Assembly (NCBI GenBank): GCA_965218795.1 | Contig: OZ244653.1 | Span: 640,001-704,000, forward strand | Direction: 5' to 3' | DNA length: 64,000 nucleotides | Origin: a bacterium | Lineage (GTDB): Bacteria; UBA8248; JACPRG01; G963555815 | In this document: in pieces, positions 1 to 64,000 of the stretch | Layout of the letters: the number at the start of each line of letters is the position of its first letter | How positions within the stretch are numbered: position 1 is the stretch's first letter | Notes under the pieces: generated by a model | Seen by the model: only the letters and a program-made list of their open reading frames with translations | What the model was told of the DNA's origin: nothing | Database searches by the model: none | Translations under genes and position numbers: made by a program

Positions 1-121
1 GGCCCTGGAGAAGGTCGAGGCGGAAGGAGCGGCGTGTGTTGCCCCTGCCCGGATTTCATGAAACCGGCAGGCGCGCTTGAGCCGTGATTTCGCGCAGGCC
101 CTCCCGTCAGGAGGAATACTT

Positions 122-1750
122 TTGGCATTCAAGCCGGAATACGACGGAATCATTATCGGCGCCGGACACAATGCGCTCATACTCGCCGGGTATATGGCCC
201 GGGCCGGCTGCGAAGTCGTCGTCCTCGAGCGTTACCTCGAGCAGGGCGGGGGGCTGGACACCCATGTCGATCCGTGGCATCCGGGATTTCTTCACAACAT
301 GCATTCCGTCTTTCACCGGAACTTGACCAACTTGCCGTGGTGGCGGGATTTGCGGGTGGGAGACTTCGACGTCGAATACATCAAACCCGAGGTGGGATGC
401 GGACTTCTTTATGAGTCGGATCGGTGCCTTCTTCTTTATTCCGATCTTGAAAAAACAAAACGTTCCATTGCGAAGGTTTCGCCTCGGGACGCCGAGACCT
501 GGGAATCGATCCATCGCCGATGGCAGCCCGTGGTGAGTGAGGTCACGGAGCCGATGACCTACTCCCCTCCTATGGAATGGGAAAAACTGAGGATATGCAT
601 GAAGGGTAGCCGCTCCGGCGACGAATTTCTCTGGTTTGCGGAAAGATCTCCGGAGGAGGTTGTCCGCGAATTGTTTGAGAGCGGCCCATTGCAGGGGTTC
701 TTGCTGTTCCTGGCCGACCTGAGGGGATACGACAGCTACTCCAAGCGGTTGGGATGGATCATTCCCCAGATGATCGCCACCGGCGTCAATCCGCAGCTTG
801 CACGGGGGACTTCCCATAGACTGGCCCATGCCTTGGACGCCAGCGCGTTATCGGCTGGAGCGGATGTCGTTGAAGGAAGGGAAGTCACGAAAATCATCGT
901 GGAGGACGGCCTCGCACGAGGTGTAGAGCTCAAAGACGGCCGGCGCATCTACGCCCGGAGATTCATCGCGACGAGCACCGGACCTGCGCAAACTTTCCAA
1001 CGACTTGTCGATGCTCACCATGTGAAGCCCGAGTTTGCCGAGAAGACTTCGAGTTTTCAGTACGGTCCCATCGGCCCGATTTTTTCGATCCATCTCGCGC
1101 TCGCCGAGCGTCCGGTCTATACGGCCGAACGGCATGAGCCGGATGCGGGAAGAATCTTTTTGACACTGATCGGTCTGGATTCACCGGAGGACATGCGGGA
1201 GTTCCACCGGGCACATGTGGAAGGCAGAATCCCCAGTAAACTTTTCTTCAACGGAACAACCCCGTCGGTGTTCGACCCCGCTCAGGCGCCGCCCGGGAAG
1301 CACACGGCTTTCATGTGGCAGATGGTTCCTTACGACTTGGCGGACGGCGGACCGCAGCGGTGGTCTACGATCAAAGAGGAATTTCTCGATACACTTTTCG
1401 AGCATTGGGCCCGTCACGCCCCCAACCTCAAACGCGAGGGCGTGGTTCTCAACCGGTTTTGTCAGACTCCGCTCGACATCGAAGCCCATATCGCCACGAT
1501 GGTAAAGGGGGATCAGCTCGTGGGCCGCCTGACGGATCGTCAATACTATGACCGTCGGCCGCTGCCCGAGCTCTCCCGCTATCGGACGCCGATTCAAAAC
1601 CTGTATCTTTGCGGGGGTTGCTGCCATCCAAGCGCCAACATTACCGGCGGGCCCGGGTACAACGCAGCCAAGATTATCGCTGAGGATCTGGGTGTGGAGC
1701 CCTGGTGGAATCCACTGGAGTTGGAAGAGCACCTCCAATCTCTGAAGTGA
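122..1750 (+). CDS. NAD(P)/FAD-dependent oxidoreductase, phytoene desaturase family
   Basis: N-terminal dinucleotide motif IIGAGHNAL...VLER..GG and C-terminal YRTPIQNLYLCG..CHP...ITGGPGYNAA. A TTG start at 122 follows AGGAGG; the ORF track starts at 77. Confidence 0.85.
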   Translation: MAFKPEYDGIIIGAGHNALILAGYMARAGCEVVVLERYLEQGGGLDTHVDPWHPGFLHNMHSVFHRNLTNLPWWRDLRVGDFDVEYIKPEVGCGLLYESDRCLLLYSDLEKTKRSIAKVSPRDAETWESIHRRWQPVVSEVTEPMTYSPPMEWEKLRICMKGSRSGDEFLWFAERSPEEVVRELFESGPLQGFLLFLADLRGYDSYSKRLGWIIPQMIATGVNPQLARGTSHRLAHALDASALSAGADVVEGREVTKIIVEDGLARGVELKDGRRIYARRFIATSTGPAQTFQRLVDAHHVKPEFAEKTSSFQYGPIGPIFSIHLALAERPVYTAERHEPDAGRIFLTLIGLDSPEDMREFHRAHVEGRIPSKLFFNGTTPSVFDPAQAPPGKHTAFMWQMVPYDLADGGPQRWSTIKEEFLDTLFEHWARHAPNLKREGVVLNRFCQTPLDIEAHIATMVKGDQLVGRLTDRQYYDRRPLPELSRYRTPIQNLYLCGGCCHPSANITGGPGYNAAKIIAEDLGVEPWWNPLELEEHLQSLK

Positions 1751-1771
1751 GCTGAACGCATGGGGTGATTC

Positions 1772-2330
1772 ATGCGAATAGATTTGGAATGACTCCAAGG
1801 AGCCTGCGACATCCACATCCACCCATCGCCGGATGTATTCGCGCGGCTTTACGACCACATTGACGCGGCTTGTCACGCCCGGGATGCGAGCCGTTTTGAT
1901 GAAGTCCACCACCAGGGGACAGCCGGCCGAATGCCGCTGGCGGCCCGGGCCGTATGCGGGATTGACGTTTTCGGAAGCCTGAACTTGAACGATCCGGCGG
2001 GCGGACTGAACCCCTGGACGGTTGAAACGGCCATCCGGTACGGCGCGAAAAGAACTTTGTGCCCACCGTGGACGCACGTCTATTTCCGTTCTGTATGCGG
2101 ACGGATCGATTCTGCCGGACGTTCACATCATTCTGGTACTGAATCGCCGAGGCGAACAGCACCCTCAGTTGTGGGCACCTCGATCCGAGCATGTCGGGGA
2201 AGATGGGAATCCATTGCCCTGGCCAAACCGCTCAGGCGGGCGGATTTCCTGACCCTTGTTTCTTCGACATTATCAAGCAAAAAGCGAATCCTCACCTCTG
2301 GTGACCCCGATAGGTTGGGAATCCCACGGG
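1772..2330 (+). pseudogene. Decayed DUF6282-like metal-dependent hydrolase
   Basis: The frame from ATG 1772 reads MRIDLE*LQGACDIHIHPSPDVFARLYDH...GSLNLNDPAGGLNPWTVETAIRYGAK, with an in-frame TGA at 1790-1792. Similarity is lost downstream, so the end is approximate. Confidence 0.6.
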
Positions 2331-2349
2331 TCATCCAGTCTTCCCTATA

Positions 2350-3771
2350 TCAGCTCCGCCGGGTGGTTTTCCCCCATCGAAAAGTCGCTTGACGGTTTGC
2401 CTTGCGTCCGGAAGCGAGCCTCCTGAACAGGTAGCGTCCCGAGCCCGGCTCGCTTAGAATTTTGTCCTCCCGGATGACGATGCGCCCTCCCTTGACCACG
2501 GCCTTGGGCCATCCCTTGAGAACTTGGCTTTCGTACAGACTGAATCCGGCGAATGAATGAAGCGTTTCCGGGCGGACCCGACGCTCGGAGTTCAAGTCGA
2601 CAAGCGCCAAGTCCGCATCGGTTCCCGGTCGGATATCTCCTTTCTGCGGGTAGATGCCGTAAATCTGTGCCGGTTTTCGGCTGGCCGCCTCGACGATCCT
2701 CTCCAAAGGGATCTTGCGTTTGTGGTATCCCTCGTGAAGCAAGACCGGAAGGTGTGTTCCGACGGCCGCAATGCCTGTCTTCGACCCCCAGAGGCCGCCT
2801 TGGAGGTTCTTCTCCTTGCGGGTCCGGGGGGTGTGGTCCGTTCCGAGCGCATCGATGTGGCCGTCCCTTAACGCCTCCCAAAGGAGATCGACATCCCGGG
2901 GTCCCCGGAAGGGGGGCGACATCTTGGCCAGGAAACCCTTCTTGGAATGCTTGGTGATTGACAGGTTGGGCGAAGTGGTCTCAACGAACAGGTTCGGGTT
3001 TCTCTTCCGGAGCTCCGGGAGTCTGCGGGCCGCCAGTGCGGTCGACAGGTGAACGACGTAGACCCGCGCCCCTGTCGCTTCGGAAAGATAGGCGGCGCGG
3101 AGCATGCCTTCTTCTTCGGCTTCATCCGGGTGGGTGTCGGCCCAGTCGGCCAGCGTCCCATTCTTTCTGGATCGGTAGATCCGCTCGGTGGCCTGGATGA
3201 CCAGGTCCTCGTTCTCACAGTGGATTGCGAGAAAGGTCGGGGGGCCGAGCCGCGCCAGCGTCTTCATCGCCATATACATGATCCCGTCGTCTTCTGCCTC
3301 GACGATGCCGGGAAGCCCGTATTGGTAGCACTTGAAGCCCGTCACACCCAGCCGGTCGACGTACTCCGGAATCTCTTCGACCTGGAGCTCTTCACCGAGC
3401 TTGAGGGAGAAGACCATATCCGTATGGCTGTTGTTTTCGACGTCCTCCCGGAAATCCTGAAATGTATTCAGGTACGAACCCGGCTCGCGAAGAAGGGCGG
3501 AGAGGGTCGTTGTTCCGGCGGCCAGGGCCGACAAGCTTTCCGTGCGGCAATCGTTGGCGAAGCTCCCAGAGAATCCCAAATGGACATGGGGATCGAATAT
3601 TCCCGGAAAGACATGCAGCCCGGAGGCGTCAAATTCTTCCCGGGCGGAGGGCAGGACCTTTTCCATTGCAACCGACAGAATTTTCCCTTTCCGAATGGAA
3701 ACGCCCGCCCGGACGAGACCGGATCCAGGTATCACCAGGGTTCCACCTTTAATGTTCAGATCTGCTTCCAT
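2350..3771 (-). CDS. Cyclic amidohydrolase (dihydropyrimidinase/allantoinase/dihydroorotase family)
   Basis: Binuclear metal motifs DPHVH, GFK (carbamylated Lys), IHCEN, VHLST and GTDH. Confidence 0.85.
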   Translation of the reverse strand: MEADLNIKGGTLVIPGSGLVRAGVSIRKGKILSVAMEKVLPSAREEFDASGLHVFPGIFDPHVHLGFSGSFANDCRTESLSALAAGTTTLSALLREPGSYLNTFQDFREDVENNSHTDMVFSLKLGEELQVEEIPEYVDRLGVTGFKCYQYGLPGIVEAEDDGIMYMAMKTLARLGPPTFLAIHCENEDLVIQATERIYRSRKNGTLADWADTHPDEAEEEGMLRAAYLSEATGARVYVVHLSTALAARRLPELRKRNPNLFVETTSPNLSITKHSKKGFLAKMSPPFRGPRDVDLLWEALRDGHIDALGTDHTPRTRKEKNLQGGLWGSKTGIAAVGTHLPVLLHEGYHKRKIPLERIVEAASRKPAQIYGIYPQKGDIRPGTDADLALVDLNSERRVRPETLHSFAGFSLYESQVLKGWPKAVVKGGRIVIREDKILSEPGSGRYLFRRLASGRKANRQATFRWGKTTRRS

Positions 3772-4019
3772 GCCGGGTACCTCACGGGCGAGGGAGTTCC
3801 ATGACTGGTAAAGTTCGGAGCCCCAAAGGAAGAATCAGACGATATTTCTGTTCTTCAACCATTGTCCCTCGAAGGGCTTCTTGTCGCCGTTCGCGTTCTT
3901 CCCTTGAGAGGCTGGCTTTTCGGGGTGATCATCTTCCTGCTCCGTTACGGGGGGAAAGCGTCAAACCTCGCAAATTGCTCCCTGATTCCGTCGGGTCCTC
4001 AGGGTTGGGGGCTGCCCGT

Positions 4020-4958
4020 TCATCCGGATGGATCGGACGCTTGCTCAAGCCCGAGAAAAACCATTTCCGCGTTGAGAGGCAGATCTGCTTGATACCGTGG
4101 CCATTTTGCATATTTTTGTATGTCGATGTCGGATTTGATTTCGGTCAGCGTCTTCCCTTTATCCCGCAGACTCTTCACAGCATCCAGGAGATCGCGAAAG
4201 AACTCCCGCATGGCCCGGATGATTTCCACGCCACCCGCTCGCCCATGTCCCGGGACAATGATACCCGCACCGGACTGCTCCAATACCTCGAATGCGCGGA
4301 ACATGTCCGGGCCAATCGGTTCGGCCATGAAGGGGATACGTCCCACGAAGACGAGGTCGCCGGCGAACAGGACGCCTTCATCGGGCACAAGGACGGCGGC
4401 GTCCCCGACTGAATGGCAATGACCCAGGTGGAAGATTTCCACCGGACCATCCGGATCTTGGAGAGAGAGACGTTCAGAAAAGGTGACATCCGGGGCCCGC
4501 AATCGGAGACTGCAGAGATCGAGCGCTTGAAACCTTTTGAATAAAGAGAGGGTATCCTTTCGCCCAGCCTGAATTGCGCGTGAAATGATCGGGCCGTAGA
4601 AAAGCTCCAACGACCCGGATGAATCAGATCGTGCCGACACGGTTCGCAGCGCACGAGCTGTCGAGACGTGGGAGATGACAGCGCACTCAAAGGCTTGGCC
4701 TCCGAACGTGTGATCCCCATGATGGTGAGTGTAGAGAAGCGCCCGAGTTGGAAGATGGGACAACTCTTGAACACGCTCAAGAAGGGTTTGGCCCGAAGAA
4801 GGTGAACGCAGGGAGTCTACGACAATCGGTCCCCTGGCGCCGAGGATGATGCCGGCGTTCGCACCCCCGTCGGGTTCCGAGGCCACATAGACCCGCCGGG
4901 AGATTTGCTGGAGCGTGAAAGGAAGGTTTGAGATTCTTCTTGGGTCCATTGACGTCAT
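4020..4958 (-). CDS. MBL-fold metallo-hydrolase (cyclase-like)
   Basis: Motifs THHHGDH, GHCHS, FAGDL and VPGHG. The start is likely Met57 of the 368-aa ORF. Confidence 0.8.
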   Translation of the reverse strand: MTSMDPRRISNLPFTLQQISRRVYVASEPDGGANAGIILGARGPIVVDSLRSPSSGQTLLERVQELSHLPTRALLYTHHHGDHTFGGQAFECAVISHVSTARALRTVSARSDSSGSLELFYGPIISRAIQAGRKDTLSLFKRFQALDLCSLRLRAPDVTFSERLSLQDPDGPVEIFHLGHCHSVGDAAVLVPDEGVLFAGDLVFVGRIPFMAEPIGPDMFRAFEVLEQSGAGIIVPGHGRAGGVEIIRAMREFFRDLLDAVKSLRDKGKTLTEIKSDIDIQKYAKWPRYQADLPLNAEMVFLGLEQASDPSG

Positions 4959-5239
4959 CGGGATTACAGAAATCCCGGAAAATCCATTTTCGGATGATGA
5001 GTCTTTCGAACAATCAGATCGAGAGAGGATCGTAACACGGTCGGACTTGTCAATCTCGGAAGAAGCCGTCACCCGACAGGCCCTTCGGCGTTTGAGGCGT
5101 TTATTGTGTGCTAACCTGACGCTCATCGTTGTAATGCTCTCTTGCGATCGCAGACCGTTCCGCCGATGAGGGAAAGACGCTCAGGGAAAAATGTTCTCAT
5201 CGTCAAAGGCGAAAGGGTCGTCTTTTAAGAAGATCTCAT

Positions 5240-5722
5240 ATGGGCCGAACCAGGTTTTGGCCCTATCCGAGGCGGCGTGCTCGCAAGCTTTGCATCGATG
5301 TCCGTCTGCCGCCGAACGTGCTCCCGGTGGAGGTCTTCCATGAGTTGCGCGGTATAATCCGGAAGTTGCAGGCAGGCGATAAGGGGTTGAAAATGGATGT
5401 GGAAATATACGCATCCAACCCTCGGGTCGATATTCCACACGACCACCCCACGATTCGAGTCCTGGCCAAGGCGCACAGGGCGGTGTTTCGTAAGCGGCCG
5501 AAGGTGGAATGTTCGATTTATATCTCAGACGCCTGCCATCTCAACCGGTATGGAATCGCGACCGTCAATTACGGTGGCGGCGGAAGGCTCCGGACAGGCG
5601 GCTGGTTCGATCCTCAAGAGGGGGGAGCACCAACAGCATCAAAGACATGGTCCGGGCGACGGAGGCGTTCATTCCAGCTATGGATCTTTGCTCAAAGAGG
5701 CGGCGACCAACCCACTCCGTAG
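5240..5722 (+). pseudogene. C-terminal remnant of an M20/ArgE-like peptidase
   Basis: CIDVRLPP...AHRAVF...ISDACHLNRYGIATVNYGGG, then a frameshift to SIKDMVRATEAF. It resembles the C-terminal half of the intact M20 gene at 40885-42153. There is no intact N-terminal half. Confidence 0.7.
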
Positions 5723-5783
5723 GTGCGTCGGTTTTTTTGCGGGGTGAAGGGTTCTGGCAGACCAAACCAGGTGGAAAAACAAG

Positions 5784-6860
5784 ATGGACATGGAATTCAA
5801 TACGCTTCATGAAATCATCCTCGAAGCCCGACGCAACGTCGCGCAATACGTCTGGAACTACCTGAGCGGCGGATCGGAATCGGAAACCACACTGCGCCGG
5901 AACCGCCAGGGATTGGACAGTCTGGCCCTTCGGCCGAGGGTGCTCCGCGACGTCAGTGGAATTGATCCCTCGACCCGGTTCTTGGGCCACCCGGTGAGAA
6001 TTCCGGTCCTGATGGCGCCCATCGGGACGATCCATTCTCTCGTTCCGGAAGGTGCAGTGGCCGTTTCCCGCGCCGCCCATGCGTTTGGAACGGTGAATTT
6101 CGTCAGTTCCGCGACGCAGCCCAGCCTGGAGGAAACTGCCGCTGCCACGCCCAATCCCAAGTTTTATCAGCTCTATGTCTGGGGAGATATGAAGTGGGTC
6201 GAGGAACTCTTGGCGCGGGTCAAGAAGGCCGGATACGATGCCCTGACACTGACCGTGGATTCCACTTATTACGGCGCCCATGACCGCCAGTTGATCCAGG
6301 GTTGGATACCGGAAGCCGTGAAGCGAAAAGAAGGCAGGGAATATCAGCGATCCCTGACTTGGGACACCATGGACGCGATCAGAGAGCTCGCAGGCCTGCC
6401 CTTCATCCTGAAGGGCGTGGCCACCGGGGAAGACGCTGAAGCCGCTGTCGAACATGGGGCCCGCGCCGTTTATATCTCGAATCATGGTGGCCGTCAGCTC
6501 GACCACGGTCAGGGGTGTATCGATGTGCTTCCCGAGATCGCCGCTGCCGTCGATGGACGGGCGGAAATCATTATCGACGGCGGTTTTGTCAGAGGTACGG
6601 ATGTTCTCAAGGCGATTGCCCTCGGAGCTGATGCCGTAGCCATAGGGAAACTCCAGGGGTGGGCGCTGGCTGCAGCCGGGGAACAAGGTCTCGTTCGCGC
6701 GCTTGAACTCCTCGAAGAGGAAATGAAGAGAGATATGGGTCTTTTAGGGATTGCACGGTTGGATGAAATCGATTCCGATTATGTGACCGTCGCCAAACCC
6801 GTTTGTCAGCCTCACGCATATAGTGCTTTTCCTCACCTGCCGGAAGATATCTTTCGATAG
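5784..6860 (+). CDS. FMN-dependent alpha-hydroxy acid oxidase/dehydrogenase
   Basis: Motifs LRPRVLRDVS, LTVD, ILKGV, ISNHGGRQLD and IDGG..RGTDVLKAIALGA. Confidence 0.92.
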   Translation: MDMEFNTLHEIILEARRNVAQYVWNYLSGGSESETTLRRNRQGLDSLALRPRVLRDVSGIDPSTRFLGHPVRIPVLMAPIGTIHSLVPEGAVAVSRAAHAFGTVNFVSSATQPSLEETAAATPNPKFYQLYVWGDMKWVEELLARVKKAGYDALTLTVDSTYYGAHDRQLIQGWIPEAVKRKEGREYQRSLTWDTMDAIRELAGLPFILKGVATGEDAEAAVEHGARAVYISNHGGRQLDHGQGCIDVLPEIAAAVDGRAEIIIDGGFVRGTDVLKAIALGADAVAIGKLQGWALAAAGEQGLVRALELLEEEMKRDMGLLGIARLDEIDSDYVTVAKPVCQPHAYSAFPHLPEDIFR

Positions 6861-7069
6861 ATGTCTCCCTCGAACACCCTCCAAACTCGCTCAAAAAGGA
6901 CTTCTTGCACGTCCCCTCTCAGGACAGGTGATTCATTCTGATTGTGTGGTTTTTTTTGTCATTTGTATGAGCTGCTTGTAAAGCTCTGAGTAACATACCG
7001 AATGGAAGATTCCTGTCCGGGAAGAAATCCATCGGAGCATGATGTTTGCCACTGAAGACACGTTTTGGT

Positions 7070-7250
7070 TTGATAGGGTTCAGTGAGAACCACTCGGACA
7101 TCAGCCAGCGGAAGGAAGCTCGCGAGACCCTTCAGCAGTCGGAGAAAGAGTACCGCACCCTGTTCGAGCAGGCCGGCTCTCATCCTGGATAGGGGCAATG
7201 AAGTCATGAATGTGGACAAGAGCGTATCAGAAAATGCGGGTGAGATTTCA
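7070..7250 (+). pseudogene. Remnant of a PAS/PAC-domain sensor protein
   Basis: Reads LIGFSENHSDISQRKEARETLQQSEKEYRTLFEQAG (PAC end plus coiled-coil linker), then frameshifts into LILDRGNEVMNV (PAS start). Confidence 0.55.
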
Positions 7251-7277
7251 AGAAGCGGGTGTAATGATAGGGAAAAA

Positions 7278-7354
7278 TGGCGGGGTTGACGGGACTTGAA
7301 CCCGCGACCTCTGGCTTGACAGGCCAGCGTTCTAACCGTCTGAACTACAACCCC
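7278..7354 (-). tRNA. tRNA-Asp(GTC)
   Basis: Acceptor stem GGGGTTG/CAACCCC, anticodon arm CTGGC-CTGTCAA-GCCAG, T-loop GGTTCAAGTCC, encoded CCA. Confidence 0.95.
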
Positions 7355-7376
7355 GCCGCGTATCTCTTCATTGGTA

Positions 7377-7452
7377 TGGTGGGCGGAACAGGGCTTGAAC
7401 CTGTGACCTCCGGCTTGTAAGGCCGGCGCTCTTCCAACTGAGCTATCCGCCC
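7377..7452 (-). tRNA. tRNA-Val(TAC)
   Basis: Acceptor stem GGGCGGA/TCCGCCC, anticodon arm CCGGC-CTTACAA-GCCGG, T-loop GGTTCAAGCCC, encoded CCA. Confidence 0.95.
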
Positions 7453-7470
7453 CGTTCCTCCGGCCCAATC

Positions 7471-7500
7471 AATATATGACCACCGGAAAGAGAGCGTCAA
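7471..7500 (-). promoter_or_regulatory. Putative sigma70-type promoter of the tRNA-Val/tRNA-Asp pair
   Basis: TTGACG-N18-TATATT about 20 nt upstream of tRNA-Val. Confidence 0.55.
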
Positions 7501-7637
7501 GCTGATTCTTCGAAGGTCCTCGGGTATATCCAGAGTTCTCCTGTCGAATCATTGAATGGACGGAATGTGCGGGAAATTCTAAATTGAGGGCTTAGACATT
7601 CTACGTCCAAACCAGCCTGATAACGGATTCATTCAAT

Positions 7638-8666
7638 TTGATTCAAAATTTCCGCCGTCCAATATTCCAATGGTTGCTCTCAGCGTTCCTCGCAGGATTG
7701 TGGGCGTTGGGGTTGTCCGTTCCTCCGGCTCGGGCCGAACCCGCAAAGGTGCGTGTCGCGCTCGGACCCTCCATCACGACGGACATGATTGGCCGCCACT
7801 TGCTCCGTACGGGTGTCTTGAAGAGGTGGGGGGAGAAGGCGGATGCCGACATCGAGCTCACGGCGAGCAGGAACGCGAACATCCTCCTGGCCCAGAATAA
7901 GGCGGACATTGTCCTGTTGAGCACCATCGACGTAGCCCGGCTGGTACTGAACGATAAGCTGGAAATCGTTATTTGGGGGAAGGAATCAACCTCCTACGAA
8001 TCTTTTTATTCCAAGAGCGGACAGCCGGGGGACCTTCCCCTGGACTTCAAAGGGAAGCGGCTGGTTCATCCAGGCTGGAATACCCGGGGTACGCGTATCG
8101 GTCAGATCCTTCTGAAAAGCTTCTGGGGGCTGGACGCCGGGGCCGACTTCCAGGTCGTTACCGTTCCCTGGCGAATCGGGCCGGAAAAACTCCTTGAGGA
8201 TGAAGCGGATCTCGCCATCAACACCATGCCTTTTGTTCTCAACGGATTGCAGAAGGGGGTTCTCAGGAAAGTCGGGAAGAGCTTTGCCGGGCATTGGGCC
8301 GATTTGCGCGGAAACGGCAGAAGGCTGGGGGGGCTCTTCTGGGTTTCTTGGCAGAGCTGGTTGCAACGGGAGAGAAAAAGGGCGTTTGCGCTGCTGGGTG
8401 CATGGGCCGAAGGCATGCAGTATAGCCATACTGATACAGAGACGTGGGTCCGGGAGTATCTTCCGCTGGTCATGCGCGGGGCCGATAAGGAGAGCGTCCG
8501 ATTTTTCCTGGACTGGGTCCGGAGAGAACAGCCTGTCTACGCTTCTCCCTATCTGTCGGCAGAGGATATCGAAGACGAGAATCAATTTCTGAGGCTCGCG
8601 GTTCAGAGCAAGCTGATCCGCAGGATGCCGGATCGTCCGATTTGGGAGGTGGTCCGGCCGCGATAG
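7638..8666 (+). CDS. ABC transporter substrate-binding protein (SsuA/NMT1-like)
   Basis: Signal peptide ending ARA; DFKGKRL motif; ADLAI; C-terminal helix pattern of class II binding proteins. Confidence 0.6.
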   Translation: MIQNFRRPIFQWLLSAFLAGLWALGLSVPPARAEPAKVRVALGPSITTDMIGRHLLRTGVLKRWGEKADADIELTASRNANILLAQNKADIVLLSTIDVARLVLNDKLEIVIWGKESTSYESFYSKSGQPGDLPLDFKGKRLVHPGWNTRGTRIGQILLKSFWGLDAGADFQVVTVPWRIGPEKLLEDEADLAINTMPFVLNGLQKGVLRKVGKSFAGHWADLRGNGRRLGGLFWVSWQSWLQRERKRAFALLGAWAEGMQYSHTDTETWVREYLPLVMRGADKESVRFFLDWVRREQPVYASPYLSAEDIEDENQFLRLAVQSKLIRRMPDRPIWEVVRPR

Positions 8667-8884
8667 GGAAATCGTCACGCTGAGAGCCTTGCTCTGTGAC
8701 ACTTCCATGCCGATATTCGGCCCTGCGGTTGGATTGCAGATTGACCTCCTCCACCCCTTTTGATAGTTTCCAAGTAGTGCCCACTTAAGCAATCCGCGCG
8801 CAAAGAGCAGATCAAGAATAAGCGGGTGCTCGGCCTCGCTCCGAAGGGCTGAGAATTTCCTATTGAATCAAAAGGGAAGAATCG

Positions 8885-10069
8885 ATGAGGGACGTGGTTA
8901 TCGTCGGCGGCGTGAGGACGCCGGGTGCAAAATTCGGCGGGACCCTGAAGGATGCGCCCGTCCCGGAACTGGGCGCCCTGGTGGTCAAGGAAGTCATTGA
9001 CCGGTCGGGAATTGACCCGAAGACGATTGAGGAAGTGATTTTCGGAAACGGCTGGCAGACGGGCGTAGGCCCTAATCCGGCCCGCTTGGTGTCCGTCAAG
9101 GGCGGAGTCCCCGAGAGCGCTCCCGCATACACGGTCAACAAGAGATGTGGTTCCAGCCTCAAAACGATTATTCTCGGGACTCAGGCCATCCGCTCCGGCG
9201 ACGCGGACACTGTCCTCGTCGGAGGGGTTGAAAATACCAGCCGGGTGCCGTTCATCGTTCAAAATGCCCGCTGGGGACTGCGTCAGGGTCATGGGGAGTT
9301 GGTGGATCTGACCCATCAGGACGGCTATGTGTGTGGCCTGGTCGGGGAAATCATGGGTTCCACGGCCGAGACACTGGCCGTTCAATATGCCATCAGCCGA
9401 GATGAACAGGACGATTTTGCTCTTCGGAGTCACGAAAAGGCCCTGGCCGCAATCGAAAAAGGGTATTTTGAGGAGGAGGTCGTACGAGTCCCTTTGAACG
9501 GAAAGAAGAAAGGTCCCGAGAGTTTTGATGTGGACGAGATTCCCAGAGGTGACATATCGCTGGAAAGGCTGGGCAGGCTCAAGCCGATCTTCAAGAAAGA
9601 TGGAACGGTAACGGCGGGCAATGCTTGCGCGCAGTGCGATGCTGCATCGGCTCTCATCCTGATGGCTGGCGAGCGGGCGGCGGAGCTTGGGATCGATCCG
9701 ATGGCGAAGATCGTCGGCTATGGAAGCGCGGGTGTGGACCCGAAGGTCATGGGAATTGGGCCTGTTCCCGCGGCCCAGCAGGCCCTCGAGAAGGCCGGGA
9801 TGACGCTCGAGCAGATGGACCTCATTGAAGTCAATGAGGCCTTTGCCGCGCGAGTGATTGCCGTCGAGCGTGAATTGAAGTGGGACCGGGACCGCGTCAA
9901 CGTGCATGGCGGGGCCATCGCATTGGGGCACCCGGTCGGTGCGACCGGCGGGAAAATCACGGTGACGCTCCTGCACGCGCTGAAACGGTACGACAAAACC
10001 CTTGGGATGGCGACGCTCTGCATCGGGGGCGGGCAGGGAGTGGCCATCATTTTTGAACGACAGAACTGA
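8885..10069 (+). CDS. Thiolase (acetyl-CoA C-acyltransferase)
   Basis: Motifs NKRCGSS, NEAFA, GHPVGATG and CIGGGQG. Confidence 0.95.
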   Translation: MRDVVIVGGVRTPGAKFGGTLKDAPVPELGALVVKEVIDRSGIDPKTIEEVIFGNGWQTGVGPNPARLVSVKGGVPESAPAYTVNKRCGSSLKTIILGTQAIRSGDADTVLVGGVENTSRVPFIVQNARWGLRQGHGELVDLTHQDGYVCGLVGEIMGSTAETLAVQYAISRDEQDDFALRSHEKALAAIEKGYFEEEVVRVPLNGKKKGPESFDVDEIPRGDISLERLGRLKPIFKKDGTVTAGNACAQCDAASALILMAGERAAELGIDPMAKIVGYGSAGVDPKVMGIGPVPAAQQALEKAGMTLEQMDLIEVNEAFAARVIAVERELKWDRDRVNVHGGAIALGHPVGATGGKITVTLLHALKRYDKTLGMATLCIGGGQGVAIIFERQN

Positions 10070-10112
10070 GCCGGCCGGTTCTTCCTCTCTTGATTCATAA
10101 AGGACGCGCCGA

Positions 10113-10967
10113 ATGACGGTAAGCCACCTTTTCGTCGCTGGGGCGGGGCAGATGGGCGCGGGAATCGCTCAACTCGCCGCCCAGGCGGGAATCCGGGCGA
10201 CCTTGATGGACGTCAACGAAAAACTGGCCCGCAGCGGCGTCGCACGAATGGAGGAGTCCCTTCAACGCCGGGTCGACAAGGGAAAGATGAGCGGAGAGGA
10301 GAGGGAAGGCATCCTGTCGCGAATCGATGTTGCCGACCGTTTATCGGAGGCGGGCCCCAGTGATTTTGTCATCGAGGCCGTGATCGAGAATATCGAGATC
10401 AAAAAGAAGGTGTTTGCCGATCTGGATGAAGTGACGCACGAAAATGCCGTACTTGCGAGCAACACGACGGCCCTTTCAATCAGCGAAATCGCATCCGCGA
10501 CGAAACGGCCTGAGCGGGTCATCGGGATGCACTTTTTCAATCCGCCCGTTGTCATGAAACTGGTCGAAATCATCCCCGGAATCGCGACGGACTCTCGGGT
10601 CGTGGATGCGACGCGCGAATTGGCCGTGACCCTGGGAAAGGATCCTGTGGTGACGAAAATCGAGACCCCGGCAGGCATTGTCAGCCGGGTTCTCGCGGGA
10701 TTATTGAACGAGGCGGTCCTGGTTTACGAGTCTGGTGTCGCCTCAGTGGAGGATGTCGATAAGGCCATGAAGATGGGCACCAATATGCCTATGGGTCCAC
10801 TGGCCCTGCTCGACCTGATTGGTCTGGATGTCCATTTGGCGAAGATGGAGACTTTACACCGTGAATTGGGCGACTCGCGGTACCGGACGCCCTATCTGGT
10901 TCGGAAGATGGTCAAGGCAGGTCATTTGGGCGTCAAGGCCGGGAGGGGATTCTACGATTATACTTGA
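10113..10967 (+). CDS. 3-hydroxyacyl-CoA (3-hydroxybutyryl-CoA) dehydrogenase
   Basis: Motifs GAGQMGAGIA, EAVIEN, ASNT, GMHFFNP, PMGPL..DLIGLD and GRGFYDY. Confidence 0.93.
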   Translation: MTVSHLFVAGAGQMGAGIAQLAAQAGIRATLMDVNEKLARSGVARMEESLQRRVDKGKMSGEEREGILSRIDVADRLSEAGPSDFVIEAVIENIEIKKKVFADLDEVTHENAVLASNTTALSISEIASATKRPERVIGMHFFNPPVVMKLVEIIPGIATDSRVVDATRELAVTLGKDPVVTKIETPAGIVSRVLAGLLNEAVLVYESGVASVEDVDKAMKMGTNMPMGPLALLDLIGLDVHLAKMETLHRELGDSRYRTPYLVRKMVKAGHLGVKAGRGFYDYT

Positions 10968-11024
10968 GCCAGCGTCCATAGTTATAAAATAGCAATAATA
11001 ATAGGTATACCAAATAGATATATA

Positions 11025-12173
11025 GTGAATTTTAATCTAACAGATGAACAAATATCAATCCGCGAGGAAGCCCGAACCTTTGTGGATGATGTCCTTGCGC
11101 CCGCCGCTCCTCAGCTCGCACGTGAGCACCGTTTTCCCCATGAGATCCTTGAGCAACTCGCGGAAAAGGGTTATTTGGGGGGACCGATCCCGGAGGAATG
11201 GGGCGGCCGTGGATACGATTACATCACCCACGGCCTCGTGGCGGAGGAGATTGGAAGGGGTTGCTCGTCGATGCGCAGCACATTTTCCGCTCACCTTTCT
11301 CTTTGCACGCTTCCGCTTTATACCTGGGGATCAGAAGAACAAAAAGAACGGTATCTTCGGAAGATGGCGAGCGGTGAATGGCTCGGGTGCATGGGATTGA
11401 CCGAACCGGATGCGGGTAGTGATGTCGCGGGGATGCTCTCCGTTGCAGAACTGAAGGGCGACCACTACGTCCTGACCGGGCGGAAAATGTGGATCAGCAA
11501 CGGGTGCGAGGCCGATTTGGCGCTCATCTTTGCCAAGACCGACAAGGCAAAAGGCGCGCGAGGAATCACGAGTTTCCTGGTGGAGATGGCCTGGGACGGG
11601 TGCTCTGCCGAGGAAATTCACGGAAAACTCGGACTGTGGTCGTCCAATACGGCGGAACTGATGTTCGATCAAGCGAAAATTCCCGCTGGCAACGTCCTGG
11701 GGGAAGTCGGGGCGGGGTTCAAAGTCGCCATGTCCACGTTGGATTTCGGCCGTTATACGGTGGCCGCGGGCTGCGTGGGTCTGGCGCAGGCGTGCCTGGA
11801 TGCAGTGCGCGAGTACGTCGCGGAATCGGGGCCGCCTCTATTGCGGGCGCGGCCGGAGGTTCGAGAAACCATAGGAGAAATGGTCAGGGATATCGAAGCC
11901 GGACGGCTTCTCGTAAGGCGGGTCGGATATCTGAAAAATCTGGAGGTCCGGAACACCCGGGAGACCAGTATCGCGAAATACTACGCAAGCGAATTGGCAA
12001 ACCGGGCTGCGACACACGCTATGCGTGTGATCGGAATGGATGCCAATACGGATAGATACCCCGTTGAGCGATTTTTGAGAGATGCCAGAGTGAACACGCT
12101 GTTCGAAGGGACTTCACAGATTCAGAAATTAATCATCGGGAGTCTCGAGTTGGGAATGCGCGCCGTCAGCTGA
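11025..12173 (+). CDS. Acyl-CoA dehydrogenase
   Basis: Motifs GLTEPDAGSD, GRKMWISNG, ERFLRDAR..TLFEGTSQIQ. Confidence 0.95.
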   Translation: MNFNLTDEQISIREEARTFVDDVLAPAAPQLAREHRFPHEILEQLAEKGYLGGPIPEEWGGRGYDYITHGLVAEEIGRGCSSMRSTFSAHLSLCTLPLYTWGSEEQKERYLRKMASGEWLGCMGLTEPDAGSDVAGMLSVAELKGDHYVLTGRKMWISNGCEADLALIFAKTDKAKGARGITSFLVEMAWDGCSAEEIHGKLGLWSSNTAELMFDQAKIPAGNVLGEVGAGFKVAMSTLDFGRYTVAAGCVGLAQACLDAVREYVAESGPPLLRARPEVRETIGEMVRDIEAGRLLVRRVGYLKNLEVRNTRETSIAKYYASELANRAATHAMRVIGMDANTDRYPVERFLRDARVNTLFEGTSQIQKLIIGSLELGMRAVS

Positions 12174-12226
12174 TGACCTCGAAGGGTGGTCGATAGAGTC
12201 GGATGATCAGAGGCAGCCGAAATCAT

Positions 12227-12751
12227 ATGAGACGAACGGCCCTAACCCTTGGATGTATCCTCTTCATCTCTGGATGCGGGTTCTCTTCGCGATGGGCTTC
12301 GGAGCCCGATCCATCGGATGATCGCTCTTCGGGCGGAGAGCAGACAGCCGCCCTTGAGCGCCGGCGGATTCAGCCGTGTCCATCGTTTCTCGATATCAAT
12401 CCTGTTCAATCAACGGTTCGGGGGGTATGGCTGGCGAATCGCCGAATTCCCTTTAAAATGCGAATTGCCGGGAAACTTCAGATCAACCCCGGTTTGCGGG
12501 ATGTTTCAGAGATTCTCCTCGTGCTGGATGACTGGCGCACCGATGCCTGCAAATCCAGGCGGACCGCGAAAGGAGCCGAGCGCGCGAAAATCGACCGCAA
12601 AATCGTGAAAGTAGATAATTACCTTCGTGCGTTCACGCTGGTCTTGACGATTCCTTATACCACCCGGGGGGAGGCGGAGGAGGAACTTCGAAAATGGGTG
12701 CGGGAGGTACGGGATCGCCTCCTGAGAGAGTTAATGCGTGGGACCGGCTGA
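12227..12751 (+). CDS. Hypothetical lipoprotein
   Basis: MRRTALTLGCILFISGC has a lipobox-like signal peptide. No family was recognised. Confidence 0.5.
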   Translation: MRRTALTLGCILFISGCGFSSRWASEPDPSDDRSSGGEQTAALERRRIQPCPSFLDINPVQSTVRGVWLANRRIPFKMRIAGKLQINPGLRDVSEILLVLDDWRTDACKSRRTAKGAERAKIDRKIVKVDNYLRAFTLVLTIPYTTRGEAEEELRKWVREVRDRLLRELMRGTG

Positions 12752-12818
12752 GGGTCGTTGGCCCGATCAGTGCCGTGAGAGTGGACGCCGTGATCAGGGT
12801 ATCCTCGCTTGGGGATCG

Positions 12819-13249
12819 ATGCGAATGGCGAGGGCGGTTATTGCGGTTTCCTTGATCGTGGGAGGTTTCGCGTTGGGCCCGACGGCTTGGGCTTTCGTCC
12901 AATCCGAGTCTTCCTGCAAGAGTTTCCGACGGTCGTATAAAGGTGAAAGCGCGGCAGGGTGCTTTGCGAGATTGAAGAATTGGCCGCGTGCGTGGATGTG
13001 ACCAAGGATGTCATGGGTCGGCTCGAACTGATTCAGCGCCAGGTCAAGGACGCGGGCGAGAAAGAACTCCTGATCGGGGCCAGAAGTTTGATGGCCGCCG
13101 GGCTGAATGAGGCCCGGGCGGTTGTGGCCTATCAGGAATCCGGAGCGGACACGGCTTGCATTCTCCTGGGCAACGTTCAAACCCATCTTGCGAATGCGGA
13201 TGATACTTTTGTTCTCCTTCCACCCAAACACTGGCGGACCGATGCGTAA
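12819..13249 (+). pseudogene. Frameshifted secreted hypothetical protein
   Basis: A signal peptide ending AWA is in one frame and a helical continuation LCEIEELAAC... is in another. The shift lies near 12955-12960. Confidence 0.45.
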
Positions 13250-13416
13250 CGGGTCGTCAGCAGGTGAAACGAACCTCGAATATCGACCGTCGTCCAGGTA
13301 AGATCGTGCCACGTGTCTATCCGAGTGACAGGGTATTTTGAAGTCGGCCACAATTTTTCCTGTACCCGTTTGACCCAGAGGGTCTTCCGTGCATCAGTGG
13401 ACGGACTGGAGCGCCA

Positions 13417-14160
13417 GTGAGGATTCTCCTCAGTAACGATGACGGTATCGATTCCGCCGGTTTGAAATCCCTGTATGACGCTCTGAGCGAGGATCATCAG
13501 GTTGTGGTCGTCGCTCCTGACAGGGAGAGAAGCGCGGCCGGGCATTCGCTCACGCTCCATCGTCCCCTCCGAGTCCAGGAAGTCAGCCAAGGCTGGTATT
13601 CAGTCGACGGCACGCCGACCGATTGTGTCCACTTGGCGCTGAACGGCCTTCTTTGCGGGTCGCGGCCGGAGATGGTCGTGGCAGGCATCAACATGGGAGC
13701 CAATCTTGGCAGCGATATCACATATTCCGGGACCGTGGCGGCTGCGATCGAAGGCACACTATCCGGCGTGCCGTCGATCGCTGTATCGCTGGCCTCCCGG
13801 GGGCCCTTTGAGTTCGGACCGGCTGCGGAATTGACGGCCAACCTCGTCTCAATTGTTGCGGAAAAGACCCTGCCCGAGGATACCCTATTGAATGTCAACG
13901 TGCCGGATGTTTCAAAGAGGCCGATCCGCGGAGTCCGGGTGACCCGGCAGGGGAAGAGTGTCTGCGGCGAAGCCATCGTCGAAAAGGTAGACCCCCGCGG
14001 CCAGAAGTATTTCTGGATTGGAAGCGGGAAACTCGAATGGACGAAATGCGGCGATACGGATTTGGACGCAGTTCACGAAGGCATCATTTCCATCACCCCC
14101 CTGCATCTGAATTTGACCAATGAAGTCGCCTATCAAGAACTCTTGCAATGGAGTTTTTGA
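13417..14160 (+). CDS. surE: 5'/3'-nucleotidase SurE
   Basis: Motifs ILLSNDDG, VAPDRERS, DGTPTDCV, GIN.GANLG, YSGTVAAA and SITPL. Confidence 0.97.
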   Translation: MRILLSNDDGIDSAGLKSLYDALSEDHQVVVVAPDRERSAAGHSLTLHRPLRVQEVSQGWYSVDGTPTDCVHLALNGLLCGSRPEMVVAGINMGANLGSDITYSGTVAAAIEGTLSGVPSIAVSLASRGPFEFGPAAELTANLVSIVAEKTLPEDTLLNVNVPDVSKRPIRGVRVTRQGKSVCGEAIVEKVDPRGQKYFWIGSGKLEWTKCGDTDLDAVHEGIISITPLHLNLTNEVAYQELLQWSF

Positions 14161-14214
14161 CTCCGGAGCAGTGAGAGATGCAGGGCGGCATTGATTTTTG
14201 ATTGATTCGGCAGG

Positions 14215-14937
14215 GTGCGCGGAGACCGAATGTTGAGATTCCCGTTTCATACGAACGGCCGGGAGAGGAAATGCAACGGAGAGGATTCCCCCTCTTTTGC
14301 CAGAGAGCGAAACCGAATGGTCGACGACCAAGTCGCCGCGCGCGGGATCGCCGACCCCCGCGTATTGGACGCCATGCGGCGCGTTCCTCGTCATCTGTTC
14401 GTTGAAGAGGCGCTTCAGTCTCGCGCTTACGGCGACCACCCGCTCCCTATTGGAGAAGGGCAGACGATTTCCCAGCCCTTCATCGTGGCCCTGACCTGCC
14501 AGGCCCTCGCCCTGAATGGATCAGAGCGGGTTCTGGAAATCGGAACCGGCTCCGGGTATCAGACGGCCATTCTGGCGGAGTTGGCCGAGAAAGTGTTCTC
14601 CGTCGAGCGGTTGAACTCGCTGGCGAGCGTCGCGCGCGAGCGGCTGGACCGCCTCGGCTATCATAATGTCGCCTGCTGGATTTCGGACGGAAGTCTCGGG
14701 TGGTCCTCCGAGGCGCCGTTTGACGGAATCGCAGTCGCCGCCAGCGCTCCTGGGATCCCACCCCCGCTGAAAGCCCAGCTTGGAGAGAAAGGCCGCCTCG
14801 TATTGCCGGTGGGCGATCAGGAGGAGCAGGCTCTGCTTCGGGTAACCAGGGCCGGAGACCTGTATGAGAGTGTTACGCTGAGCCCCTGTGTCTTTGTCCG
14901 GCTGGTGGGAAGACACGGCTGGACGTCCGGGGACTGA
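14215..14937 (+). CDS. pcm: Protein-L-isoaspartate O-methyltransferase
   Basis: Motifs VPRHLFV, GQTISQP and VLEIGTGSGYQTA; follows surE. The start is uncertain. Confidence 0.95.
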   Translation: MRGDRMLRFPFHTNGRERKCNGEDSPSFARERNRMVDDQVAARGIADPRVLDAMRRVPRHLFVEEALQSRAYGDHPLPIGEGQTISQPFIVALTCQALALNGSERVLEIGTGSGYQTAILAELAEKVFSVERLNSLASVARERLDRLGYHNVACWISDGSLGWSSEAPFDGIAVAASAPGIPPPLKAQLGEKGRLVLPVGDQEEQALLRVTRAGDLYESVTLSPCVFVRLVGRHGWTSGD

Positions 14938-15007
14938 TTTTTCAGCAGGGGTTGGCAAACACGAGGAAGTTTCATTAAATAAAATGGCATTGTCGGCGAG
15001 TGTCGAT

Positions 15008-15084
15008 CGGGGCGTAGCGCAGCCTGGTAGCGCGCTTGCTTCGGGAGCAAGAGGTCAGGAGTTCAAATCTCCTCGCCCCGACCA
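15008..15084 (+). tRNA. tRNA-Pro(CGG)
   Basis: CGGGGCGTAGCGCAGCCTGGTAGCGC..., anticodon arm CTTGC-TTCGGGA-GCAAG, ends CGCCCCGACCA. Confidence 0.95.
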
Positions 15085-15088
15085 TGGT

Positions 15089-15128
15089 GAAGGGGAACCG
15101 GCTTTTGCGTGTCGGTTCCCCTTCTTTT
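15089..15128 (+). terminator. Intrinsic terminator after tRNA-Pro
   Basis: Hairpin GAAGGGGAACCGGC...GTCGGTTCCCCTTC followed by TTTT. Confidence 0.75.
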
Positions 15129-15170
15129 CCAGTTCTTCGGATTGTCTGACTTGGATAGCTTCCTGTCAGG

Positions 15171-15200
15171 TTGACAGTCCTTTTGGCCTTCTCCTAGAAT
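15171..15200 (+). promoter_or_regulatory. Putative sigma70-type promoter of the oxidoreductase/DAHPS/AroE cassette
   Basis: TTGACA-N18-TAGAAT about 60 nt upstream of the start at 15261. Confidence 0.6.
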
Positions 15201-15260
15201 TTCGGGCGTTTTTCAAAGGAAATTTCCGTTTTCTCTATCTCAATCTCAAAGGAAATCCTC

Positions 15261-16283
15261 TTGAAGGTTTTGCAAATCGGGCTGAGCGGATTTGGAAAAA
15301 ATCACGTCGAGGCGTGGGCTCGCATGGGCATGGCGGACTCGCTCTATATCGCCGATTTCAGACCCGAGGCATTCGATCTGCTCGCGCGCTACCAGATCCC
15401 CCCCGAGCAATTTTCAACAGATCTCGAAACGTTTCTGGGCGACGTTGACGTTGTGGATGTCGTCACGCCCTCGGACAGCCATTTCCCATTGTGCCGGACG
15501 GCCATCAAGGCGGGAAAAGACGTCTTCGTTGAGAAGCCGATCACGGTAAAGACGGAGGAGGCCGAAGCCCTCGCCCGGTTGGTGGGGGAGTCCGAAAAGA
15601 TTCTACAGGTAGGATACTATTACCGGTACCATCCGATCTCGCGGTTCATCAAGGAACGAATCGATGCGGGGTCCCTGGGCGAGATTCGCTACATCGCCGG
15701 GAACTTCCTGGGATTCAAGCGGGCGAGGAACGACGTCGGAGTGACCCACACCGATGCCATTCATTTCTTTGATTTGTACAATTGGTTTTTGGGGCCGGCC
15801 GAGACGGTATTGACGTCTGTTGTCCGGGACCATTTCGGACGGGGTCTGGAGGACACCTCGCTGGTGGTGCTCGAGTATCCCGGCGGAGCCATCGGAAGGG
15901 TGGAATCCGGGTACATCCAGCCGGGCCGGTGGATTGAGAAGGTGGTCCCCAAGGCGATGACCACAAAAGATCTCTGGGTCATAGGTTCGGAGGCCGCGAT
16001 CGTGGCGGATTTCGAGGTCGAAACGCTAACGGTGCACAAAGTCCGCCATGAGTTGATCGACGGCACCTGGACGGCGATTCGGGGCGGAGCGGAAACACCG
16101 GTCCTCGGAACGGCCAGTCCGGTCGATCAAATCATTATGGAGCTGGAGGCCTTTATCGAATCCGTCAAGACGCGGAAGCCGCCGGCTGCGGGGGTTGTCA
16201 ACAGCGGTGTGCACTTGGCCAAAATAATGGATGCGGTCTATGAATCCAGCCGGGAACGGCGGGCTATTCCCCTGAATCTCTAG
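15261..16283 (+). CDS. Gfo/Idh/MocA family NAD(P)-dependent oxidoreductase
   Basis: Motifs IGLSGFGKNH, VTPSDSH, GKDVFVEKP and DAIHFFD. Confidence 0.9.
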   Translation: MKVLQIGLSGFGKNHVEAWARMGMADSLYIADFRPEAFDLLARYQIPPEQFSTDLETFLGDVDVVDVVTPSDSHFPLCRTAIKAGKDVFVEKPITVKTEEAEALARLVGESEKILQVGYYYRYHPISRFIKERIDAGSLGEIRYIAGNFLGFKRARNDVGVTHTDAIHFFDLYNWFLGPAETVLTSVVRDHFGRGLEDTSLVVLEYPGGAIGRVESGYIQPGRWIEKVVPKAMTTKDLWVIGSEAAIVADFEVETLTVHKVRHELIDGTWTAIRGGAETPVLGTASPVDQIIMELEAFIESVKTRKPPAAGVVNSGVHLAKIMDAVYESSRERRAIPLNL

Positions 16284-16309
16284 AGTCGATTTGGGAAGGG
16301 GAGCGAGAG

Positions 16310-17173
16310 GTGAAAGACATAACTCAGAAGGATATAGAGAAGAATTTCCCGTTGGTGTCCCGTCGCAACGGCGGCGAGCGGAGTACCGTTCGCGTGGGAG
16401 ACGTGGTGATAGGTGGGAACCGGCTCGTGGTCATGGCGGGTCCCTGCACCATCGAAAATATCGATCAGCTCCGAGACATTGCCCGGCACGTGAAGGGTAG
16501 TGGGGCCGTCCTCCTTCGGGGCGGGGCCTATAAGCCGATGACCTTCCCGTATCGAAATGAAAAAACATTTGAGCTGGGCGAAGATGGATTGGCCCAACTC
16601 CGGCAGGTCCGGGAAGAAGTCGGGTTGCCCGTCGTGACCGAGGTCGTGGACGTTCGGTTGGTGGGGCAGGTGGCCGAGACGGCGGACATGGTTCAGGTCG
16701 GGGCGCGGAACATGCAGAACTTTCCACTGCTCGAAGAACTCGCCCGGTGCGGAAAGCCCGTTCTTCTCAAGCGGCACTTTGGTTGCAGTCTGCGTGATTG
16801 GCTGGGTGCGGCCGAGTACCTCTATCATTTGGGAAACGACCAAGTCGTGCTGTGCGAGCGAGGGATCGTCGCGCCTCATACGCACGAGCCGACGGCACGG
16901 TTCATTGTGGATATCCAGGCGGTACCGGCGGTGCACAAGTACTCCCATCTGCCCATCGTCATCGATCCCAGCCATGCGACGTTCAACCGGGAATTTGTTC
17001 CCTCCATCTCCAAGGCCGCCATCGCCGCGGGGGCTGACGGCTTGATCCTGGAGGTGCATCCGACACCGCAGGAAGCGGCCGTGGACCCACTCCAGGCGCT
17101 CAGCTATGACGTGTTCGACGAGTTGATGAGTACGCTGCGCACCTTGGCCCCGGTGGTAGACAAGTCGCTGTAA
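16310..17173 (+). CDS. DAHP synthase type I-beta-like PEP aldolase (no regulatory domain)
   Basis: Motifs MAGPC, LRGGAYKP, QVGARNMQNF, KPVLLKR, LCERGI, DPSH and LEVHP. The substrate loop is variant (KPMT). Confidence 0.85.
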   Translation: MKDITQKDIEKNFPLVSRRNGGERSTVRVGDVVIGGNRLVVMAGPCTIENIDQLRDIARHVKGSGAVLLRGGAYKPMTFPYRNEKTFELGEDGLAQLRQVREEVGLPVVTEVVDVRLVGQVAETADMVQVGARNMQNFPLLEELARCGKPVLLKRHFGCSLRDWLGAAEYLYHLGNDQVVLCERGIVAPHTHEPTARFIVDIQAVPAVHKYSHLPIVIDPSHATFNREFVPSISKAAIAAGADGLILEVHPTPQEAAVDPLQALSYDVFDELMSTLRTLAPVVDKSL

Positions 17174-17197
17174 CCCCTCCGAAAGGAAAGATCCGCA

Positions 17198-18310
17198 ATG
17201 GTCAGCGATCTGGGCGATATCCAGGACTGTATATCCAATCCGCTTCAAAAAGAGGTGGAGTCCATCTCGTATTTTGTCGGAATTGTGGGCGATCGCCCGT
17301 CTCAATACGCCAAAAGCCCGACGATTTGGAACCCGACCCTGAAAAAGTTCGAGTTCGACGCTTTCTACGTCGCCTTCGATGTGGAAGAGGCCAAGCTCTC
17401 GGATCTCCTGCGGGTCTTGAAAGCCCACCCCCAGCTCCTTGGTTTCAACGTGACCGTCCCCTATAAAGTGAAAATTCTTCCCCTGCTGGACGAACTGGAA
17501 CCCAAGGCGGAGCGGATTGGGGCCGTGAACACAGTGATGAGGGAGCCCGATGGCCGCCTCGTGGGCTACAACACCGATGGGCAGGGCGGAATCGACAGCC
17601 TGACCCAGGTTCAGCCCGGGGAAAGCGGGGTGTTCATCTCTGGATTAAAAGGCGTAAAGACATTGTTGATCGGCGCCGGCGGCGCGGCGGCCGCACTGGC
17701 CCATTACATCAATGAATCGAGTGAGGGCGCTCCGTTGAAGATCGCCAATCGAACGAAGGAGACCGCCGAAGCCCTGGCCGATTCAGTCAACGGCGCGGGA
17801 GGGGCGGCTACCGTGGTCTCCGAGTCGGAGATCGAGAACGTTGCTCCGGACGTGGACCTGATCGTCAACGCGACAGTCAAAGGGCAGAGCGGGATCCGCC
17901 AGCTTTCAGGAGGGGTGGCGACTTGCATGGAGCCTTATTCGTCTTTGGCCGGGGCGAACCCCGCACCCGTTCCCGAGCCTAGATCGGACGGCGAGGATCG
18001 GTTTTACGCGGCATGGTGGAAGAACTCGGTTGGGGACGTGGTCGAGAATCAGAGAACTTCCTCCGAACTTGCCTCAAGGATTCCCACCGAAGTACGCTTC
18101 TATGATGCGATTTATTCCCCGCAGGAGACCGTTTTTCTGCGCCATGGCCGGCTCAGCGGGCACCGGACCCTAAACGGCAAGGGGATGAACGTCTGCCAGG
18201 CGGCCGACGGTTTCTTCAACCGAATCATGGCCCGGTATCTTGAAGAGCAAAACCTGAAGAATCAGGAAATCTATACGGCAATTCGGGACTTTATGTATCA
18301 AGTGTGGTAG
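17198..18310 (+). CDS. Shikimate dehydrogenase-like protein (AroE family, divergent)
   Basis: Motifs NVTVPYK, IGAVNT, GYNTDG, GAGGAA, ANRT and YDAIYSPQET. Confidence 0.85.
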   Translation: MVSDLGDIQDCISNPLQKEVESISYFVGIVGDRPSQYAKSPTIWNPTLKKFEFDAFYVAFDVEEAKLSDLLRVLKAHPQLLGFNVTVPYKVKILPLLDELEPKAERIGAVNTVMREPDGRLVGYNTDGQGGIDSLTQVQPGESGVFISGLKGVKTLLIGAGGAAAALAHYINESSEGAPLKIANRTKETAEALADSVNGAGGAATVVSESEIENVAPDVDLIVNATVKGQSGIRQLSGGVATCMEPYSSLAGANPAPVPEPRSDGEDRFYAAWWKNSVGDVVENQRTSSELASRIPTEVRFYDAIYSPQETVFLRHGRLSGHRTLNGKGMNVCQAADGFFNRIMARYLEEQNLKNQEIYTAIRDFMYQVW

Positions 18311-18419
18311 CCGGGGTCTCTACCCCCCCTTGTCAAGCTTCAATTGAGACGTGATTCCGGACCAACATGTCTTTGGAGTGGGGGTCCAGAGAAATCTGCC
18401 TCCTCAGTGAGTCCACTTC

Positions 18420-18600
18420 ATATTGCCGCGTCCTGGGAGCACACGAACCGGTTGGAAGCGGATTCGGCCTGTTATCTGCGAGACCAAATCGAATATGCAC
18501 TGGCCATGGGTGTTTTCGGTCGACTTCTGGCAGGACCTTCGTCCAGAGAAAGCTGAAGCGACTGTTCGCCTACCGGCAAAACATTTCTGATCGGGAACTT
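18420..18600 (+). pseudogene. SRPBCC-domain remnant
   Basis: ASWEHTNRLE...LRDQIEYALAMGVFGRLLAG, then a frameshift to FVQRKLKRLFAYRQ. SRPBCC is a common partner of TIGR01777. Confidence 0.6.
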
Positions 18601-18630
18601 GCGGAACGGCCGGATAGGAGAAACAAGGTC

Positions 18631-19533
18631 ATGAAGGTGCTGGTCACAGGGTCGACGGGACTCGTCGGTTCGACGCTGATTCCATTTCTGGCGACAGAAG
18701 GTCATACGATGACGCGGCTGGTCCGGTCCCGGCCTTCCAGCCCGAATCAGGAAGCAGGCTGGGATCCGGAGAGAGGAGATCTGGATCCCGCCGGACTGGA
18801 GGGACACGATGCCGTTGTTCATCTGGCCGGAGAGAACATCGCGGCTGGGCGGTGGACCCCGGAACGAAAAGAGAAAATTCGTGCGAGCCGGGTCAACGGA
18901 ACACGTCTTCTCTGCGAGGCCCTTGCCGGACTCGACGATCCCCCGAAAGTTTTGGTCTCGGCATCCGCTATCGGATACTACGGTGAGCGAGGCAATGAGG
19001 CGGTGACCGAGGAGAGTACAGCGGGGTCGGGCTTTCTACCGGAAGTCTGTAAAGCATGGGAAGAGGCTGCGCAACCCGCGGCCAATGCTGGGATTCGGGT
19101 GGTCCACGTCAGAATCGGAATCGTCATGAGTCCGGCAGGCGGTGCGCTTGCAAAGATGTTAACTCCATTCAGGATGGGGTTAGGCGGAAAGATTGGAAGC
19201 GGAAAGCAGTATATGAGCTGGATTTCAATCGATGACCTGATTGGTGTCATACATCACGCGATCACATCGGGAGCTCTGATAGGGCCGGTCAACGCAGTAG
19301 CCCCCACACCGGTCAGAAACTCGGAATTCACCCGGATCCTCGGTCGGGTTCTGGGCCGCCCGGCTTTGATCCCGCTCCCGGCATTTGCGGCCAAGATGAT
19401 GTTGGGTGAAATGGCGGACGAGTTGCTTCTGGCCAGCACCCGTGTGGAACCCGGACGGCTGAAAAGCACGGGGTACACATTTCATCATTCCCGCTTGGAA
19501 GAGGCGTTGCGGCATGTCTTGGGTAAGATTTGA
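18631..19533 (+). CDS. TIGR01777 family NAD-dependent epimerase/oxidoreductase
   Basis: Motifs VTGSTGLVG, HLAGENIA..RWT, SASAIGYYG and GSGKQYMSWI; AGGAG RBS. Confidence 0.92.
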   Translation: MKVLVTGSTGLVGSTLIPFLATEGHTMTRLVRSRPSSPNQEAGWDPERGDLDPAGLEGHDAVVHLAGENIAAGRWTPERKEKIRASRVNGTRLLCEALAGLDDPPKVLVSASAIGYYGERGNEAVTEESTAGSGFLPEVCKAWEEAAQPAANAGIRVVHVRIGIVMSPAGGALAKMLTPFRMGLGGKIGSGKQYMSWISIDDLIGVIHHAITSGALIGPVNAVAPTPVRNSEFTRILGRVLGRPALIPLPAFAAKMMLGEMADELLLASTRVEPGRLKSTGYTFHHSRLEEALRHVLGKI

Positions 19534-19582
19534 TAGGTTTTTCCAACCAACTCATTTCAATATGTGATGATAGGGTGATGCA

Positions 19583-20053
19583 TTGAATGCCTCGACTCGA
19601 TTGATCATCGGTGTCATAGGAGCCAACCAGCCCTCAAATGAAACCTACAGGCTCGCCCAGGAGGTTGGACGCAAGATTGCGGAGCGGGGGGGGACGGTGG
19701 TTTGCGGCGGCCTTGGCGGCGTTATGGAGGCTGCCTGCAAAGGCGCCAAGGAGGCCGGTGGGTTGACCATCGGCATTCTGCCCGGCGAGGAGGCGAAGAC
19801 CGCGAATCCGTATGTGGATATCCCAATCGTTACAGGGATTGGATATGCGCGAAACATCATTCTCGTTCGCACCGCGGAGTCAATCATCGCGATGGATGGG
19901 AGTTACGGGACCCTCTCGGAAATCGCGCACGCGCTTCAGATGGGAAAGCCGGTAATTGGCGTTCGATCTCGAATTGCACCCGCAGATGTGCCGCAGGTGG
20001 GCGATCCGGAGGAGGCTGTCGAACGGGCGTTCGCCGTCTGTGCCGGCCGTTGA
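19583..20053 (+). CDS. TIGR00725 family (LOG-like) protein
   Basis: Motifs CGGLGGVMEAACKGA, GILPG, ARNII and GSYGTLSEIA. Confidence 0.9.
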   Translation: MNASTRLIIGVIGANQPSNETYRLAQEVGRKIAERGGTVVCGGLGGVMEAACKGAKEAGGLTIGILPGEEAKTANPYVDIPIVTGIGYARNIILVRTAESIIAMDGSYGTLSEIAHALQMGKPVIGVRSRIAPADVPQVGDPEEAVERAFAVCAGR

Positions 20054-20083
20054 GCCGAACGGGTCCAAAAAGGCGGTGAAAGG

Positions 20084-20917
20084 ATGCGGGCAAGATCGTC
20101 GATGAAGACAGTCGTTCGATCGCCCTGGGTCGGTTGTGCCCTCCTGTTGCTCCTGGGGGGATGCTCGGTTGCCGGCGTTTTCCGAAAGCCGGGCGCCTAT
20201 CACACGATTCAGCCTGGAGAGACCCTGTATCGGATTGCCCGAACCTACCGGGTGGACCTCGATGAACTGGTCAAGGTCAACCACATCGCGGATTCCCGCC
20301 GTATCGATGTGGGGACGCGGCTATTTATCCCCCGCGCCGTCCGGGTCTTGAAGGTGCCGCCTCGGAGGAAGCCGCCTCGGAGAGAGCGGACCGATCAGGT
20401 GTCGAGGAAGACACCCACGTGGCCGGGACGGCGCAATGTCGAGCGGGAGTCCTCCAGGCGATCGTCTTCCGGATCGAGAGTGCCGTCGACCGCTCTCCGG
20501 ACGGCGAAGCCGCCGAAGCAGGTGGCCAGAGTCACGTTGCCGGCCGAGGTGGATTTTATCTGGCCCGTAAAGGGAAAGATCAGCTCCTTTTACGGAAAAA
20601 GAGGGAAACGAAGGTATCAGGGGATCGATATCGTCGCCGCGACCGGTACGCCCGTGCGTGCGGCTGAAGACGGTTACGTCATTTTCAGCGGCAAGGGGCC
20701 GGGTGGGTACGGTCTTATGGTTATCCTTCGACACCCGAAGGGGTTCCATTCGATTTACGCCCACAATTCGAAAAACATCGTGAAAAAGGGGAGCAAAGTC
20801 AGGCAGGGAGAGGTGATTGCGCTGGTCGGCGAGACTGGTAGAATCGACGGGCCTCACCTTCATTTCGAGATTCGAAATCGGACCAAGCCGAAGGATCCGC
20901 TGTTCTATTTGCCCTGA
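20084..20917 (+). CDS. LysM and M23 peptidase-domain lipoprotein (NlpD-like)
   Basis: Lipobox LGGC; LysM motif HTIQPGETLYRIA; M23 motifs WPVKG, GIDI, YAHNS and GPHLHFEIR. Confidence 0.9.
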   Translation: MRARSSMKTVVRSPWVGCALLLLLGGCSVAGVFRKPGAYHTIQPGETLYRIARTYRVDLDELVKVNHIADSRRIDVGTRLFIPRAVRVLKVPPRRKPPRRERTDQVSRKTPTWPGRRNVERESSRRSSSGSRVPSTALRTAKPPKQVARVTLPAEVDFIWPVKGKISSFYGKRGKRRYQGIDIVAATGTPVRAAEDGYVIFSGKGPGGYGLMVILRHPKGFHSIYAHNSKNIVKKGSKVRQGEVIALVGETGRIDGPHLHFEIRNRTKPKDPLFYLP

Positions 20918-20953
20918 GGATTTGGTTGTTCGCACCCGGATGGAGGAAATGGA

Positions 20954-21478
20954 ATGCTCAGTGTCGACGATTTGAAGGTGATGATTCGGGATATCCCGGA
21001 TTTTCCAAAGAAGGGCGTCATCTTCAAAGACATCACAACGCTGCTGTCGAACGCGAAGGCCTTCACTACTTCAATCGATCTGATTGGCGATCGATACATT
21101 GACAAGGGGGTGGACCTGGTGGTCGGCGCCGAGGCCCGCGGATTCGTATTTGGCGCGGCCCTGGCATACAAGTTAAACGCCGGGGTCATCATGATCCGAA
21201 AAACCGGTAAGCTCCCCTACAGGACGGTCAAGACACTCTACGAACTCGAATACGGGACCGACGAACTCGAGATCCATGAAGACGCCATCTCCGAAGGAAA
21301 TCGCGTTTTGATTGTAGATGACTTGCTGGCGACAGGTGGTACGGCTTCGGCCTCGGCGGAACTGGTACAAAAACTGAAGGGGGAAGTCGTGGGGTTTGCT
21401 TTTCTGGTTGAGCTTTCTTTCCTGAAAGGAAGGGACCGCCTCAAGGAGCACGAAGTCTTCTCCTTGATTCAATTCTAA
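20954..21478 (+). CDS. apt: Adenine phosphoribosyltransferase
   Basis: Motifs IPDFPKKGVIFKDIT, EARGF, YELEYG and IVDDLLATGGT. Confidence 0.97.
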   Translation: MLSVDDLKVMIRDIPDFPKKGVIFKDITTLLSNAKAFTTSIDLIGDRYIDKGVDLVVGAEARGFVFGAALAYKLNAGVIMIRKTGKLPYRTVKTLYELEYGTDELEIHEDAISEGNRVLIVDDLLATGGTASASAELVQKLKGEVVGFAFLVELSFLKGRDRLKEHEVFSLIQF

Positions 21479-22153
21479 GCCGGGGGACCGCTTTATCTTC
21501 CTGGAACCCCGGCCCTGGCGGAGACGGTCAAAGCCTCTGAATCAAGGGCTTCCGCTATCTTTGCAGTGTGCGCCGGCGACCCTCTGACCGTCATCTTCGT
21601 TGGTCAGGGGCTCATCACAGACCTCGCATATGGGCTGCATCGGTGAGAAGCCTCTGAGTTTCATGAATTCTTACCCTCCGAGATAGTCCAACCAATCGAT
21701 GACTTCTTGAGTGATCCAAGGTCCGGAGACCTCCAGGTCTTCCATTTTTTCCTTCAGGTTTCGGGTTTCCCAGAGTGAAATATTCGTTTTCGAGCCGAAT
21801 CGCCCGAGGAAATTCGAGCTGAACATCGAAATCGGAAGGGGAAAGATGGCAAATCCGGTGCCAGTACGAGCCGCTATGGCGGCGCATCGCAGACAGGTGT
21901 GGGGAAGAACATGTGAATAGGGAATGATTGAACTCAAAGAAGGAGAAGTGCCCCCGGCCGGCGGGGTCGACCGGCCGGAAGTGGGAGGATATGAGCTTTG
22001 GTTGTGTTCTGGAGTCGCCACCAATGCACCAATGATCGTATCGGAAGAATCTTGAGAGATTTAAGAGCGGGAAAGGAATTTTTGATTTTACTCGTCATGC
22101 AAAGACCGGCTGTCAAAGCACAAGGGTTCGTCCGAATGCCCATTTTACAGTCT

Positions 22154-22182
22154 TTGACATGGATTCCGAGGTTCCCTAAAAT
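22154..22182 (+). promoter_or_regulatory. Putative sigma70-type promoter
   Basis: TTGACA-N17-TAAAAT upstream of the ABM gene. Confidence 0.5.
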
Positions 22183-22324
22183 CAAGCATCGGATTGAGTT
22201 CCATCAGTCTGTTTCTCCGAATTCATCCCAACTTTGAATTTGACGGAACCAGGTCGTCGTTAGTTGCCGCGTACAGCCATTCAAAGCTGGCCCGGCCCGA
22301 ATGGAAGGAGAAATTGGACTTCGA

Positions 22325-22630
22325 ATGATTGTGGTTGCAAACCGGCTTCAAGTTGCCACGGGCTTTGAGGAGGAGTTTGAGAAGCGGTTTCAGGACCGTG
22401 TGGGCATGGTGGAAGACGCCCCCGGCTTTATCCGCAACGAGGTGCTCCGCCCGCTGAAGTCGGATTGCTACGTCGTCAAGACATACTGGTCGGACAGGGC
22501 TTCCTTTGAAGCGTGGACCCAAAGCGATTCTTTCAAAAGGGCGCATGCCGCATATCCTCCGAAGGAGATTTTCTCTGGGCCCAACACTCTTGAGATTCAT
22601 GAAGTGATTCAAACAACGGGCCTGCAATGA
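22325..22630 (+). CDS. Antibiotic biosynthesis monooxygenase (IsdG/HmoA-like)
   Basis: Motifs MIVVANR, EFEKRF, PGF and T.W.DRASFEAWTQSDSFKRAH. Confidence 0.85.
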   Translation: MIVVANRLQVATGFEEEFEKRFQDRVGMVEDAPGFIRNEVLRPLKSDCYVVKTYWSDRASFEAWTQSDSFKRAHAAYPPKEIFSGPNTLEIHEVIQTTGLQ

Positions 22631-23076
22631 TCGCCAAACGAACAACATCCCAAAAAGGTCGCAACGTTCACGACTATATGAGTGAAAATGTCGTTTCCAT
22701 TCCGTTGGGAGAGACCATCAAACTGGCCGAAGACATCATGTCGCTTGGGCACATCCGGCATTTGCCGGTGGTCGAAGCCGGGCTGCTCGTCGGGGTGGTC
22801 AGTCAGCGGGACTTGCTCAGATCATCGCTGACGAGCCTACTCGAACACTCCGAATCCGATCGCGAACTCTTCCTCGAGTCGATTCGGGTCTTGGAGATCA
22901 TGACCCCGCTCGTGCGAACCATCACGCCGGAGGCGCCTATTTCGGACGCGGCCCGGTTGATGCTCGAACACAAGATCGGGTGCCTGCCCGTTGTCTCCGA
23001 AGAGCGGGATCGCGAAATCGTAGGTCTCATCACCGAAGCTGATATCCTCAGGGCGTTTCTTGACAAGGTGGAGTGA
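22627..23076 (+). CDS. CBS-domain pair protein
   Basis: Motifs IRHLPVV..GLLVGVVSQRD and KIGCLPVV..VGLITEAD. Confidence 0.9.
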   Translation: MIAKRTTSQKGRNVHDYMSENVVSIPLGETIKLAEDIMSLGHIRHLPVVEAGLLVGVVSQRDLLRSSLTSLLEHSESDRELFLESIRVLEIMTPLVRTITPEAPISDAARLMLEHKIGCLPVVSEERDREIVGLITEADILRAFLDKVE

Positions 23077-23156
23077 CGGCATCGTTTTTTGGAAATCCCC
23101 CCGATCGATAAATCCCGTTTTCTTCCATTTGGCCAACTTCCCAGCAGGATTTCCTG

Positions 23157-23627
23157 ATGAGCAGACAGCTGGAAAATCGGATTCCGGACGATTTTCGCAG
23201 AAAATTGTGTGCCGAAGACTTGACCGGCCTGGAAGGTCGGGCGCTTCTGCTTCTGACGATAGACGAGGCGGGGTTCCCGCATTCCGCCATGTTGTCCTAT
23301 CGGGAGATGGCGGCTCCGGACCCAGGGCGGATTCGATTTGCCATATGGAAAGGGACGACAACGAGCCGGAACATCCGTCGCGAGCCACGCGTGTCGCTGA
23401 TCGCCGTGGATGAAGAAATGAGCTACTATCTCAAGGGGCGGACCCGTATCTTCTTGAAGGATTCAGAAACCTTCGCCGGGTGCTCCGTCTATGAATTTAC
23501 AGTGGAGACGGTTCTGGAAGATAGGGAGCCTCAGCTCCCGATCACAGGGGGTATCGAGTATCGGAACCCCCAGGGTGCCGAGCCGGTGGAAACCAGAAAA
23601 GAGCGCCTGACGGAGCTGATGGGTTGA
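23157..23627 (+). CDS. Pyridoxamine 5'-phosphate oxidase-like (split-barrel flavin-binding) protein
   Basis: Motifs [11 protein letters not shown] and [14 protein letters not shown]. Confidence 0.7.
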
Positions 23628-23670
23628 AATCAGAGTGCAAACCGTTTCAATTCTTGCAGGGGGACAAACG

Positions 23671-23832
23671 ATGAAATATCAGTGTGGCGTTTGTGGATAC
23701 ATTTATGACGCGGCGGAAGGAGACCCGGACGGGGGTATCGCAGCGGGGACGCCGTTTGAAGACATTCCCGACGATTGGGTTTGTCCGGTCTGCGGCGCAA
23801 CGAAAGCCGATTTCTCACCCTCGGATGGATAA
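23671..23832 (+). CDS. Rubredoxin
   Basis: [13 protein letters not shown]...[23 protein letters not shown]. Confidence 0.97.
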
Positions 23833-23904
23833 CGCCGGGGATTTCCCCCGCGGAACCTTCCGCTGTTTTTAAAGTGAACCTAAAGGATTGCAGTTGGAGA
23901 CGAC

Positions 23905-24861
23905 ATGAGCGAGTCATACCTTGCGCTGAGGGAGCGGCTGGAATCCCGTAACCGGGGATTGAGAGACAAGGTCATGAGCCTGTCCGAGGCCGTCGGTCTG
24001 GTGAAAAACGGCGATCAGGTGGCTCTGGGCGGCAATACCTTTTCCAGAACCCCGTTTGCCCTGGTATGGGAGACGGTCCGTCAGAAAAGGAAGGATCTGC
24101 AAATCGTGAGGAATATTACTTCCTCCGAGGGCGATATGCTTCTTGCGGGCGGATGTACCAATCATTACATGACCAGCTGGTTCAGCCAGGGGATCATTTG
24201 GGGCGTCTCGCGGGTCATGAGGCATTTCACCGAGTCGGGGGCGGTCCGTTACGACGAATGGAGCCACATGAGCATCGGCATGATGTTCCGGGCTGGCGCG
24301 CTCGGTCTCCCCTTCATGCCCACTCGCGTCATGATGGGCTCGGACATGGCCCGGTTACTGGAGAATGAAATCAAGGAGATGGCCTGCCCGTTTACGGGAG
24401 ACAAGCTGGCGTTGCTTCCCGCTCTGAATCCCGATGTGGCGTTCATCCACGTCCAAAGGGCGGACCCTTACGGCAACGCCCAGTACGACGGACTGCCGTT
24501 CATGGATGCCGACGTCGCCATGGCGGCCGATAAGGTCATCCTCACGACCGAGCAGATCATCAGCAATGATCAAATCCGCCGTGCCCCCGACCAGACCAAG
24601 ATTCCATTTTTCTGCGTAGAGGCCGTTGTCGAGGTGCCGTACGGAAGCGTGCCCCACGAATGTTCCGGGATGTATGAGCCGTTTTACGGGCACATGGATC
24701 AATACGCCAAATTGACCCGCGAGAAAGGGATTGACGGGGCCATGGAATACCTGGGGAAGTACGTCCATGCGCCTGACTCCTGGGACGATTATCTCAACCT
24801 GATTGGCGTCCATGGCCTGATGAAGGCCACCAAGGCTGGAAGGAGGATGTACAGTGACTGA
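23905..24861 (+). CDS. Family I CoA-transferase subunit A (glutaconate CoA-transferase-like)
   Basis: Motifs KVMSLSEAV, RAGALGLPFMP, PDVAFIHVQRADPYGN and VVEVPYGSVP. Confidence 0.88.
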   Translation: MSESYLALRERLESRNRGLRDKVMSLSEAVGLVKNGDQVALGGNTFSRTPFALVWETVRQKRKDLQIVRNITSSEGDMLLAGGCTNHYMTSWFSQGIIWGVSRVMRHFTESGAVRYDEWSHMSIGMMFRAGALGLPFMPTRVMMGSDMARLLENEIKEMACPFTGDKLALLPALNPDVAFIHVQRADPYGNAQYDGLPFMDADVAMAADKVILTTEQIISNDQIRRAPDQTKIPFFCVEAVVEVPYGSVPHECSGMYEPFYGHMDQYAKLTREKGIDGAMEYLGKYVHAPDSWDDYLNLIGVHGLMKATKAGRRMYSD

Positions 24862-25630
24862 ACCGGCGACGGGAACCGATTACTCGACGGCCGAACTTCT
24901 CTCCGTGATGAGTTCCCGGATTCTGGAAGACGGGAAAGTGCTCTTCGCGGGAGTCGGCATCCCTTTGTTGGCCGCCACGGTGGCCCAGAGCATGCACGCC
25001 CCTCACCTGACCATCCTGTTCGAAGGCGGAGTGATCGGTCCCTTTATTGAACCCGGCAAGCTTCCTCCATCGACCAATGAGGCGCGGACCGCCCGGAGGG
25101 CGAACATGGTCCCGTCCCCGACCGACGTGCTCGCCCTTCTTCAGCGCGGATACGTGGACTATGGCTTTATGGGGGGCGCACAGGTCGATCAGTACGGAAA
25201 CCTGAACAGCTCGTTTATCGGTGACCCGGCCAAGCCGAAAGTCCGCCTCCCCGGCAGCGGAGGAGGGAACGATATCGCCAGTCTGGCCAAGATGATTGTC
25301 GCCATGCCCCATGAGAAGAAGCGTTTTGTCGAGAAGGTGGATTTCGTGACCAGCCCGGGATATCTGGACGGAGGGACCACCCGATACGATTCCGGCCTCA
25401 TTACCGGAAGCATGCACAAGGTCATCACGAACCTGTGCATCATGGATTTCGATGAAGAAAGCAAGAGAATGCGTTTGGAGGCCCTTCATCCCGGAGTCAA
25501 GGTCGAGGACGTGTTGGAGAATACCGGGTTCGAACCTGTGATCCCGAAGAAGATTGAAACGACGGAACCTCCGACCGAGGAAGAATTGAACATTCTGAAC
25601 GAGCTGGATCCGGAACGAATGTATCTATAG
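24854..25630 (+). CDS. Family I CoA-transferase subunit B
   Basis: Motifs FAGVGIP, LFEGG (catalytic Glu position), GGAQVDQYGNLNS, RLPGSGGGND and VDFVTSPG. Confidence 0.9.
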   Translation: MTEPATGTDYSTAELLSVMSSRILEDGKVLFAGVGIPLLAATVAQSMHAPHLTILFEGGVIGPFIEPGKLPPSTNEARTARRANMVPSPTDVLALLQRGYVDYGFMGGAQVDQYGNLNSSFIGDPAKPKVRLPGSGGGNDIASLAKMIVAMPHEKKRFVEKVDFVTSPGYLDGGTTRYDSGLITGSMHKVITNLCIMDFDEESKRMRLEALHPGVKVEDVLENTGFEPVIPKKIETTEPPTEEELNILNELDPERMYL

Positions 25631-25700
25631 TAAAACATAAATGATATCTATTTAATTAATTGTTTTATTGGAGATTTATGATTATCCTCACCTTGGACCT

Positions 25701-26450
25701 GTGAGTCAGGGCGCGCAGCCATTGAGCACCGATGATATCCGGCAGTTTTTGGCCGCTATCAGAGACGGCGGGCGGACGATGTTGAGCGAGTCGGAGGCGC
25801 TCAACGTACTGCAGCTCGCCGGCGTTCCCGTGGTGCGAATGGAGTCCGTCCCCGAACCGGATGGTGTAGCCCTAGCGGCGGATCGGGTCGGCTTCCCTGT
25901 CGTTCTGAAGATCTGCTCCCCCGATATACCCCACAAATCGGATGCAGGGGGTGTGGCCCCGGGCCTGAATACGGCCGAAGAGGTCGGTCGCGCCGCAAAG
26001 GAGATGCACGACCGTGTCCGAACGACGCATCCTGAAGCCAGGTTTCTGGGATTTGTTGTGCAGGCCATGGCGCAGGGGGTCGAGACCCTTGTGTCTGCCA
26101 CCATGGATCCCGTCTTCGGCCCCGTCTTGGCCTTCGGGTTGGGAGGAGTCTGGGTGGAAGTCCTCGAAGACGTCGCCTTTCGCTTGGTTCCTGTCGGTCC
26201 AGAGGATGTGGACGAGATGATGGCCGAGGTCAAAGGAAGAAAATTGCTGGAAGGCTATCGGGGAACTCCGGCGGTCCGCAAAGACGCCCTGAAAGATGTG
26301 CTTCTCTCGCTTTCCAATTTGCTCGGCAATCTCTCCGACGAAATCGCCGAAGTCGAAATCAATCCTTTGATGGCCGGCCCTGATGGAGTCGTCGCAGTCG
26401 ACGGATTGGTTCGTCTGCACGAGAACGAGTCAGAGAGGAGGCAGCCATGA
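25701..26450 (+). CDS. ADP-forming acyl-CoA synthetase beta (ATP-grasp) subunit
   Basis: Motifs GFPVVLKICSPDIPHKSDAGGV, DPVFGP, FGLGG.WVE and EINPL. The start is uncertain (25668-25719). Confidence 0.88.
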   Translation: MSQGAQPLSTDDIRQFLAAIRDGGRTMLSESEALNVLQLAGVPVVRMESVPEPDGVALAADRVGFPVVLKICSPDIPHKSDAGGVAPGLNTAEEVGRAAKEMHDRVRTTHPEARFLGFVVQAMAQGVETLVSATMDPVFGPVLAFGLGGVWVEVLEDVAFRLVPVGPEDVDEMMAEVKGRKLLEGYRGTPAVRKDALKDVLLSLSNLLGNLSDEIAEVEINPLMAGPDGVVAVDGLVRLHENESERRQP

Positions 26451-27880
26451 GCGGATTTCGTCCCATGATCGAGCCCCGTTCAGTCGCCGTCATCGGCGCT
26501 TCGGCCGATCCCAAAAAGTCGGGAAATTTCCTGCTCACGAACATTTTGGATTGCGGGTATGAAGGGGAGGTGTACCCCATTAATCCGAAGGGGGGCGAAA
26601 TCCTGGGGCGCAAGGCGTATCCGAGCGTCCTGGACGTTCCGGGAGAGATCGATCTGGTCCTCTTTCTCCTCCCCCGTGAACACGTCGCCGGGATCCTGGA
26701 GGAATGTGGAAGGAAGGGGGTCAAAACGGCGGTCATTATCACGGCCGGTTTCGGAGAGGTTCCAGGCGATGGGTTGCGTTTTGATAAAGGATTGCGGGAA
26801 GCGATTCGCAAAAGCGGCGTCCGGTGCACGGGTCCGAACACCCTGGGGCTTGCCAACGCCCATCTGAATTTCATCGCCGGCTTCGTCACCGTTGCCGACT
26901 GGCTCAAAGGCGACATCTCGATCATGGCCCAAACGGGCAACTTCACAGGCTGCATGGCCAACCAGATTATGGACCAGGATTATCAGCGGTTGGGTATCGG
27001 GAAGAGCGTGGCCGTGGGGAACAAAGTCGACCTGGATGAGGTGGACTTTCTGGAGTACGGCCGGGACGATCCCGAAACCGCGGTGATCGGATTGTACCTG
27101 GAAAACTTTCTCCGGCCCCGGGAGTTCTTCTCGCTTGCCCAGGAAATCAAACGTGAGAAACCAATCGTCCTCCTGAAGCCGGGGCAAACGGATGTGGGTG
27201 AGCGAGTGTCCGCCGCCCATACCGGCGCTTTGGCCGCGGATGACCGGATTCTTGATGCGGCCTGCCGGCAGTACGGTGTCGTGCGTGCCCGGACGATTCA
27301 GGAATTTCTGGAAATGCTCAAGGGCTTTTCATTCCAGCCTTTGCCCAGAGGAAGGCGTATCGGCATGGTCTTCTATAGCGGCGGCGCGGCCGTGCTGGCG
27401 GCTGATCAGATGTCGTCGGCCGGCTTCGCTCTGCCGGACTTTGACCGACGCACGCGGCAACGTCTGGAGGCGCTGATGCCGGAATGGCAGCCCGTGAAGA
27501 ATCCCGTGGATCTATGGCCCGCGATGACGGGAGACAACCTTTGGGTGCAGGGGGAATCCATCCGCGCCGCAATGGATGACGAGAACACCGATATCGTTTT
27601 GTCGCTTCTGTTGGGTGTTCCAAATGCCGACTGTGAAGGTCTTGCGGGAGAGTTTCGCGCAGCGATGGAGGCTAATCCCCACAAACCGCTTTTCTCGATG
27701 TTCTATGGAGGACGGGTAAGCGAGAAATGGAAACGGGAACTGGAGGAGGATGGTCTCCGGAATAAGACACGGGTCCCCATCTTCCAGGATTCTTCCATGG
27801 CCATCCGGGTTCTCGAAGTGATGGCATGGTACGCGGAGCACCGGGAGAAGATTTCCCCGGACCCTCGAATTTACGGGTGA
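26447..27880 (+). CDS. ADP-forming acyl-CoA synthetase alpha (CoA-binding) subunit
   Basis: Motifs PRSVAVIGAS, YPINP, GPNTLG, GNKVD, SAAHTGALA (phospho-His) and NPVDL. Confidence 0.88.
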   Translation: MSGFRPMIEPRSVAVIGASADPKKSGNFLLTNILDCGYEGEVYPINPKGGEILGRKAYPSVLDVPGEIDLVLFLLPREHVAGILEECGRKGVKTAVIITAGFGEVPGDGLRFDKGLREAIRKSGVRCTGPNTLGLANAHLNFIAGFVTVADWLKGDISIMAQTGNFTGCMANQIMDQDYQRLGIGKSVAVGNKVDLDEVDFLEYGRDDPETAVIGLYLENFLRPREFFSLAQEIKREKPIVLLKPGQTDVGERVSAAHTGALAADDRILDAACRQYGVVRARTIQEFLEMLKGFSFQPLPRGRRIGMVFYSGGAAVLAADQMSSAGFALPDFDRRTRQRLEALMPEWQPVKNPVDLWPAMTGDNLWVQGESIRAAMDDENTDIVLSLLLGVPNADCEGLAGEFRAAMEANPHKPLFSMFYGGRVSEKWKRELEEDGLRNKTRVPIFQDSSMAIRVLEVMAWYAEHREKISPDPRIYG

Positions 27881-28214
27881 GCTGCTCCTGACACCGTTCT
27901 TCCTTTGAGACGCCCTGCAAAATCAGTCGGGCCAGACGGCGATTCCTTCGATCTCGACGAGGAAATCCGGTGATGCCAGGGCGGTAACGCAGAGAAACGT
28001 CGAGGTGGGGAAATCTTCGGCAATGAGGCATCTCATCGGCATGCGGGCCCGCGGTTGACTCAATAAAATGGAGTTGATAGGGTTGGGTTGCGCGAGGGGT
28101 TCATCCGCTTCTTTTGTGACCGATTATCGTTTTAACTTGCCGCCTTCATTCACGTTCTTCATCGTTCTGAATCCTTCAGGCGTTGGGGATAAAAAAGGGG
28201 GGTCGGTTGTAGCC

Positions 28215-29075
28215 ATGGCTCAAGAAATTGCCGGAAAAATAGAAGAGCGCGCGGGGTTTCTTCTGGAACGTCGGGCCGAAGAGGAGGCTGTCTCTCGTTG
28301 GCGCAAAATCCTGAATCCTCGGGTCATGTCCGTCCTTTCCGTTCTAGCCTTGTGGTACCTGGCGTCATGGGTGACCTTTCTTCTGACCGAGACACAAACG
28401 CTTCCTTACCCACATGTTGTCGCCCGCGTGATGATCATGTCGACCATCATGGACGATGTGATGAAGTTTCTGGAACATCTTGGATCCAGTCTCCTGCGGA
28501 TCATCATCGGATTCGGGATCTCCCTGCTGATCGGCGTTCCCATGGGGATCATCATGGGGATCCGGAGATACTGGGAATCGTTTTTCGGTGATTATGTCGT
28601 CGTCGGCCTTACGATCCCGAGTCTGGCCTGGGCCATCATCGGTGTCCTGTGGTTCGGCATCCAGCCGCTCACGCCGATCTTCGCCACCTTCATGATCACC
28701 TTCCCCTACATTACCATCAACATCTGGGAAGGGATGAAGGATGTCGACAAGGACCTCGTGGATATGGCACGCGCGTTCGGGGTCAATCGGGGTAAGATCG
28801 TCCGGCGGATCTACATCCCATCGCTGATGCCGTTTTTCTTCGCCGCAATCCGATTCGGATTTGCCGTTGCCTGGAAGATCGTCATCCTGGCGGAAGTTTT
28901 TGGAGCGGAGAACGGAATCGGCTACATGATCTCGTATTGGTATCACATGTTTAACATGCGTCAGGTTCTGGCCTGGGTGGTCGTGTTCACCATCCTGATG
29001 TTTGCTTTGGAGTATGGGGTGATCCGGCCGCTGGAGAGGAAAATCCTCGCTTGGCGTCCCGAGGCGAAGATCTGA
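28215..29075 (+). CDS. ABC transporter permease (nitrate/sulfonate/taurine type)
   Basis: Transmembrane helices; EAA-like DLVDMARAFG; AWKIVILAE..G...GIGY. Confidence 0.88.
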   Translation: MAQEIAGKIEERAGFLLERRAEEEAVSRWRKILNPRVMSVLSVLALWYLASWVTFLLTETQTLPYPHVVARVMIMSTIMDDVMKFLEHLGSSLLRIIIGFGISLLIGVPMGIIMGIRRYWESFFGDYVVVGLTIPSLAWAIIGVLWFGIQPLTPIFATFMITFPYITINIWEGMKDVDKDLVDMARAFGVNRGKIVRRIYIPSLMPFFFAAIRFGFAVAWKIVILAEVFGAENGIGYMISYWYHMFNMRQVLAWVVVFTILMFALEYGVIRPLERKILAWRPEAKI

Positions 29076-29079
29076 GATC

Positions 29080-29874
29080 ATGACCGAGAAACCGCTCATA
29101 GAGATTGTCGGGCTGAAGAAATCTTTCTCCCAGCCCGATGATAGTGAATTGTCGGTCCTCGCCGGGATTGATTTGACGGTCGAGAAGAACTCCCTTACCA
29201 CGCTGATCGGGCCGAGCGGGTGCGGCAAATCGACATTCTTGAACATCCTGACGGGACTGGAAGCTCCCACGGGAGGTGAGATCCGGTTTCACCCGCAGGA
29301 GAAGGAAACGGTCGAGTTCGGCTATGTCTTCCAGGCGGCGCGATTGCTGCCCTGGATGAAGGTGATCGACAACGTCCTTTTCGTCCATGACAATGACCGT
29401 CCAACCGGGGAGACCGGGACGCTTGCCCGACGCTATCTGGAAATTGTCGGTCTGAAGGATTTCATGGACGTTTATCCGCACCAACTTTCCGGTGGAATGC
29501 AACAGCGTGTCGGGATCGCCCGGGCCTTGTCCCTCGAACCTGATATCCTTCTGATGGATGAGCCATTTAGTCATTTGGATGAGATTACGGCCAAGAGGAT
29601 GCGGAGGGATTTGATCGAAATCTGGAAGGAGTCGAAGGTCACGATTCTTTTCGTGACGCACGACTTGAGCGAGGCGGCGGTTCTTTCAGACCGGATCCTT
29701 TTTCTTACGCAAAAGCCGGCAAAAATTCATGAGGATGTTCGCATCGATATCCCGCGCCCCCGCAAGCTGCACGATGAGGAATTCCTCAACCTTCACGCGC
29801 GGCTCACCCGTGAATTTGCTTACATGGAGGGAGACGAGGACGATCTGGATGTGGCCACCGCCGGCAGCGGCTGA
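29080..29874 (+). CDS. ABC transporter ATP-binding protein (nitrate/sulfonate type)
   Basis: Motifs [27 protein letters not shown] and VTHD. Confidence 0.93.
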
Positions 29875-30242
29875 GGGGATGACATCAATCGGTGTGAATG
29901 GAAGATGAGCCGACATCGTTCGTATTCAAACAACCGCCGGTCGCGGAATCGGCGGCTGTTTTGAGTCGACTTTCCAACCGCGGCAAAACGGGCACATTCC
30001 ATGTCCGAATCAAATTTGTTATGATCGTCTCGCTTTCGGCCTCATAAAAGGGGGGCACTTAGAAGGGGTCAAGGCCGCATCCACGCATTTGACCGATTTG
30101 ACAGCCTTGTCAGGGTCATCCATTCATCCCCCCTGTGGTTAGAAGTATCTGCTTCAGTCCTACGCATTTTTCGGCGCGTTCCGTACCATGTCGTGCGGAA
30201 TCCGGGCGGGTTGAGACCGCACGTGAAGTAAGGAAGGGTTCG

Positions 30243-31112
30243 ATGGAGCTGTTCTCACGTCTGGTGTTGCATAGCCTGGACGGGATTGTCTTCGGGTGGC
30301 TGTACGCACTCATTGCGTTTGGTCTCAGTCTCATCTTCGGCCTGCTGAATATCGTCAACGTCGCCCATGGAACGCTGTACATGCTGGGTGCGGTTTTCGG
30401 CTGGTATTTTGGCGGGGCTCTGTCAGGCGGAAATTACTGGGTGGCGTTGATTTGCGCTCCTCTCATTGTGTGTCTGTTCTCTGTCTTCCTGGAATTGGTG
30501 GTTCTGCGGCCGATCGAAGAAAATACGGACATGACAATCCTCTCGACTTTCGGGATACTCCTGGTGGTTGAAAATATCGTCCTGCTCTGGATCGGAGGGC
30601 AGGGGGTGACCTTCGATGCCCCGTTCGAGGCCCAGGTTCCCATCGCCGGTTACAGGTATTCGGTTTACCGGCTCTTTGTCATGGGATTTGCCGTGACGAC
30701 TTCCCTCATCCTCTGGTGGTTTCTCCAAAAAACGCGTTATGGATTGTGGATCCGGGCCGTCCGGATGAATACGGAGCTTTCCCTGGCGGATGGTATCCCC
30801 GTCAAGTCCGTCAATACGGTCGCCTTCGCCTTGGGGGGATTATTGGCCGGCCTGTCGGGGGTATTGGCAGGGCCCTTTGTCGCTGTTTCCCCGGTGATGG
30901 GTTTAAACGTCTTGATCATCGCCTTCATCGTGGTCATCGTCGGCGGGTTGGGGGATCCGTTCGGAGCTGTGTTGGCCGGAATCATCCTCGGCTTGGTGGA
31001 AAGCCTTGCGTCCATCTTTATGGAACCCACGTTGGCCCGTGTGATCTCCCTGCTGTTCGTGACGACCTTTCTGTTCTTCCGTCCGAACGGGCTTTTTGGG
31101 AGGGGCAGGTAA
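30243..31112 (+). CDS. Branched-chain amino acid ABC permease (LivH-like)
   Basis: Motifs GLSLIFGLLNIVNVAHG, VIVGGLG and RPNGLFG. Confidence 0.9.
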   Translation: MELFSRLVLHSLDGIVFGWLYALIAFGLSLIFGLLNIVNVAHGTLYMLGAVFGWYFGGALSGGNYWVALICAPLIVCLFSVFLELVVLRPIEENTDMTILSTFGILLVVENIVLLWIGGQGVTFDAPFEAQVPIAGYRYSVYRLFVMGFAVTTSLILWWFLQKTRYGLWIRAVRMNTELSLADGIPVKSVNTVAFALGGLLAGLSGVLAGPFVAVSPVMGLNVLIIAFIVVIVGGLGDPFGAVLAGIILGLVESLASIFMEPTLARVISLLFVTTFLFFRPNGLFGRGR

Positions 31113-32116
31113 TGGCACTGTCCGTTCTCCCCAGGGCAGACTCACGGCGAACGGCGTATACCCTGCTCGGCGTTCTGGTCATTCTCCTCGTCTTACCCTT
31201 GATGACGGATGATTTCGGCGTTGCCTTTACGATGGACATCCTCATTTGGGGATTGCTGGCAATGTCGTTCGACTTCATTTACGGCTTCACTGGTCTATTG
31301 AGTCTCGGGCAGTCCGTGTTTTTCGGTCTCGGCGTCTACGGTCTGACGTTGGTGATCATCCACTGGGGAGCCGGCATCTGGTTGGCCATGTTGACGGGGC
31401 TTGTTCTGTCCGGTGCCGGTGCCGCCCTTTTCGGCTACTTCGCTGTCAAAGTCCGCGGGCACGGATTTATCATCGTTACCGTGGTCGGGGCGACCATCAT
31501 CACCTTGATCGCCTTTGCGTGGAAAACGGTCACCGGAGGAGACGACGGTCTGGTGTTCACTCGGCCCCTGTTGACGCTGGGCCCCTGGGCCATCGATTTG
31601 ACCGAACAACTGCCACGTTACTATTACACAATCATCTGCATTGCCGCTTGTTATTATATTGCTCTGCGCATTCTCCGCTCTCCCCTGGGCAGGGTATTCG
31701 AACTGATCCGCGAGAATGAGGATCGCGCGCGCTGCGTGGGGTACGACACCGGCCGGTACAAGCTGATCTCCTTTACCATCGCGGGCTTGATTGCAGGCTT
31801 GTCCGGTGTTTTGTATGCCATGTCCGTCAGCTATGCCAGCGCGGAATTCTTCAACTGGTTAATTTCGGCCGAGGCAGTCGTCTGGACGTTGTTCGGCGGC
31901 GCGGGAACGCTTTATGGCGCTGTGGCCGGAGCCGGGATTCTCATCTATCTGCGCGAAGCCTTGAGCAGCACGTGGTCGGTGACCTATCCCATCATCCTTG
32001 GAATCATCATTATCGTTGTCGTGACGTTCACGCCCGCTGGTCTCGTCGGAACCGTGAAGCGGCTCATCTCCAATCTGCGAAAGGGAGGCGTGGAGGAGAA
32101 TGAACGCCATGGCTGA
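31112..32116 (+). CDS. Branched-chain amino acid ABC permease (LivM-like)
   Basis: Motifs GFTGLLSLGQSVFFGLG, TGGDDG, SPLGR..IRENE and GGAGTLYG. Confidence 0.9.
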   Translation: MALSVLPRADSRRTAYTLLGVLVILLVLPLMTDDFGVAFTMDILIWGLLAMSFDFIYGFTGLLSLGQSVFFGLGVYGLTLVIIHWGAGIWLAMLTGLVLSGAGAALFGYFAVKVRGHGFIIVTVVGATIITLIAFAWKTVTGGDDGLVFTRPLLTLGPWAIDLTEQLPRYYYTIICIAACYYIALRILRSPLGRVFELIRENEDRARCVGYDTGRYKLISFTIAGLIAGLSGVLYAMSVSYASAEFFNWLISAEAVVWTLFGGAGTLYGAVAGAGILIYLREALSSTWSVTYPIILGIIIIVVVTFTPAGLVGTVKRLISNLRKGGVEENERHG

Positions 32117-32870
32117 ACCCGGGCGGAACGGCCGATTTTTCAACGCGCAGGGGCTCGTCAAGAAATTCGGCGGATTTACGGCCGTCGATGGCGTGAACCT
32201 GAACGTCAAGGAAGGCGAGCTTCGGGCCATAATCGGACCCAACGGCGCGGGTAAGACCACCTTCTTCAACCTGATCAGCGGGTTCCTGCCCACCACGGCG
32301 GGGGCGTTTTTTTTCAAAGAGAAGCTCGTCACCGGCATGACGTCGGACCAGATCGTCCGTCTCGGAGTCGGGCGGACCTTTCAGATTACCAATCTGTTTC
32401 CCCAACTGACGGTTCTGGAGAACGTCCAGGCGGGGGTCCAGGGAAAGAGCGGAAGACCGAATCCCTTCAGGAGCCTGCTCAAGATGCGTGATTCCTGGGA
32501 GCGGGCGGCGGCGGTCCTGGAGCTGCTCGGTATGCCGGACCGGGCCGATGTGCGGATCACCGAGCTCTCTCACGGTGAGCAGAAACTCGTGGATATCGGC
32601 ATCGCGCTGGCGTCCGATCCCGAAGTCCTCCTGTTGGATGAGCCCACAGCGGGTCTGAGCGCAAGAGAGACCCGCGCCATGACCGACAAGATCGCCCAAT
32701 TGGCGGAGGAGCGGACCATCCTGATCGTGGAACACGACATGAAAGTCGTGATGACGCTGGCGAAGACCATTTCCGTTCTTCACCAGGGCAAGATCATTGC
32801 TGAAGGCGCCCCCGATGAGATTCGGGCCGATCCCGAGGTCCGCCGGGTGTATCTGACCCGAGAGGCCTGA
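32100..32870 (+). CDS. Branched-chain amino acid ABC ATPase (LivG-like)
   Basis: Motifs IGPNGAGKTT, RTFQ, LSHGE, LLDEPTAG and VEHD. Confidence 0.92.
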   Translation: MNAMAEPGRNGRFFNAQGLVKKFGGFTAVDGVNLNVKEGELRAIIGPNGAGKTTFFNLISGFLPTTAGAFFFKEKLVTGMTSDQIVRLGVGRTFQITNLFPQLTVLENVQAGVQGKSGRPNPFRSLLKMRDSWERAAAVLELLGMPDRADVRITELSHGEQKLVDIGIALASDPEVLLLDEPTAGLSARETRAMTDKIAQLAEERTILIVEHDMKVVMTLAKTISVLHQGKIIAEGAPDEIRADPEVRRVYLTREA

Positions 32871-32871
32871 C

Positions 32872-33567
32872 ATGCTGCGTTTGGAAAACGTCAACGCCTA
32901 TTACGGCAAGAGCCACATTCTGTTCGACGTGGCCATCGAGGTCCGTGACGCGGAGGTTGTTGCGCTCGTCGGGCGCAACGGTGTGGGGAAGACGACGCTT
33001 CTGCGCACGGTGATGGGACTCATGTCGAACCGGTCCGGCAGCATTCGTTTCAACGAGCAGGAAATCATGACGCTTGCCGCGCACAAGCTCGCAGGACTGG
33101 GGCTGAGCCTCGTTCCGCAGGAGCAGTCGGTGTTCGCGGATTTTTCGGTCGGGGATAACCTCCGTGTGGCTTCGCCCTCAGGAGAGTTGGACCCCGATAT
33201 GAGGACGTCCCTCATGAAGAACTTCCCGGTACTCGACGAGCGGATGAATCAAATGGCAGGGACGTTGAGCGGCGGGGAACGCCAGATGCTCGCGATGGCC
33301 CGGGCCTTTGTCAAGAATCCGCAGTTGATGCTCCTGGATGAGCCGACGGAAGGACTGATGCCCTCGGCCGTGGAGGCGGTTGAGAATTCCGTTCGATCGT
33401 TTCGGGAAGGAGGAATGGGAATCCTGCTCGTGGAGCAGAACCTGAGCACGGTGCTGGAGGTGAGCGATCGCGTCTACGTCATGGAAAAGGGACAGATTGT
33501 CCACGACGAACCGGTGACGCCGGCCAGTGGAGCGTCTCTGGAAAAGTTCATGGGCCTGGAGGGATAG
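32872..33567 (+). CDS. Branched-chain amino acid ABC ATPase (LivF-like)
   Basis: Motifs GRNGVGKTT, LSGGERQMLA, LLDEPTEGL and VEQN. Confidence 0.92.
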   Translation: MLRLENVNAYYGKSHILFDVAIEVRDAEVVALVGRNGVGKTTLLRTVMGLMSNRSGSIRFNEQEIMTLAAHKLAGLGLSLVPQEQSVFADFSVGDNLRVASPSGELDPDMRTSLMKNFPVLDERMNQMAGTLSGGERQMLAMARAFVKNPQLMLLDEPTEGLMPSAVEAVENSVRSFREGGMGILLVEQNLSTVLEVSDRVYVMEKGQIVHDEPVTPASGASLEKFMGLEG

Positions 33568-33626
33568 TCGGGATTTCGCCGCAACCGTTTTTTGGTTGAT
33601 TTCCCCCTCCGCTTCGTTGTCAAAAG

Positions 33627-33664
33627 ACAAAGGCCGCGGGAGCCGAAGCTCCCGCGGCCTTTGT
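33627..33664. terminator. Bidirectional hairpin terminator between convergent genes
   Basis: Perfect 17-bp stem ACAAAGGCCGCGGGAGC-CGAA-GCTCCCGCGGCCTTTGT. Confidence 0.8.
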
Positions 33665-33706
33665 TCGTTCGGACAAGGCCCCAACGAATTTCGAGGCCGT
33701 TCGGCG

Positions 33707-34972
33707 TCAGATTCTCAGATCGCCCTGCGGCGGATACATTCCCTCCTCTCTGGGCACAGTGGCCACGACCTTCATTTTCCCGTTGACCACTTGCTGGATG
33801 TAGATCGGGGCGAACGCCTGATGGTCCTGGGCCCGGATGAGTTTACCGCCCTGCGGGTAATGAGGGCCGGTCTTGGTTTCGTGGCCTTCGAGCCACTTGA
33901 TGACGTCTTTGGTGTGCTTGCTCTTGTTCTTGTAGCCCGTGGCTTCGACGGCGTCCTTAATCACATAGATGTTCTCCCAGCCCAGGCCGTCATGCGCTAC
34001 GCCGGACGGCGTCCCGCGCTTTTTGTCGTTGCCCTCGGCGTCCACGCCGATGGCATCTCGGAGCATCTTGTCATACGGCTTCATTGGGTCGGGGACATCG
34101 GCCGACCGCTGCGGGAACGGTGTGTGGATGTAGGCGCCCTCGAACGCCGCGAGGTCCAAACCTTCGATGGCGTCATAGGTTCCGATGTACTTGAACTTAT
34201 CGAAGATCCCCATGTTCTTGGCCTGCTTCACGAATGCGACTTGCATCGCGCCGAAGAAGGCCATGAACACCACCTCAGTCTTCTGGACATTGATCCGGCT
34301 GAGATAGGGGACGAGGTTGTCGGTCCCGAGGGGGACGAGGATCCGGTCCACGGCCTCCCCGCCCATTTCCTTCACCTTCTTGGCCCACTGCCCTGTCTGG
34401 TCCTGACCCCATGCGTAATCGGCGCCCAGAAGCGTCCACCTTTTTCCCTGCTTGTAGGCCCAGTCAGAGGCTGAGAACACTTCATGGAGAACGCTCTCGT
34501 TCATGCGAAAGACATACGGATGCCCTTTGGCGCCCGTGATCGAGGTTGCCGATCCGTTCGGGAACCCGATGGTTTTGAGTTCCATGAACACAGGATTGCA
34601 CGCCAGGCAGATTCCGCTGTGATGGGAGCCGATGACGAAGTCCGCCTTGTCGCGCTGGATGAGCTTTCGGGCCTTACGGACGCCCGTAGACGGTTTGGAC
34701 TCGGTATCCTCCTTGATATAGACGAGCTCCCGTCCGCCGACGCCGCCGGAGGCATTGATCTTCTTCACCGCGGCCTCGGCGGAGCGGTTGACCCAGAAGC
34801 CGAAGGCGGCCAGAACCCCGGTCAGATCGACGGTGGCGCCCACTCGGACCGGATCGGCCGCATTGACGTGATATCCCGGTATCACCGTCGAAGCGCCCAC
34901 CGCACCTGCGGTCACCGCCGATTTCTTGAGAAAATCCCTTCTGGTTATCTTCTTTTTCAATTTGCCCATCAT
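33707..34972 (-). CDS. Liv-type ABC substrate-binding protein with Tat signal
   Basis: Twin-arginine motif TRRDFLK; INASGGVGGR; EDTESKP; ADYAWG. Confidence 0.9.
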   Translation of the reverse strand: MMGKLKKKITRRDFLKKSAVTAGAVGASTVIPGYHVNAADPVRVGATVDLTGVLAAFGFWVNRSAEAAVKKINASGGVGGRELVYIKEDTESKPSTGVRKARKLIQRDKADFVIGSHHSGICLACNPVFMELKTIGFPNGSATSITGAKGHPYVFRMNESVLHEVFSASDWAYKQGKRWTLLGADYAWGQDQTGQWAKKVKEMGGEAVDRILVPLGTDNLVPYLSRINVQKTEVVFMAFFGAMQVAFVKQAKNMGIFDKFKYIGTYDAIEGLDLAAFEGAYIHTPFPQRSADVPDPMKPYDKMLRDAIGVDAEGNDKKRGTPSGVAHDGLGWENIYVIKDAVEATGYKNKSKHTKDVIKWLEGHETKTGPHYPQGGKLIRAQDHQAFAPIYIQQVVNGKMKVVATVPREEGMYPPQGDLRI

Positions 34973-35132
34973 CCCTCCCTTTCTTTTCCTTCACGGAAAG
35001 TCGTCTGACCGGCCGTGCTCGCTTCCCGACCGGCCGGTAAGCCGAAATCGGACTTGCATGGGCGGCCGCCGTTTGGCGCATGAGAAGATAGGCGCCGAAA
35101 GGTCGTCCATTCCTATGGACTGGTTCTCAATC

Positions 35133-35162
35133 ATTATGCTGGGTCGGCGCAAAAGGTGTCAA
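35133..35162 (-). promoter_or_regulatory. Putative sigma70-type promoter of the Tat binding protein
   Basis: TTGACA-N18-CATAAT on the minus strand. Confidence 0.55.
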
Positions 35163-35483
35163 GAATCTTGTTTGATTCCAGTCATCTTTGGGAAAGTCAT
35201 GCGTGGTCAGTCCGCGGTCGGTTATCCTGCGATGTCTTCAGATCAAGCCGACCGCGTGTGGTATACTCCATAATTGATTTTTCCCTCGAAGCAGTCCGTG
35301 GCGGGTGTATTTTTCGCGAAAATGAGGCGTAGCAGAGGATTACGTAGAAACTTCCGCCCAATTCACTTTGGATTTCAGAAATCTTTCGCTCGGCTTGCTC
35401 AGCGGTTCTCCCACCCAATTGAGTCTGGTCATGGACGGGTGAGAGCAGCTTCGTACGATTCATGATCGAAGGAGGACAGGACA

Positions 35484-36356
35484 ATGGAATTTGAAAAGCT
35501 GGAGTGGTCCATCCATCCAAACCCGCTCAATCTGGAAGACCGGTGCATCGGCCTGATCCGGCTGGCCGTGCCGGAGAAGCTGAATTCCATCGGACCCACG
35601 ATGAGCCTGGAGCTGGATTATCTATGCGATCAAATCAAGCGACGGAATGACATCCAGGTCGTCGTGTTGACCGGAACCGATCCCGGCTTCTGCGGAGGAG
35701 GGGACTTGCAGGAGGAGGGCGGGGCCTTGCAGGTGACGGGGGAGGACTTGGGGCTCAAGGGGCCGTACGCCAAGATGATGGAGTACTACATCAACGACGT
35801 TTTCCACGTCGTGATGCAGAACGCCATCCGGAAGCTGGAAGATTTGCCCCAGGTCACAATCGGAGCCATCAACGGCGTCGCCGTGGGCGTTGGCCTCGAA
35901 ATGAACACCGGCCTGGATCTTCGACTCGCCTCCGACAAAGCCCGGATGGGTGAAGTCGCTGTGGTCGCCGGGTTCCTGCCCGAAACCGGAGGCTGCCGGA
36001 ACCTTCCCAAGCTTGTCGGCTACGGACGGGCTATGGAGCTGACCCTCACCGGACGGATCCTGACCGCGCAGGAGGCGCTGGAGATCGGGCTGGTCGAATT
36101 CGTCGTGCCACACGACAATCTTCTGGAGGAGGCCTTCAACCTCGCCGGAAAGATTGCGATGGGGCCGCCGACCTCGGTTCGCGAAGCCAAGCGTCTGATG
36201 AAAACCTACTGGGACCACAACAAGAGCGACGCTGGGTTCAAGGACGAGCTGGATACGGTGCTCGAGATTACACGGACGCCGGACTGCCGGGAGGGGATTC
36301 GGGCCTTTCTGAACAAGGAGAGACCGAAATATACGGGAGCGATCGATTCAAAATGA
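35484..36356 (+). CDS. Enoyl-CoA hydratase/isomerase family protein
   Basis: Motifs FCGGGDL, AINGVAVGVGLE, D.RLAS, LPETGG and AQEALEIGLV. Confidence 0.9.
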   Translation: MEFEKLEWSIHPNPLNLEDRCIGLIRLAVPEKLNSIGPTMSLELDYLCDQIKRRNDIQVVVLTGTDPGFCGGGDLQEEGGALQVTGEDLGLKGPYAKMMEYYINDVFHVVMQNAIRKLEDLPQVTIGAINGVAVGVGLEMNTGLDLRLASDKARMGEVAVVAGFLPETGGCRNLPKLVGYGRAMELTLTGRILTAQEALEIGLVEFVVPHDNLLEEAFNLAGKIAMGPPTSVREAKRLMKTYWDHNKSDAGFKDELDTVLEITRTPDCREGIRAFLNKERPKYTGAIDSK

Positions 36357-36464
36357 CTCCACGTCGGGAATGGTTCGGCTGATGCGGATACGAAAGAGCC
36401 CGCAGGCCAGGATGCGGGATGAAGGCCTCATGATCGAAAAGGATGGTCATCACAGCGACGGGTT

Positions 36465-38087
36465 TCAGAAGTGAAATGTCCTGTCTTCGGGGCCGCCTCC
36501 CTCGGCTTCCTCCCTGAGAACATTCCGCCGAATTTTCCCGGTGGAGGTTTTCGGCAGGTCCGACACGAACTCAATGATCTTCGGGACCTTATATAACGCG
36601 ATACGCGCGCGGATCAGGTCTCGGATCTCCCTGGCGATCGACATGGCGGGCTCGACCGAGGGCTTGAGCACGACGTAGGCCTTGACGCGGTAACCGGTCT
36701 CCGTATCCGGGACGCCGATGACCCCGGCCTCAATGACGCCGGGATGCTCTATGCAGGTCTCCTCCACCTCCTTGGGGGAGACCATGTACCCGCGGCTTTT
36801 GATGAGGTCGTCCTTGCGGCTCACGTACCAAAAATAGCCGTCCTCATCGAACCGGCCGAGGTCGCCCGTGTAATACCATCGGTTGATGTGGTTCTCCGCC
36901 CATTTCTCCGGCATCTTTCGGTATTCGATGAACAGGCCGGGGCAGTCGTCCCGAATGGCGACGCGGCCCACTTCTCCGTCGGGAACCGACTTGCCATCGT
37001 CATCGTGCACTTCCATGACATAGCCGGGAAAGACCTTTCCGGTCGATCCGGGCTTGATCGGTTCCTGGTCCATATTGACGCAAAATTTCTGAAGCTCCGA
37101 AACGCCCAGGCCGTCGATGATCTCGCAGCCGACACGCTCCTTCCACTCTCTGTAGGTTTCCGGCGGCAGAGTTTCCCCAGAGCTGACGCAAAGCCGAAGG
37201 TTCTTCAACGCATCCTTCTCTTCAGGCCCGCTGGCGGCCAGAATCATTCGGTAAGCCGTCGGGACGGTCGAAAATACGGTGACGCCGTGCTTTCTCACTA
37301 TCCGGATGGCCTTTGAAGGGTCGAACCGTTCGTTATGGATGTAAACCGCCGTCCTCATGTACAGACAATGCATCAGGCCTTGCCCCCAGGAATACATAAA
37401 GCTGAACTCCGCCGGATTCCAGCTCAGGTCGCCCGGGCGCAGCTTGAGCATCAGATGTCCACCTGCGTCTCCGGTCGCGATTATCCAGCGGTGGGCGTGG
37501 ACGATTCCTTTCGGCGGTCCGGTCGTGCCGGAAGTATAAAGCATGAAGGCGGGGTCTTCGGGCCGGGTTTGTACGGCGTCCAGCTCCGAGGGGTGCGAGG
37601 AGAGCAACTCTTCAAAGGAAGGCAGGCGAGAGGATTCGCCGTCGAACAGATAGACGTGTTCGAGGTTTGGACAAGCCGGACGGATTGCCTCCAGGGCTCC
37701 CAGGCGGTCCTCCGTAGTCAGAATGATTTTGGCGTCCGAGTTCTCAACAATGTGCTGGAGCTCCCGGGGACCCAAGAGGGAGTTGCTCAACACCGGGACG
37801 GCACCCATCCAGAGGCCCGCCAGGACAGCGACCACGTAGTTGGGATGGTTGTGGGACCGAAGGATGAAGGTGTCACCCCGTCCGAGGCCGAGAGCCATGA
37901 ACGAGCGGGCGCAGCGCAGCATGCGCGCGTGGATTTCCTCAAAGGCGATCGGCTCCCCGCCGTAGACGATGGCGGTATCGCCGCTGTCCCCCTCCTTCAG
38001 CCACGGGCGGCAGATCGCCCTCGCCATATTGAGGACAGGCGGAATCTTCTGGTAATCCGGCGGAAGGGAGACCTCCCAATTGCCCAT
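36465..38087 (-). CDS. AMP-forming acyl-CoA synthetase (benzoate-CoA ligase/ACSM-like)
   Basis: Motifs YTSGTTGPPKG, SSGETLP, DGLGVSE, YTGD, RKDDLIK and LPKTSTGKIRR. Confidence 0.9.
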   Translation of the reverse strand: MGNWEVSLPPDYQKIPPVLNMARAICRPWLKEGDSGDTAIVYGGEPIAFEEIHARMLRCARSFMALGLGRGDTFILRSHNHPNYVVAVLAGLWMGAVPVLSNSLLGPRELQHIVENSDAKIILTTEDRLGALEAIRPACPNLEHVYLFDGESSRLPSFEELLSSHPSELDAVQTRPEDPAFMLYTSGTTGPPKGIVHAHRWIIATGDAGGHLMLKLRPGDLSWNPAEFSFMYSWGQGLMHCLYMRTAVYIHNERFDPSKAIRIVRKHGVTVFSTVPTAYRMILAASGPEEKDALKNLRLCVSSGETLPPETYREWKERVGCEIIDGLGVSELQKFCVNMDQEPIKPGSTGKVFPGYVMEVHDDDGKSVPDGEVGRVAIRDDCPGLFIEYRKMPEKWAENHINRWYYTGDLGRFDEDGYFWYVSRKDDLIKSRGYMVSPKEVEETCIEHPGVIEAGVIGVPDTETGYRVKAYVVLKPSVEPAMSIAREIRDLIRARIALYKVPKIIEFVSDLPKTSTGKIRRNVLREEAEGGGPEDRTFHF

Positions 38088-38301
38088 GGTTCGTTCTCAA
38101 TGATTCAGTCAATGCGGCTAAGGTCCGATCTCAGAAGGCTGACTCAAGCGGAAAAATATTTTTCTATTTTAGTTTCGCGGCCGCGAATCTTCCAGTCTCT
38201 GGAAATCACGAGCAGCCCGCGCCGGGTTCAGGCCATGCCCGCTCGGGTGGCGTGCCGAGCCGCCCATTGTGTCGATCTTACTCGCGTCGAATCGCACTGA
38301 T

Positions 38302-39822
38302 TCAGTGCGCGACCTCTCTGAGCAAATCTTCCATCAGCGGCACCAGCGGCTCCCTCAGAAGAGGCCGGGATGCGATCCAAAGGCTGACCCAGGTGTAAAG
38401 GATCATCAACGTCAGAAGCGGAAGCTGACTGACCGCGAATCGCCTGACGCCGACCAAGGCTCTTTGAGCCACTTGGTGGGCGGTGACGACGGAGAAGATG
38501 TGACCCATCACGATCAGGACCATCTGGCAGGCCCAGATGACCTCCGTTTTCAGCCGCAATCCCGACGACGCGGGATGCGAGGCCGAGACCGGCGCCGAGG
38601 CGGCTTTCCACCCGAAGGGGTCGGACAGTGCAGCCCCAAGCTCTGCGAACCGGGGAATGATGAGCATGAAAAAATGGGCGAGGTAGTAGCCGAAGGCAAT
38701 GGGCAACAGGGACAGCCCGAATGCGCGGGCCAATTCCCCGGTCGTCTTGTTTCCGGCCATGGATGCCATCCAGGCGCAGGAACCCCAATAGGCAGCGATA
38801 AAGACGACGAGGCCGATCGCAAGAATCACCAACTGCACCCCTTCCATGACGGGCATGTCAGGGAACGCATCAATGGCGATTTCCATCAGTGCCCCGATGC
38901 TCCGGATCCACTCCTGCGTCGCCATGTACCCGTCATAGGTGACCGAATACATGATGCCGATAACGAATGCGACGTCCAGATTCTCCTTGAGCGACGTGTT
39001 CCTCAGGGCGGCCCCGCAGGGGCGCGCCTCGAGGCCCCGCTCCCCCCGGCCGATGGGGGCGAACAGACCGAGAACCCTGAAATAACGGGTGAACGGATCC
39101 CCCAGATCCAGCCAGCCTTCTCCGAAGAAGAACATCCCCATCCAGAGATAGGCAGAGTAGAGGACCGTGATGTTCGCCAGGGACCGGGGCTCGTCCGACT
39201 GGAACCAGCTCAGCTCGAACCATATGAAACCAATATAGAGGATGAGGGCCGGCCAGGAGCCGAGCGTCCGGGGATAGCGGATTCGGGGAAAGGATCGCCC
39301 CATTCCAACCCATCGGTAGAGTGCCCGCCAAGGGTTGAGATGGTCCCAGGGATTTCCAACCAAGAATGAAAACAAACTTAGACCAAACCAGAAGAGGGTC
39401 CAGATCAAGTTCGATGTCGCGTTGAATTCCGTCTTGGGATGGCCGAAGAAGCCCGCCAGGAGGACCAGCAGGAAAAGGGCGACCGAAATGATTTGCGCCA
39501 TGAGTCCGACGGCGGGGTTCTGGACAAACCATCCGAGGATCGGAACCGATGAGGCCGGGCGGAGCGGACGGGAACCCTCCTCCCGTTTGCCGGGCTTGTA
39601 TCGGTTCAGAAGGATAAACGACAGGAGCAAGGCCGCGGCGGCCGCCACAAGGACGATCCATCCGGGAATCGGGGAATCAAACCGGGCCTCCCCAGGGGCA
39701 TGGCTCAAGACGGAGGTTTCGAAGAGAAAGAGAAGAATGAACTGAAAGGAGATCCAAAAAATGGTTCGGGTTGGGGAAGGTATCAAGCATTTTCCCGATA
39801 TCGAGGGACGGTTTATGGTCAA
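38302..39822 (-). CDS. Polytopic membrane protein of unknown function
   Basis: About 11 hydrophobic segments; motifs GNPW..LNPW, DPFT..F, SLLPIAFGY..AH, SDPFGW and GHIFSV. Confidence 0.75.
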   Translation of the reverse strand: MTINRPSISGKCLIPSPTRTIFWISFQFILLFLFETSVLSHAPGEARFDSPIPGWIVLVAAAAALLLSFILLNRYKPGKREEGSRPLRPASSVPILGWFVQNPAVGLMAQIISVALFLLVLLAGFFGHPKTEFNATSNLIWTLFWFGLSLFSFLVGNPWDHLNPWRALYRWVGMGRSFPRIRYPRTLGSWPALILYIGFIWFELSWFQSDEPRSLANITVLYSAYLWMGMFFFGEGWLDLGDPFTRYFRVLGLFAPIGRGERGLEARPCGAALRNTSLKENLDVAFVIGIMYSVTYDGYMATQEWIRSIGALMEIAIDAFPDMPVMEGVQLVILAIGLVVFIAAYWGSCAWMASMAGNKTTGELARAFGLSLLPIAFGYYLAHFFMLIIPRFAELGAALSDPFGWKAASAPVSASHPASSGLRLKTEVIWACQMVLIVMGHIFSVVTAHQVAQRALVGVRRFAVSQLPLLTLMILYTWVSLWIASRPLLREPLVPLMEDLLREVAH

Positions 39823-39903
39823 CGCAGGTCTCCGGTGCCGGGAGTCCCCCTTGGAATTAAATATCTGGACGTTCTGATTCTCCGCTATCCCTCACCCCGA
39901 ATT

Positions 39904-40566
39904 TCATTCTGTGGATTTTCGCTGGAAAATTGTCGACCAGGCGCCGTGGAGATAGCCCGCAACGTCGGTTGCGGTTTCCGTCACCAGTTCCTGCTGTTGA
40001 TTTCGGACGGCGTAGCGCTTCATCATCTCACGGTCCAGCGAAACATGGAATTCTTCATCCCGGCCGATTTTGGTGTAGAGGTCGGCAAGCTCATGGTAGC
40101 CGTATTTTCTGAGCCCTGCGACGAGCGAATCCGTGATGGCCAGGGCCGATCCTTCCGAAACATAAAATCCCGCGAAAGGGGCAAGCTGTTCCTTCTGGGC
40201 GTTGCGCCAAAGTATTTCCCACCACCCCGATTCGGCCTCGGGCACCACGAGCCGGGCAGTCTCCTCCGCGGGCGCGCCCTTTTTCATCCGGTCGATCTGA
40301 CGGCCCAGGTCACGGTAATGCCGGGTCTCGTCCCAGACGAACTTTCCCAGACTGACCAGTAATTTTTTGTCAACGCCCTGACTCTTGATGATCGCCTGTG
40401 AAATCATCTGGGCGGCGCCCAGCTCCCGTGCATTCCGGACCTCGAGCCACTCCAGCATGCTCCGCAGGCTGGGTCTTTCCTTGAAGTATTCCTCGACGCT
40501 GGCGATCGCGATTTCCGAAACGCCGTCCTTCAATCCATCGACTTGTTCCAGAAACGCTTGGTTCAT
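39904..40566 (-). CDS. Ferritin-like di-iron domain protein
   Basis: Paired E...DExxH motifs: ARE, WDETRH, SEG, RDEEFH; GGAGGGG RBS. Confidence 0.75.
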   Translation of the reverse strand: MNQAFLEQVDGLKDGVSEIAIASVEEYFKERPSLRSMLEWLEVRNARELGAAQMISQAIIKSQGVDKKLLVSLGKFVWDETRHYRDLGRQIDRMKKGAPAEETARLVVPEAESGWWEILWRNAQKEQLAPFAGFYVSEGSALAITDSLVAGLRKYGYHELADLYTKIGRDEEFHVSLDREMMKRYAVRNQQQELVTETATDVAGYLHGAWSTIFQRKSTE

Positions 40567-40790
40567 TTTTCCCCCTCCGGGCGCATCGGCTCGCAGAACC
40601 TGACGGCCCAAGTATGCCCTCTCGAACCGGCGGTTTCCAGTCTGCTCCGGACGATCTCGGGTCTACCCGGCGAGGTGTTGACGGCCGTCATGTTGGTTCG
40701 CATATGCCGGTACTATATTCAAAAAGGGGAGGTTTGTGTATTCCCGACGTGTTTTTCGGGACGCATGACCCCTTCGCGGGAGGCGGCGGC

Positions 40791-40875
40791 ATGTACCGAA
40801 TCCGTTTTCATGGCCGCGGTGGACAGGGAATCAAGACGGCCAGCCGGATCCTGGGTACGTATTTTTTCTGGAAGA
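40791..40875 (+). pseudogene. N-terminal fragment of a 2-oxoacid:ferredoxin oxidoreductase gamma subunit
   Basis: GGAGG RBS followed by MYRIRFHGRGGQGIKTASRILGT. Similarity breaks off where the convergent M20 gene ends. Confidence 0.75.
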
Positions 40876-40884
40876 CTTCATCGT

Positions 40885-42153
40885 TCAGCCGTCTTGATTG
40901 CAGATGTCCAGCGCGACCTGGGCGTAAACCTTCGCTGATTTCACCAGATCGTCGATCTGGATGGAATCCAACTCCTTTCCTTCTGCAAACGATTTGGTGT
41001 ACGAGGGGCCGTAAGTGGCTGAGGGGATCCCGACTTCGTTGAACACGTTCATGTCCCGCCACATGCTGGTGATGGGCGTGAAGACGGTTTCGGAAGGTTT
41101 CCCGAAAACCTTCTGATGGGCATTTTCGATGGAATCCGTCAGAGGCTCGTGGCCTTCGGCGATGTACCCCCGCCGCGTCATATAGGGAGATATCTCGACT
41201 TCCACCCCGGTATCGGCAATGACCCGTTTCAATTCGGGCAGGATGTACAACGGGTCCTTGCCGGGGGGGGTCCGCACGTCCAGATAAATGCTGCAACGCC
41301 CGACGGAGTTTCCAATCTTCCAGGGAAGGCCTCCCCGGATGGCCCCCACGCTCACGTTGGGCTTGATCAGGCCCCCGCCGAAGTCCACTTTCTCTTCTTC
41401 GATATACTGGTCCGCCCAGTCTTCCAGGACGTTGATCACCTGGGCCATCTTGACCACGGCGTTGGGACTCTCCGTGCGTTTCGTCGGCCGGGGGATGAAG
41501 GGCGTATAGAAACCCGCGCCCCGGGCGGTGATCTTGAAATAGGCGCACCCGCATTGCGCCCAGGTCTTGGCGAAATTCGTACATTCGGCCACAAGGGCGA
41601 AGTCGGCGATAATTCCGTGATCGACGAGGTGACGGGCCCCGAGTCCCTTGCCCAGGTAACGGCCGCCTTGGAACTCATCAATGGGGGCCGTGCCGATCTC
41701 TCCCACAACGGCGGTGATGTAGAGATCCCCCTTGAGCAGGACCCCGCTGTCCCGGATGGCCCGGGCGGCAAACAGCGTCGCCGAGAGGGGGCCTTTATCG
41801 TTGAAAACCCCCTGCCCAAAGATCTGGTCTCCCTCGCGCCACGCCCGGACGTACTCGGGCAGAAGCTCCCCCGCGCTCCAGATGTCCTGCGGCGCGCCGT
41901 ACTTGGTGTCGATGTGCGCATTGTAAATGAGGGATTTTCCGCCGCCGCTTCCCTTCAAGACAGCGACGATGTTGTTGCGGCCGGGGGCGGCCTCCATCTT
42001 GCGGGGGGAAAACCCGTTCTCTTCCAGCCAATCGAAGAGGACATCGCCCATCTCCGTTTCCAACCCCGTCGGGCTGGCCGTGTTTCCGAATTTCAACGCA
42101 GTTTCCGCCAACTCCTCCCGATCAATCGAGGCCAGGCTTTTCTCAATGTTCAT
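40885..42153 (-). CDS. M20/ArgE-DapE family amidohydrolase
   Basis: Motifs SPTGLE, GGGKSLIYNAHIDT, FGQGVFNDKG, VVGE, DVRTPP and GIPSATYGP. Confidence 0.85.
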   Translation of the reverse strand: MNIEKSLASIDREELAETALKFGNTASPTGLETEMGDVLFDWLEENGFSPRKMEAAPGRNNIVAVLKGSGGGKSLIYNAHIDTKYGAPQDIWSAGELLPEYVRAWREGDQIFGQGVFNDKGPLSATLFAARAIRDSGVLLKGDLYITAVVGEIGTAPIDEFQGGRYLGKGLGARHLVDHGIIADFALVAECTNFAKTWAQCGCAYFKITARGAGFYTPFIPRPTKRTESPNAVVKMAQVINVLEDWADQYIEEEKVDFGGGLIKPNVSVGAIRGGLPWKIGNSVGRCSIYLDVRTPPGKDPLYILPELKRVIADTGVEVEISPYMTRRGYIAEGHEPLTDSIENAHQKVFGKPSETVFTPITSMWRDMNVFNEVGIPSATYGPSYTKSFAEGKELDSIQIDDLVKSAKVYAQVALDICNQDG

Positions 42154-42235
42154 CGCACCGGTTCTCCTGATGATTTTATGCGGCTCTCGGGACTTCTTCG
42201 AGTTCATGACGGAGCCGGTCGAACGCCCGCTCCGA

Positions 42236-44581
42236 TTATGCGGATTCCTTGCCGTCGGCCTCCTGAATGATGGCGTGAACCCTGGACGGCGGGAGCAGCG
42301 AATCATTCACCGTCACGCCCAGAGGTTTCAGGGCGTCCTCGATGGCTGATGCGACGGCCGGCAACGCGCCAATCGTCCCTCCCTCGCCACAGCCCTTCAG
42401 CCCCAGCGGGTTCGTGGGGCAGGGACTCTCCAGATGGACCGTCTCGATGGGTGGAATATCCGTGGACAGCGGAAGCAGGTAGTCCAAAAAGGTCGAGGCC
42501 TGGGGCGTGCCGTTTTCGTCGAAGGCGAGCTCCTCGATCAAGGCGTCCCCGATGCCGTGCGCCACCCCGCCTTGCACCTGTCCGTCCACCATCATCGGAT
42601 TGACCATGCGCCCGCAGTCATGCCCTGCGACGTAGTTCAAGAGTTTCACGAAGCCGGTATCCGGATCGACCTCGACAACGGCAACGTGGGCTCCGTAGGC
42701 GTAGGCCGGCACGTCGGGCTTGAAGTATTCCTCCGCGTCCAGACCCGGCTGCGTTCCCTTGGGAAGGGGAGGACCGCCCGCGCCCATGACGGAATACCCG
42801 GCAATCTCTCCCAGCGTGACCGAGCGGTCGGGAGCGCCCTTGACGAATATCTTCCCTTCCCCGATCGTCAGATCCTTCTCATCGGCTTCCAGCTTCGCGG
42901 CGGCGAGCGCAAAGGCCTTTTGCCTGATGGTCTGGGCCGCCATGACGATGGCGTTCGACGCGTTCACGGTGCTTCGGCTCCCGAAGGTGCCGATCCCGTA
43001 CGTGATATGGTTTGTGTCGCCCGTGATGACCCGGACGGCCTCGGGGGAGACGCCCATTGCATCCGCCGCGACCTGCGCAAAGGTCGAGACGTGCCCCTGT
43101 CCCTGCGGGGTCGAGCCCGTCGCGACCACCACGGTGCCGTTGGGTTCCACGTGCATTCTTGCGCCTTCAAACGGTCCACCGCCCGTCATCTCGATGTTGC
43201 AGGCCACTCCGATGCCGAGGAGCTTTCCGTCCGGACGCCGCCGCTCCTGTTTGCGCAACGAATCGTAACCCGCTTTCTCCAGGGTGATCTTGAGCAGTTC
43301 GGGGTAGTTTCCACTCTCGTAGGTCATCGGTCCCGCCCAGGTGGGCAGTCCGACGACATACGGCATGTCTTCCGGCTGGATGAAATTCCTGAAGCGCACT
43401 TCGGCCCCATCCAGACCCAACGCGCCGGCGATGCGGTCCATCGCCCGCTCGATGATGAACGCTCCCTGGGGTCGGCTGGCGCCGCGAACCGGCCCGCAGG
43501 GGACCCGGTGCGTATAGACCTGATCCAGTATGCCCTCGTAATTGCGGAGCTTGTACAGGCCGACGCTGTGGCTCAAGACGTTCAGGGAATTCAGCGGGCC
43601 GTAAATGGCATAGGCTCCGGTATCAAGGGTGGTGTGGACCTTCATGGCCAGGATGCGGCCATCGTCGTCAAATCCAACGGTGACCTTGTGGATCCCTTCG
43701 CGTTCCTGGATCGTGGCCTGAATGAATTCCATTCGATCGCCTGTCCACCGGACCGGATGCTCCATCTTCACGGCCAGCCAGGGAATCACCAGGTCCTCGG
43801 GATAGAAGCTGCCCTTCGGTCCGAACCCTCCGCCCACGTCAGGAGAGATGACCTCGACCGTTTCTTCCGGGCGGCCGAGGATCGCGGCGATTCTCTGCCG
43901 AGTGGGGTGGGGGGCTTGAGAGGAGATGTAGACGCGGAGCCGGTCGAACTGAGAGTCGTATTGCGCCAGGATCGCTCGGCATTCCATGGCTCCCGCTGCG
44001 CCGCGCTGGGTCCGCAGCTCGAACTCTTCCACATGGGGAGCGCTGGCAAGGGCTTCATCCGGATCGCCGATGCGCGTTTCCAGGTGTGCGGCTAGATTGT
44101 CGCCCAATTCGTCCTGCACCAGCGGCGCATCCGGTTTCAGGGCGTCGACCGGGTGGCAGGCGGCCGGGAGCACTTCATATTCGACAACCGCCGCATCGAG
44201 GGCGTCTTCGGCTTCGGCTCGGGTGGGCGCAACGACGACCGCGACCGGCTCGCCGTAAAAGCGCGTCTTCTCCTTCGCCAGCGGGGCCCAATTGGTGCCC
44301 CGGAGGGCGGGATGGGGCATCTGAATGGGGAAATCCGCCCCCGCGGGACCCATGTCCGCGTTTTGGCAGGCCGCGACGGCCCCAGCTTCCATGCAGCCGG
44401 AGAGGTCGATCTTCCGGATGCGGGCGTGGGCGTAAGGGGACCGCAGGAAGGCCGCGTGGAGGCAATCCGGACAGGGGATGTCATCCACGTAACGGCCCCC
44501 GCCGGTCAAGAGCCGCTGGTCCTCCGTTCTCGGCGCTCTCGCGCCGAAGAATTTCGGATTTTTCATGAATTCAATGTTCAT
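42236..44581 (-). CDS. Xanthine dehydrogenase family Mo-binding large subunit (CoxL-like)
   Basis: Motifs EDQRLLTG.GRYVDD, DVGGGFGPK, QGQGH, GTFGSRS, GQVQGGVAHG and GLKGCGEGG; RBS before ATG 44581. Confidence 0.92.
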   Translation of the reverse strand: MNIEFMKNPKFFGARAPRTEDQRLLTGGGRYVDDIPCPDCLHAAFLRSPYAHARIRKIDLSGCMEAGAVAACQNADMGPAGADFPIQMPHPALRGTNWAPLAKEKTRFYGEPVAVVVAPTRAEAEDALDAAVVEYEVLPAACHPVDALKPDAPLVQDELGDNLAAHLETRIGDPDEALASAPHVEEFELRTQRGAAGAMECRAILAQYDSQFDRLRVYISSQAPHPTRQRIAAILGRPEETVEVISPDVGGGFGPKGSFYPEDLVIPWLAVKMEHPVRWTGDRMEFIQATIQEREGIHKVTVGFDDDGRILAMKVHTTLDTGAYAIYGPLNSLNVLSHSVGLYKLRNYEGILDQVYTHRVPCGPVRGASRPQGAFIIERAMDRIAGALGLDGAEVRFRNFIQPEDMPYVVGLPTWAGPMTYESGNYPELLKITLEKAGYDSLRKQERRRPDGKLLGIGVACNIEMTGGGPFEGARMHVEPNGTVVVATGSTPQGQGHVSTFAQVAADAMGVSPEAVRVITGDTNHITYGIGTFGSRSTVNASNAIVMAAQTIRQKAFALAAAKLEADEKDLTIGEGKIFVKGAPDRSVTLGEIAGYSVMGAGGPPLPKGTQPGLDAEEYFKPDVPAYAYGAHVAVVEVDPDTGFVKLLNYVAGHDCGRMVNPMMVDGQVQGGVAHGIGDALIEELAFDENGTPQASTFLDYLLPLSTDIPPIETVHLESPCPTNPLGLKGCGEGGTIGALPAVASAIEDALKPLGVTVNDSLLPPSRVHAIIQEADGKESA

Positions 44582-44709
44582 GGCTGATCCTTCGTGAATT
44601 CCGGAAATGGGCATGTCTCTGTGTATGCCCATTGCAGAAAGACGCCTCTCGGACGGAACGCTTTGAATACAGGCGTGCGGGTTGCTTTTGCTCTCCTGAA
44701 TCAGTCTTG

Positions 44710-44873
44710 GTGCGAGCGTGGGCATAGGGGGAGCGAAGGAATGCGGCGTGGAGGGCGTCCCGGTCCGGGAGATCATCCACGTACCGGCCGTTTCCTGTCA
44801 GGAGTCTCTGATCCTCGACTCTCGTGACGCGGGCCCCGAAGAACCGGGGGTTCCAGTGCAGGTCCGAACTCAT
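44710..44873 (-). pseudogene. Truncated first copy of a CoxL-like large subunit
   Basis: MSSDLHWNPRFFGARVTRVEDQRLLTGNGRYVDDLPDRDALHAAFLRSPYAHAR followed by unrelated sequence. The start overlaps the coxS stop. Confidence 0.85.
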
Positions 44874-45382
44874 GATGGGGGACCCACCGGGTCATGCATT
44901 TCCCGCGCCGCAGTCTCCACCGCGTCTACGATGTGCTGATAGCCCGTGCAACGGCAGACGTTCCCCGACAGCAGGTGACGAATCTCCTCTCGGCTCCACG
45001 TACGCGGCGCGGACAGCGCAGACTTCAGCGTCATCAAAAAACCCGGCGTGCAAAACCCGCACTGAAGCGCATGGTGCGTCCGAAACGCCTCCTGGATCGG
45101 GTGAAGCGGACCCTCCGGAGGCGCCAGTCCCTCCACCGTCTCCACCGAACGGCCCGAAGCCTGCGCCGCCAGCATCAGGCACGAACGCACCGCCTCCCCC
45201 TCCAGCAAAACCGTGCAAGCGCCGCACACCCCCTGCTCGCAACCCACGTGCGTACCCGTCAGACGAAGGTCCTCCCGCAAAAAGTCCGCTAGGCTCTTGC
45301 GGGCCTCCACCTCACCGCTACGGGACTCCCCGTTCACCTCCAACTCCACGCGCAAACGGCCCTGTGGCTCCAAAACGCTCAT
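44870..45382 (-). CDS. (2Fe-2S)-binding small subunit (CoxS-like)
   Basis: Motifs GCEQGVCGACTV, QCGFCTPG and GNVCRCTGY. Confidence 0.95.
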   Translation of the reverse strand: MSVLEPQGRLRVELEVNGESRSGEVEARKSLADFLREDLRLTGTHVGCEQGVCGACTVLLEGEAVRSCLMLAAQASGRSVETVEGLAPPEGPLHPIQEAFRTHHALQCGFCTPGFLMTLKSALSAPRTWSREEIRHLLSGNVCRCTGYQHIVDAVETAAREMHDPVGPPS

Positions 45383-46246
45383 CTACCCGACCCCCTCCGA
45401 CACCGACGCCAGCGCCCGACCCACCAACACCCCGCACAAGTGACGACGGTAATCCGATGAACCGTGAAAGTCCGACAGCGGCTCCACCTCTCCCTTCACC
45501 GCCTCGGACACCCCTGACAACAACTCCGCATCCAGCACCGCCCCCGACAACAGGCCCTCCGCCCCACGCGCACGCGTCGGTATCCCCCCCACGCCCGTCA
45601 GCGCGATCCGGCCCTCCGCGCAACCGCCCCCCTCCATCCGAACCGCCACCGCCGCCCCCACCAGCGCAAAGTCTCCCACACGACGCGAAAACTCCAAAAA
45701 CGACGTCCGCCAATCCGACCCCAATACCGGAAAACGCACCGACGTCAACAACTCATCCTCGCCCAGGGCGGTGGACAGATATGAGGTGAAAAACGCTCCC
45801 GGACCCAGCGTCCGCTCTCCCGAAGGACCCCGAACGACCAACTCCGCATCCAGCGCCGCTGCCACCGCAGGCAACTCGGAGGCCGGGTGATTGTGGACCA
45901 CGCTCCCCCCCAGCGTCCCTCGGTTCCGAATCGCCGCATGGCCGATCTGAGGAACCGCCTGGGACAGCAACGGCACCTGCGAGGCGACCAACGGCGAATG
46001 CTCCACCGACGAGTGCCGCGTCATCGCTCCAATGCGCACCGTGCCGTTCGCCTCCTCAATCCCCGACAACTCCGCCACCCGGTTCAGATCCACCACCACC
46101 GAGGGACGGTGAAGGCGCATCCCCAGCATCGGAAGCAGGCTCTGACCCCCTGCCAGCAGCTTGCAATCCTCACCGTAACGGCCCAACAACTCCATGACCT
46201 CTGAAACCGTCTCCGGTGATACGTACGAAAATGCGGCTGGCTTCAT
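45383..46246 (-). CDS. FAD-binding medium subunit (CoxM-like)
   Basis: Motifs MKPAAFSY, LAGGQSL, IRNRGTLGGS, RRVGDFA and SDFHGSSDYR. Confidence 0.95.
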   Translation of the reverse strand: MKPAAFSYVSPETVSEVMELLGRYGEDCKLLAGGQSLLPMLGMRLHRPSVVVDLNRVAELSGIEEANGTVRIGAMTRHSSVEHSPLVASQVPLLSQAVPQIGHAAIRNRGTLGGSVVHNHPASELPAVAAALDAELVVRGPSGERTLGPGAFFTSYLSTALGEDELLTSVRFPVLGSDWRTSFLEFSRRVGDFALVGAAVAVRMEGGGCAEGRIALTGVGGIPTRARGAEGLLSGAVLDAELLSGVSEAVKGEVEPLSDFHGSSDYRRHLCGVLVGRALASVSEGVG

Positions 46247-46462
46247 GTCCGCTCTACCCTCTCTTTTCTCTCAAAATCCATCGCGGCGATTTGTACCGAA
46301 CTCCCCTCTGGATTCGGACTCATCGAAAACCGCGCAAAGGAACCGTTTCAAACGAAAGAGCGCATGGAAGACTCCTGCACTGGAATTTACGGTTCTGATT
46401 GAAAAGCTTGGGGACGCCCAGGAAGCTATTTTGGCACAACCGGGGCTCATCGTCCATCCGGT

Positions 46463-47269
46463 TCAGGAGGTCTCGGGTGACGGGACAGGCCCTGGAGGAG
46501 ACGGTCTGTTGAATTCCGGGAGGCAAGCCGCCGCACCATTGTCCATCAGCCAAAGAAGCCTTCCATTGGGAGGCGAGATGATCTGGGAGGGATAGACCTC
46601 GGGGTGAAATTCACCGTGAAGAACGGATTGGAGGGCAGCGGCCTTCTCCTCGCCTGCAAGCAGGAAGATGATGCAGGCGGCATTGTTGAGAACGGGGGGC
46701 GTCACGGTGATCCGGCAGGCTTCTGATTTTTCGATCCACACTGGGGCGACCATTCGATGCGCTTCGAATACGACATCGGTACCGGGAAAGAGGGAGGCCG
46801 TATGTCCGTCCGCCCCCATGCCCAGGAGGACAAGATCGAATCGTGGAAATCCTCCCCCTTCCACCCGAAAGAAAGATTTCAGATGCGTCTCATATTCGGA
46901 CGCGGCCGTCCCGGCTTCGGCCTCCTCTCCGCGAACCCGATGAATGTTCTCCTCGGGCACAGGGGCCTGGAAGAGCATCGCCTCCGCGGCCATGCGGTAA
47001 TTGCTGTCTTTGTGCTCGGGCGGAACATGGCGTTCGTCTCCCCAGAAAAAGTGAGTCTTTTCCCACGGGATTTGCTCCCGAAACGTCTGAGTGGGGTCCG
47101 ACAGAATCTCGTAGAGCCCCTTTGGCGTCGACCCGCCGGAGAGGGCCACCGTGAATCGCCCGTACCGATGGACGGCCGATTGGGCGAGTTCGACAAATTC
47201 CCCGGCTGCGCGTCGGATCATGGCCGCCGCATCCTCGAAAACCTCGAATACAGGCACTTCAGGATTCAC
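46463..47269 (-). CDS. pgl: 6-phosphogluconolactonase
   Basis: Motifs ALSGGSTP, WGDERHVP..SNY and LGMGADGHTASLFPG. Confidence 0.95.
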   Translation of the reverse strand: MNPEVPVFEVFEDAAAMIRRAAGEFVELAQSAVHRYGRFTVALSGGSTPKGLYEILSDPTQTFREQIPWEKTHFFWGDERHVPPEHKDSNYRMAAEAMLFQAPVPEENIHRVRGEEAEAGTAASEYETHLKSFFRVEGGGFPRFDLVLLGMGADGHTASLFPGTDVVFEAHRMVAPVWIEKSEACRITVTPPVLNNAACIIFLLAGEEKAAALQSVLHGEFHPEVYPSQIISPPNGRLLWLMDNGAAACLPEFNRPSPPGPVPSPETS

Positions 47270-47421
47270 GGAAAAGACTCGTAGGGGGTTAAGAAGTGTT
47301 GGTCCAGGAATCCACTCCCCGACACGGCGCGCAGCTTCGGAACGTCATTATAGGAACCACGGGGAACAACGCAATGCCGTGGGGGCTGCCGGTCGCCCCC
47401 GCAGGCAGCAGGCGGGGCCTA

Positions 47422-47670
47422 TGGATTCCCGCTTCCGCGGGAATGACAGGCCAGGGGGGCAAAGGAAAGGTGGCCGCCGACCTCCATCCGCCGAGTCGAG
47501 CGCGAGCGCTTCGCTCGGAGCGTCATTTCAGGAAACACCGGCGCGCCAACCAGCGGCTTCTGGTTCTCAACACCCCACCTGGATTCCTGCGCAGGCAGGA
47601 ATCCATTCAGGGCGTTATTTTCGGAAACATCGGCGGGCCATCAGAGAGCGGCTTGTGGTTCTGGGTCCTT
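47422..47670. repeat. Cluster of REP-like palindromes (left flank of the autotransporter)
   Basis: TGGATTCCCGCTTCCGCGGGAATGAC at 47422-47447 and TGGATTCCTGCGCAGGCAGGAATCCA at 47580-47605. Confidence 0.8.
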
Positions 47671-49410
47671 GACAACTCATGGGGCGGAGGAACCCGCCCT
47701 TGGTCGGGTGTCCAGGCGGGGAAGCCGTCCGTTCCATCCGTTCGCTGAAGCCCTAGAACCGGATGCCGACATTGAGGAGGCCGGCGTATTCCCGATCCTT
47801 CGTGCCCAGGCCGCCCGCCGTCGCCTCGCCGCTGAGCGAGAACCGGCCCCAGCGCCAGACCCCGCCCAGGCCCAGCAGAGCCCGGGTTGTCCTGGTTCCC
47901 GACCCGAGCCGCTCTCCCGATACCTCAACGGCCGTTACCCCGCCCCTGAGCGTCTGCTCCACGTCCACCGAACCCCGAAGGGAGAACGCCCCGCCGTCCC
48001 AGACGCGACCGGTCTCCGCCACCAAACCGCCCCCGCCCTTGAGACGCTTCGCCTCGGTGAGCCTGACCCGCGCGCCCACCGCGTCCGTGAACTTGTCCAA
48101 GGAAATCCCGGAGCGGCTCGCCCACACCCGAGGCGTCAGGCTCATTCTCTCGCCCAGCGCGATGCGCCGACCCGTCTCCAGGCTCAGGGAGTGACCGACC
48201 GCGCCGACGCCCCTCTCCAGCCGGCCCCGCCTGTCCGAAGAAAGGTCCAACTTGTAGCCGGTCACCGAGAGGCGGCCATCGACATACCAGCCGCTCGCGC
48301 CGCCCCAGGACACGCCCAATCCCGCGCCGAAGCCCTTCGCGTCGATATCCCCGCCCCCGGTCGGCGAGGAAACCTCCGCCGAAGCCTGAACATGCCGCAC
48401 CGAAACCGTGCCGGTGAGATTCCCGCCCAGGAAGATGTCCGCCCCGGTTTCCGCCGCGAGGCGCTCGAAGTCGTACGCCGCGCCCGCGGTCGAGCGGTCG
48501 GAATCATGCGTCCCCCCCCCGCCCGAAAGCCTCACCCACACCGGCGAGTCCGGAGACCGCAGACGCTCCCCGGCCGGACCCTGGCCGTTCAGCCGAAGCA
48601 GGAATCCGGGAAGCCCCTCGTACACGGCCGAGCGCGGCGCGTACCCCTTCGATGAAGTCCTCGACGGAGAAGCTCCTGCCGAGGATGGTGTTCCCGGCCC
48701 TCTGACTGACGACCAATACGCCCGTCGAGCGGTCGACGGTGACGCCCTCGGCCTGGATGGTGACGTCCCTGGCCCCGTTCGGGACCACGCGGCCGGTGGC
48801 GCCGTTCGCGTCGTGCAGCGTCACGCCGTCAACCACGATGGTGGTCACGCCCCCGTCGTTCACGATCCAGTCGTCGCCGAAGACAGCCGCCACCCGGCGG
48901 TCGTCGAGATCCATCGAGACGTGGAGCTTGGGTTTGAGCGGATCTTCACCGGGGACGGGCGTGTCTCCCGTGGCGAGAATCGCGATGCCGGAAGCCGCGC
49001 CGACGCTTCCCTGCGGCCCGATCATCACTCGGCCCCCGCCGGCGAGATAAACCCCCGCCCCCTCGCCGGTTCCGCCGAACACCCGGCCGTTCACCACGAC
49101 GGTCTGCCTGCGGTAGCCGTCCGCGCCCAGACCCGCGGCGCGCTCCACCGCGCCCGTATCCGCGTTGAGGCGGCCGATCCGGACGCCGCTCGCGCCCGCC
49201 CCGTCGGCGCGGACCGTCGTTCCCTCGCCGACGATGATCTCAGTCTCCCCCATGCCGGACACATGCTCGGCATAGATACCGTGGGCATTAGCGCCCATCA
49301 TCGAGATGGCGGCCTCCATCGTTTCGATGCGGATGTCGCCTTCGGAGCCTTGATGAAGGCCATAGACGCCGTGGGAAGTATCACCCTCCGTCTCGATGAT
49401 TCCGCCCTGA

Positions 49411-49584
49411 ACGTCGATATCGATGGCGCCCGTGCCTGTATGCAGGCCATAGACGCCGTAGGAATTCACCCCCCTCGTCGTGATACGGCCGCCCTGAACG
49501 TCGATGTCGATGGCGCCCGTGCCTGTATGCAGGCCATAGACGCCGTAGGAATTCACCCCCCTCGTCGTGATACGGCCGCCCCGA
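49411..49584. repeat. Two near-identical 87-bp tandem repeats in the autotransporter passenger
   Basis: The 29-aa unit IDIDVQGGRITTRGVNSYGVYGLHTGTGA is duplicated. More diverged copies extend to about 50230. Confidence 0.85.
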
Positions 49585-50419
49585 ACGCCGATGTCGATAT
49601 TGCCTTCGGAGCCTATATGATCAGCGGAGATGCCGTGGGAGAAGGTGTCGCCGTAGGTGGGATCGAGGTCCGTGCTTTCCGTCGTGATGGTGAGGTCTCG
49701 AACGTCGATGTCGATGTCGCCGGAGCCTTGATGCTGACCGTAGATGCCGTTGGAATACATCCCCCTCGTCGTGATACGGCCGCCTTGAACGTCGATATCG
49801 ATGGCGCCCGTGCCTGTATGCAGGCCTATGGCGCCGTTAGGAATACAAGCCCTTCGTCGTGATGGTGAGGTTTTCAGCGTTGATGGCAACGTCGCCGGAG
49901 CCGAGTTGACGCGCGCCATAGACGCCGTGAGCATCCGCGCCCTCCGTCGTGATGGTTCCGCCTCGAACGTCGATGTAGACGTTGCCGCCGTCGCCGGTAT
50001 GATTGCCCCAGATACCCACGTATTTCGTCATGATGACGACGTTTTTAGCGTAGATCTTGAGGGAGTTGTCATTAAACTCCTGAATGCCATAGATGCCTAT
50101 ACCGTCGACTTCCGTAATGATGATGGTGGCTTCTCGAACGTCGATGTCGATGGCGCCAGTGCCGTAATGACGGCTAAAGATGCCTCTGCTGTTATCACCC
50201 GTCGTCGCGATGGTGAGGTCTTGAACGTAGATCGTGATGTCAGCGGTGGAACCGGCGGGCTCCGTGCACACGATCCGCTCTCCGGCTGTGGGCGCGCCTC
50301 CTCTGCACACGTCGGCCGTCTGGGCCCGCGCCTCTCCGACACAGAGAGTGAATACGGCGGCCAGTATCAGGACGATGGCGCCCATCCGCCCCCGCGCACT
50401 CACGCCCCGCCTCTTGTCT

Positions 50420-50496
50420 GGAGTCTGAAGTCTGAAGTCTGAAGTCTGAAGTCTGAAGTCTGAAGTCTGAAGTCTGAAGTCTGAAGTCTGAAGTCT
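50420..50496. repeat. Heptanucleotide simple sequence repeat (GAAGTCT)x10 plus one imperfect copy
   Basis: Perfect copies at 50427-50496 and GGAGTCT at 50420-50426. Confidence 0.97.
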
Positions 50497-50608
50497 ACAC
50501 CGTACCACATTCATCAAGCGCTGACAAGATTGTGACGAACGAACGATCATTTGGAATACTCCGTTTGGGAATGGAAAACACAGCTTCTGGAGTAGGATAT
50601 TTACTCTA

Positions 50609-51050
50609 TCCTGGATTCCTGCACAAGCAGGAATCCAGGAAACACAGAACGGGCTGCGAGAATCTTCAGGAAGCGCTGATGAAGGCCCCCCGGGAGACCG
50701 CCCCTGGTTTTCAAGACGGCTCCGAACCTCTCCCAGCGGGCCGGCGTCCACCTGAACCCCGTTTTGATACGCGATCACCTGCCTTGACAGCGGCGATTGC
50801 CATTGCGGACAGCTTCGGATGGACTTCCTGCTCCAGAGCCTTCATTGGCCGTCGGCGTCAGGCGTCAACTCCGGCGCGCCGGCCATCAGCCGGCGGCTTC
50901 TGGTTCTCGATACCTCGCCTGGATTCCCGCTTCCGCGGGAATGACGAACAAGGTTCCCGCGCAACAGCCTGTCATTCCGGCCCTCGATGAAGACATTCGA
51001 GGACAGGCTGCAGCGGGGATCCAGGCAACACGGGACGGGCTGCGAGAGCA
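50609..51050. repeat. REP/REPIN-like palindromes (right flank of the autotransporter)
   Basis: Hairpin TCCTGGATTCCTGC-ACAA-GCAGGAATCCAGGA at 50609-50640; 50920-50945 is identical to 47422-47447; an inverted partner GTCATTCC starts at 50971. Confidence 0.8.
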
Positions 51051-51134
51051 AGGACCTGAGGCGCGTACCTGAAGACGCCTCGCCAAGAAGCCTGGTCATA
51101 CACGTATCCGTCCCGCCGGTGTCTCCCGCGAAGA

Positions 51135-52763
51135 TCATTCGAGTTCATTTCTCCAGGCCCGGCCGTCGCTGTCCATCAGCTCGTCCGCCTCATCAGGGCC
51201 CCAGCTTCCCGCTGGATAATTCGGGAAATCCCTCGGCGGAAGGGCCTTCCAAACATCCAGGATCGGCTCGACGACGCCCCAGCCGGCCTCGACCATGTCC
51301 GCCCGTTGAAACAACGTGGCATCTCCCAGCATACAGTCGTACAGCAGCCGTTCGTAACCCGTGCTCGGGGTCTTGCCGAAGTGATCCTCATACTGAAACT
51401 GCATGTGGACGTTTCCCAACCGAACGACCGGTCCAGGCACCTTGGCTCCGAAACTCAAGGAGATTCCCTCGTCGGGCTGGAGATGAAGCACGAGTTGGTT
51501 GGGGGTCAGACTTTCCACGGGAGTCTTTTCGAAGAGGATGAACGGGGCGCGCTTGAACTGGATGGCAATCTCGGTGTGCCGTGTAGGCAGACTCTTGCCG
51601 GTCCGAACATAAATGGGCACATCGGCCCAACGCCAGTTGTCGATGAAGAGTTTGAGGGCGACAAAGGTTTCGGTTGAGGAATCGGGCGCAACGCGATTTT
51701 CCTGCCTGTAACCGGGCGCCTTCTCCCCTCCAGTCCCGCCTTCCCCGTACTGCCCGCGAACGCTTCGGGTCAGGACTTCTTCAGAGGTCAGCGGAGGGAT
51801 GGCCCGAAGGATCTTCGCCTGCTCGTCCCGGACGGCGTCAGCGTCGAACGAGATGGGCGGTTCCATGGCCGTCAGGCTGATCAGCTGAAAGATGTGGTTT
51901 GGCACCATGTCGCGGAGGGCCCCGGAGCGATCGTAATAGCCCCCGCGTTCTTCGACCCCGATGCTCTCGGCCACCGAGATCTGAACGTGATCGATGTACC
52001 GGCGGTTCCAGATCGGCTCGAAAATACCGTTGGCGAATCGGAAGACGAGGATATTTTGAACGGTTTCCTTTCCCAGGTAATGATCGATCCGATAAATCTG
52101 GCGTTCTTCCAGGACCTGTCGGATCTCGCGGTTCAGGGCGCGCGCCGATCCCAGATCACGCCCGAAGGGCTTCTCGAAGATGACCCGCCGCCAGGCGTCT
52201 CTCTCCTCCCGGACAAGACCCGCTTCACCGAGGTGGCCCGTGATGGGGGAGAAAAAATCGGGAGCCGTGGCCAGATAGAAGAAGTATCGGCCGCCTGTCC
52301 CTTCATTCTCGTCGATTCCCTCGAGCCGGCCCCGGAGACGCGAATAAGTGTCCGCCTCGGCCAGATCCCCCCGGAGGTAATGGACCCGCTGAAGAAGACG
52401 GCCCCACCGATCGGCGTCTATCGGGAGGGTCGTGAATTTCCGTATTTCGGAATCGAGTTTCTCGCGGAAGGATTCCGTGGTCATGTCCCGCCGGGCGACT
52501 GCGACAATCGAGAACTCCCTGGCGAGCAGATCCTGCTGTCCCAGGTTGTTGAGGGCCGGGATGAGCTTGCGCTTCGTCAGGTCGCCGGAAGCCCCGAAAA
52601 TGACCATGACGCAGGGGTCCGCGGGCCGTCCCGCCCGGTCCTTCTCTCGCTGCGCTTCGACGGCTTCTGCCATGTCTACCGGTCCTTGCGCGACGGTTTT
52701 CATTCCTCGAACGGATTGAGGTCGGCCTGTTGTTACCGGATTATCCGCCCGCGGGGCGCTCAA
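51135..52763 (-). CDS. zwf: Glucose-6-phosphate 1-dehydrogenase
   Basis: Motifs [22 protein letters not shown] and RDMVPNH. The start may be 52703 or 52673. Confidence 0.97.
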
Positions 52764-53724
52764 CGTGCCCGCCGAATTTTCGCCTCATGGCGGAAAGCAG
52801 CTTCTCGGCGAAAGTGTGGTCCTGACGTGAGCGAAACCGCGCATACAGCGAGGCCGAAAGGACGTCCGCCGGAACGGCTTCCTCCACGGCCGTCATGACG
52901 GTCCACCGGCCTTCCCCGGAATCCTGCACGAATCCGGTGTATTCGGAAAGATCCGGGTCCTCGCTCAGGGCCATGGCCGTCAGATCGAGCAGCCAGGACC
53001 CGACGACGCTTCCCCGCCGCCAGACCTCTGCGATGTCCGCTACGTTCAACGTATAACGGTGCTTTTCCGGCAGCGTTTCCACGTCCGCGTTTTGGAGGAT
53101 GTCGAAGCCTTCGGCGTAAGCCTGCATGAGTCCGTATTCAATGCCGTTATGGACCATTTTGACGAAGTGCCCCGCTCCGGTGGGGCCGCAGTGCAAGTAG
53201 CCCTCTTCGGCGCTGCTCTTGACTGTTTGCCGCCCAACGGTTTTTTCGATCCCTCCCTTTCCGGGCGACAGGGTCTGAAAGATGGACTCCAGACGGCCGA
53301 CGGCTTCCGCGTCTCCGCCGATCATAAGGCAGTATCCGCGCTCGACCCCCCGGATTCCGCCGCTGGTGCCGACATCCACGTAATGAATGCTTTTCTCCCG
53401 CAGGGTCGCTGCGCGCCGGACGTCATCCTTGAAATAAGAATTGCCGCCGTCGATGATCGCATCGCCCGGGTCCATCCGGTCTGCCAGGTCAGTCACCGTC
53501 TGTTCGGTCGGTCCTCCCGCCGGAACCATGACCCAGGCCGCACGGGGTTTTCGTAATTTCCCGACGAAGTCATCAAGGCTCTCGGATCCGACGGCCCCTT
53601 CCCTGGCCAGCGATTTCACGTTATCGGGATTCACGTCGAAGATGACGCACGCATGGCCTCCCCGCATCAGGCGGCGGACCATGTTGGCCCCCATTCTGCC
53701 CAAACCGACCATTCCAAGCTGCAT
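52741..53724 (-). CDS. gnd: 6-phosphogluconate dehydrogenase (decarboxylating, short form)
   Basis: Motifs [36 protein letters not shown] and FGGH. Confidence 0.95.
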
Positions 53725-53835
53725 CTGGACCGCTCCTTTTCCGGCAGGCGAATGCCTATGGATCCGTGATCATGCCGTTGAAACGCCGCTGCTTGTCGGG
53801 TTCGTCTTCAGGGCGGTCCCAACCGCTCTGTTTCG

Positions 53836-55602
53836 TTACTCCAAGGCCCGATCCATGGCGGACCGAAGCTTCTTCAGATCGCCGGCGACATCCGGGCCCA
53901 GATGGATGCGCAGGGCGCGCCGTCCCCGCTCGGCCAGGACCTGAAAATCGCCGCGGGCCTGCGCCGCCTTCACGATTCCGAATGTATACGACTTGCCGGG
54001 CACCGGCAGGTCTTCGGCATCCTCGCAGGTTATCTGAAGGAAGACACCGGACTTCGGCCCGCCCTTGTATGCCTGACCGGTCGAATGGAGAAATCGGGGG
54101 CCGAACCCAAGGCAGGTGGCTACGCGGCGCCTGTCCCGGACCGCCCGACGGATCTCCTGGAGTTCCGTTTCATGCTCGACGTTCATTTCGATGTAAGCCA
54201 GAAGGGCGAAATAGTCCCCGGGACGCAGGCCGTTCAGATGGGCCAGAAGATAGCTGTCGAAAGTGGGGCTTTTGCCCGTCCGATCGTTCAGGGCCTTTGC
54301 GTTCCGTTCATCCGTGAAGAGTCGAATGTCCCCTTCCTCTAAGATGGGGGTCTCGGCGGGAAGCTCTCCGCTGTCTTCAAAGGCGTCGGTCAACGCGCGG
54401 GCGGCGATCTTGCCGGCTTCCACGTCGGGCTGATCGAACGGGTTGATTTTGAGGATTGAGCCTGCCGTCGCTGTGGCGATCTCCCACCGAAAGAACTCCC
54501 GCCCGAGGTCGTAAGGATCCTCTATGGAGATCCGGACCACGGGGTATCCCGCTTCCTCGATGGCCGACACGGCGGCGTCCTGTCCCGGGTCGGGCGCGGT
54601 CTCCAGCCGGCCGTAGACGAAGACGCGGTCATTCCCGTACACCTCCGGCGGGCCCAGCGGTTCGCGGTCGATGGGGATGAGCCCCCCTCCATCCTTCCCG
54701 GTGGACTCGGCCAATAGTTGTTCCAGCCAGGCGCCGAGGTCCCACAGGCCCGGCGAGAGGATGAGGGTGACCTTGTCCCGGCCCCTCCCGGCCAGGACTC
54801 CGAGAATCGTTCCCAAAACGACGCCCGGATTCTCGTCAGGGGCGAGGCGCGAAGAGGAGGCGACCGCCATCTCATGGGCCCGCTCCAGAAACCGGCCGAC
54901 ATCCAGACCCATCACGGCCGCCGGGACCATCCCGAAGTTCGACAGCGCCGAATACCGGCCGCCGATGCTCGGCGAGCCTGCGAAGACGCGGCGGAATCCT
55001 TCCTGGGCGGCCGCGGCTTCGAGTTTGGACCCCGGATCGGTGATGGCGAGAAAATGACGGCCGGCCCGTTCCGGTCCGACCGTTTCCCTGACACGGTGAA
55101 AGAAGTAATCCTTGAAGATGTTGGGCTCGAGCGTGGTCCCCGATTTGCTCGATACGATGAACAGCGTTTTGGCCAGGTCGACCTTTCCTTCGAACGTCCG
55201 GACCTGCGCCGGGTCCGTGGAATCGAGAACGTGGAGCTCGGGGAAACCCTCCATCTTCCCGAAGGTCATCTTCAGGACTTCGGGACAGAGGCTGGAGCCG
55301 CCCATCCCGAGAAGAAGCGCGTGCGAGAAACCCGAAGACTTGACGTCTTCCGCCAGTTCGCTGAGGGACTGTATGTTTTCGAGTTGTTCTTCCGTGACCC
55401 CGAGCCAGCCGAGCCAGTCAGCCTCATCGGAATTCGTCCACAGGCTCTTGTCGCGGGCCCACAGCCGGTGAACCTTCCCCTGTGCCCGCCACGCTTCAAG
55501 GCTTGCCCGGACTCCGGCCCATTGCTCTGTGGAAAGGGAGTATTCCTGTTGATTGATGCGGGCCTCCGCGGCCTCGCCGCATTTTCGATTCACGGCATTC
55601 AA
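53836..55602 (-). CDS. Glucose-6-phosphate isomerase domain of a Tal-Pgi fusion (transaldolase part lost)
   Basis: Motifs LGMGGSSL, SSKSGTTLE, GGRYSALS, EQLLAESTGK, NPFDQPDVE and GPRFLHSTGQ. There is no convincing start codon or RBS, so it may be a pseudogene. Confidence 0.8.
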   Translation of the reverse strand: MNAVNRKCGEAAEARINQQEYSLSTEQWAGVRASLEAWRAQGKVHRLWARDKSLWTNSDEADWLGWLGVTEEQLENIQSLSELAEDVKSSGFSHALLLGMGGSSLCPEVLKMTFGKMEGFPELHVLDSTDPAQVRTFEGKVDLAKTLFIVSSKSGTTLEPNIFKDYFFHRVRETVGPERAGRHFLAITDPGSKLEAAAAQEGFRRVFAGSPSIGGRYSALSNFGMVPAAVMGLDVGRFLERAHEMAVASSSRLAPDENPGVVLGTILGVLAGRGRDKVTLILSPGLWDLGAWLEQLLAESTGKDGGGLIPIDREPLGPPEVYGNDRVFVYGRLETAPDPGQDAAVSAIEEAGYPVVRISIEDPYDLGREFFRWEIATATAGSILKINPFDQPDVEAGKIAARALTDAFEDSGELPAETPILEEGDIRLFTDERNAKALNDRTGKSPTFDSYLLAHLNGLRPGDYFALLAYIEMNVEHETELQEIRRAVRDRRRVATCLGFGPRFLHSTGQAYKGGPKSGVFLQITCEDAEDLPVPGKSYTFGIVKAAQARGDFQVLAERGRRALRIHLGPDVAGDLKKLRSAMDRALE

Positions 55603-55848
55603 TGGCTTGTCAAAGGCATCGGCGAAGGGTTTCGCTCCGTCCGTCAGTCATTGATCGGTTACATGATCCTACATCATTCATGGAGATCCCCGCCGTGCCG
55701 AGTTCGACGTGGTTTCCCGGGCGGCATTCGACCGCTCTTCGAGGTTGGTGCCCGTGCTCCCCATGCTTCACTTCCTGGGGACGGAGTCGGTGTCGTGACA
55801 GGGCCCGGCGCGATGCCCGGCAGCTTGTTCGCCGCGACCGAGACCTCG

Positions 55849-55922
55849 ATCCCGCATCCGCGGGAATCACAAACGAGGCCTGCACGCAACTGCCTGTCAT
55901 TCCTGCGCAAGCAGGAATCCAG
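55849..55922. repeat. REPIN-like module related to 50920-51024
   Basis: ATCCCGCATCCGCGGGAATCAC-spacer-GTCATTCCTGCGCAAGCAGGAATCCAG; the spacer ..CGCAAC.GCCT is shared with 50946-50970. Confidence 0.75.
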
Positions 55923-56187
55923 GCGAGGAAAAGCGGATGGATTTATTTTCAGGCGCCGTACCGGAGACGGAAGGGCCGCGCAGCCAATATCTCCGCCGGT
56001 CTGGTCGAGTGCAGGGGAGGGGGGCGACTGGGATTTGTGCGGCGCCGGTCACATATGCCTGCTGCACGGGGCACTTTATCAAGCCTTCCCCAAGGAGCGT
56101 GTCCGAAGGGTTCACAGGTCTCCCTCCGCTTGGGGATTGGATGCGGGTTCCGAACCGCGTTCTCTCCAGACAGGGTCGCCCTGGACG

Positions 56188-57561
56188 TCAGCCCCCTGAT
56201 TCCTCGAAAAGGGCTCGGGCCCGCTCCCAGACCGTGTCGGCCCGTTTCTGGCATTGCGCCAGAACGTCTTTCTCATCCACGGTCGTAAACTTCCCCTCTC
56301 GGACGACCCAGTTTCCGTCGATCATTACATCCGTCACGTCGCTGCCATTGGCGTTGTAGACGATATTCGTGACGATGTTCTCGGGCCGGATGGGATTGGT
56401 CCACGGCGTCGTCATATCGAGAAGGAAAAGGTCGGCCTTCTTGCCGGCCGCGAGAGAGCCCACCTGTTTGTCGAGGCCGAGGGCCCTCGCGCCGCCCATC
56501 GTCGCCAATTCCAGAACCTTCTCGGCATCGATGATTCCGACGTCGGCGGCCTGGTGCCGGGTGAGGAGGATAGCGGCCCGGAGGATCTTGAAAACATCGT
56601 TCGAGAGCCAGTCGGACCCGATGGAGACGCTCACCCCCTGCTTGTAGACCTCGGTCATGGGCGGGAAGTAGGACCGCTTGCCCACGAGATAGGCGGTGTG
56701 GGACATGTGCGCGCCGGACTCAGCCATCATGGCCACCTCTTCCGGGGTCATGAACACGCAGTGGATCCCCACAAAATCGGGGGACAAATAGCCGAGGTCC
56801 CGCATGAACTCGACCGACCCCTTGCCGTACGCCTTCTGCATGTACTCCACCTCGCCCGGTATCTGCGCAAGGTGGACGTGGTAGCCGAGCCCGCGATCCC
56901 GGCCGAGCTCCTTGACCCGCAGGAGCGTTTTCTCCGAGCAGGTGTCCGGCGAGAAGGGGCCGAGGCGGCAGGTGATTCGCCCGTCCGCGCCGCCGTTCCA
57001 TTCCTCGATGAAGGCGAGGGCCTCATCGATCGATCGCTTGCCCTCGTCTTCGTTGAAGTCGCGGTGCAGGTTGTCGGGCCCGAGGCGGGTCAGGTCGGCC
57101 TCGCTGATGTTTTCGGCGATGACGGCCCGGAGTCCGAGGTCCCGGACGGCTTTGGCCGTCTCGCGCTCGAACCACCAGACCTCGTTGATGGTCGTCGTCC
57201 CCGTCCGGACCATCTCCATCGCGTGCACCATCGCGGGGAAATAGACATCCTCCGGCTGGATGTAATCTCGCTGAAGCGGCATGGCGATGGTGAAGAGGCC
57301 GCCGGAAACGCAGGGCGGATCTTCGGTCAGGGCCTTGTTGAACGCGCCCGTGAGGTGGGTGTGGGTGTTGACGAACCCGGGAAGAACGGCCTTCCCGGAG
57401 GCGTCGAAGGTCTCGTCCGGTTTGAAACCTCTTCCAACCTCTTCCGCCGATCCGACGGCGACGATTTCGTCGTCCTCGACGGCAACCGCGCCACGCTCAA
57501 TGTAGGGCTGATCGCCGGCAACCGGGATGACCCAGCCGTTCTCGATGAGTATTTTGGGCAT
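56188..57561 (-). CDS. Amidohydrolase (MTA/SAH deaminase, AtzA-like family)
   Basis: Motifs PGFVNTHTH, GTTT, HVHLA, IHCV, IGSD, ATMGGARALG and GKKAD. Confidence 0.88.
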   Translation of the reverse strand: MPKILIENGWVIPVAGDQPYIERGAVAVEDDEIVAVGSAEEVGRGFKPDETFDASGKAVLPGFVNTHTHLTGAFNKALTEDPPCVSGGLFTIAMPLQRDYIQPEDVYFPAMVHAMEMVRTGTTTINEVWWFERETAKAVRDLGLRAVIAENISEADLTRLGPDNLHRDFNEDEGKRSIDEALAFIEEWNGGADGRITCRLGPFSPDTCSEKTLLRVKELGRDRGLGYHVHLAQIPGEVEYMQKAYGKGSVEFMRDLGYLSPDFVGIHCVFMTPEEVAMMAESGAHMSHTAYLVGKRSYFPPMTEVYKQGVSVSIGSDWLSNDVFKILRAAILLTRHQAADVGIIDAEKVLELATMGGARALGLDKQVGSLAAGKKADLFLLDMTTPWTNPIRPENIVTNIVYNANGSDVTDVMIDGNWVVREGKFTTVDEKDVLAQCQKRADTVWERARALFEESGG

Positions 57562-57615
57562 GGATATTCTCTCTGCACTGAAAGCGGTGGGCGGGGATCT
57601 GCATGCTCCGGGCCG

Positions 57616-58323
57616 CTAGACACCCAGGTAGGCCTTCTTGACGTGCTCGTTGTCGCGAAGCTCCGAGCCGCCTTCCAGGCCGATCCGCCCTGTCTCCATC
57701 ACGTAACAGTGATGGGCAATCTGGAGGGTGTGTTGAATGTTTTGCTCGACCAGGAGGATGGTGATCCCCCGGCGGTTGAGTTCCTGGATGACCTCGAACA
57801 TCTGCTCTACAATCTTCGGCGCCAGGCCGAGGGAGGGTTCATCGAGCATCAGGACCTTCGGATCGGACATCAAGCCCCGTGAGATAGCCAGCATCTGGCG
57901 TTCGCCCCCGCTCAGCGTTCCGGCAACCTGGGTCTGCCGTTCATTCAGAATGGGAAACAGTTCGAAAACGCGCTCGATATTCGCCTCTACGTTGGGACGG
58001 GCGATCTTCGAGTACGCGCCCATCTCCAGGTTCTCGCGGACGGTCATTTCCGGGAAGGGGCGGCCGCCCTCAAGAATCAGAGAAAGCCCCTTCTCCACGA
58101 TCTGGTGGGAGTGGAGGTTGTCAATCCGCTCGCCCCCGAGCTCGATTTTTCCGCTCTTCGCCTTCTTCAGTCCGGCCAGGGATTTCAGCGTCGTGGTCTT
58201 GCCGGCTCCGTTGCCGCCAATCAACCCCGTGATACTGTCTTCCTCGACGGAGAGGTCGATCCCCCAGATGACCTGGACTTCCCCGTACGCGACTTCGAGA
58301 TTCTCAACGGTCAGCAATGCCAT
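57616..58323 (-). CDS. Branched-chain amino acid ABC ATPase (LivF-like)
   Basis: Motifs GGNGAGKTT, LSGGERQMLA, LDEPSLGLAP and VEQN. Confidence 0.93.
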   Translation of the reverse strand: MALLTVENLEVAYGEVQVIWGIDLSVEEDSITGLIGGNGAGKTTTLKSLAGLKKAKSGKIELGGERIDNLHSHQIVEKGLSLILEGGRPFPEMTVRENLEMGAYSKIARPNVEANIERVFELFPILNERQTQVAGTLSGGERQMLAISRGLMSDPKVLMLDEPSLGLAPKIVEQMFEVIQELNRRGITILLVEQNIQHTLQIAHHCYVMETGRIGLEGGSELRDNEHVKKAYLGV

Positions 58324-59063
58324 CAGGCCACCGACTCCCCCAGATAGGCGTCAATCACCCGCGGATCTTTGGAGATTTCATCCGGAGAGGCGTCGGCGAT
58401 TTTTTCGCCGTGGTGCAGAACCACCACCCGGTCCGAAATCTTCATGATCGCCCGCATGACGTGCTCGACGATGATGATGCTTTTCCCAAGCTCGGAGCGG
58501 ATTCGTCTGATCAGGTCCGTGGCGTTGTCGATCTCGGAAGGAGTGAGCCCGGCCAGGGCTTCATCCAGCAAGATGATCTCCGCGCCGGCGGACAGCGCCC
58601 GCGCCACCTCGAGTCTTTTCTTCTCCCCCAGGTTGAGATTCTTCGCTAGTGCTTCCGCTTTCTCATCGAGCCCCGTGAAGCGCATCGCATCCTCGGCCAA
58701 TTGCCCGGCCTTGTCCGTGTCGGGCGATTCTCCCTCGATTTCTCCGAACAGGGCTCCCACAACCAGGTTTTCCCTCACCGACATCTCGGGAAAGGGCCGG
58801 ACGATCTGGTAGGTCCTGCGAATGCTTTCCCTGGCGATACGGTATGCGGGCAGACCGTCAACCCGCTTTCCGCGGATGACAATCTCCCCTCGGTCCGGCT
58901 TGTAGGTCCCGGTGATGACGTTGAAGATGGTCGTCTTCCCCGCGCCGTTGGGGCCGATCAGGCCGACGATCTCTTTCTCGTTCAGGACGAACGAGACGTT
59001 ATTCACCGCCGTGATGCCGCCGAAGTGCTTGCTGACGTTATTGACTTCGAGAATGACCGGCAC
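58323..59063 (-). CDS. Branched-chain amino acid ABC ATPase (LivG-like)
   Basis: Motifs GPNGAGKTT, LLDE, VEH and VIDAYLG. Confidence 0.93.
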   Translation of the reverse strand: MPVILEVNNVSKHFGGITAVNNVSFVLNEKEIVGLIGPNGAGKTTIFNVITGTYKPDRGEIVIRGKRVDGLPAYRIARESIRRTYQIVRPFPEMSVRENLVVGALFGEIEGESPDTDKAGQLAEDAMRFTGLDEKAEALAKNLNLGEKKRLEVARALSAGAEIILLDEALAGLTPSEIDNATDLIRRIRSELGKSIIIVEHVMRAIMKISDRVVVLHHGEKIADASPDEISKDPRVIDAYLGESVA

Positions 59064-59072
59064 AGACTGTCC

Positions 59073-60038
59073 TCATTCCAGGTACGTTCGGGACTTGGGC
59101 CAAGTGTCCCGAATGGTTCCAATCACCCCGCCGGGGATGAAGAGAACGATGACGATCATGACCCCGCCGAAGATGATCAGGTGCAGTTTGCTGAACTCGA
59201 TGATGAGAAGGTCCCGAATGGTGTAAAAGATTATCCCTCCGACGAGAGGCCCCAGGGCGGTGCCCACCCCGCCTACCATCATGATGACGAAGAGCTCGAT
59301 GCTCACGCCGATGCGAAAGTTGTCCGGATCGACGAAGTTTTGAAAGATCCCGTACGTGCCCCCGACAATTCCCGCAAAAAAAGCTCCCATGGCGTACGCA
59401 GTGATCTTGTAGGCCGTGGTATTCACGCCCATGGAGGCCGCCGTGTCTTCATCGTTCAGAATCGCCCGCAATCCGAACCCCAGCTTCTTCTTCAGAACGA
59501 TATAGGAAACCCAGAACGCACCGACCAGGGATAGAAGGTAGGTATAGTAACCCCAAATTTCACGTCCTTCTACGTTCTTGAGGTACCTGTTGAGGGGCAG
59601 GCCTTCCGCTCCTCCGAACATCTCCCAGTTAAAGAAGCCCGTCTGGACCGCCAGGTTCAGAGAATAGGTCGCGATGGCGAAATACGCACCCCGAATCCGA
59701 AGGGCGGGGTATCCCACGATCACGGCGAAAGCCGCCGGGATCAGCCCCGACAGGATGACCCAGAGGTAGGGGTTGTAGGCGATGGGGCCGCTGGAGGTCA
59801 GCTGGAGCAGTCCACCCGCCGTATATGCGCCCAAACCCAGGAAGACGACGTGCCCGAAGTCCAGGTAGCCGATGAAGCCGACCACCATGTTCAGGCTGTA
59901 GGCCAGGACGATGAAAAACATCATCGTCATGCAAAACCCGAACATATCGGCCTGACCGAATAACTGCGGGACGAGCGCGAGGAAGGCGCAAATCCCCATG
60001 GCGATGACTGGAGTCGGTCTGATGAGATTGCTGAGCAT
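59073..60038 (-). CDS. Branched-chain amino acid ABC permease (LivM-like)
   Basis: Motifs GYLDFGHVVFLGLGAY, LRIRGAYFAIAT and GGVGTALGP. Confidence 0.9.
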   Translation of the reverse strand: MLSNLIRPTPVIAMGICAFLALVPQLFGQADMFGFCMTMMFFIVLAYSLNMVVGFIGYLDFGHVVFLGLGAYTAGGLLQLTSSGPIAYNPYLWVILSGLIPAAFAVIVGYPALRIRGAYFAIATYSLNLAVQTGFFNWEMFGGAEGLPLNRYLKNVEGREIWGYYTYLLSLVGAFWVSYIVLKKKLGFGLRAILNDEDTAASMGVNTTAYKITAYAMGAFFAGIVGGTYGIFQNFVDPDNFRIGVSIELFVIMMVGGVGTALGPLVGGIIFYTIRDLLIIEFSKLHLIIFGGVMIVIVLFIPGGVIGTIRDTWPKSRTYLE

Positions 60039-60053
60039 GCTAGCGGAATGTCC

Positions 60054-60911
60054 TCAATGAGACGATTGCCCGAATAATCCGGCGGGCCGGAAGAGCAGAA
60101 AGACGATGAGCAGGACAGAGACCGTGATGGGGGTATACGCCTGGCTGATATAGGTTCCGGTAAAGCTCTCCAGAATCCCAACGAGAAGTCCGCCCACCAA
60201 AGCCCCGACGGGGCGGCCTAATCCGCCCACGACTGTGATCACGAAGGAAACGATGGCGTACTGCAATGCGAAAGTCGGCTGAAAGGGGAGGACGATACTC
60301 ACCAGCGTCCCCGCCACCATGGCCAGAACCGTGCCGATAATGAACGCCAATAAGAGGATGGCGTGAGTGGGAACGCCCATCGCGGCCGCGGCCTCATTGT
60401 CCTGCATAATGGCCCGGATGGCCTTGCCCGGATACGTCCGGGCGAGGAAGTAAAACAGGAATCCGGTCATCAGAATCACCAGGCAGAACGCCACGAAGCG
60501 CCCCTGGGGGATGACGAGGTCCCCCACCACCCAAGAGAGCTTCAGCCACTGGATGCTGCGCGGCTCTCCGGTGAAGAGTTGCAGCATGATATTGTTCCCC
60601 AACACGGAGAGGCCGAAGGTCATCAGCAGGGTGGTAAGTCCGGATTTGCCGACCACGCGGCGGATGAGCAGCAGGTGGATAACGCCGCCCACGACGACGC
60701 CGGCAGGAATGGCCAGCAGAAAACCGAAGAGCGGATTTACGCCCTGGAGGGTGAACAGGAAGAAGTTCAAAAAAGCGCCCAGGATGATGAACTCCCCGTG
60801 GGCCAGATTCACGATGTCCATGATTCCCCAGACGAGGGTGAGGCCCAGGGCGGACAGCGCGTAGATGCTGCCGATGAGCACGCCGTTGATGACCGCCTGG
60901 ATGAATAGCAT
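60054..60911 (-). CDS. Branched-chain amino acid ABC permease (LivH-like)
   Basis: Motifs GLTLVWGIMDIVNLAHGE, GKAIRA, VVGGLG and RPAGLFG. Confidence 0.9.
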   Translation of the reverse strand: MLFIQAVINGVLIGSIYALSALGLTLVWGIMDIVNLAHGEFIILGAFLNFFLFTLQGVNPLFGFLLAIPAGVVVGGVIHLLLIRRVVGKSGLTTLLMTFGLSVLGNNIMLQLFTGEPRSIQWLKLSWVVGDLVIPQGRFVAFCLVILMTGFLFYFLARTYPGKAIRAIMQDNEAAAAMGVPTHAILLLAFIIGTVLAMVAGTLVSIVLPFQPTFALQYAIVSFVITVVGGLGRPVGALVGGLLVGILESFTGTYISQAYTPITVSVLLIVFLLFRPAGLFGQSSH

Positions 60912-60962
60912 CACGGTTTCGACGCTCCACTTTGTGTCGCGGTTGTCACTCGATTCGGTCCG

Positions 60963-60993
60963 AAAAAAGGGCGCCCGAGAGACCCGGGCGCCC
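60963..60993 (-). terminator. Intrinsic terminator or attenuating hairpin after the binding-protein gene
   Basis: Minus strand GGGCGCCCGGG-TCT-CTCGGGCGCCC-TTTTTT. Confidence 0.75.
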
Positions 60994-61041
60994 ACATTCA
61001 AACATACCTCTGGAAACCCGTCTAGCAAAAACGGATTGGGT

Positions 61042-62292
61042 TTATGGGAACTTCGGTTTCGGGAATTCCAGCTTGTTGATATCCCCGAATTCCGGTGGCC
61101 AGACGGTGGCGGTGGAGGCGTCCTTCCGCCACTGCGTGACGATGGTCGGCTTCCCGCCGTTCTGGGGACGGTGCATCATTCCGTTTTCGCACTCCCACCG
61201 CTGAGGGCCGACGAGGGTGGTCATTTTGAGGGTGCAGAACACCTTGCGGAGTTTCTTGGAATCCAGGGTGCCCACCTCTTCGATGGCCCGTTGAAGCATG
61301 AGCCCCACGTTGAAGCCCAGCGGAGAGTGGTTGTCCATTTGCTGCTTCTTGTCGGGGAAGAGCTTGTTGTGCCACTTGGCGAACTCGTCGTTGTTGGGCC
61401 CGTAATCGATCTTGTAGCGCTGGCTCATATCCCATTCGACGGGCCCGATGATGCCGTTTAGGATATTCCCGCCCAGAGCGTTCTTGTAATAATACATCCC
61501 GTTGTCCAGGATGCCGATGGAGCGCGCGTTTATTTTGAGCTCGGCCATTTGACGAACGGCCAGGATACTGGCGCCCGGCAGCCCAACGATGTAGATGTGG
61601 TCGGGCTTGATCCGGCGCACCCGGCTGAGGACCGGTGTTACGTCCTGCGCGCCGCGCGGGGTCTTGTCATAGAAGACGATCTTGAAACCCAAGTCCTCCG
61701 CAATTTTCTTGACCGTGGTGGCTACGCTCTTGGGAAACAGGGAATCCTCATATACAATCGCCAAGCGCATGTGCTGGGGGTCCACCTTTTTGATCAGATC
61801 GACGTAGGGACGTCCGAACTGATCCGCCCGTTCGATCCCCTGGACGATGTATTCGTACCCCTGAGTGTAGATCTTCGCGGAGGAGGCAGATGTCGCGATC
61901 ATCAGCTTCTTGTATTTGTCGGCGATGGGGGCGACCACGAAGGTCTGTCCGCTGGAATACGGGGCGAAGAAGAAATCGACCTTATCCGACACGGCGAGCC
62001 GCTCGTAAAGCCTGGCGAGGGTTTCGCGGTTGGTTTCGTCGTCGTAGTCGATCAGCTTGACCTTGAACTTCTTGCCCTTGTCCTTGACGTGGATTCCGCC
62101 CTGGGCGTTGACCCAGGCTTCCCAGGCCTTGGCCCCCTGCCAGACCTTGGTCGCAGGCGTTTGAAACATCCCGCTGAAGGAATTGGTCATCCCGATCTTG
62201 ATGACATCCTCCGCGGAAGCCCCGGGAGCGCTAAGCCCCATGGCGAAGACGAATGCCAGGGTCAACGTTAGATAACCCATCCACCGTTTCAT
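61042..62292 (-). CDS. Liv-type amino acid ABC substrate-binding protein
   Basis: Sec signal ending ASA; IKIG; VNAQGGI; YDDET; APYSSG. Confidence 0.9.
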   Translation of the reverse strand: MKRWMGYLTLTLAFVFAMGLSAPGASAEDVIKIGMTNSFSGMFQTPATKVWQGAKAWEAWVNAQGGIHVKDKGKKFKVKLIDYDDETNRETLARLYERLAVSDKVDFFFAPYSSGQTFVVAPIADKYKKLMIATSASSAKIYTQGYEYIVQGIERADQFGRPYVDLIKKVDPQHMRLAIVYEDSLFPKSVATTVKKIAEDLGFKIVFYDKTPRGAQDVTPVLSRVRRIKPDHIYIVGLPGASILAVRQMAELKINARSIGILDNGMYYYKNALGGNILNGIIGPVEWDMSQRYKIDYGPNNDEFAKWHNKLFPDKKQQMDNHSPLGFNVGLMLQRAIEEVGTLDSKKLRKVFCTLKMTTLVGPQRWECENGMMHRPQNGGKPTIVTQWRKDASTATVWPPEFGDINKLEFPKPKFP

Positions 62293-62417
62293 GATCCACC
62301 CTCCATGCATTGTGAGCAGTTCTGAATCATAGACGGAGACGACCGCCTCCTTGAAGAGCGCAATTGATCCCCGCCTCTCAGAAACTGAGAAAAGAGCTAT
62401 TTGAAAAAAGAATTATC

Positions 62418-62447
62418 AGGATATGACGATTCGGGATTTCTTGTCAA
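62418..62447 (-). promoter_or_regulatory. Putative sigma70-type promoter of the second Liv operon
   Basis: TTGACA-N18-TATCCT on the minus strand. Confidence 0.45.
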
Positions 62448-62594
62448 TCCGTAATTCATCGCGCCGAGACTCCACCGCCGCGTCGATGGCAAGGGGATTC
62501 ACGGAACCTCAAGACGAAAGCATGACCCGTAAGCAGGAAGTCATCCGGAATTGCGGAGCTTGTCCGGGTTCACGAATGTATCGCCGCAGAACCA

Positions 62595-62633
62595 AGAACG
62601 GGCCTTCGGGCTCTCATCCCGAAGGCCCGTTCT
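62595..62633 (-). terminator. Hairpin terminator downstream of the oxidoreductase beta gene
   Basis: 16-bp stem AGAACGGGCCTTCGGG/CCCGAAGGCCCGTTCT, 30 nt after the stop. Confidence 0.7.
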
Positions 62634-62661
62634 CGCTGTTCAACCCGATCAACGGGCGGGG

Positions 62662-63663
62662 TCAGTCCTTGAGAATCGGGATGGCGCCGGGCACCATCCA
62701 ATGGTCCCACTGATCGTCGATCTTGTCCTGAAAGTACTTGTGATCCTCTTCGTTGAAGTGGGCGAAGCGGCCCTGGGTTTGCAGGTACTCACGGACGGGC
62801 TTGCGTTTTTTGTATCCGTTGACGAGGTCCCGCGTGGGCTGCTGGTATGTGATTTTCCCGTCTTCATAAGAGAAAAGCGGCCAGATGCCCGTCTCGCAGG
62901 CCAGCTCGCCGAGCTTGTGAGAGAAGTAGGGATCGTAGTCCCACCCTTTGGGGCAGGGGTCGAGGGTGTGGATGAACGTCGGTCCCGAAATGCTGAGACC
63001 CTTGCGGACCTTGTCGATCAGGTCCGTGGGATAGGAGGCGTCGGCCGTGGCCACAAACCGGCATTCCGGGTGTCCGACCGCCAACATCCCCGCCATATTC
63101 TTCTTCCAGCGCGTGTGGAGGATCCGGTGCTTCTTGCCGGGCGGGCTGAATGTCGTGTTCACCCCCCAGGGCGAGGCGCCGGATACCTGAATGTCCGTAT
63201 TCGCGTAGGATTCATTGTCGTACATGATGATGAGCAGGTTGTACTGGACGTGCTGGAGCGCCGCCGAGATGGCGGATAGGCCCATGTCCACCCCGCCCCC
63301 GTCGCCGCAGAACGCGATGACGTTGATGGGCTCTTCCGCGATCTTCCCTTTGCGCATCAGCGCGCGAAGGCCCGCCGCCGTCCCGGTTGCGGCCGACCCG
63401 GAGGAGCCGAGCTGGGTGTGCATCCACGGCACCACCCAGGGCGTGGAGTAGTACGTGGTGTTGGCCACGTACATGCATCCTGTGCTCCCGAGGATGACGG
63501 TCCGCGGGCCTGCGGCCTTGGCCATGAGCTTCATGACCAGCGCGGACTCGCAACCCTGACAGGTCCGGTGGCCGGAGGTGAAATACTCCTCCACCAGCTT
63601 CAGGGGGATGTTCTTCAGCTTCTTGATCGGCTCGAGGACTTGAGGTCCGACTGCATCCGCCAT
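62662..63663 (-). CDS. 2-oxoacid:ferredoxin oxidoreductase beta (TPP-binding) subunit, oxalate oxidoreductase-like
   Basis: Motifs GHRTCQGC, TGCMYVANT, GDGG, YDNESYANT and PCPKGW. Confidence 0.9.
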   Translation of the reverse strand: MADAVGPQVLEPIKKLKNIPLKLVEEYFTSGHRTCQGCESALVMKLMAKAAGPRTVILGSTGCMYVANTTYYSTPWVVPWMHTQLGSSGSAATGTAAGLRALMRKGKIAEEPINVIAFCGDGGGVDMGLSAISAALQHVQYNLLIIMYDNESYANTDIQVSGASPWGVNTTFSPPGKKHRILHTRWKKNMAGMLAVGHPECRFVATADASYPTDLIDKVRKGLSISGPTFIHTLDPCPKGWDYDPYFSHKLGELACETGIWPLFSYEDGKITYQQPTRDLVNGYKKRKPVREYLQTQGRFAHFNEEDHKYFQDKIDDQWDHWMVPGAIPILKD

Positions 63664-63668
63664 GGTTT

Positions 63669-64000
63669 TTACTCCCTCACATCGACCCAGCGTACGGGCT
63701 GGTCAACGGATCCGTTGGCCGCCGCAGCCAGGGTCTGGTCAATGATCTCATTGGTCGACTCCAGCGTCACCTCACGCCCGCCCAGCCCCGCGATGAAGCC
63801 CAGGACATTGGGACGGTTGTCGAGCTCGTAGAGAGCCGAACGGGTTTCAGTGTACAACACGCCGCCGCAGAAAGGCGAGCCGAAGGAATAATCCCGGTCG
63901 ACGACCCCCACCGCCTTGAATCGGCTCAGGCACTCACGGATCGGCTCAGTCCCGAAAGGCCGGAACCATTTGACGCGGACGAAGCCGATCTTTTTACCCG
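63669..64000 (-). CDS. 2-oxoacid:ferredoxin oxidoreductase alpha subunit, C-terminal part (truncated by the window edge)
   Basis: KIGFVRVKWFRPFG...FKAVGVVDRDYSFG...GFIAGLGGREVT. Confidence 0.88.
   Translation of the reverse strand, partial: GKKIGFVRVKWFRPFGTEPIRECLSRFKAVGVVDRDYSFGSPFCGGVLYTETRSALYELDNRPNVLGFIAGLGGREVTLESTNEIIDQTLAAAANGSVDQPVRWVDVRE

Follow-up and report, generated by a model that had tools for sequence, protein, structure and literature searches.

A conserved three-gene module built around a variant DAHP-synthase homologue and possibly dedicated to an unusual sugar acid

Three adjacent genes in a 64-kb stretch of bacterial DNA (the window) encode a Gfo/Idh/MocA-family oxidoreductase, P0001, a variant homologue of type I-beta DAHP synthase (DAHPS), P0002, and a long shikimate-dehydrogenase (SDH)-family protein, P0003. 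We put the chances at about even that this trio is a conserved module for an unusual sugar acid and does not catalyse steps one and four of the shikimate pathway. We favour a sugar-acid module over shikimate enzymes because the aldolase no longer has a phosphate-binding arginine and because the trio lies in the surface-glycan clusters of several other phyla. On our best reading of the sequences, the product would be a non-phosphorylated 3-deoxy-ulosonic-type sugar acid rather than aromatic amino acids. The reading draws on gene content, a fixed active-site change, clade separation, counts of co-location and purifying selection.

Layout of the locus

The features of the locus, in window coordinates, are as follows.

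15008..15084, + strand: tRNA-Pro (anticodon CGG; ARAGORN), directly 5′ of the trio
~15093–15130: GC-rich hairpin and then a T-run, after tRNA-Pro (sequence reading)
15171..15200, + strand: match to a sigma-70-like promoter consensus (TTGACA-18-TAGAAT; 11/12 matches), 61 nt 5′ of the P0001 gene
15261..16283, + strand: P0001, Gfo/Idh/MocA-family NAD(P) oxidoreductase, 340 aa, TTG start
16310..17173, + strand: P0002, variant type I-beta DAHPS homologue, 287 aa, GTG start, catalytic barrel only
16532..16552, + strand: KPMTFPY codons (P0002 residues 75–81), altered aldose-phosphate site (alignment to 1VS1 and 4GRS)
17198..18310, + strand: P0003, long SDH-family protein, 370 aa, ATG start
18631..19533, + strand: yfcH-like SDR ‘epimerase family’ gene (NCBIfam TIGR01777), 320 nt 3′ of the trio

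The trio is the tightly spaced cassette that a first-pass annotation of this DNA described: the genes are co-directional, with intergenic gaps of 26 and 24 nt and a purine-rich stretch before each start codon. ARAGORN, Pfam and NCBIfam also bear out its placement, after the tRNA-Pro hairpin and T-run, with surE and pcm on the 5′ side and yfcH-like, LOG-like, M23/LysM nlpD-like and apt genes on the 3′ side. The yfcH-like gene scores 340.6 against a TIGR01777 cut-off of 207, with the family match starting at residue 89–91 of a long open reading frame (ORF) that begins at 18367. It adjoins the trio only in three relatives, L001–L003, and is possibly a clade-specific companion outside the conserved module. 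A tRNA-Pro also lies 5′ of the trio in L001, and tRNA-Val and tRNA-Asp take that place in L002 and L003, respectively.

Against L003 and a fourth relative, L004, the trio is under purifying selection, with dN/dS of 0.06–0.13 at a saturated dS of 1.2–2.3. The promoter of its own that had been ascribed to the cassette comes down to the consensus match; scanning the region by consensus alone gives 4 promoter-like sites, and shuffled versions give 1.8 ± 1.3. As the first-pass annotation had also stated, no aroB, aroD/Q, aroK, aroA or aroC domain occurs nearby, that is, in the 54 ORFs scanned among the window's 65 non-overlapping ORFs of at least 90 aa, the other 11 being short (<175 aa) or antisense.

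A DAHP-synthase homologue with an altered aldose-phosphate site

By family membership P0002 is a DAHPS homologue. It matches Pfam DAHP_synth_1 (E 4.8e-59, 199.9 bits), passes two NCBIfam DAHP-synthase cut-offs (NF006421, 344.6 versus 335; TIGR01361, 295.9 versus 267.75), has the Aeropyrum pernix DAHPS 1VS1 as its best solved relative (E 1.8e-75) and is 44–53% identical to canonical representatives of the family. Its relatives are named 3-deoxy-7-phosphoheptulonate synthase in public sources. P0002 falls far under the KdsA cut-offs (NF003543, 104.8 versus 242; TIGR01362, 103.9 versus 314), its Pfam NeuB match is marginal (24.5 bits, residues 85–181 only) and it has no SAF domain.

With the type I-beta enzymes of A. 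pernix (1VS1), Thermotoga maritima (1RZM) and Pyrococcus furiosus (1ZCO), P0002 shares the DAHP_synth_1 barrel, in an unregulated, core-only form of 287 aa, and the positions of the Cys/His/Glu/Asp metal motif and of the PEP-site motifs. C46 (AGPC), H222 (DPSH), E248 (EVHP) and D259 align with the putative metal-ligand motifs of 1VS1, R70, K75, R133 and K154/R155 align with its PEP-site motifs, and P0002 still has the RGG, KP, GARN and KR motifs; we assign functions to the aligned residues after PMC6362186. In the T. maritima DAHPS complex, the same source gives the Arg and Thr of the KPRT motif as contacts of erythrose 4-phosphate (E4P).

It is at this motif that P0002 departs from the family. 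Residues 75–81 read KPMTFPY against a canonical KPRTSPY, with the Thr kept, Met77 in place of Arg and Phe in place of Ser, and are followed by a 3-residue insertion. A second motif reads DPSHATFNR against DPSHPAGRR, the G-R/K-R after DPSH becoming F-x-R. These deviations, and the YAKSP motif of P0003 discussed below, show that the first-pass annotation was right to mark both enzymes as atypical.

The change in the aldolase active site is fixed across the family and is not a one-off. KP[ML]TFPY is present in 15/15 aldolase homologues that adjoin an SDH-like gene, and KP[LM]TFPY in 120/120 of the best P0002 matches in a set of 5.8 billion proteins, 117 of which also carry DPSH[AS]TF. Among the best 150 representatives at 50% identity, 3 have KPLTFP and 113 have KPR. 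In a FastTree phylogeny of 127 rows, a branch with support 99 sets off all 18 KP[ML]TF rows together with 2 others (this tree and that of the SDH-like proteins were made by quick methods), and the variant clade is separate from the KPR-type enzymes. The variant aldolase thus differs from type I-beta DAHPS in its Met/Leu for the KPRT Arg, its Phe for Ser, its 3-residue insertion and its separate clade, and also in its genomic partners, which are Gfo, SDH-like and glycan genes and not aro genes.

A long SDH-family protein and a divergent oxidoreductase

P0003 matches Pfam Shikimate_dh_N (E 5e-22) and Shikimate_DH (E 2e-7) but stays under the aroE equivalog cut-off (TIGR00507, 170 versus 200.2), as it does under those of all 17 other shikimate/quinate dehydrogenase models listed. 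It keeps the Lys90/Asp127 pair (both residues are invariant in 25/25 aligned SDH-like family members) and T86, N111, Y306 and Q334, so that nearly all of what we take to be the shikimate/quinate contacts are present. AroE enzymes have a Ser-x-Ser motif for the substrate carboxylate and a compact architecture of ~270 aa; P0003 has neither. Where M. jannaschii AroE (1NVT) has HSFSP, P0003 has YAKSP (residues 37–41), the first Ser being replaced by Ala, and matches across the SDH-like family carry A-K-S-P in 95/120 cases and S-K-S-P in 20/120. The length of 370 aa is due to an insertion of ~65–70 residues (~232–298) in the nucleotide-binding domain.

A search with the AlphaFold model of P0003 (mean pLDDT 92.4) returned SDH-family structures only, at 22–27% identity, with TM-scores of 0.73–0.84 to single-domain SDH entries when normalised to target length. 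Relatives of P0003 carry the database name shikimate dehydrogenase; NCBI names are ‘hypothetical protein’ once and ‘shikimate dehydrogenase family protein’ several times. Two Nitrospirota proteins have receiver and PAS domains fused to the SDH-like domain, which suggests a regulated activity.

P0001 has the N- and C-terminal GFO_IDH_MocA domains (E 4e-19) and the motifs GxGxxG (residues 7–12), EKP (91–93) and D-x3-H (165–168). It lies near no named NCBIfam equivalog (90 bits at best, where the cut-off is 450), and its top-scoring relative of solved structure reaches only 63 bits.

Conservation and linkage of the trio

We surveyed the neighbours of the long SDH-like gene in 67 genomes, each of which has one member of this family. 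A variant aldolase gene lies within 1 kb of it in 14/67 loci, and in 12 of these there is in addition a Gfo-family gene or Gfo::SDH fusion; no Gfo gene was seen in the other two (L048 and L058). All three genes are adjacent and in the same order in 8/67 loci (L001–L004, L014, L053, L057 and L064), and in six further loci the aldolase and SDH-like genes are neighbours, two of these loci, L013 and L062, encoding Gfo::SDH fusion proteins of 730–735 aa. Since the trio is adjacent in 8 loci and partly kept in 6 more, a lack of conservation elsewhere, which the first-pass annotation had named as an argument against its proposal, is not what we find.

In 9 loci the variant aldolase is adjoined by an orthologue of P0001 with 41–85% identity. 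In the two fusions the Gfo domain, like the Gfo protein of L059, shares only 23–26% identity with P0001. A paired redox step is at least as good a reading of the fusions as a Gfo enzyme that makes an aldehyde. For 11 further database pairs of SDH-like and aldolase matches, the longest contig is of equal size in both.

In a 63-row tree, a branch with SH-aLRT 99 separates the 14 aldolase-linked SDH-like proteins from the rest. The other 49 rows have no aldolase, and 36 of them are beside prkA-yeaH-spoVR; in 30–34 loci the sister-branch gene follows prkA-yeaH(DUF444)-spoVR. The SDH-like family as a whole is therefore not tied to glycans.

Surface-glycan loci in other phyla

Several observations connect the aldolase-containing module with glycan synthesis. 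First, the module is found among polysaccharide or other glycan genes in 11/11 of the linked loci that do not belong to the window's clade (L013, L014, L048, L053, L057, L058, L059, L061, L062, L064 and L066). Second, 9 of these 11 have CTP_transf_3 cytidylyltransferases, in two copies in 5 of them, and 6 have synthases with NeuB and SAF domains. The cytidylyltransferases match KdsB and PseF models, all under those models' cut-offs. Third, the module's other neighbours there are GT2/GT4 glycosyltransferases, Wzm/Wzt, Wzi, Poly_export, NeuC above its cut-off, AsnB-like amidotransferases and methyltransferases. The clusters of cytidylyltransferase and NeuB-like ORFs have zero members in the 49 loci across the dividing branch of the SDH-like tree.

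The window's own clade is arranged otherwise. In all five of its loci (the window and L001–L004), the trio stands alone among surE, pcm, tRNAs, LOG, nlpD and apt, and no cytidylyltransferase, NeuB-like or glycosyltransferase gene is near it, across 64 kb in the case of the window. The cassette is thus less self-contained than first described, in that elsewhere activation and transfer genes accompany the module, and these are absent from the window. A dehydroquinate-synthase-type cyclase was found neither in window ORFs nor in any scanned locus. Of the ‘ulosonic acid or cyclitol’ originally envisaged as product, the ulosonic half gains from the glycan loci, the cytidylyltransferases and the NeuB-like synthases, and the cyclitol half loses for want of a cyclase.

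Alternative explanations

The arrangement in the window's clade bears on an alternative that we consider unlikely, namely that the chemistry is the same but yields, in this lineage, a free small molecule (for instance a sugar acid, or a metabolite with a protective or stationary-phase role) instead of a building block for a glycan. All five trios of the clade lie away from glycan genes, between surE-pcm (or tRNAs) and LOG-nlpD-apt, and in Escherichia coli the surE-pcm-nlpD neighbourhood serves survival in stationary phase. The sister SDH-like branch follows prkA, yeaH and spoVR, which are stress and starvation genes, and the receiver/PAS fusions of Nitrospirota fit as well. However, a neighbourhood of housekeeping genes is weak evidence, and because the surroundings on the 5′ side vary between the five relatives the placement may be due to rearrangement alone. 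The window proteins also share clades with glycan-locus copies in both trees, and the downstream genes could sit elsewhere in the 5.17-Mb genome.

Ordinary aromatic biosynthesis, with P0002 as the organism's DAHP synthase, P0003 as a long-form shikimate dehydrogenase and the Gfo gene as an unrelated neighbour, strikes us as rather improbable. It would account for the DAHP-synthase scores and database names, for true type I-beta DAHPS and AroE being the nearest solved structures and for the catalytic residues retained in both enzymes, and the single long-SDH member in each of 67 genomes would fit a housekeeping role, at least for the prkA-linked branch. Against it stand the replacement of the E4P-contact Arg by Met or Leu in every one of the 120 best relatives, the sub-threshold aroE score of P0003 and the non-committal NCBI names of its relatives, and the absence of other aro genes from the scanned window ORFs; nor does it give any reason for the glycan clusters of the 11 distant loci or for the two Gfo::SDH fusions.

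An aminoshikimate (AHBA)-type pathway, an analogy drawn in the first-pass annotation with the trio standing for RifL, RifH and RifI, is highly improbable: PMC8788734 does place the same three superfamilies together in the rif cluster, as RifL oxidoreductase, RifH aminoDAHP synthase and RifI aminoshikimate dehydrogenase, but the module lacks the partners that such a pathway would have, since no RifK-type aminotransferase/AHBA synthase, RifG (cyclase), RifJ (dehydratase), RifM (phosphatase) or RifN (kinase) was found in the window or scanned loci, the closest solved relatives of the aldolase are type I-beta and not type II, and the module's context is glycan, with no polyketide or other natural-product genes nearby.

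Proposed route and likeness to known pathways

Returning to the sugar-acid module, we infer each chemical step from the proteins and their neighbours. P0002 would retain PEP and metal binding and would have lost the arginine that grips the phosphate of E4P, Met/Leu, Phe and Phe probably serving as hydrophobic replacements in the former phosphate pocket. Because of this loss and this hydrophobic pocket, it is predicted to join PEP to an aldose that bears no phosphate and is probably short or deoxy. This would yield a free 3-deoxy-2-ulosonic acid and make a phosphatase unnecessary. The pyranose of such an acid would resemble quinate, and P0003 may act on its ring hydroxyl or keto group; because the Lys/Asp pair and the presumed shikimate contacts are kept, (dehydro)shikimate or quinate is also a possible substrate. 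P0001 would give a complementary redox step, either by inverting a stereocentre jointly with P0003 through a keto intermediate or by preparing the aldose. In other phyla, the acid would be CMP-activated by a PseF/KdsB-like cytidylyltransferase and then incorporated into a surface glycan.

The route would partly resemble two known ones. The Kdo pathway (KdsD, KdsA, KdsC and KdsB) likewise obtains a 3-deoxy-2-ulosonic acid from a PEP-using aldolase that belongs to this superfamily; a CTP_transf_3 enzyme then couples the acid to CMP for transfer to a glycan, and the module-linked cytidylyltransferases match KdsB and PseF models. KdsA, however, works on an aldose phosphate and depends on the KdsC phosphatase, whereas the module has no phosphatase, an aldolase without the phosphate-binding Arg and two extra redox enzymes. 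The nonulosonic-acid (NulO) pathways (NeuC/NeuB/NeuA; Pse, Leg) combine PEP with a non-phosphorylated sugar and proceed directly to CMP activation, and NeuB-, NeuC-, PseF- and AsnB-like genes are co-located with the module in several phyla, but P0002 belongs to the DAHPS clade and not to the NeuB family. We know of no NulO pathway that includes an SDH-family enzyme.

A precedent for an SDH-family enzyme with a sugar substrate is the Gluconobacter 5-ketofructose reductase (7COK/7COL), an SDH fold acting on a sugar. P0003 matches it in sequence (E 5e-21, ~24–25% identity), and 7COK is among both the sequence and the fold matches. The reductase differs in its normal length (~280 aa), without the 65–70-residue insertion, and is not known to be linked with any PEP aldolase.

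Implications

Our literature search found no paper describing the trio module and none containing both ‘nonulosonic’ and ‘shikimate dehydrogenase’. The first-pass interpretation, taken as a whole, is partly supported. In the window's lineage, where the trio is detached from downstream genes, later steps would be encoded elsewhere or the acid would be used free. We tentatively suggest, at somewhat less than even confidence, that the module represents an undescribed route to a CMP-activatable 3-deoxy-ulosonic acid, with a retooled DAHPS-clade aldolase, a recruited SDH and a paired or fused Gfo enzyme, in seven or more phyla whose members are mostly uncultured, and that in the window's lineage it has moved out of the glycan locus and may provide a metabolite in free form.

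A conserved three-gene cassette

The cassette consists of three closely spaced genes on the forward strand, and the first-pass annotation, which had placed them at 15171–18310, is confirmed by ORFs, strand, spacing and Pfam matches.

15008–15084: tRNA-Pro(CGG), directly 5′ of the cassette, with a hairpin and a T-run after it
15261–16283, forward strand: P0001, 340 aa, TTG start, Pfam Gfo/Idh/MocA oxidoreductase
16310–17173, forward strand: P0002, 287 aa, GTG start, Pfam DAHP synthetase I family
17198–18310, forward strand: P0003, 370 aa, ATG start, Pfam shikimate dehydrogenase (SDH) family
18367–19533: longest ORF of a yfcH-like gene, with a family match from residue 89–91 on

The intergenic gaps are 26 and 24 nt and a purine-rich stretch lies 5′ of every start; a match to the promoter consensus, TTGACA-18-TAGAAT at 15171–15200, is at most suggestive. 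surE and pcm lie upstream of the trio, and the downstream genes are the yfcH-like SDR gene, a LOG-like gene, an M23/LysM nlpD-like gene and apt. The true start of the yfcH-like gene is probably the ATG at 18631 (MKVLVTGSTG), which leaves 320 nt of non-coding sequence with no clear terminator between it and the SDH-like gene. The yfcH-like and LOG-like genes were rejected as members of the module, as they stand beside the trio in the window's clade only and yfcH is absent from one relative there (L004). Among the 54 of 65 non-overlapping window ORFs of at least 90 aa that were scanned, we found no further shikimate-pathway enzyme, cytidylyltransferase, NeuB-like synthase or glycosyltransferase, in agreement with the earlier statement that no other aro genes lie nearby.

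The cassette is real, kept across phyla and under selection. Its dN/dS is 0.06–0.13 against the relatives L003 and L004, with dS saturated. Recent horizontal gain at the tRNA was rejected: GC (0.58–0.60) and GC3 (0.71–0.74) are in line with the neighbouring genes, synteny holds in four relatives and nothing marks the trio as an island. An antisense ORF of 382 aa (16280–17428, reverse strand) covers the entire aldolase gene and the 5′ part of the SDH-like gene, and probably stays open by chance in this GC-rich DNA.

Elsewhere in the window, a pentose-phosphate set on the reverse strand (46463–55602; 6-phosphogluconolactonase-type, glucose-6-phosphate dehydrogenase, 6-phosphogluconate-dehydrogenase-like and PGI-family genes) has, as far as seen, no evident relation to the trio. 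At 49353–49863 and 50416–50496, an 87-nt tandem repeat forms two arrays (2.8 and 1.9 copies) and the heptamer GTCTGAA occurs in 11.6 copies; all fall within a GC-rich stretch at 44–50 kb, where GC reaches 0.67, and close to a gene with an autotransporter beta-domain (47753–48625). AT skew is strongly negative (−0.21 to −0.38) at 30100–31900, over ABC permease genes, probably because genes for membrane proteins are rich in T at second codon positions.

Relatives of the cassette in other genomes

Scanning an alignment of the SDH-like family against one genome per species gave 67 loci, each from a MAG or an uncultured isolate, which were compared by tBLASTn with the window genes, ORF clustering, and Pfam and NCBIfam scans. 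The variant aldolase adjoins the SDH-like gene in 14 loci. Absence of the trio elsewhere had been named beforehand as an outcome that would speak against the candidate pathway; the complete Gfo–aldolase–SDH order recurs in 8 other loci, comprising the four close relatives L001–L004 and four loci outside the window's clade (L014, L053, L057 and L064). A Gfo-family gene also lies close to the aldolase and SDH-like genes in L059 and L061, and none is visible in two aldolase-linked loci, L048 and L058. A fifteenth locus, L066, begins within the SDH-like gene and hence has no upstream sequence. In L058 (6838–7712) the variant aldolase is broken into two ORFs of 103 and 186 aa, through decay of the gene or else misassembly; this locus also holds an rve-type IS transposase in three copies.

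A second setting, seen in 36 loci, has the SDH-like gene without the aldolase, 3′ of prkA–yeaH(DUF444)–spoVR; in L008 (3196–9101) and about 30–34 others (for example L016–L021 and L029–L033) it follows directly and in the same direction. These loci, a sister branch of the long SDH-like family, are mostly from Binatia and 'delta' MAGs. The prkA–yeaH–spoVR triad is a set of stress and starvation genes. Another 13 SDH-like loci have neither context. In a quick IQ-TREE phylogeny of 63 SDH-like proteins, a single branch (SH-aLRT 99) separates the 14 aldolase-linked copies from the other 49. Database matches included 11 further pairs of SDH-like and aldolase proteins with longest contigs of identical size, one of them a 338-kb Nitrospirota contig, which suggests that the two genes go together beyond the genomes sampled here. 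A family member is also listed in Nitrospira sp. Kam-Ns4a, a cultured carrier.

An aldolase altered at its aldose-phosphate site

P0002 is a core-only homologue of the type I-beta DAHP synthases, and its closest solved structures are the enzymes of A. pernix, T. maritima and P. furiosus (E 1e-75 to 1e-64). An alternative to a new pathway is that P0002 and P0003 are ordinary enzymes of the canonical shikimate pathway; P0002 passes two NCBIfam DAHP-synthase cut-offs, and public records name it so. Its Cys/His/Glu/Asp motif positions and its RGG, KP, GARN and KR motifs are all retained. Aligned to 1VS1, P0002 has LRGGAYKPMTFPY in place of LRGGAFKPRTSPY; according to PMC6362186, the Arg and Lys that open this motif bind PEP in a type I-beta enzyme, and the Arg and Thr of KPRT contact erythrose 4-phosphate (E4P) in the T. 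maritima complex. Because the KPRT Arg is an E4P contact there, P0002 lacks the very residue that grips the phosphate of the aldose. The polar side chains around the lost Arg have given way to hydrophobic ones, 3 additional residues follow directly after the altered motif, and DPSHPAGRR has become DPSHATFNR, both again relative to 1VS1.

This change is not a private mutation. KP[ML]TFPY occurs in all 15 aldolase homologues beside SDH-like genes and in 120/120 best matches from a large protein set (Leu in 103, Met in 17), 117 of which also carry DPSH[AS]TF. The variant is uncommon in the wider family: the best 150 representatives at 50% identity have KPR in 113 cases and KPLTFP in only 3. In a FastTree phylogeny of 127 rows, all 18 rows with KP[ML]TF, together with two others, fall on the same side of a branch with support 99. 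The aldolase is a distinct, fixed variant that very probably does not use E4P as its substrate.

A long dehydrogenase with an almost intact pocket

P0003 belongs to a well-conserved family of ~370 aa and falls under all NCBIfam cut-offs for shikimate and quinate dehydrogenases (for aroE, 170 against 200.2). T86, K90, N111, D127, Y306 and Q334 are invariant in 25 aligned members; we take these six positions to be the catalytic pair and most of the shikimate contacts of AroE. In the carboxylate-binding Ser-x-Ser motif, Ala takes the place of the first Ser (YAKSP against HSFSP of 1NVT), and the family has AKSP in 95 and SKSP in 20 of 120 members. A further departure is an insertion of ~65–70 residues, with a long helix, in the nucleotide-binding domain.

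The predicted model of P0003 is confident (mean pLDDT 92.4), and a fold search with it returned SDH-family structures only, at 22–27% identity, with no closer functional class; one of these matches, 5-ketofructose reductase, is a sugar-acting member of the SDH family. A protein atlas search gave generic SDH-family clusters only. Searching a plasmid collection by tblastn matched 378 records, and the best 10 of these (27–33% identity, 84–88% query coverage) comprise nine annotated as shikimate dehydrogenase and one unannotated, with no member of the P0003 family among those 10. Two Nitrospirota proteins of 689 aa, P0393 and P0394, have receiver and PAS domains fused to an SDH-like domain 42–44% identical to P0003, which appears from this architecture to be the output of a signalling protein.

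The retained catalytic and binding residues would fit true shikimate or quinate, as the canonical reading holds, and the 49 of 63 SDH-like proteins in the tree that lack the aldolase could be the housekeeping AroE of their own phyla. Overall, we now regard the canonical pathway as a less probable account of the trio.

The oxidoreductase and its natural fusions

P0001 carries the GxGxxG, EKP and D-x3-H motifs usual for Gfo/Idh/MocA enzymes and is distant from all characterized ones: its best solved relative scores 63 bits and its best NCBIfam model 90 against a cut-off of 450. Two loci encode a complete Gfo/Idh/MocA enzyme and the long SDH-like protein as one polypeptide, with the aldolase within ~0.8 kb.

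L013:6909–9101: single ORF, 730 aa
L062:2226–4433: single ORF, 735 aa

The Gfo portion of these fusions is only 25–26% identical to that of the window and is therefore of another subfamily. The natural fusions are the sole basis on which we propose a physical association of Gfo and SDH-like proteins.

Glycan loci elsewhere, housekeeping neighbours here

In 11/11 loci outside the window's clade, the module is surrounded by glycan-biosynthesis genes. These loci come from Acidobacteriota, Gemmatimonadota, Thermodesulfobacteriota, Planctomycetota, Lentisphaerota, Methylomirabilia and a MAG labelled Nanoarchaeia. CTP_transf_3 cytidylyltransferases occur in nine of the 11 (two copies each in L053, L057, L059, L061 and L066) and NeuB+SAF synthases in six, along with GT2/GT4 glycosyltransferases, sugar-phosphate transferase, Wzm/Wzt, Wzi, Poly_export, UDP-galactopyranose mutase, UDP-glucose dehydrogenase, AsnB-like amidotransferases and methyltransferases. 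Matches of the NeuB-like and cytidylyltransferase proteins are to NeuB/PseI and PseF/KdsB models, all under the cut-offs, and by these scores the proteins are not standard sialic acid, pseudaminic acid or Kdo enzymes; a NeuC in L048 scores above its cut-off. No member of the NeuB-like or cytidylyltransferase ORF clusters was found in the 49 loci of the other SDH-like branch.

In the window and L001–L004 (5/5), the neighbours are housekeeping genes only. LOG–nlpD–apt lies 3′ of the trio in the window, L001, L003 and L004, and the L002 contig stops after the yfcH-like gene. The 5′ side varies: tRNA genes precede the trio in four of the five, namely tRNA-Pro in the window and L001 (2390–2466) and tRNA-Val with tRNA-Asp in L002 (5471–5644) and L003 (5464–5637), and an ABC transporter lies there in L004. 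The tRNA-Val/tRNA-Asp pair is also present in the window, at 7278–7452 on the opposite strand, 8 kb upstream of the trio, and this displacement points to local rearrangement around the trio.

A candidate sugar-acid pathway

The neighbourhoods of the relatives point to an uncharacterized acidic-sugar pathway, and we give about an even chance to the trio being a sugar-acid module, which is the most economical reading. An aldolase that has lost its grip on phosphorylated aldoses would instead condense a free aldose with PEP, yielding a free 3-deoxy-2-ulosonic acid. No phosphatase would be required, and none is seen in the module; direct CMP activation of the free acid could follow, as it does in nonulosonic-acid pathways. 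In its pyranose form, such an acid has a tertiary carbon bearing OH and COOH, then CH2, then CHOH groups, much like quinate, and we propose that this resemblance led to the recruitment of an SDH-family enzyme whose shikimate/quinate pocket is almost intact. That SDH-like and Gfo genes are paired repeatedly, and fused in places, suggests that two redox steps are coupled, which might invert a stereocentre through a keto intermediate or prepare the aldose. All these chemical steps are inferred from sequence. The lack of glycan genes near the trio in the window's clade counts against a sugar-acid module; in this lineage, another part of the 5.17-Mb genome might encode activation and transfer, or the acid might be used free.

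Closest in working are the Kdo and nonulosonic-acid pathways, which run from a PEP aldolase through CMP activation to transfer. The module belongs to neither, since P0002 scores under the KdsA cut-offs and lies outside the NeuB family. The aminoshikimate (AHBA) pathway, to which the trio had been likened, shares with it the superfamilies of RifL, RifH and RifI, according to PMC8788734; the likeness ends there, since every other AHBA gene is absent from the window ORFs and the scanned loci, and the nearest solved relatives of the module aldolase are type I-beta, so we reject this reading. A cyclitol product, also suggested at first, was dropped, as a sugar-phosphate cyclase was seen neither in the window nor in any locus scanned. 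In the literature searched, we found no description of the cassette, of DAHP-synthase homologues of the KP[ML]T type or of glycan clusters that include SDH-like genes; such a description may exist in subscription journals or in other PMC articles.

If the trio is a sugar-acid module, hundreds of database entries named '3-deoxy-7-phosphoheptulonate synthase' or 'shikimate dehydrogenase' would be mis-annotated, and metabolic reconstructions would wrongly credit genomes of the Nitrospinota, Nitrospirota, Acidobacteriota and Binatia type with shikimate-pathway steps. The aldolase would be a clear example of a primary-metabolism enzyme switching substrate class through loss of a single phosphate-binding arginine, and the SDH family would gain a new class of substrate. 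Beside Kdo and the nonulosonic acids, the surface glycans of environmental bacteria would then hold a new acidic sugar, along with the genes by which to find it.
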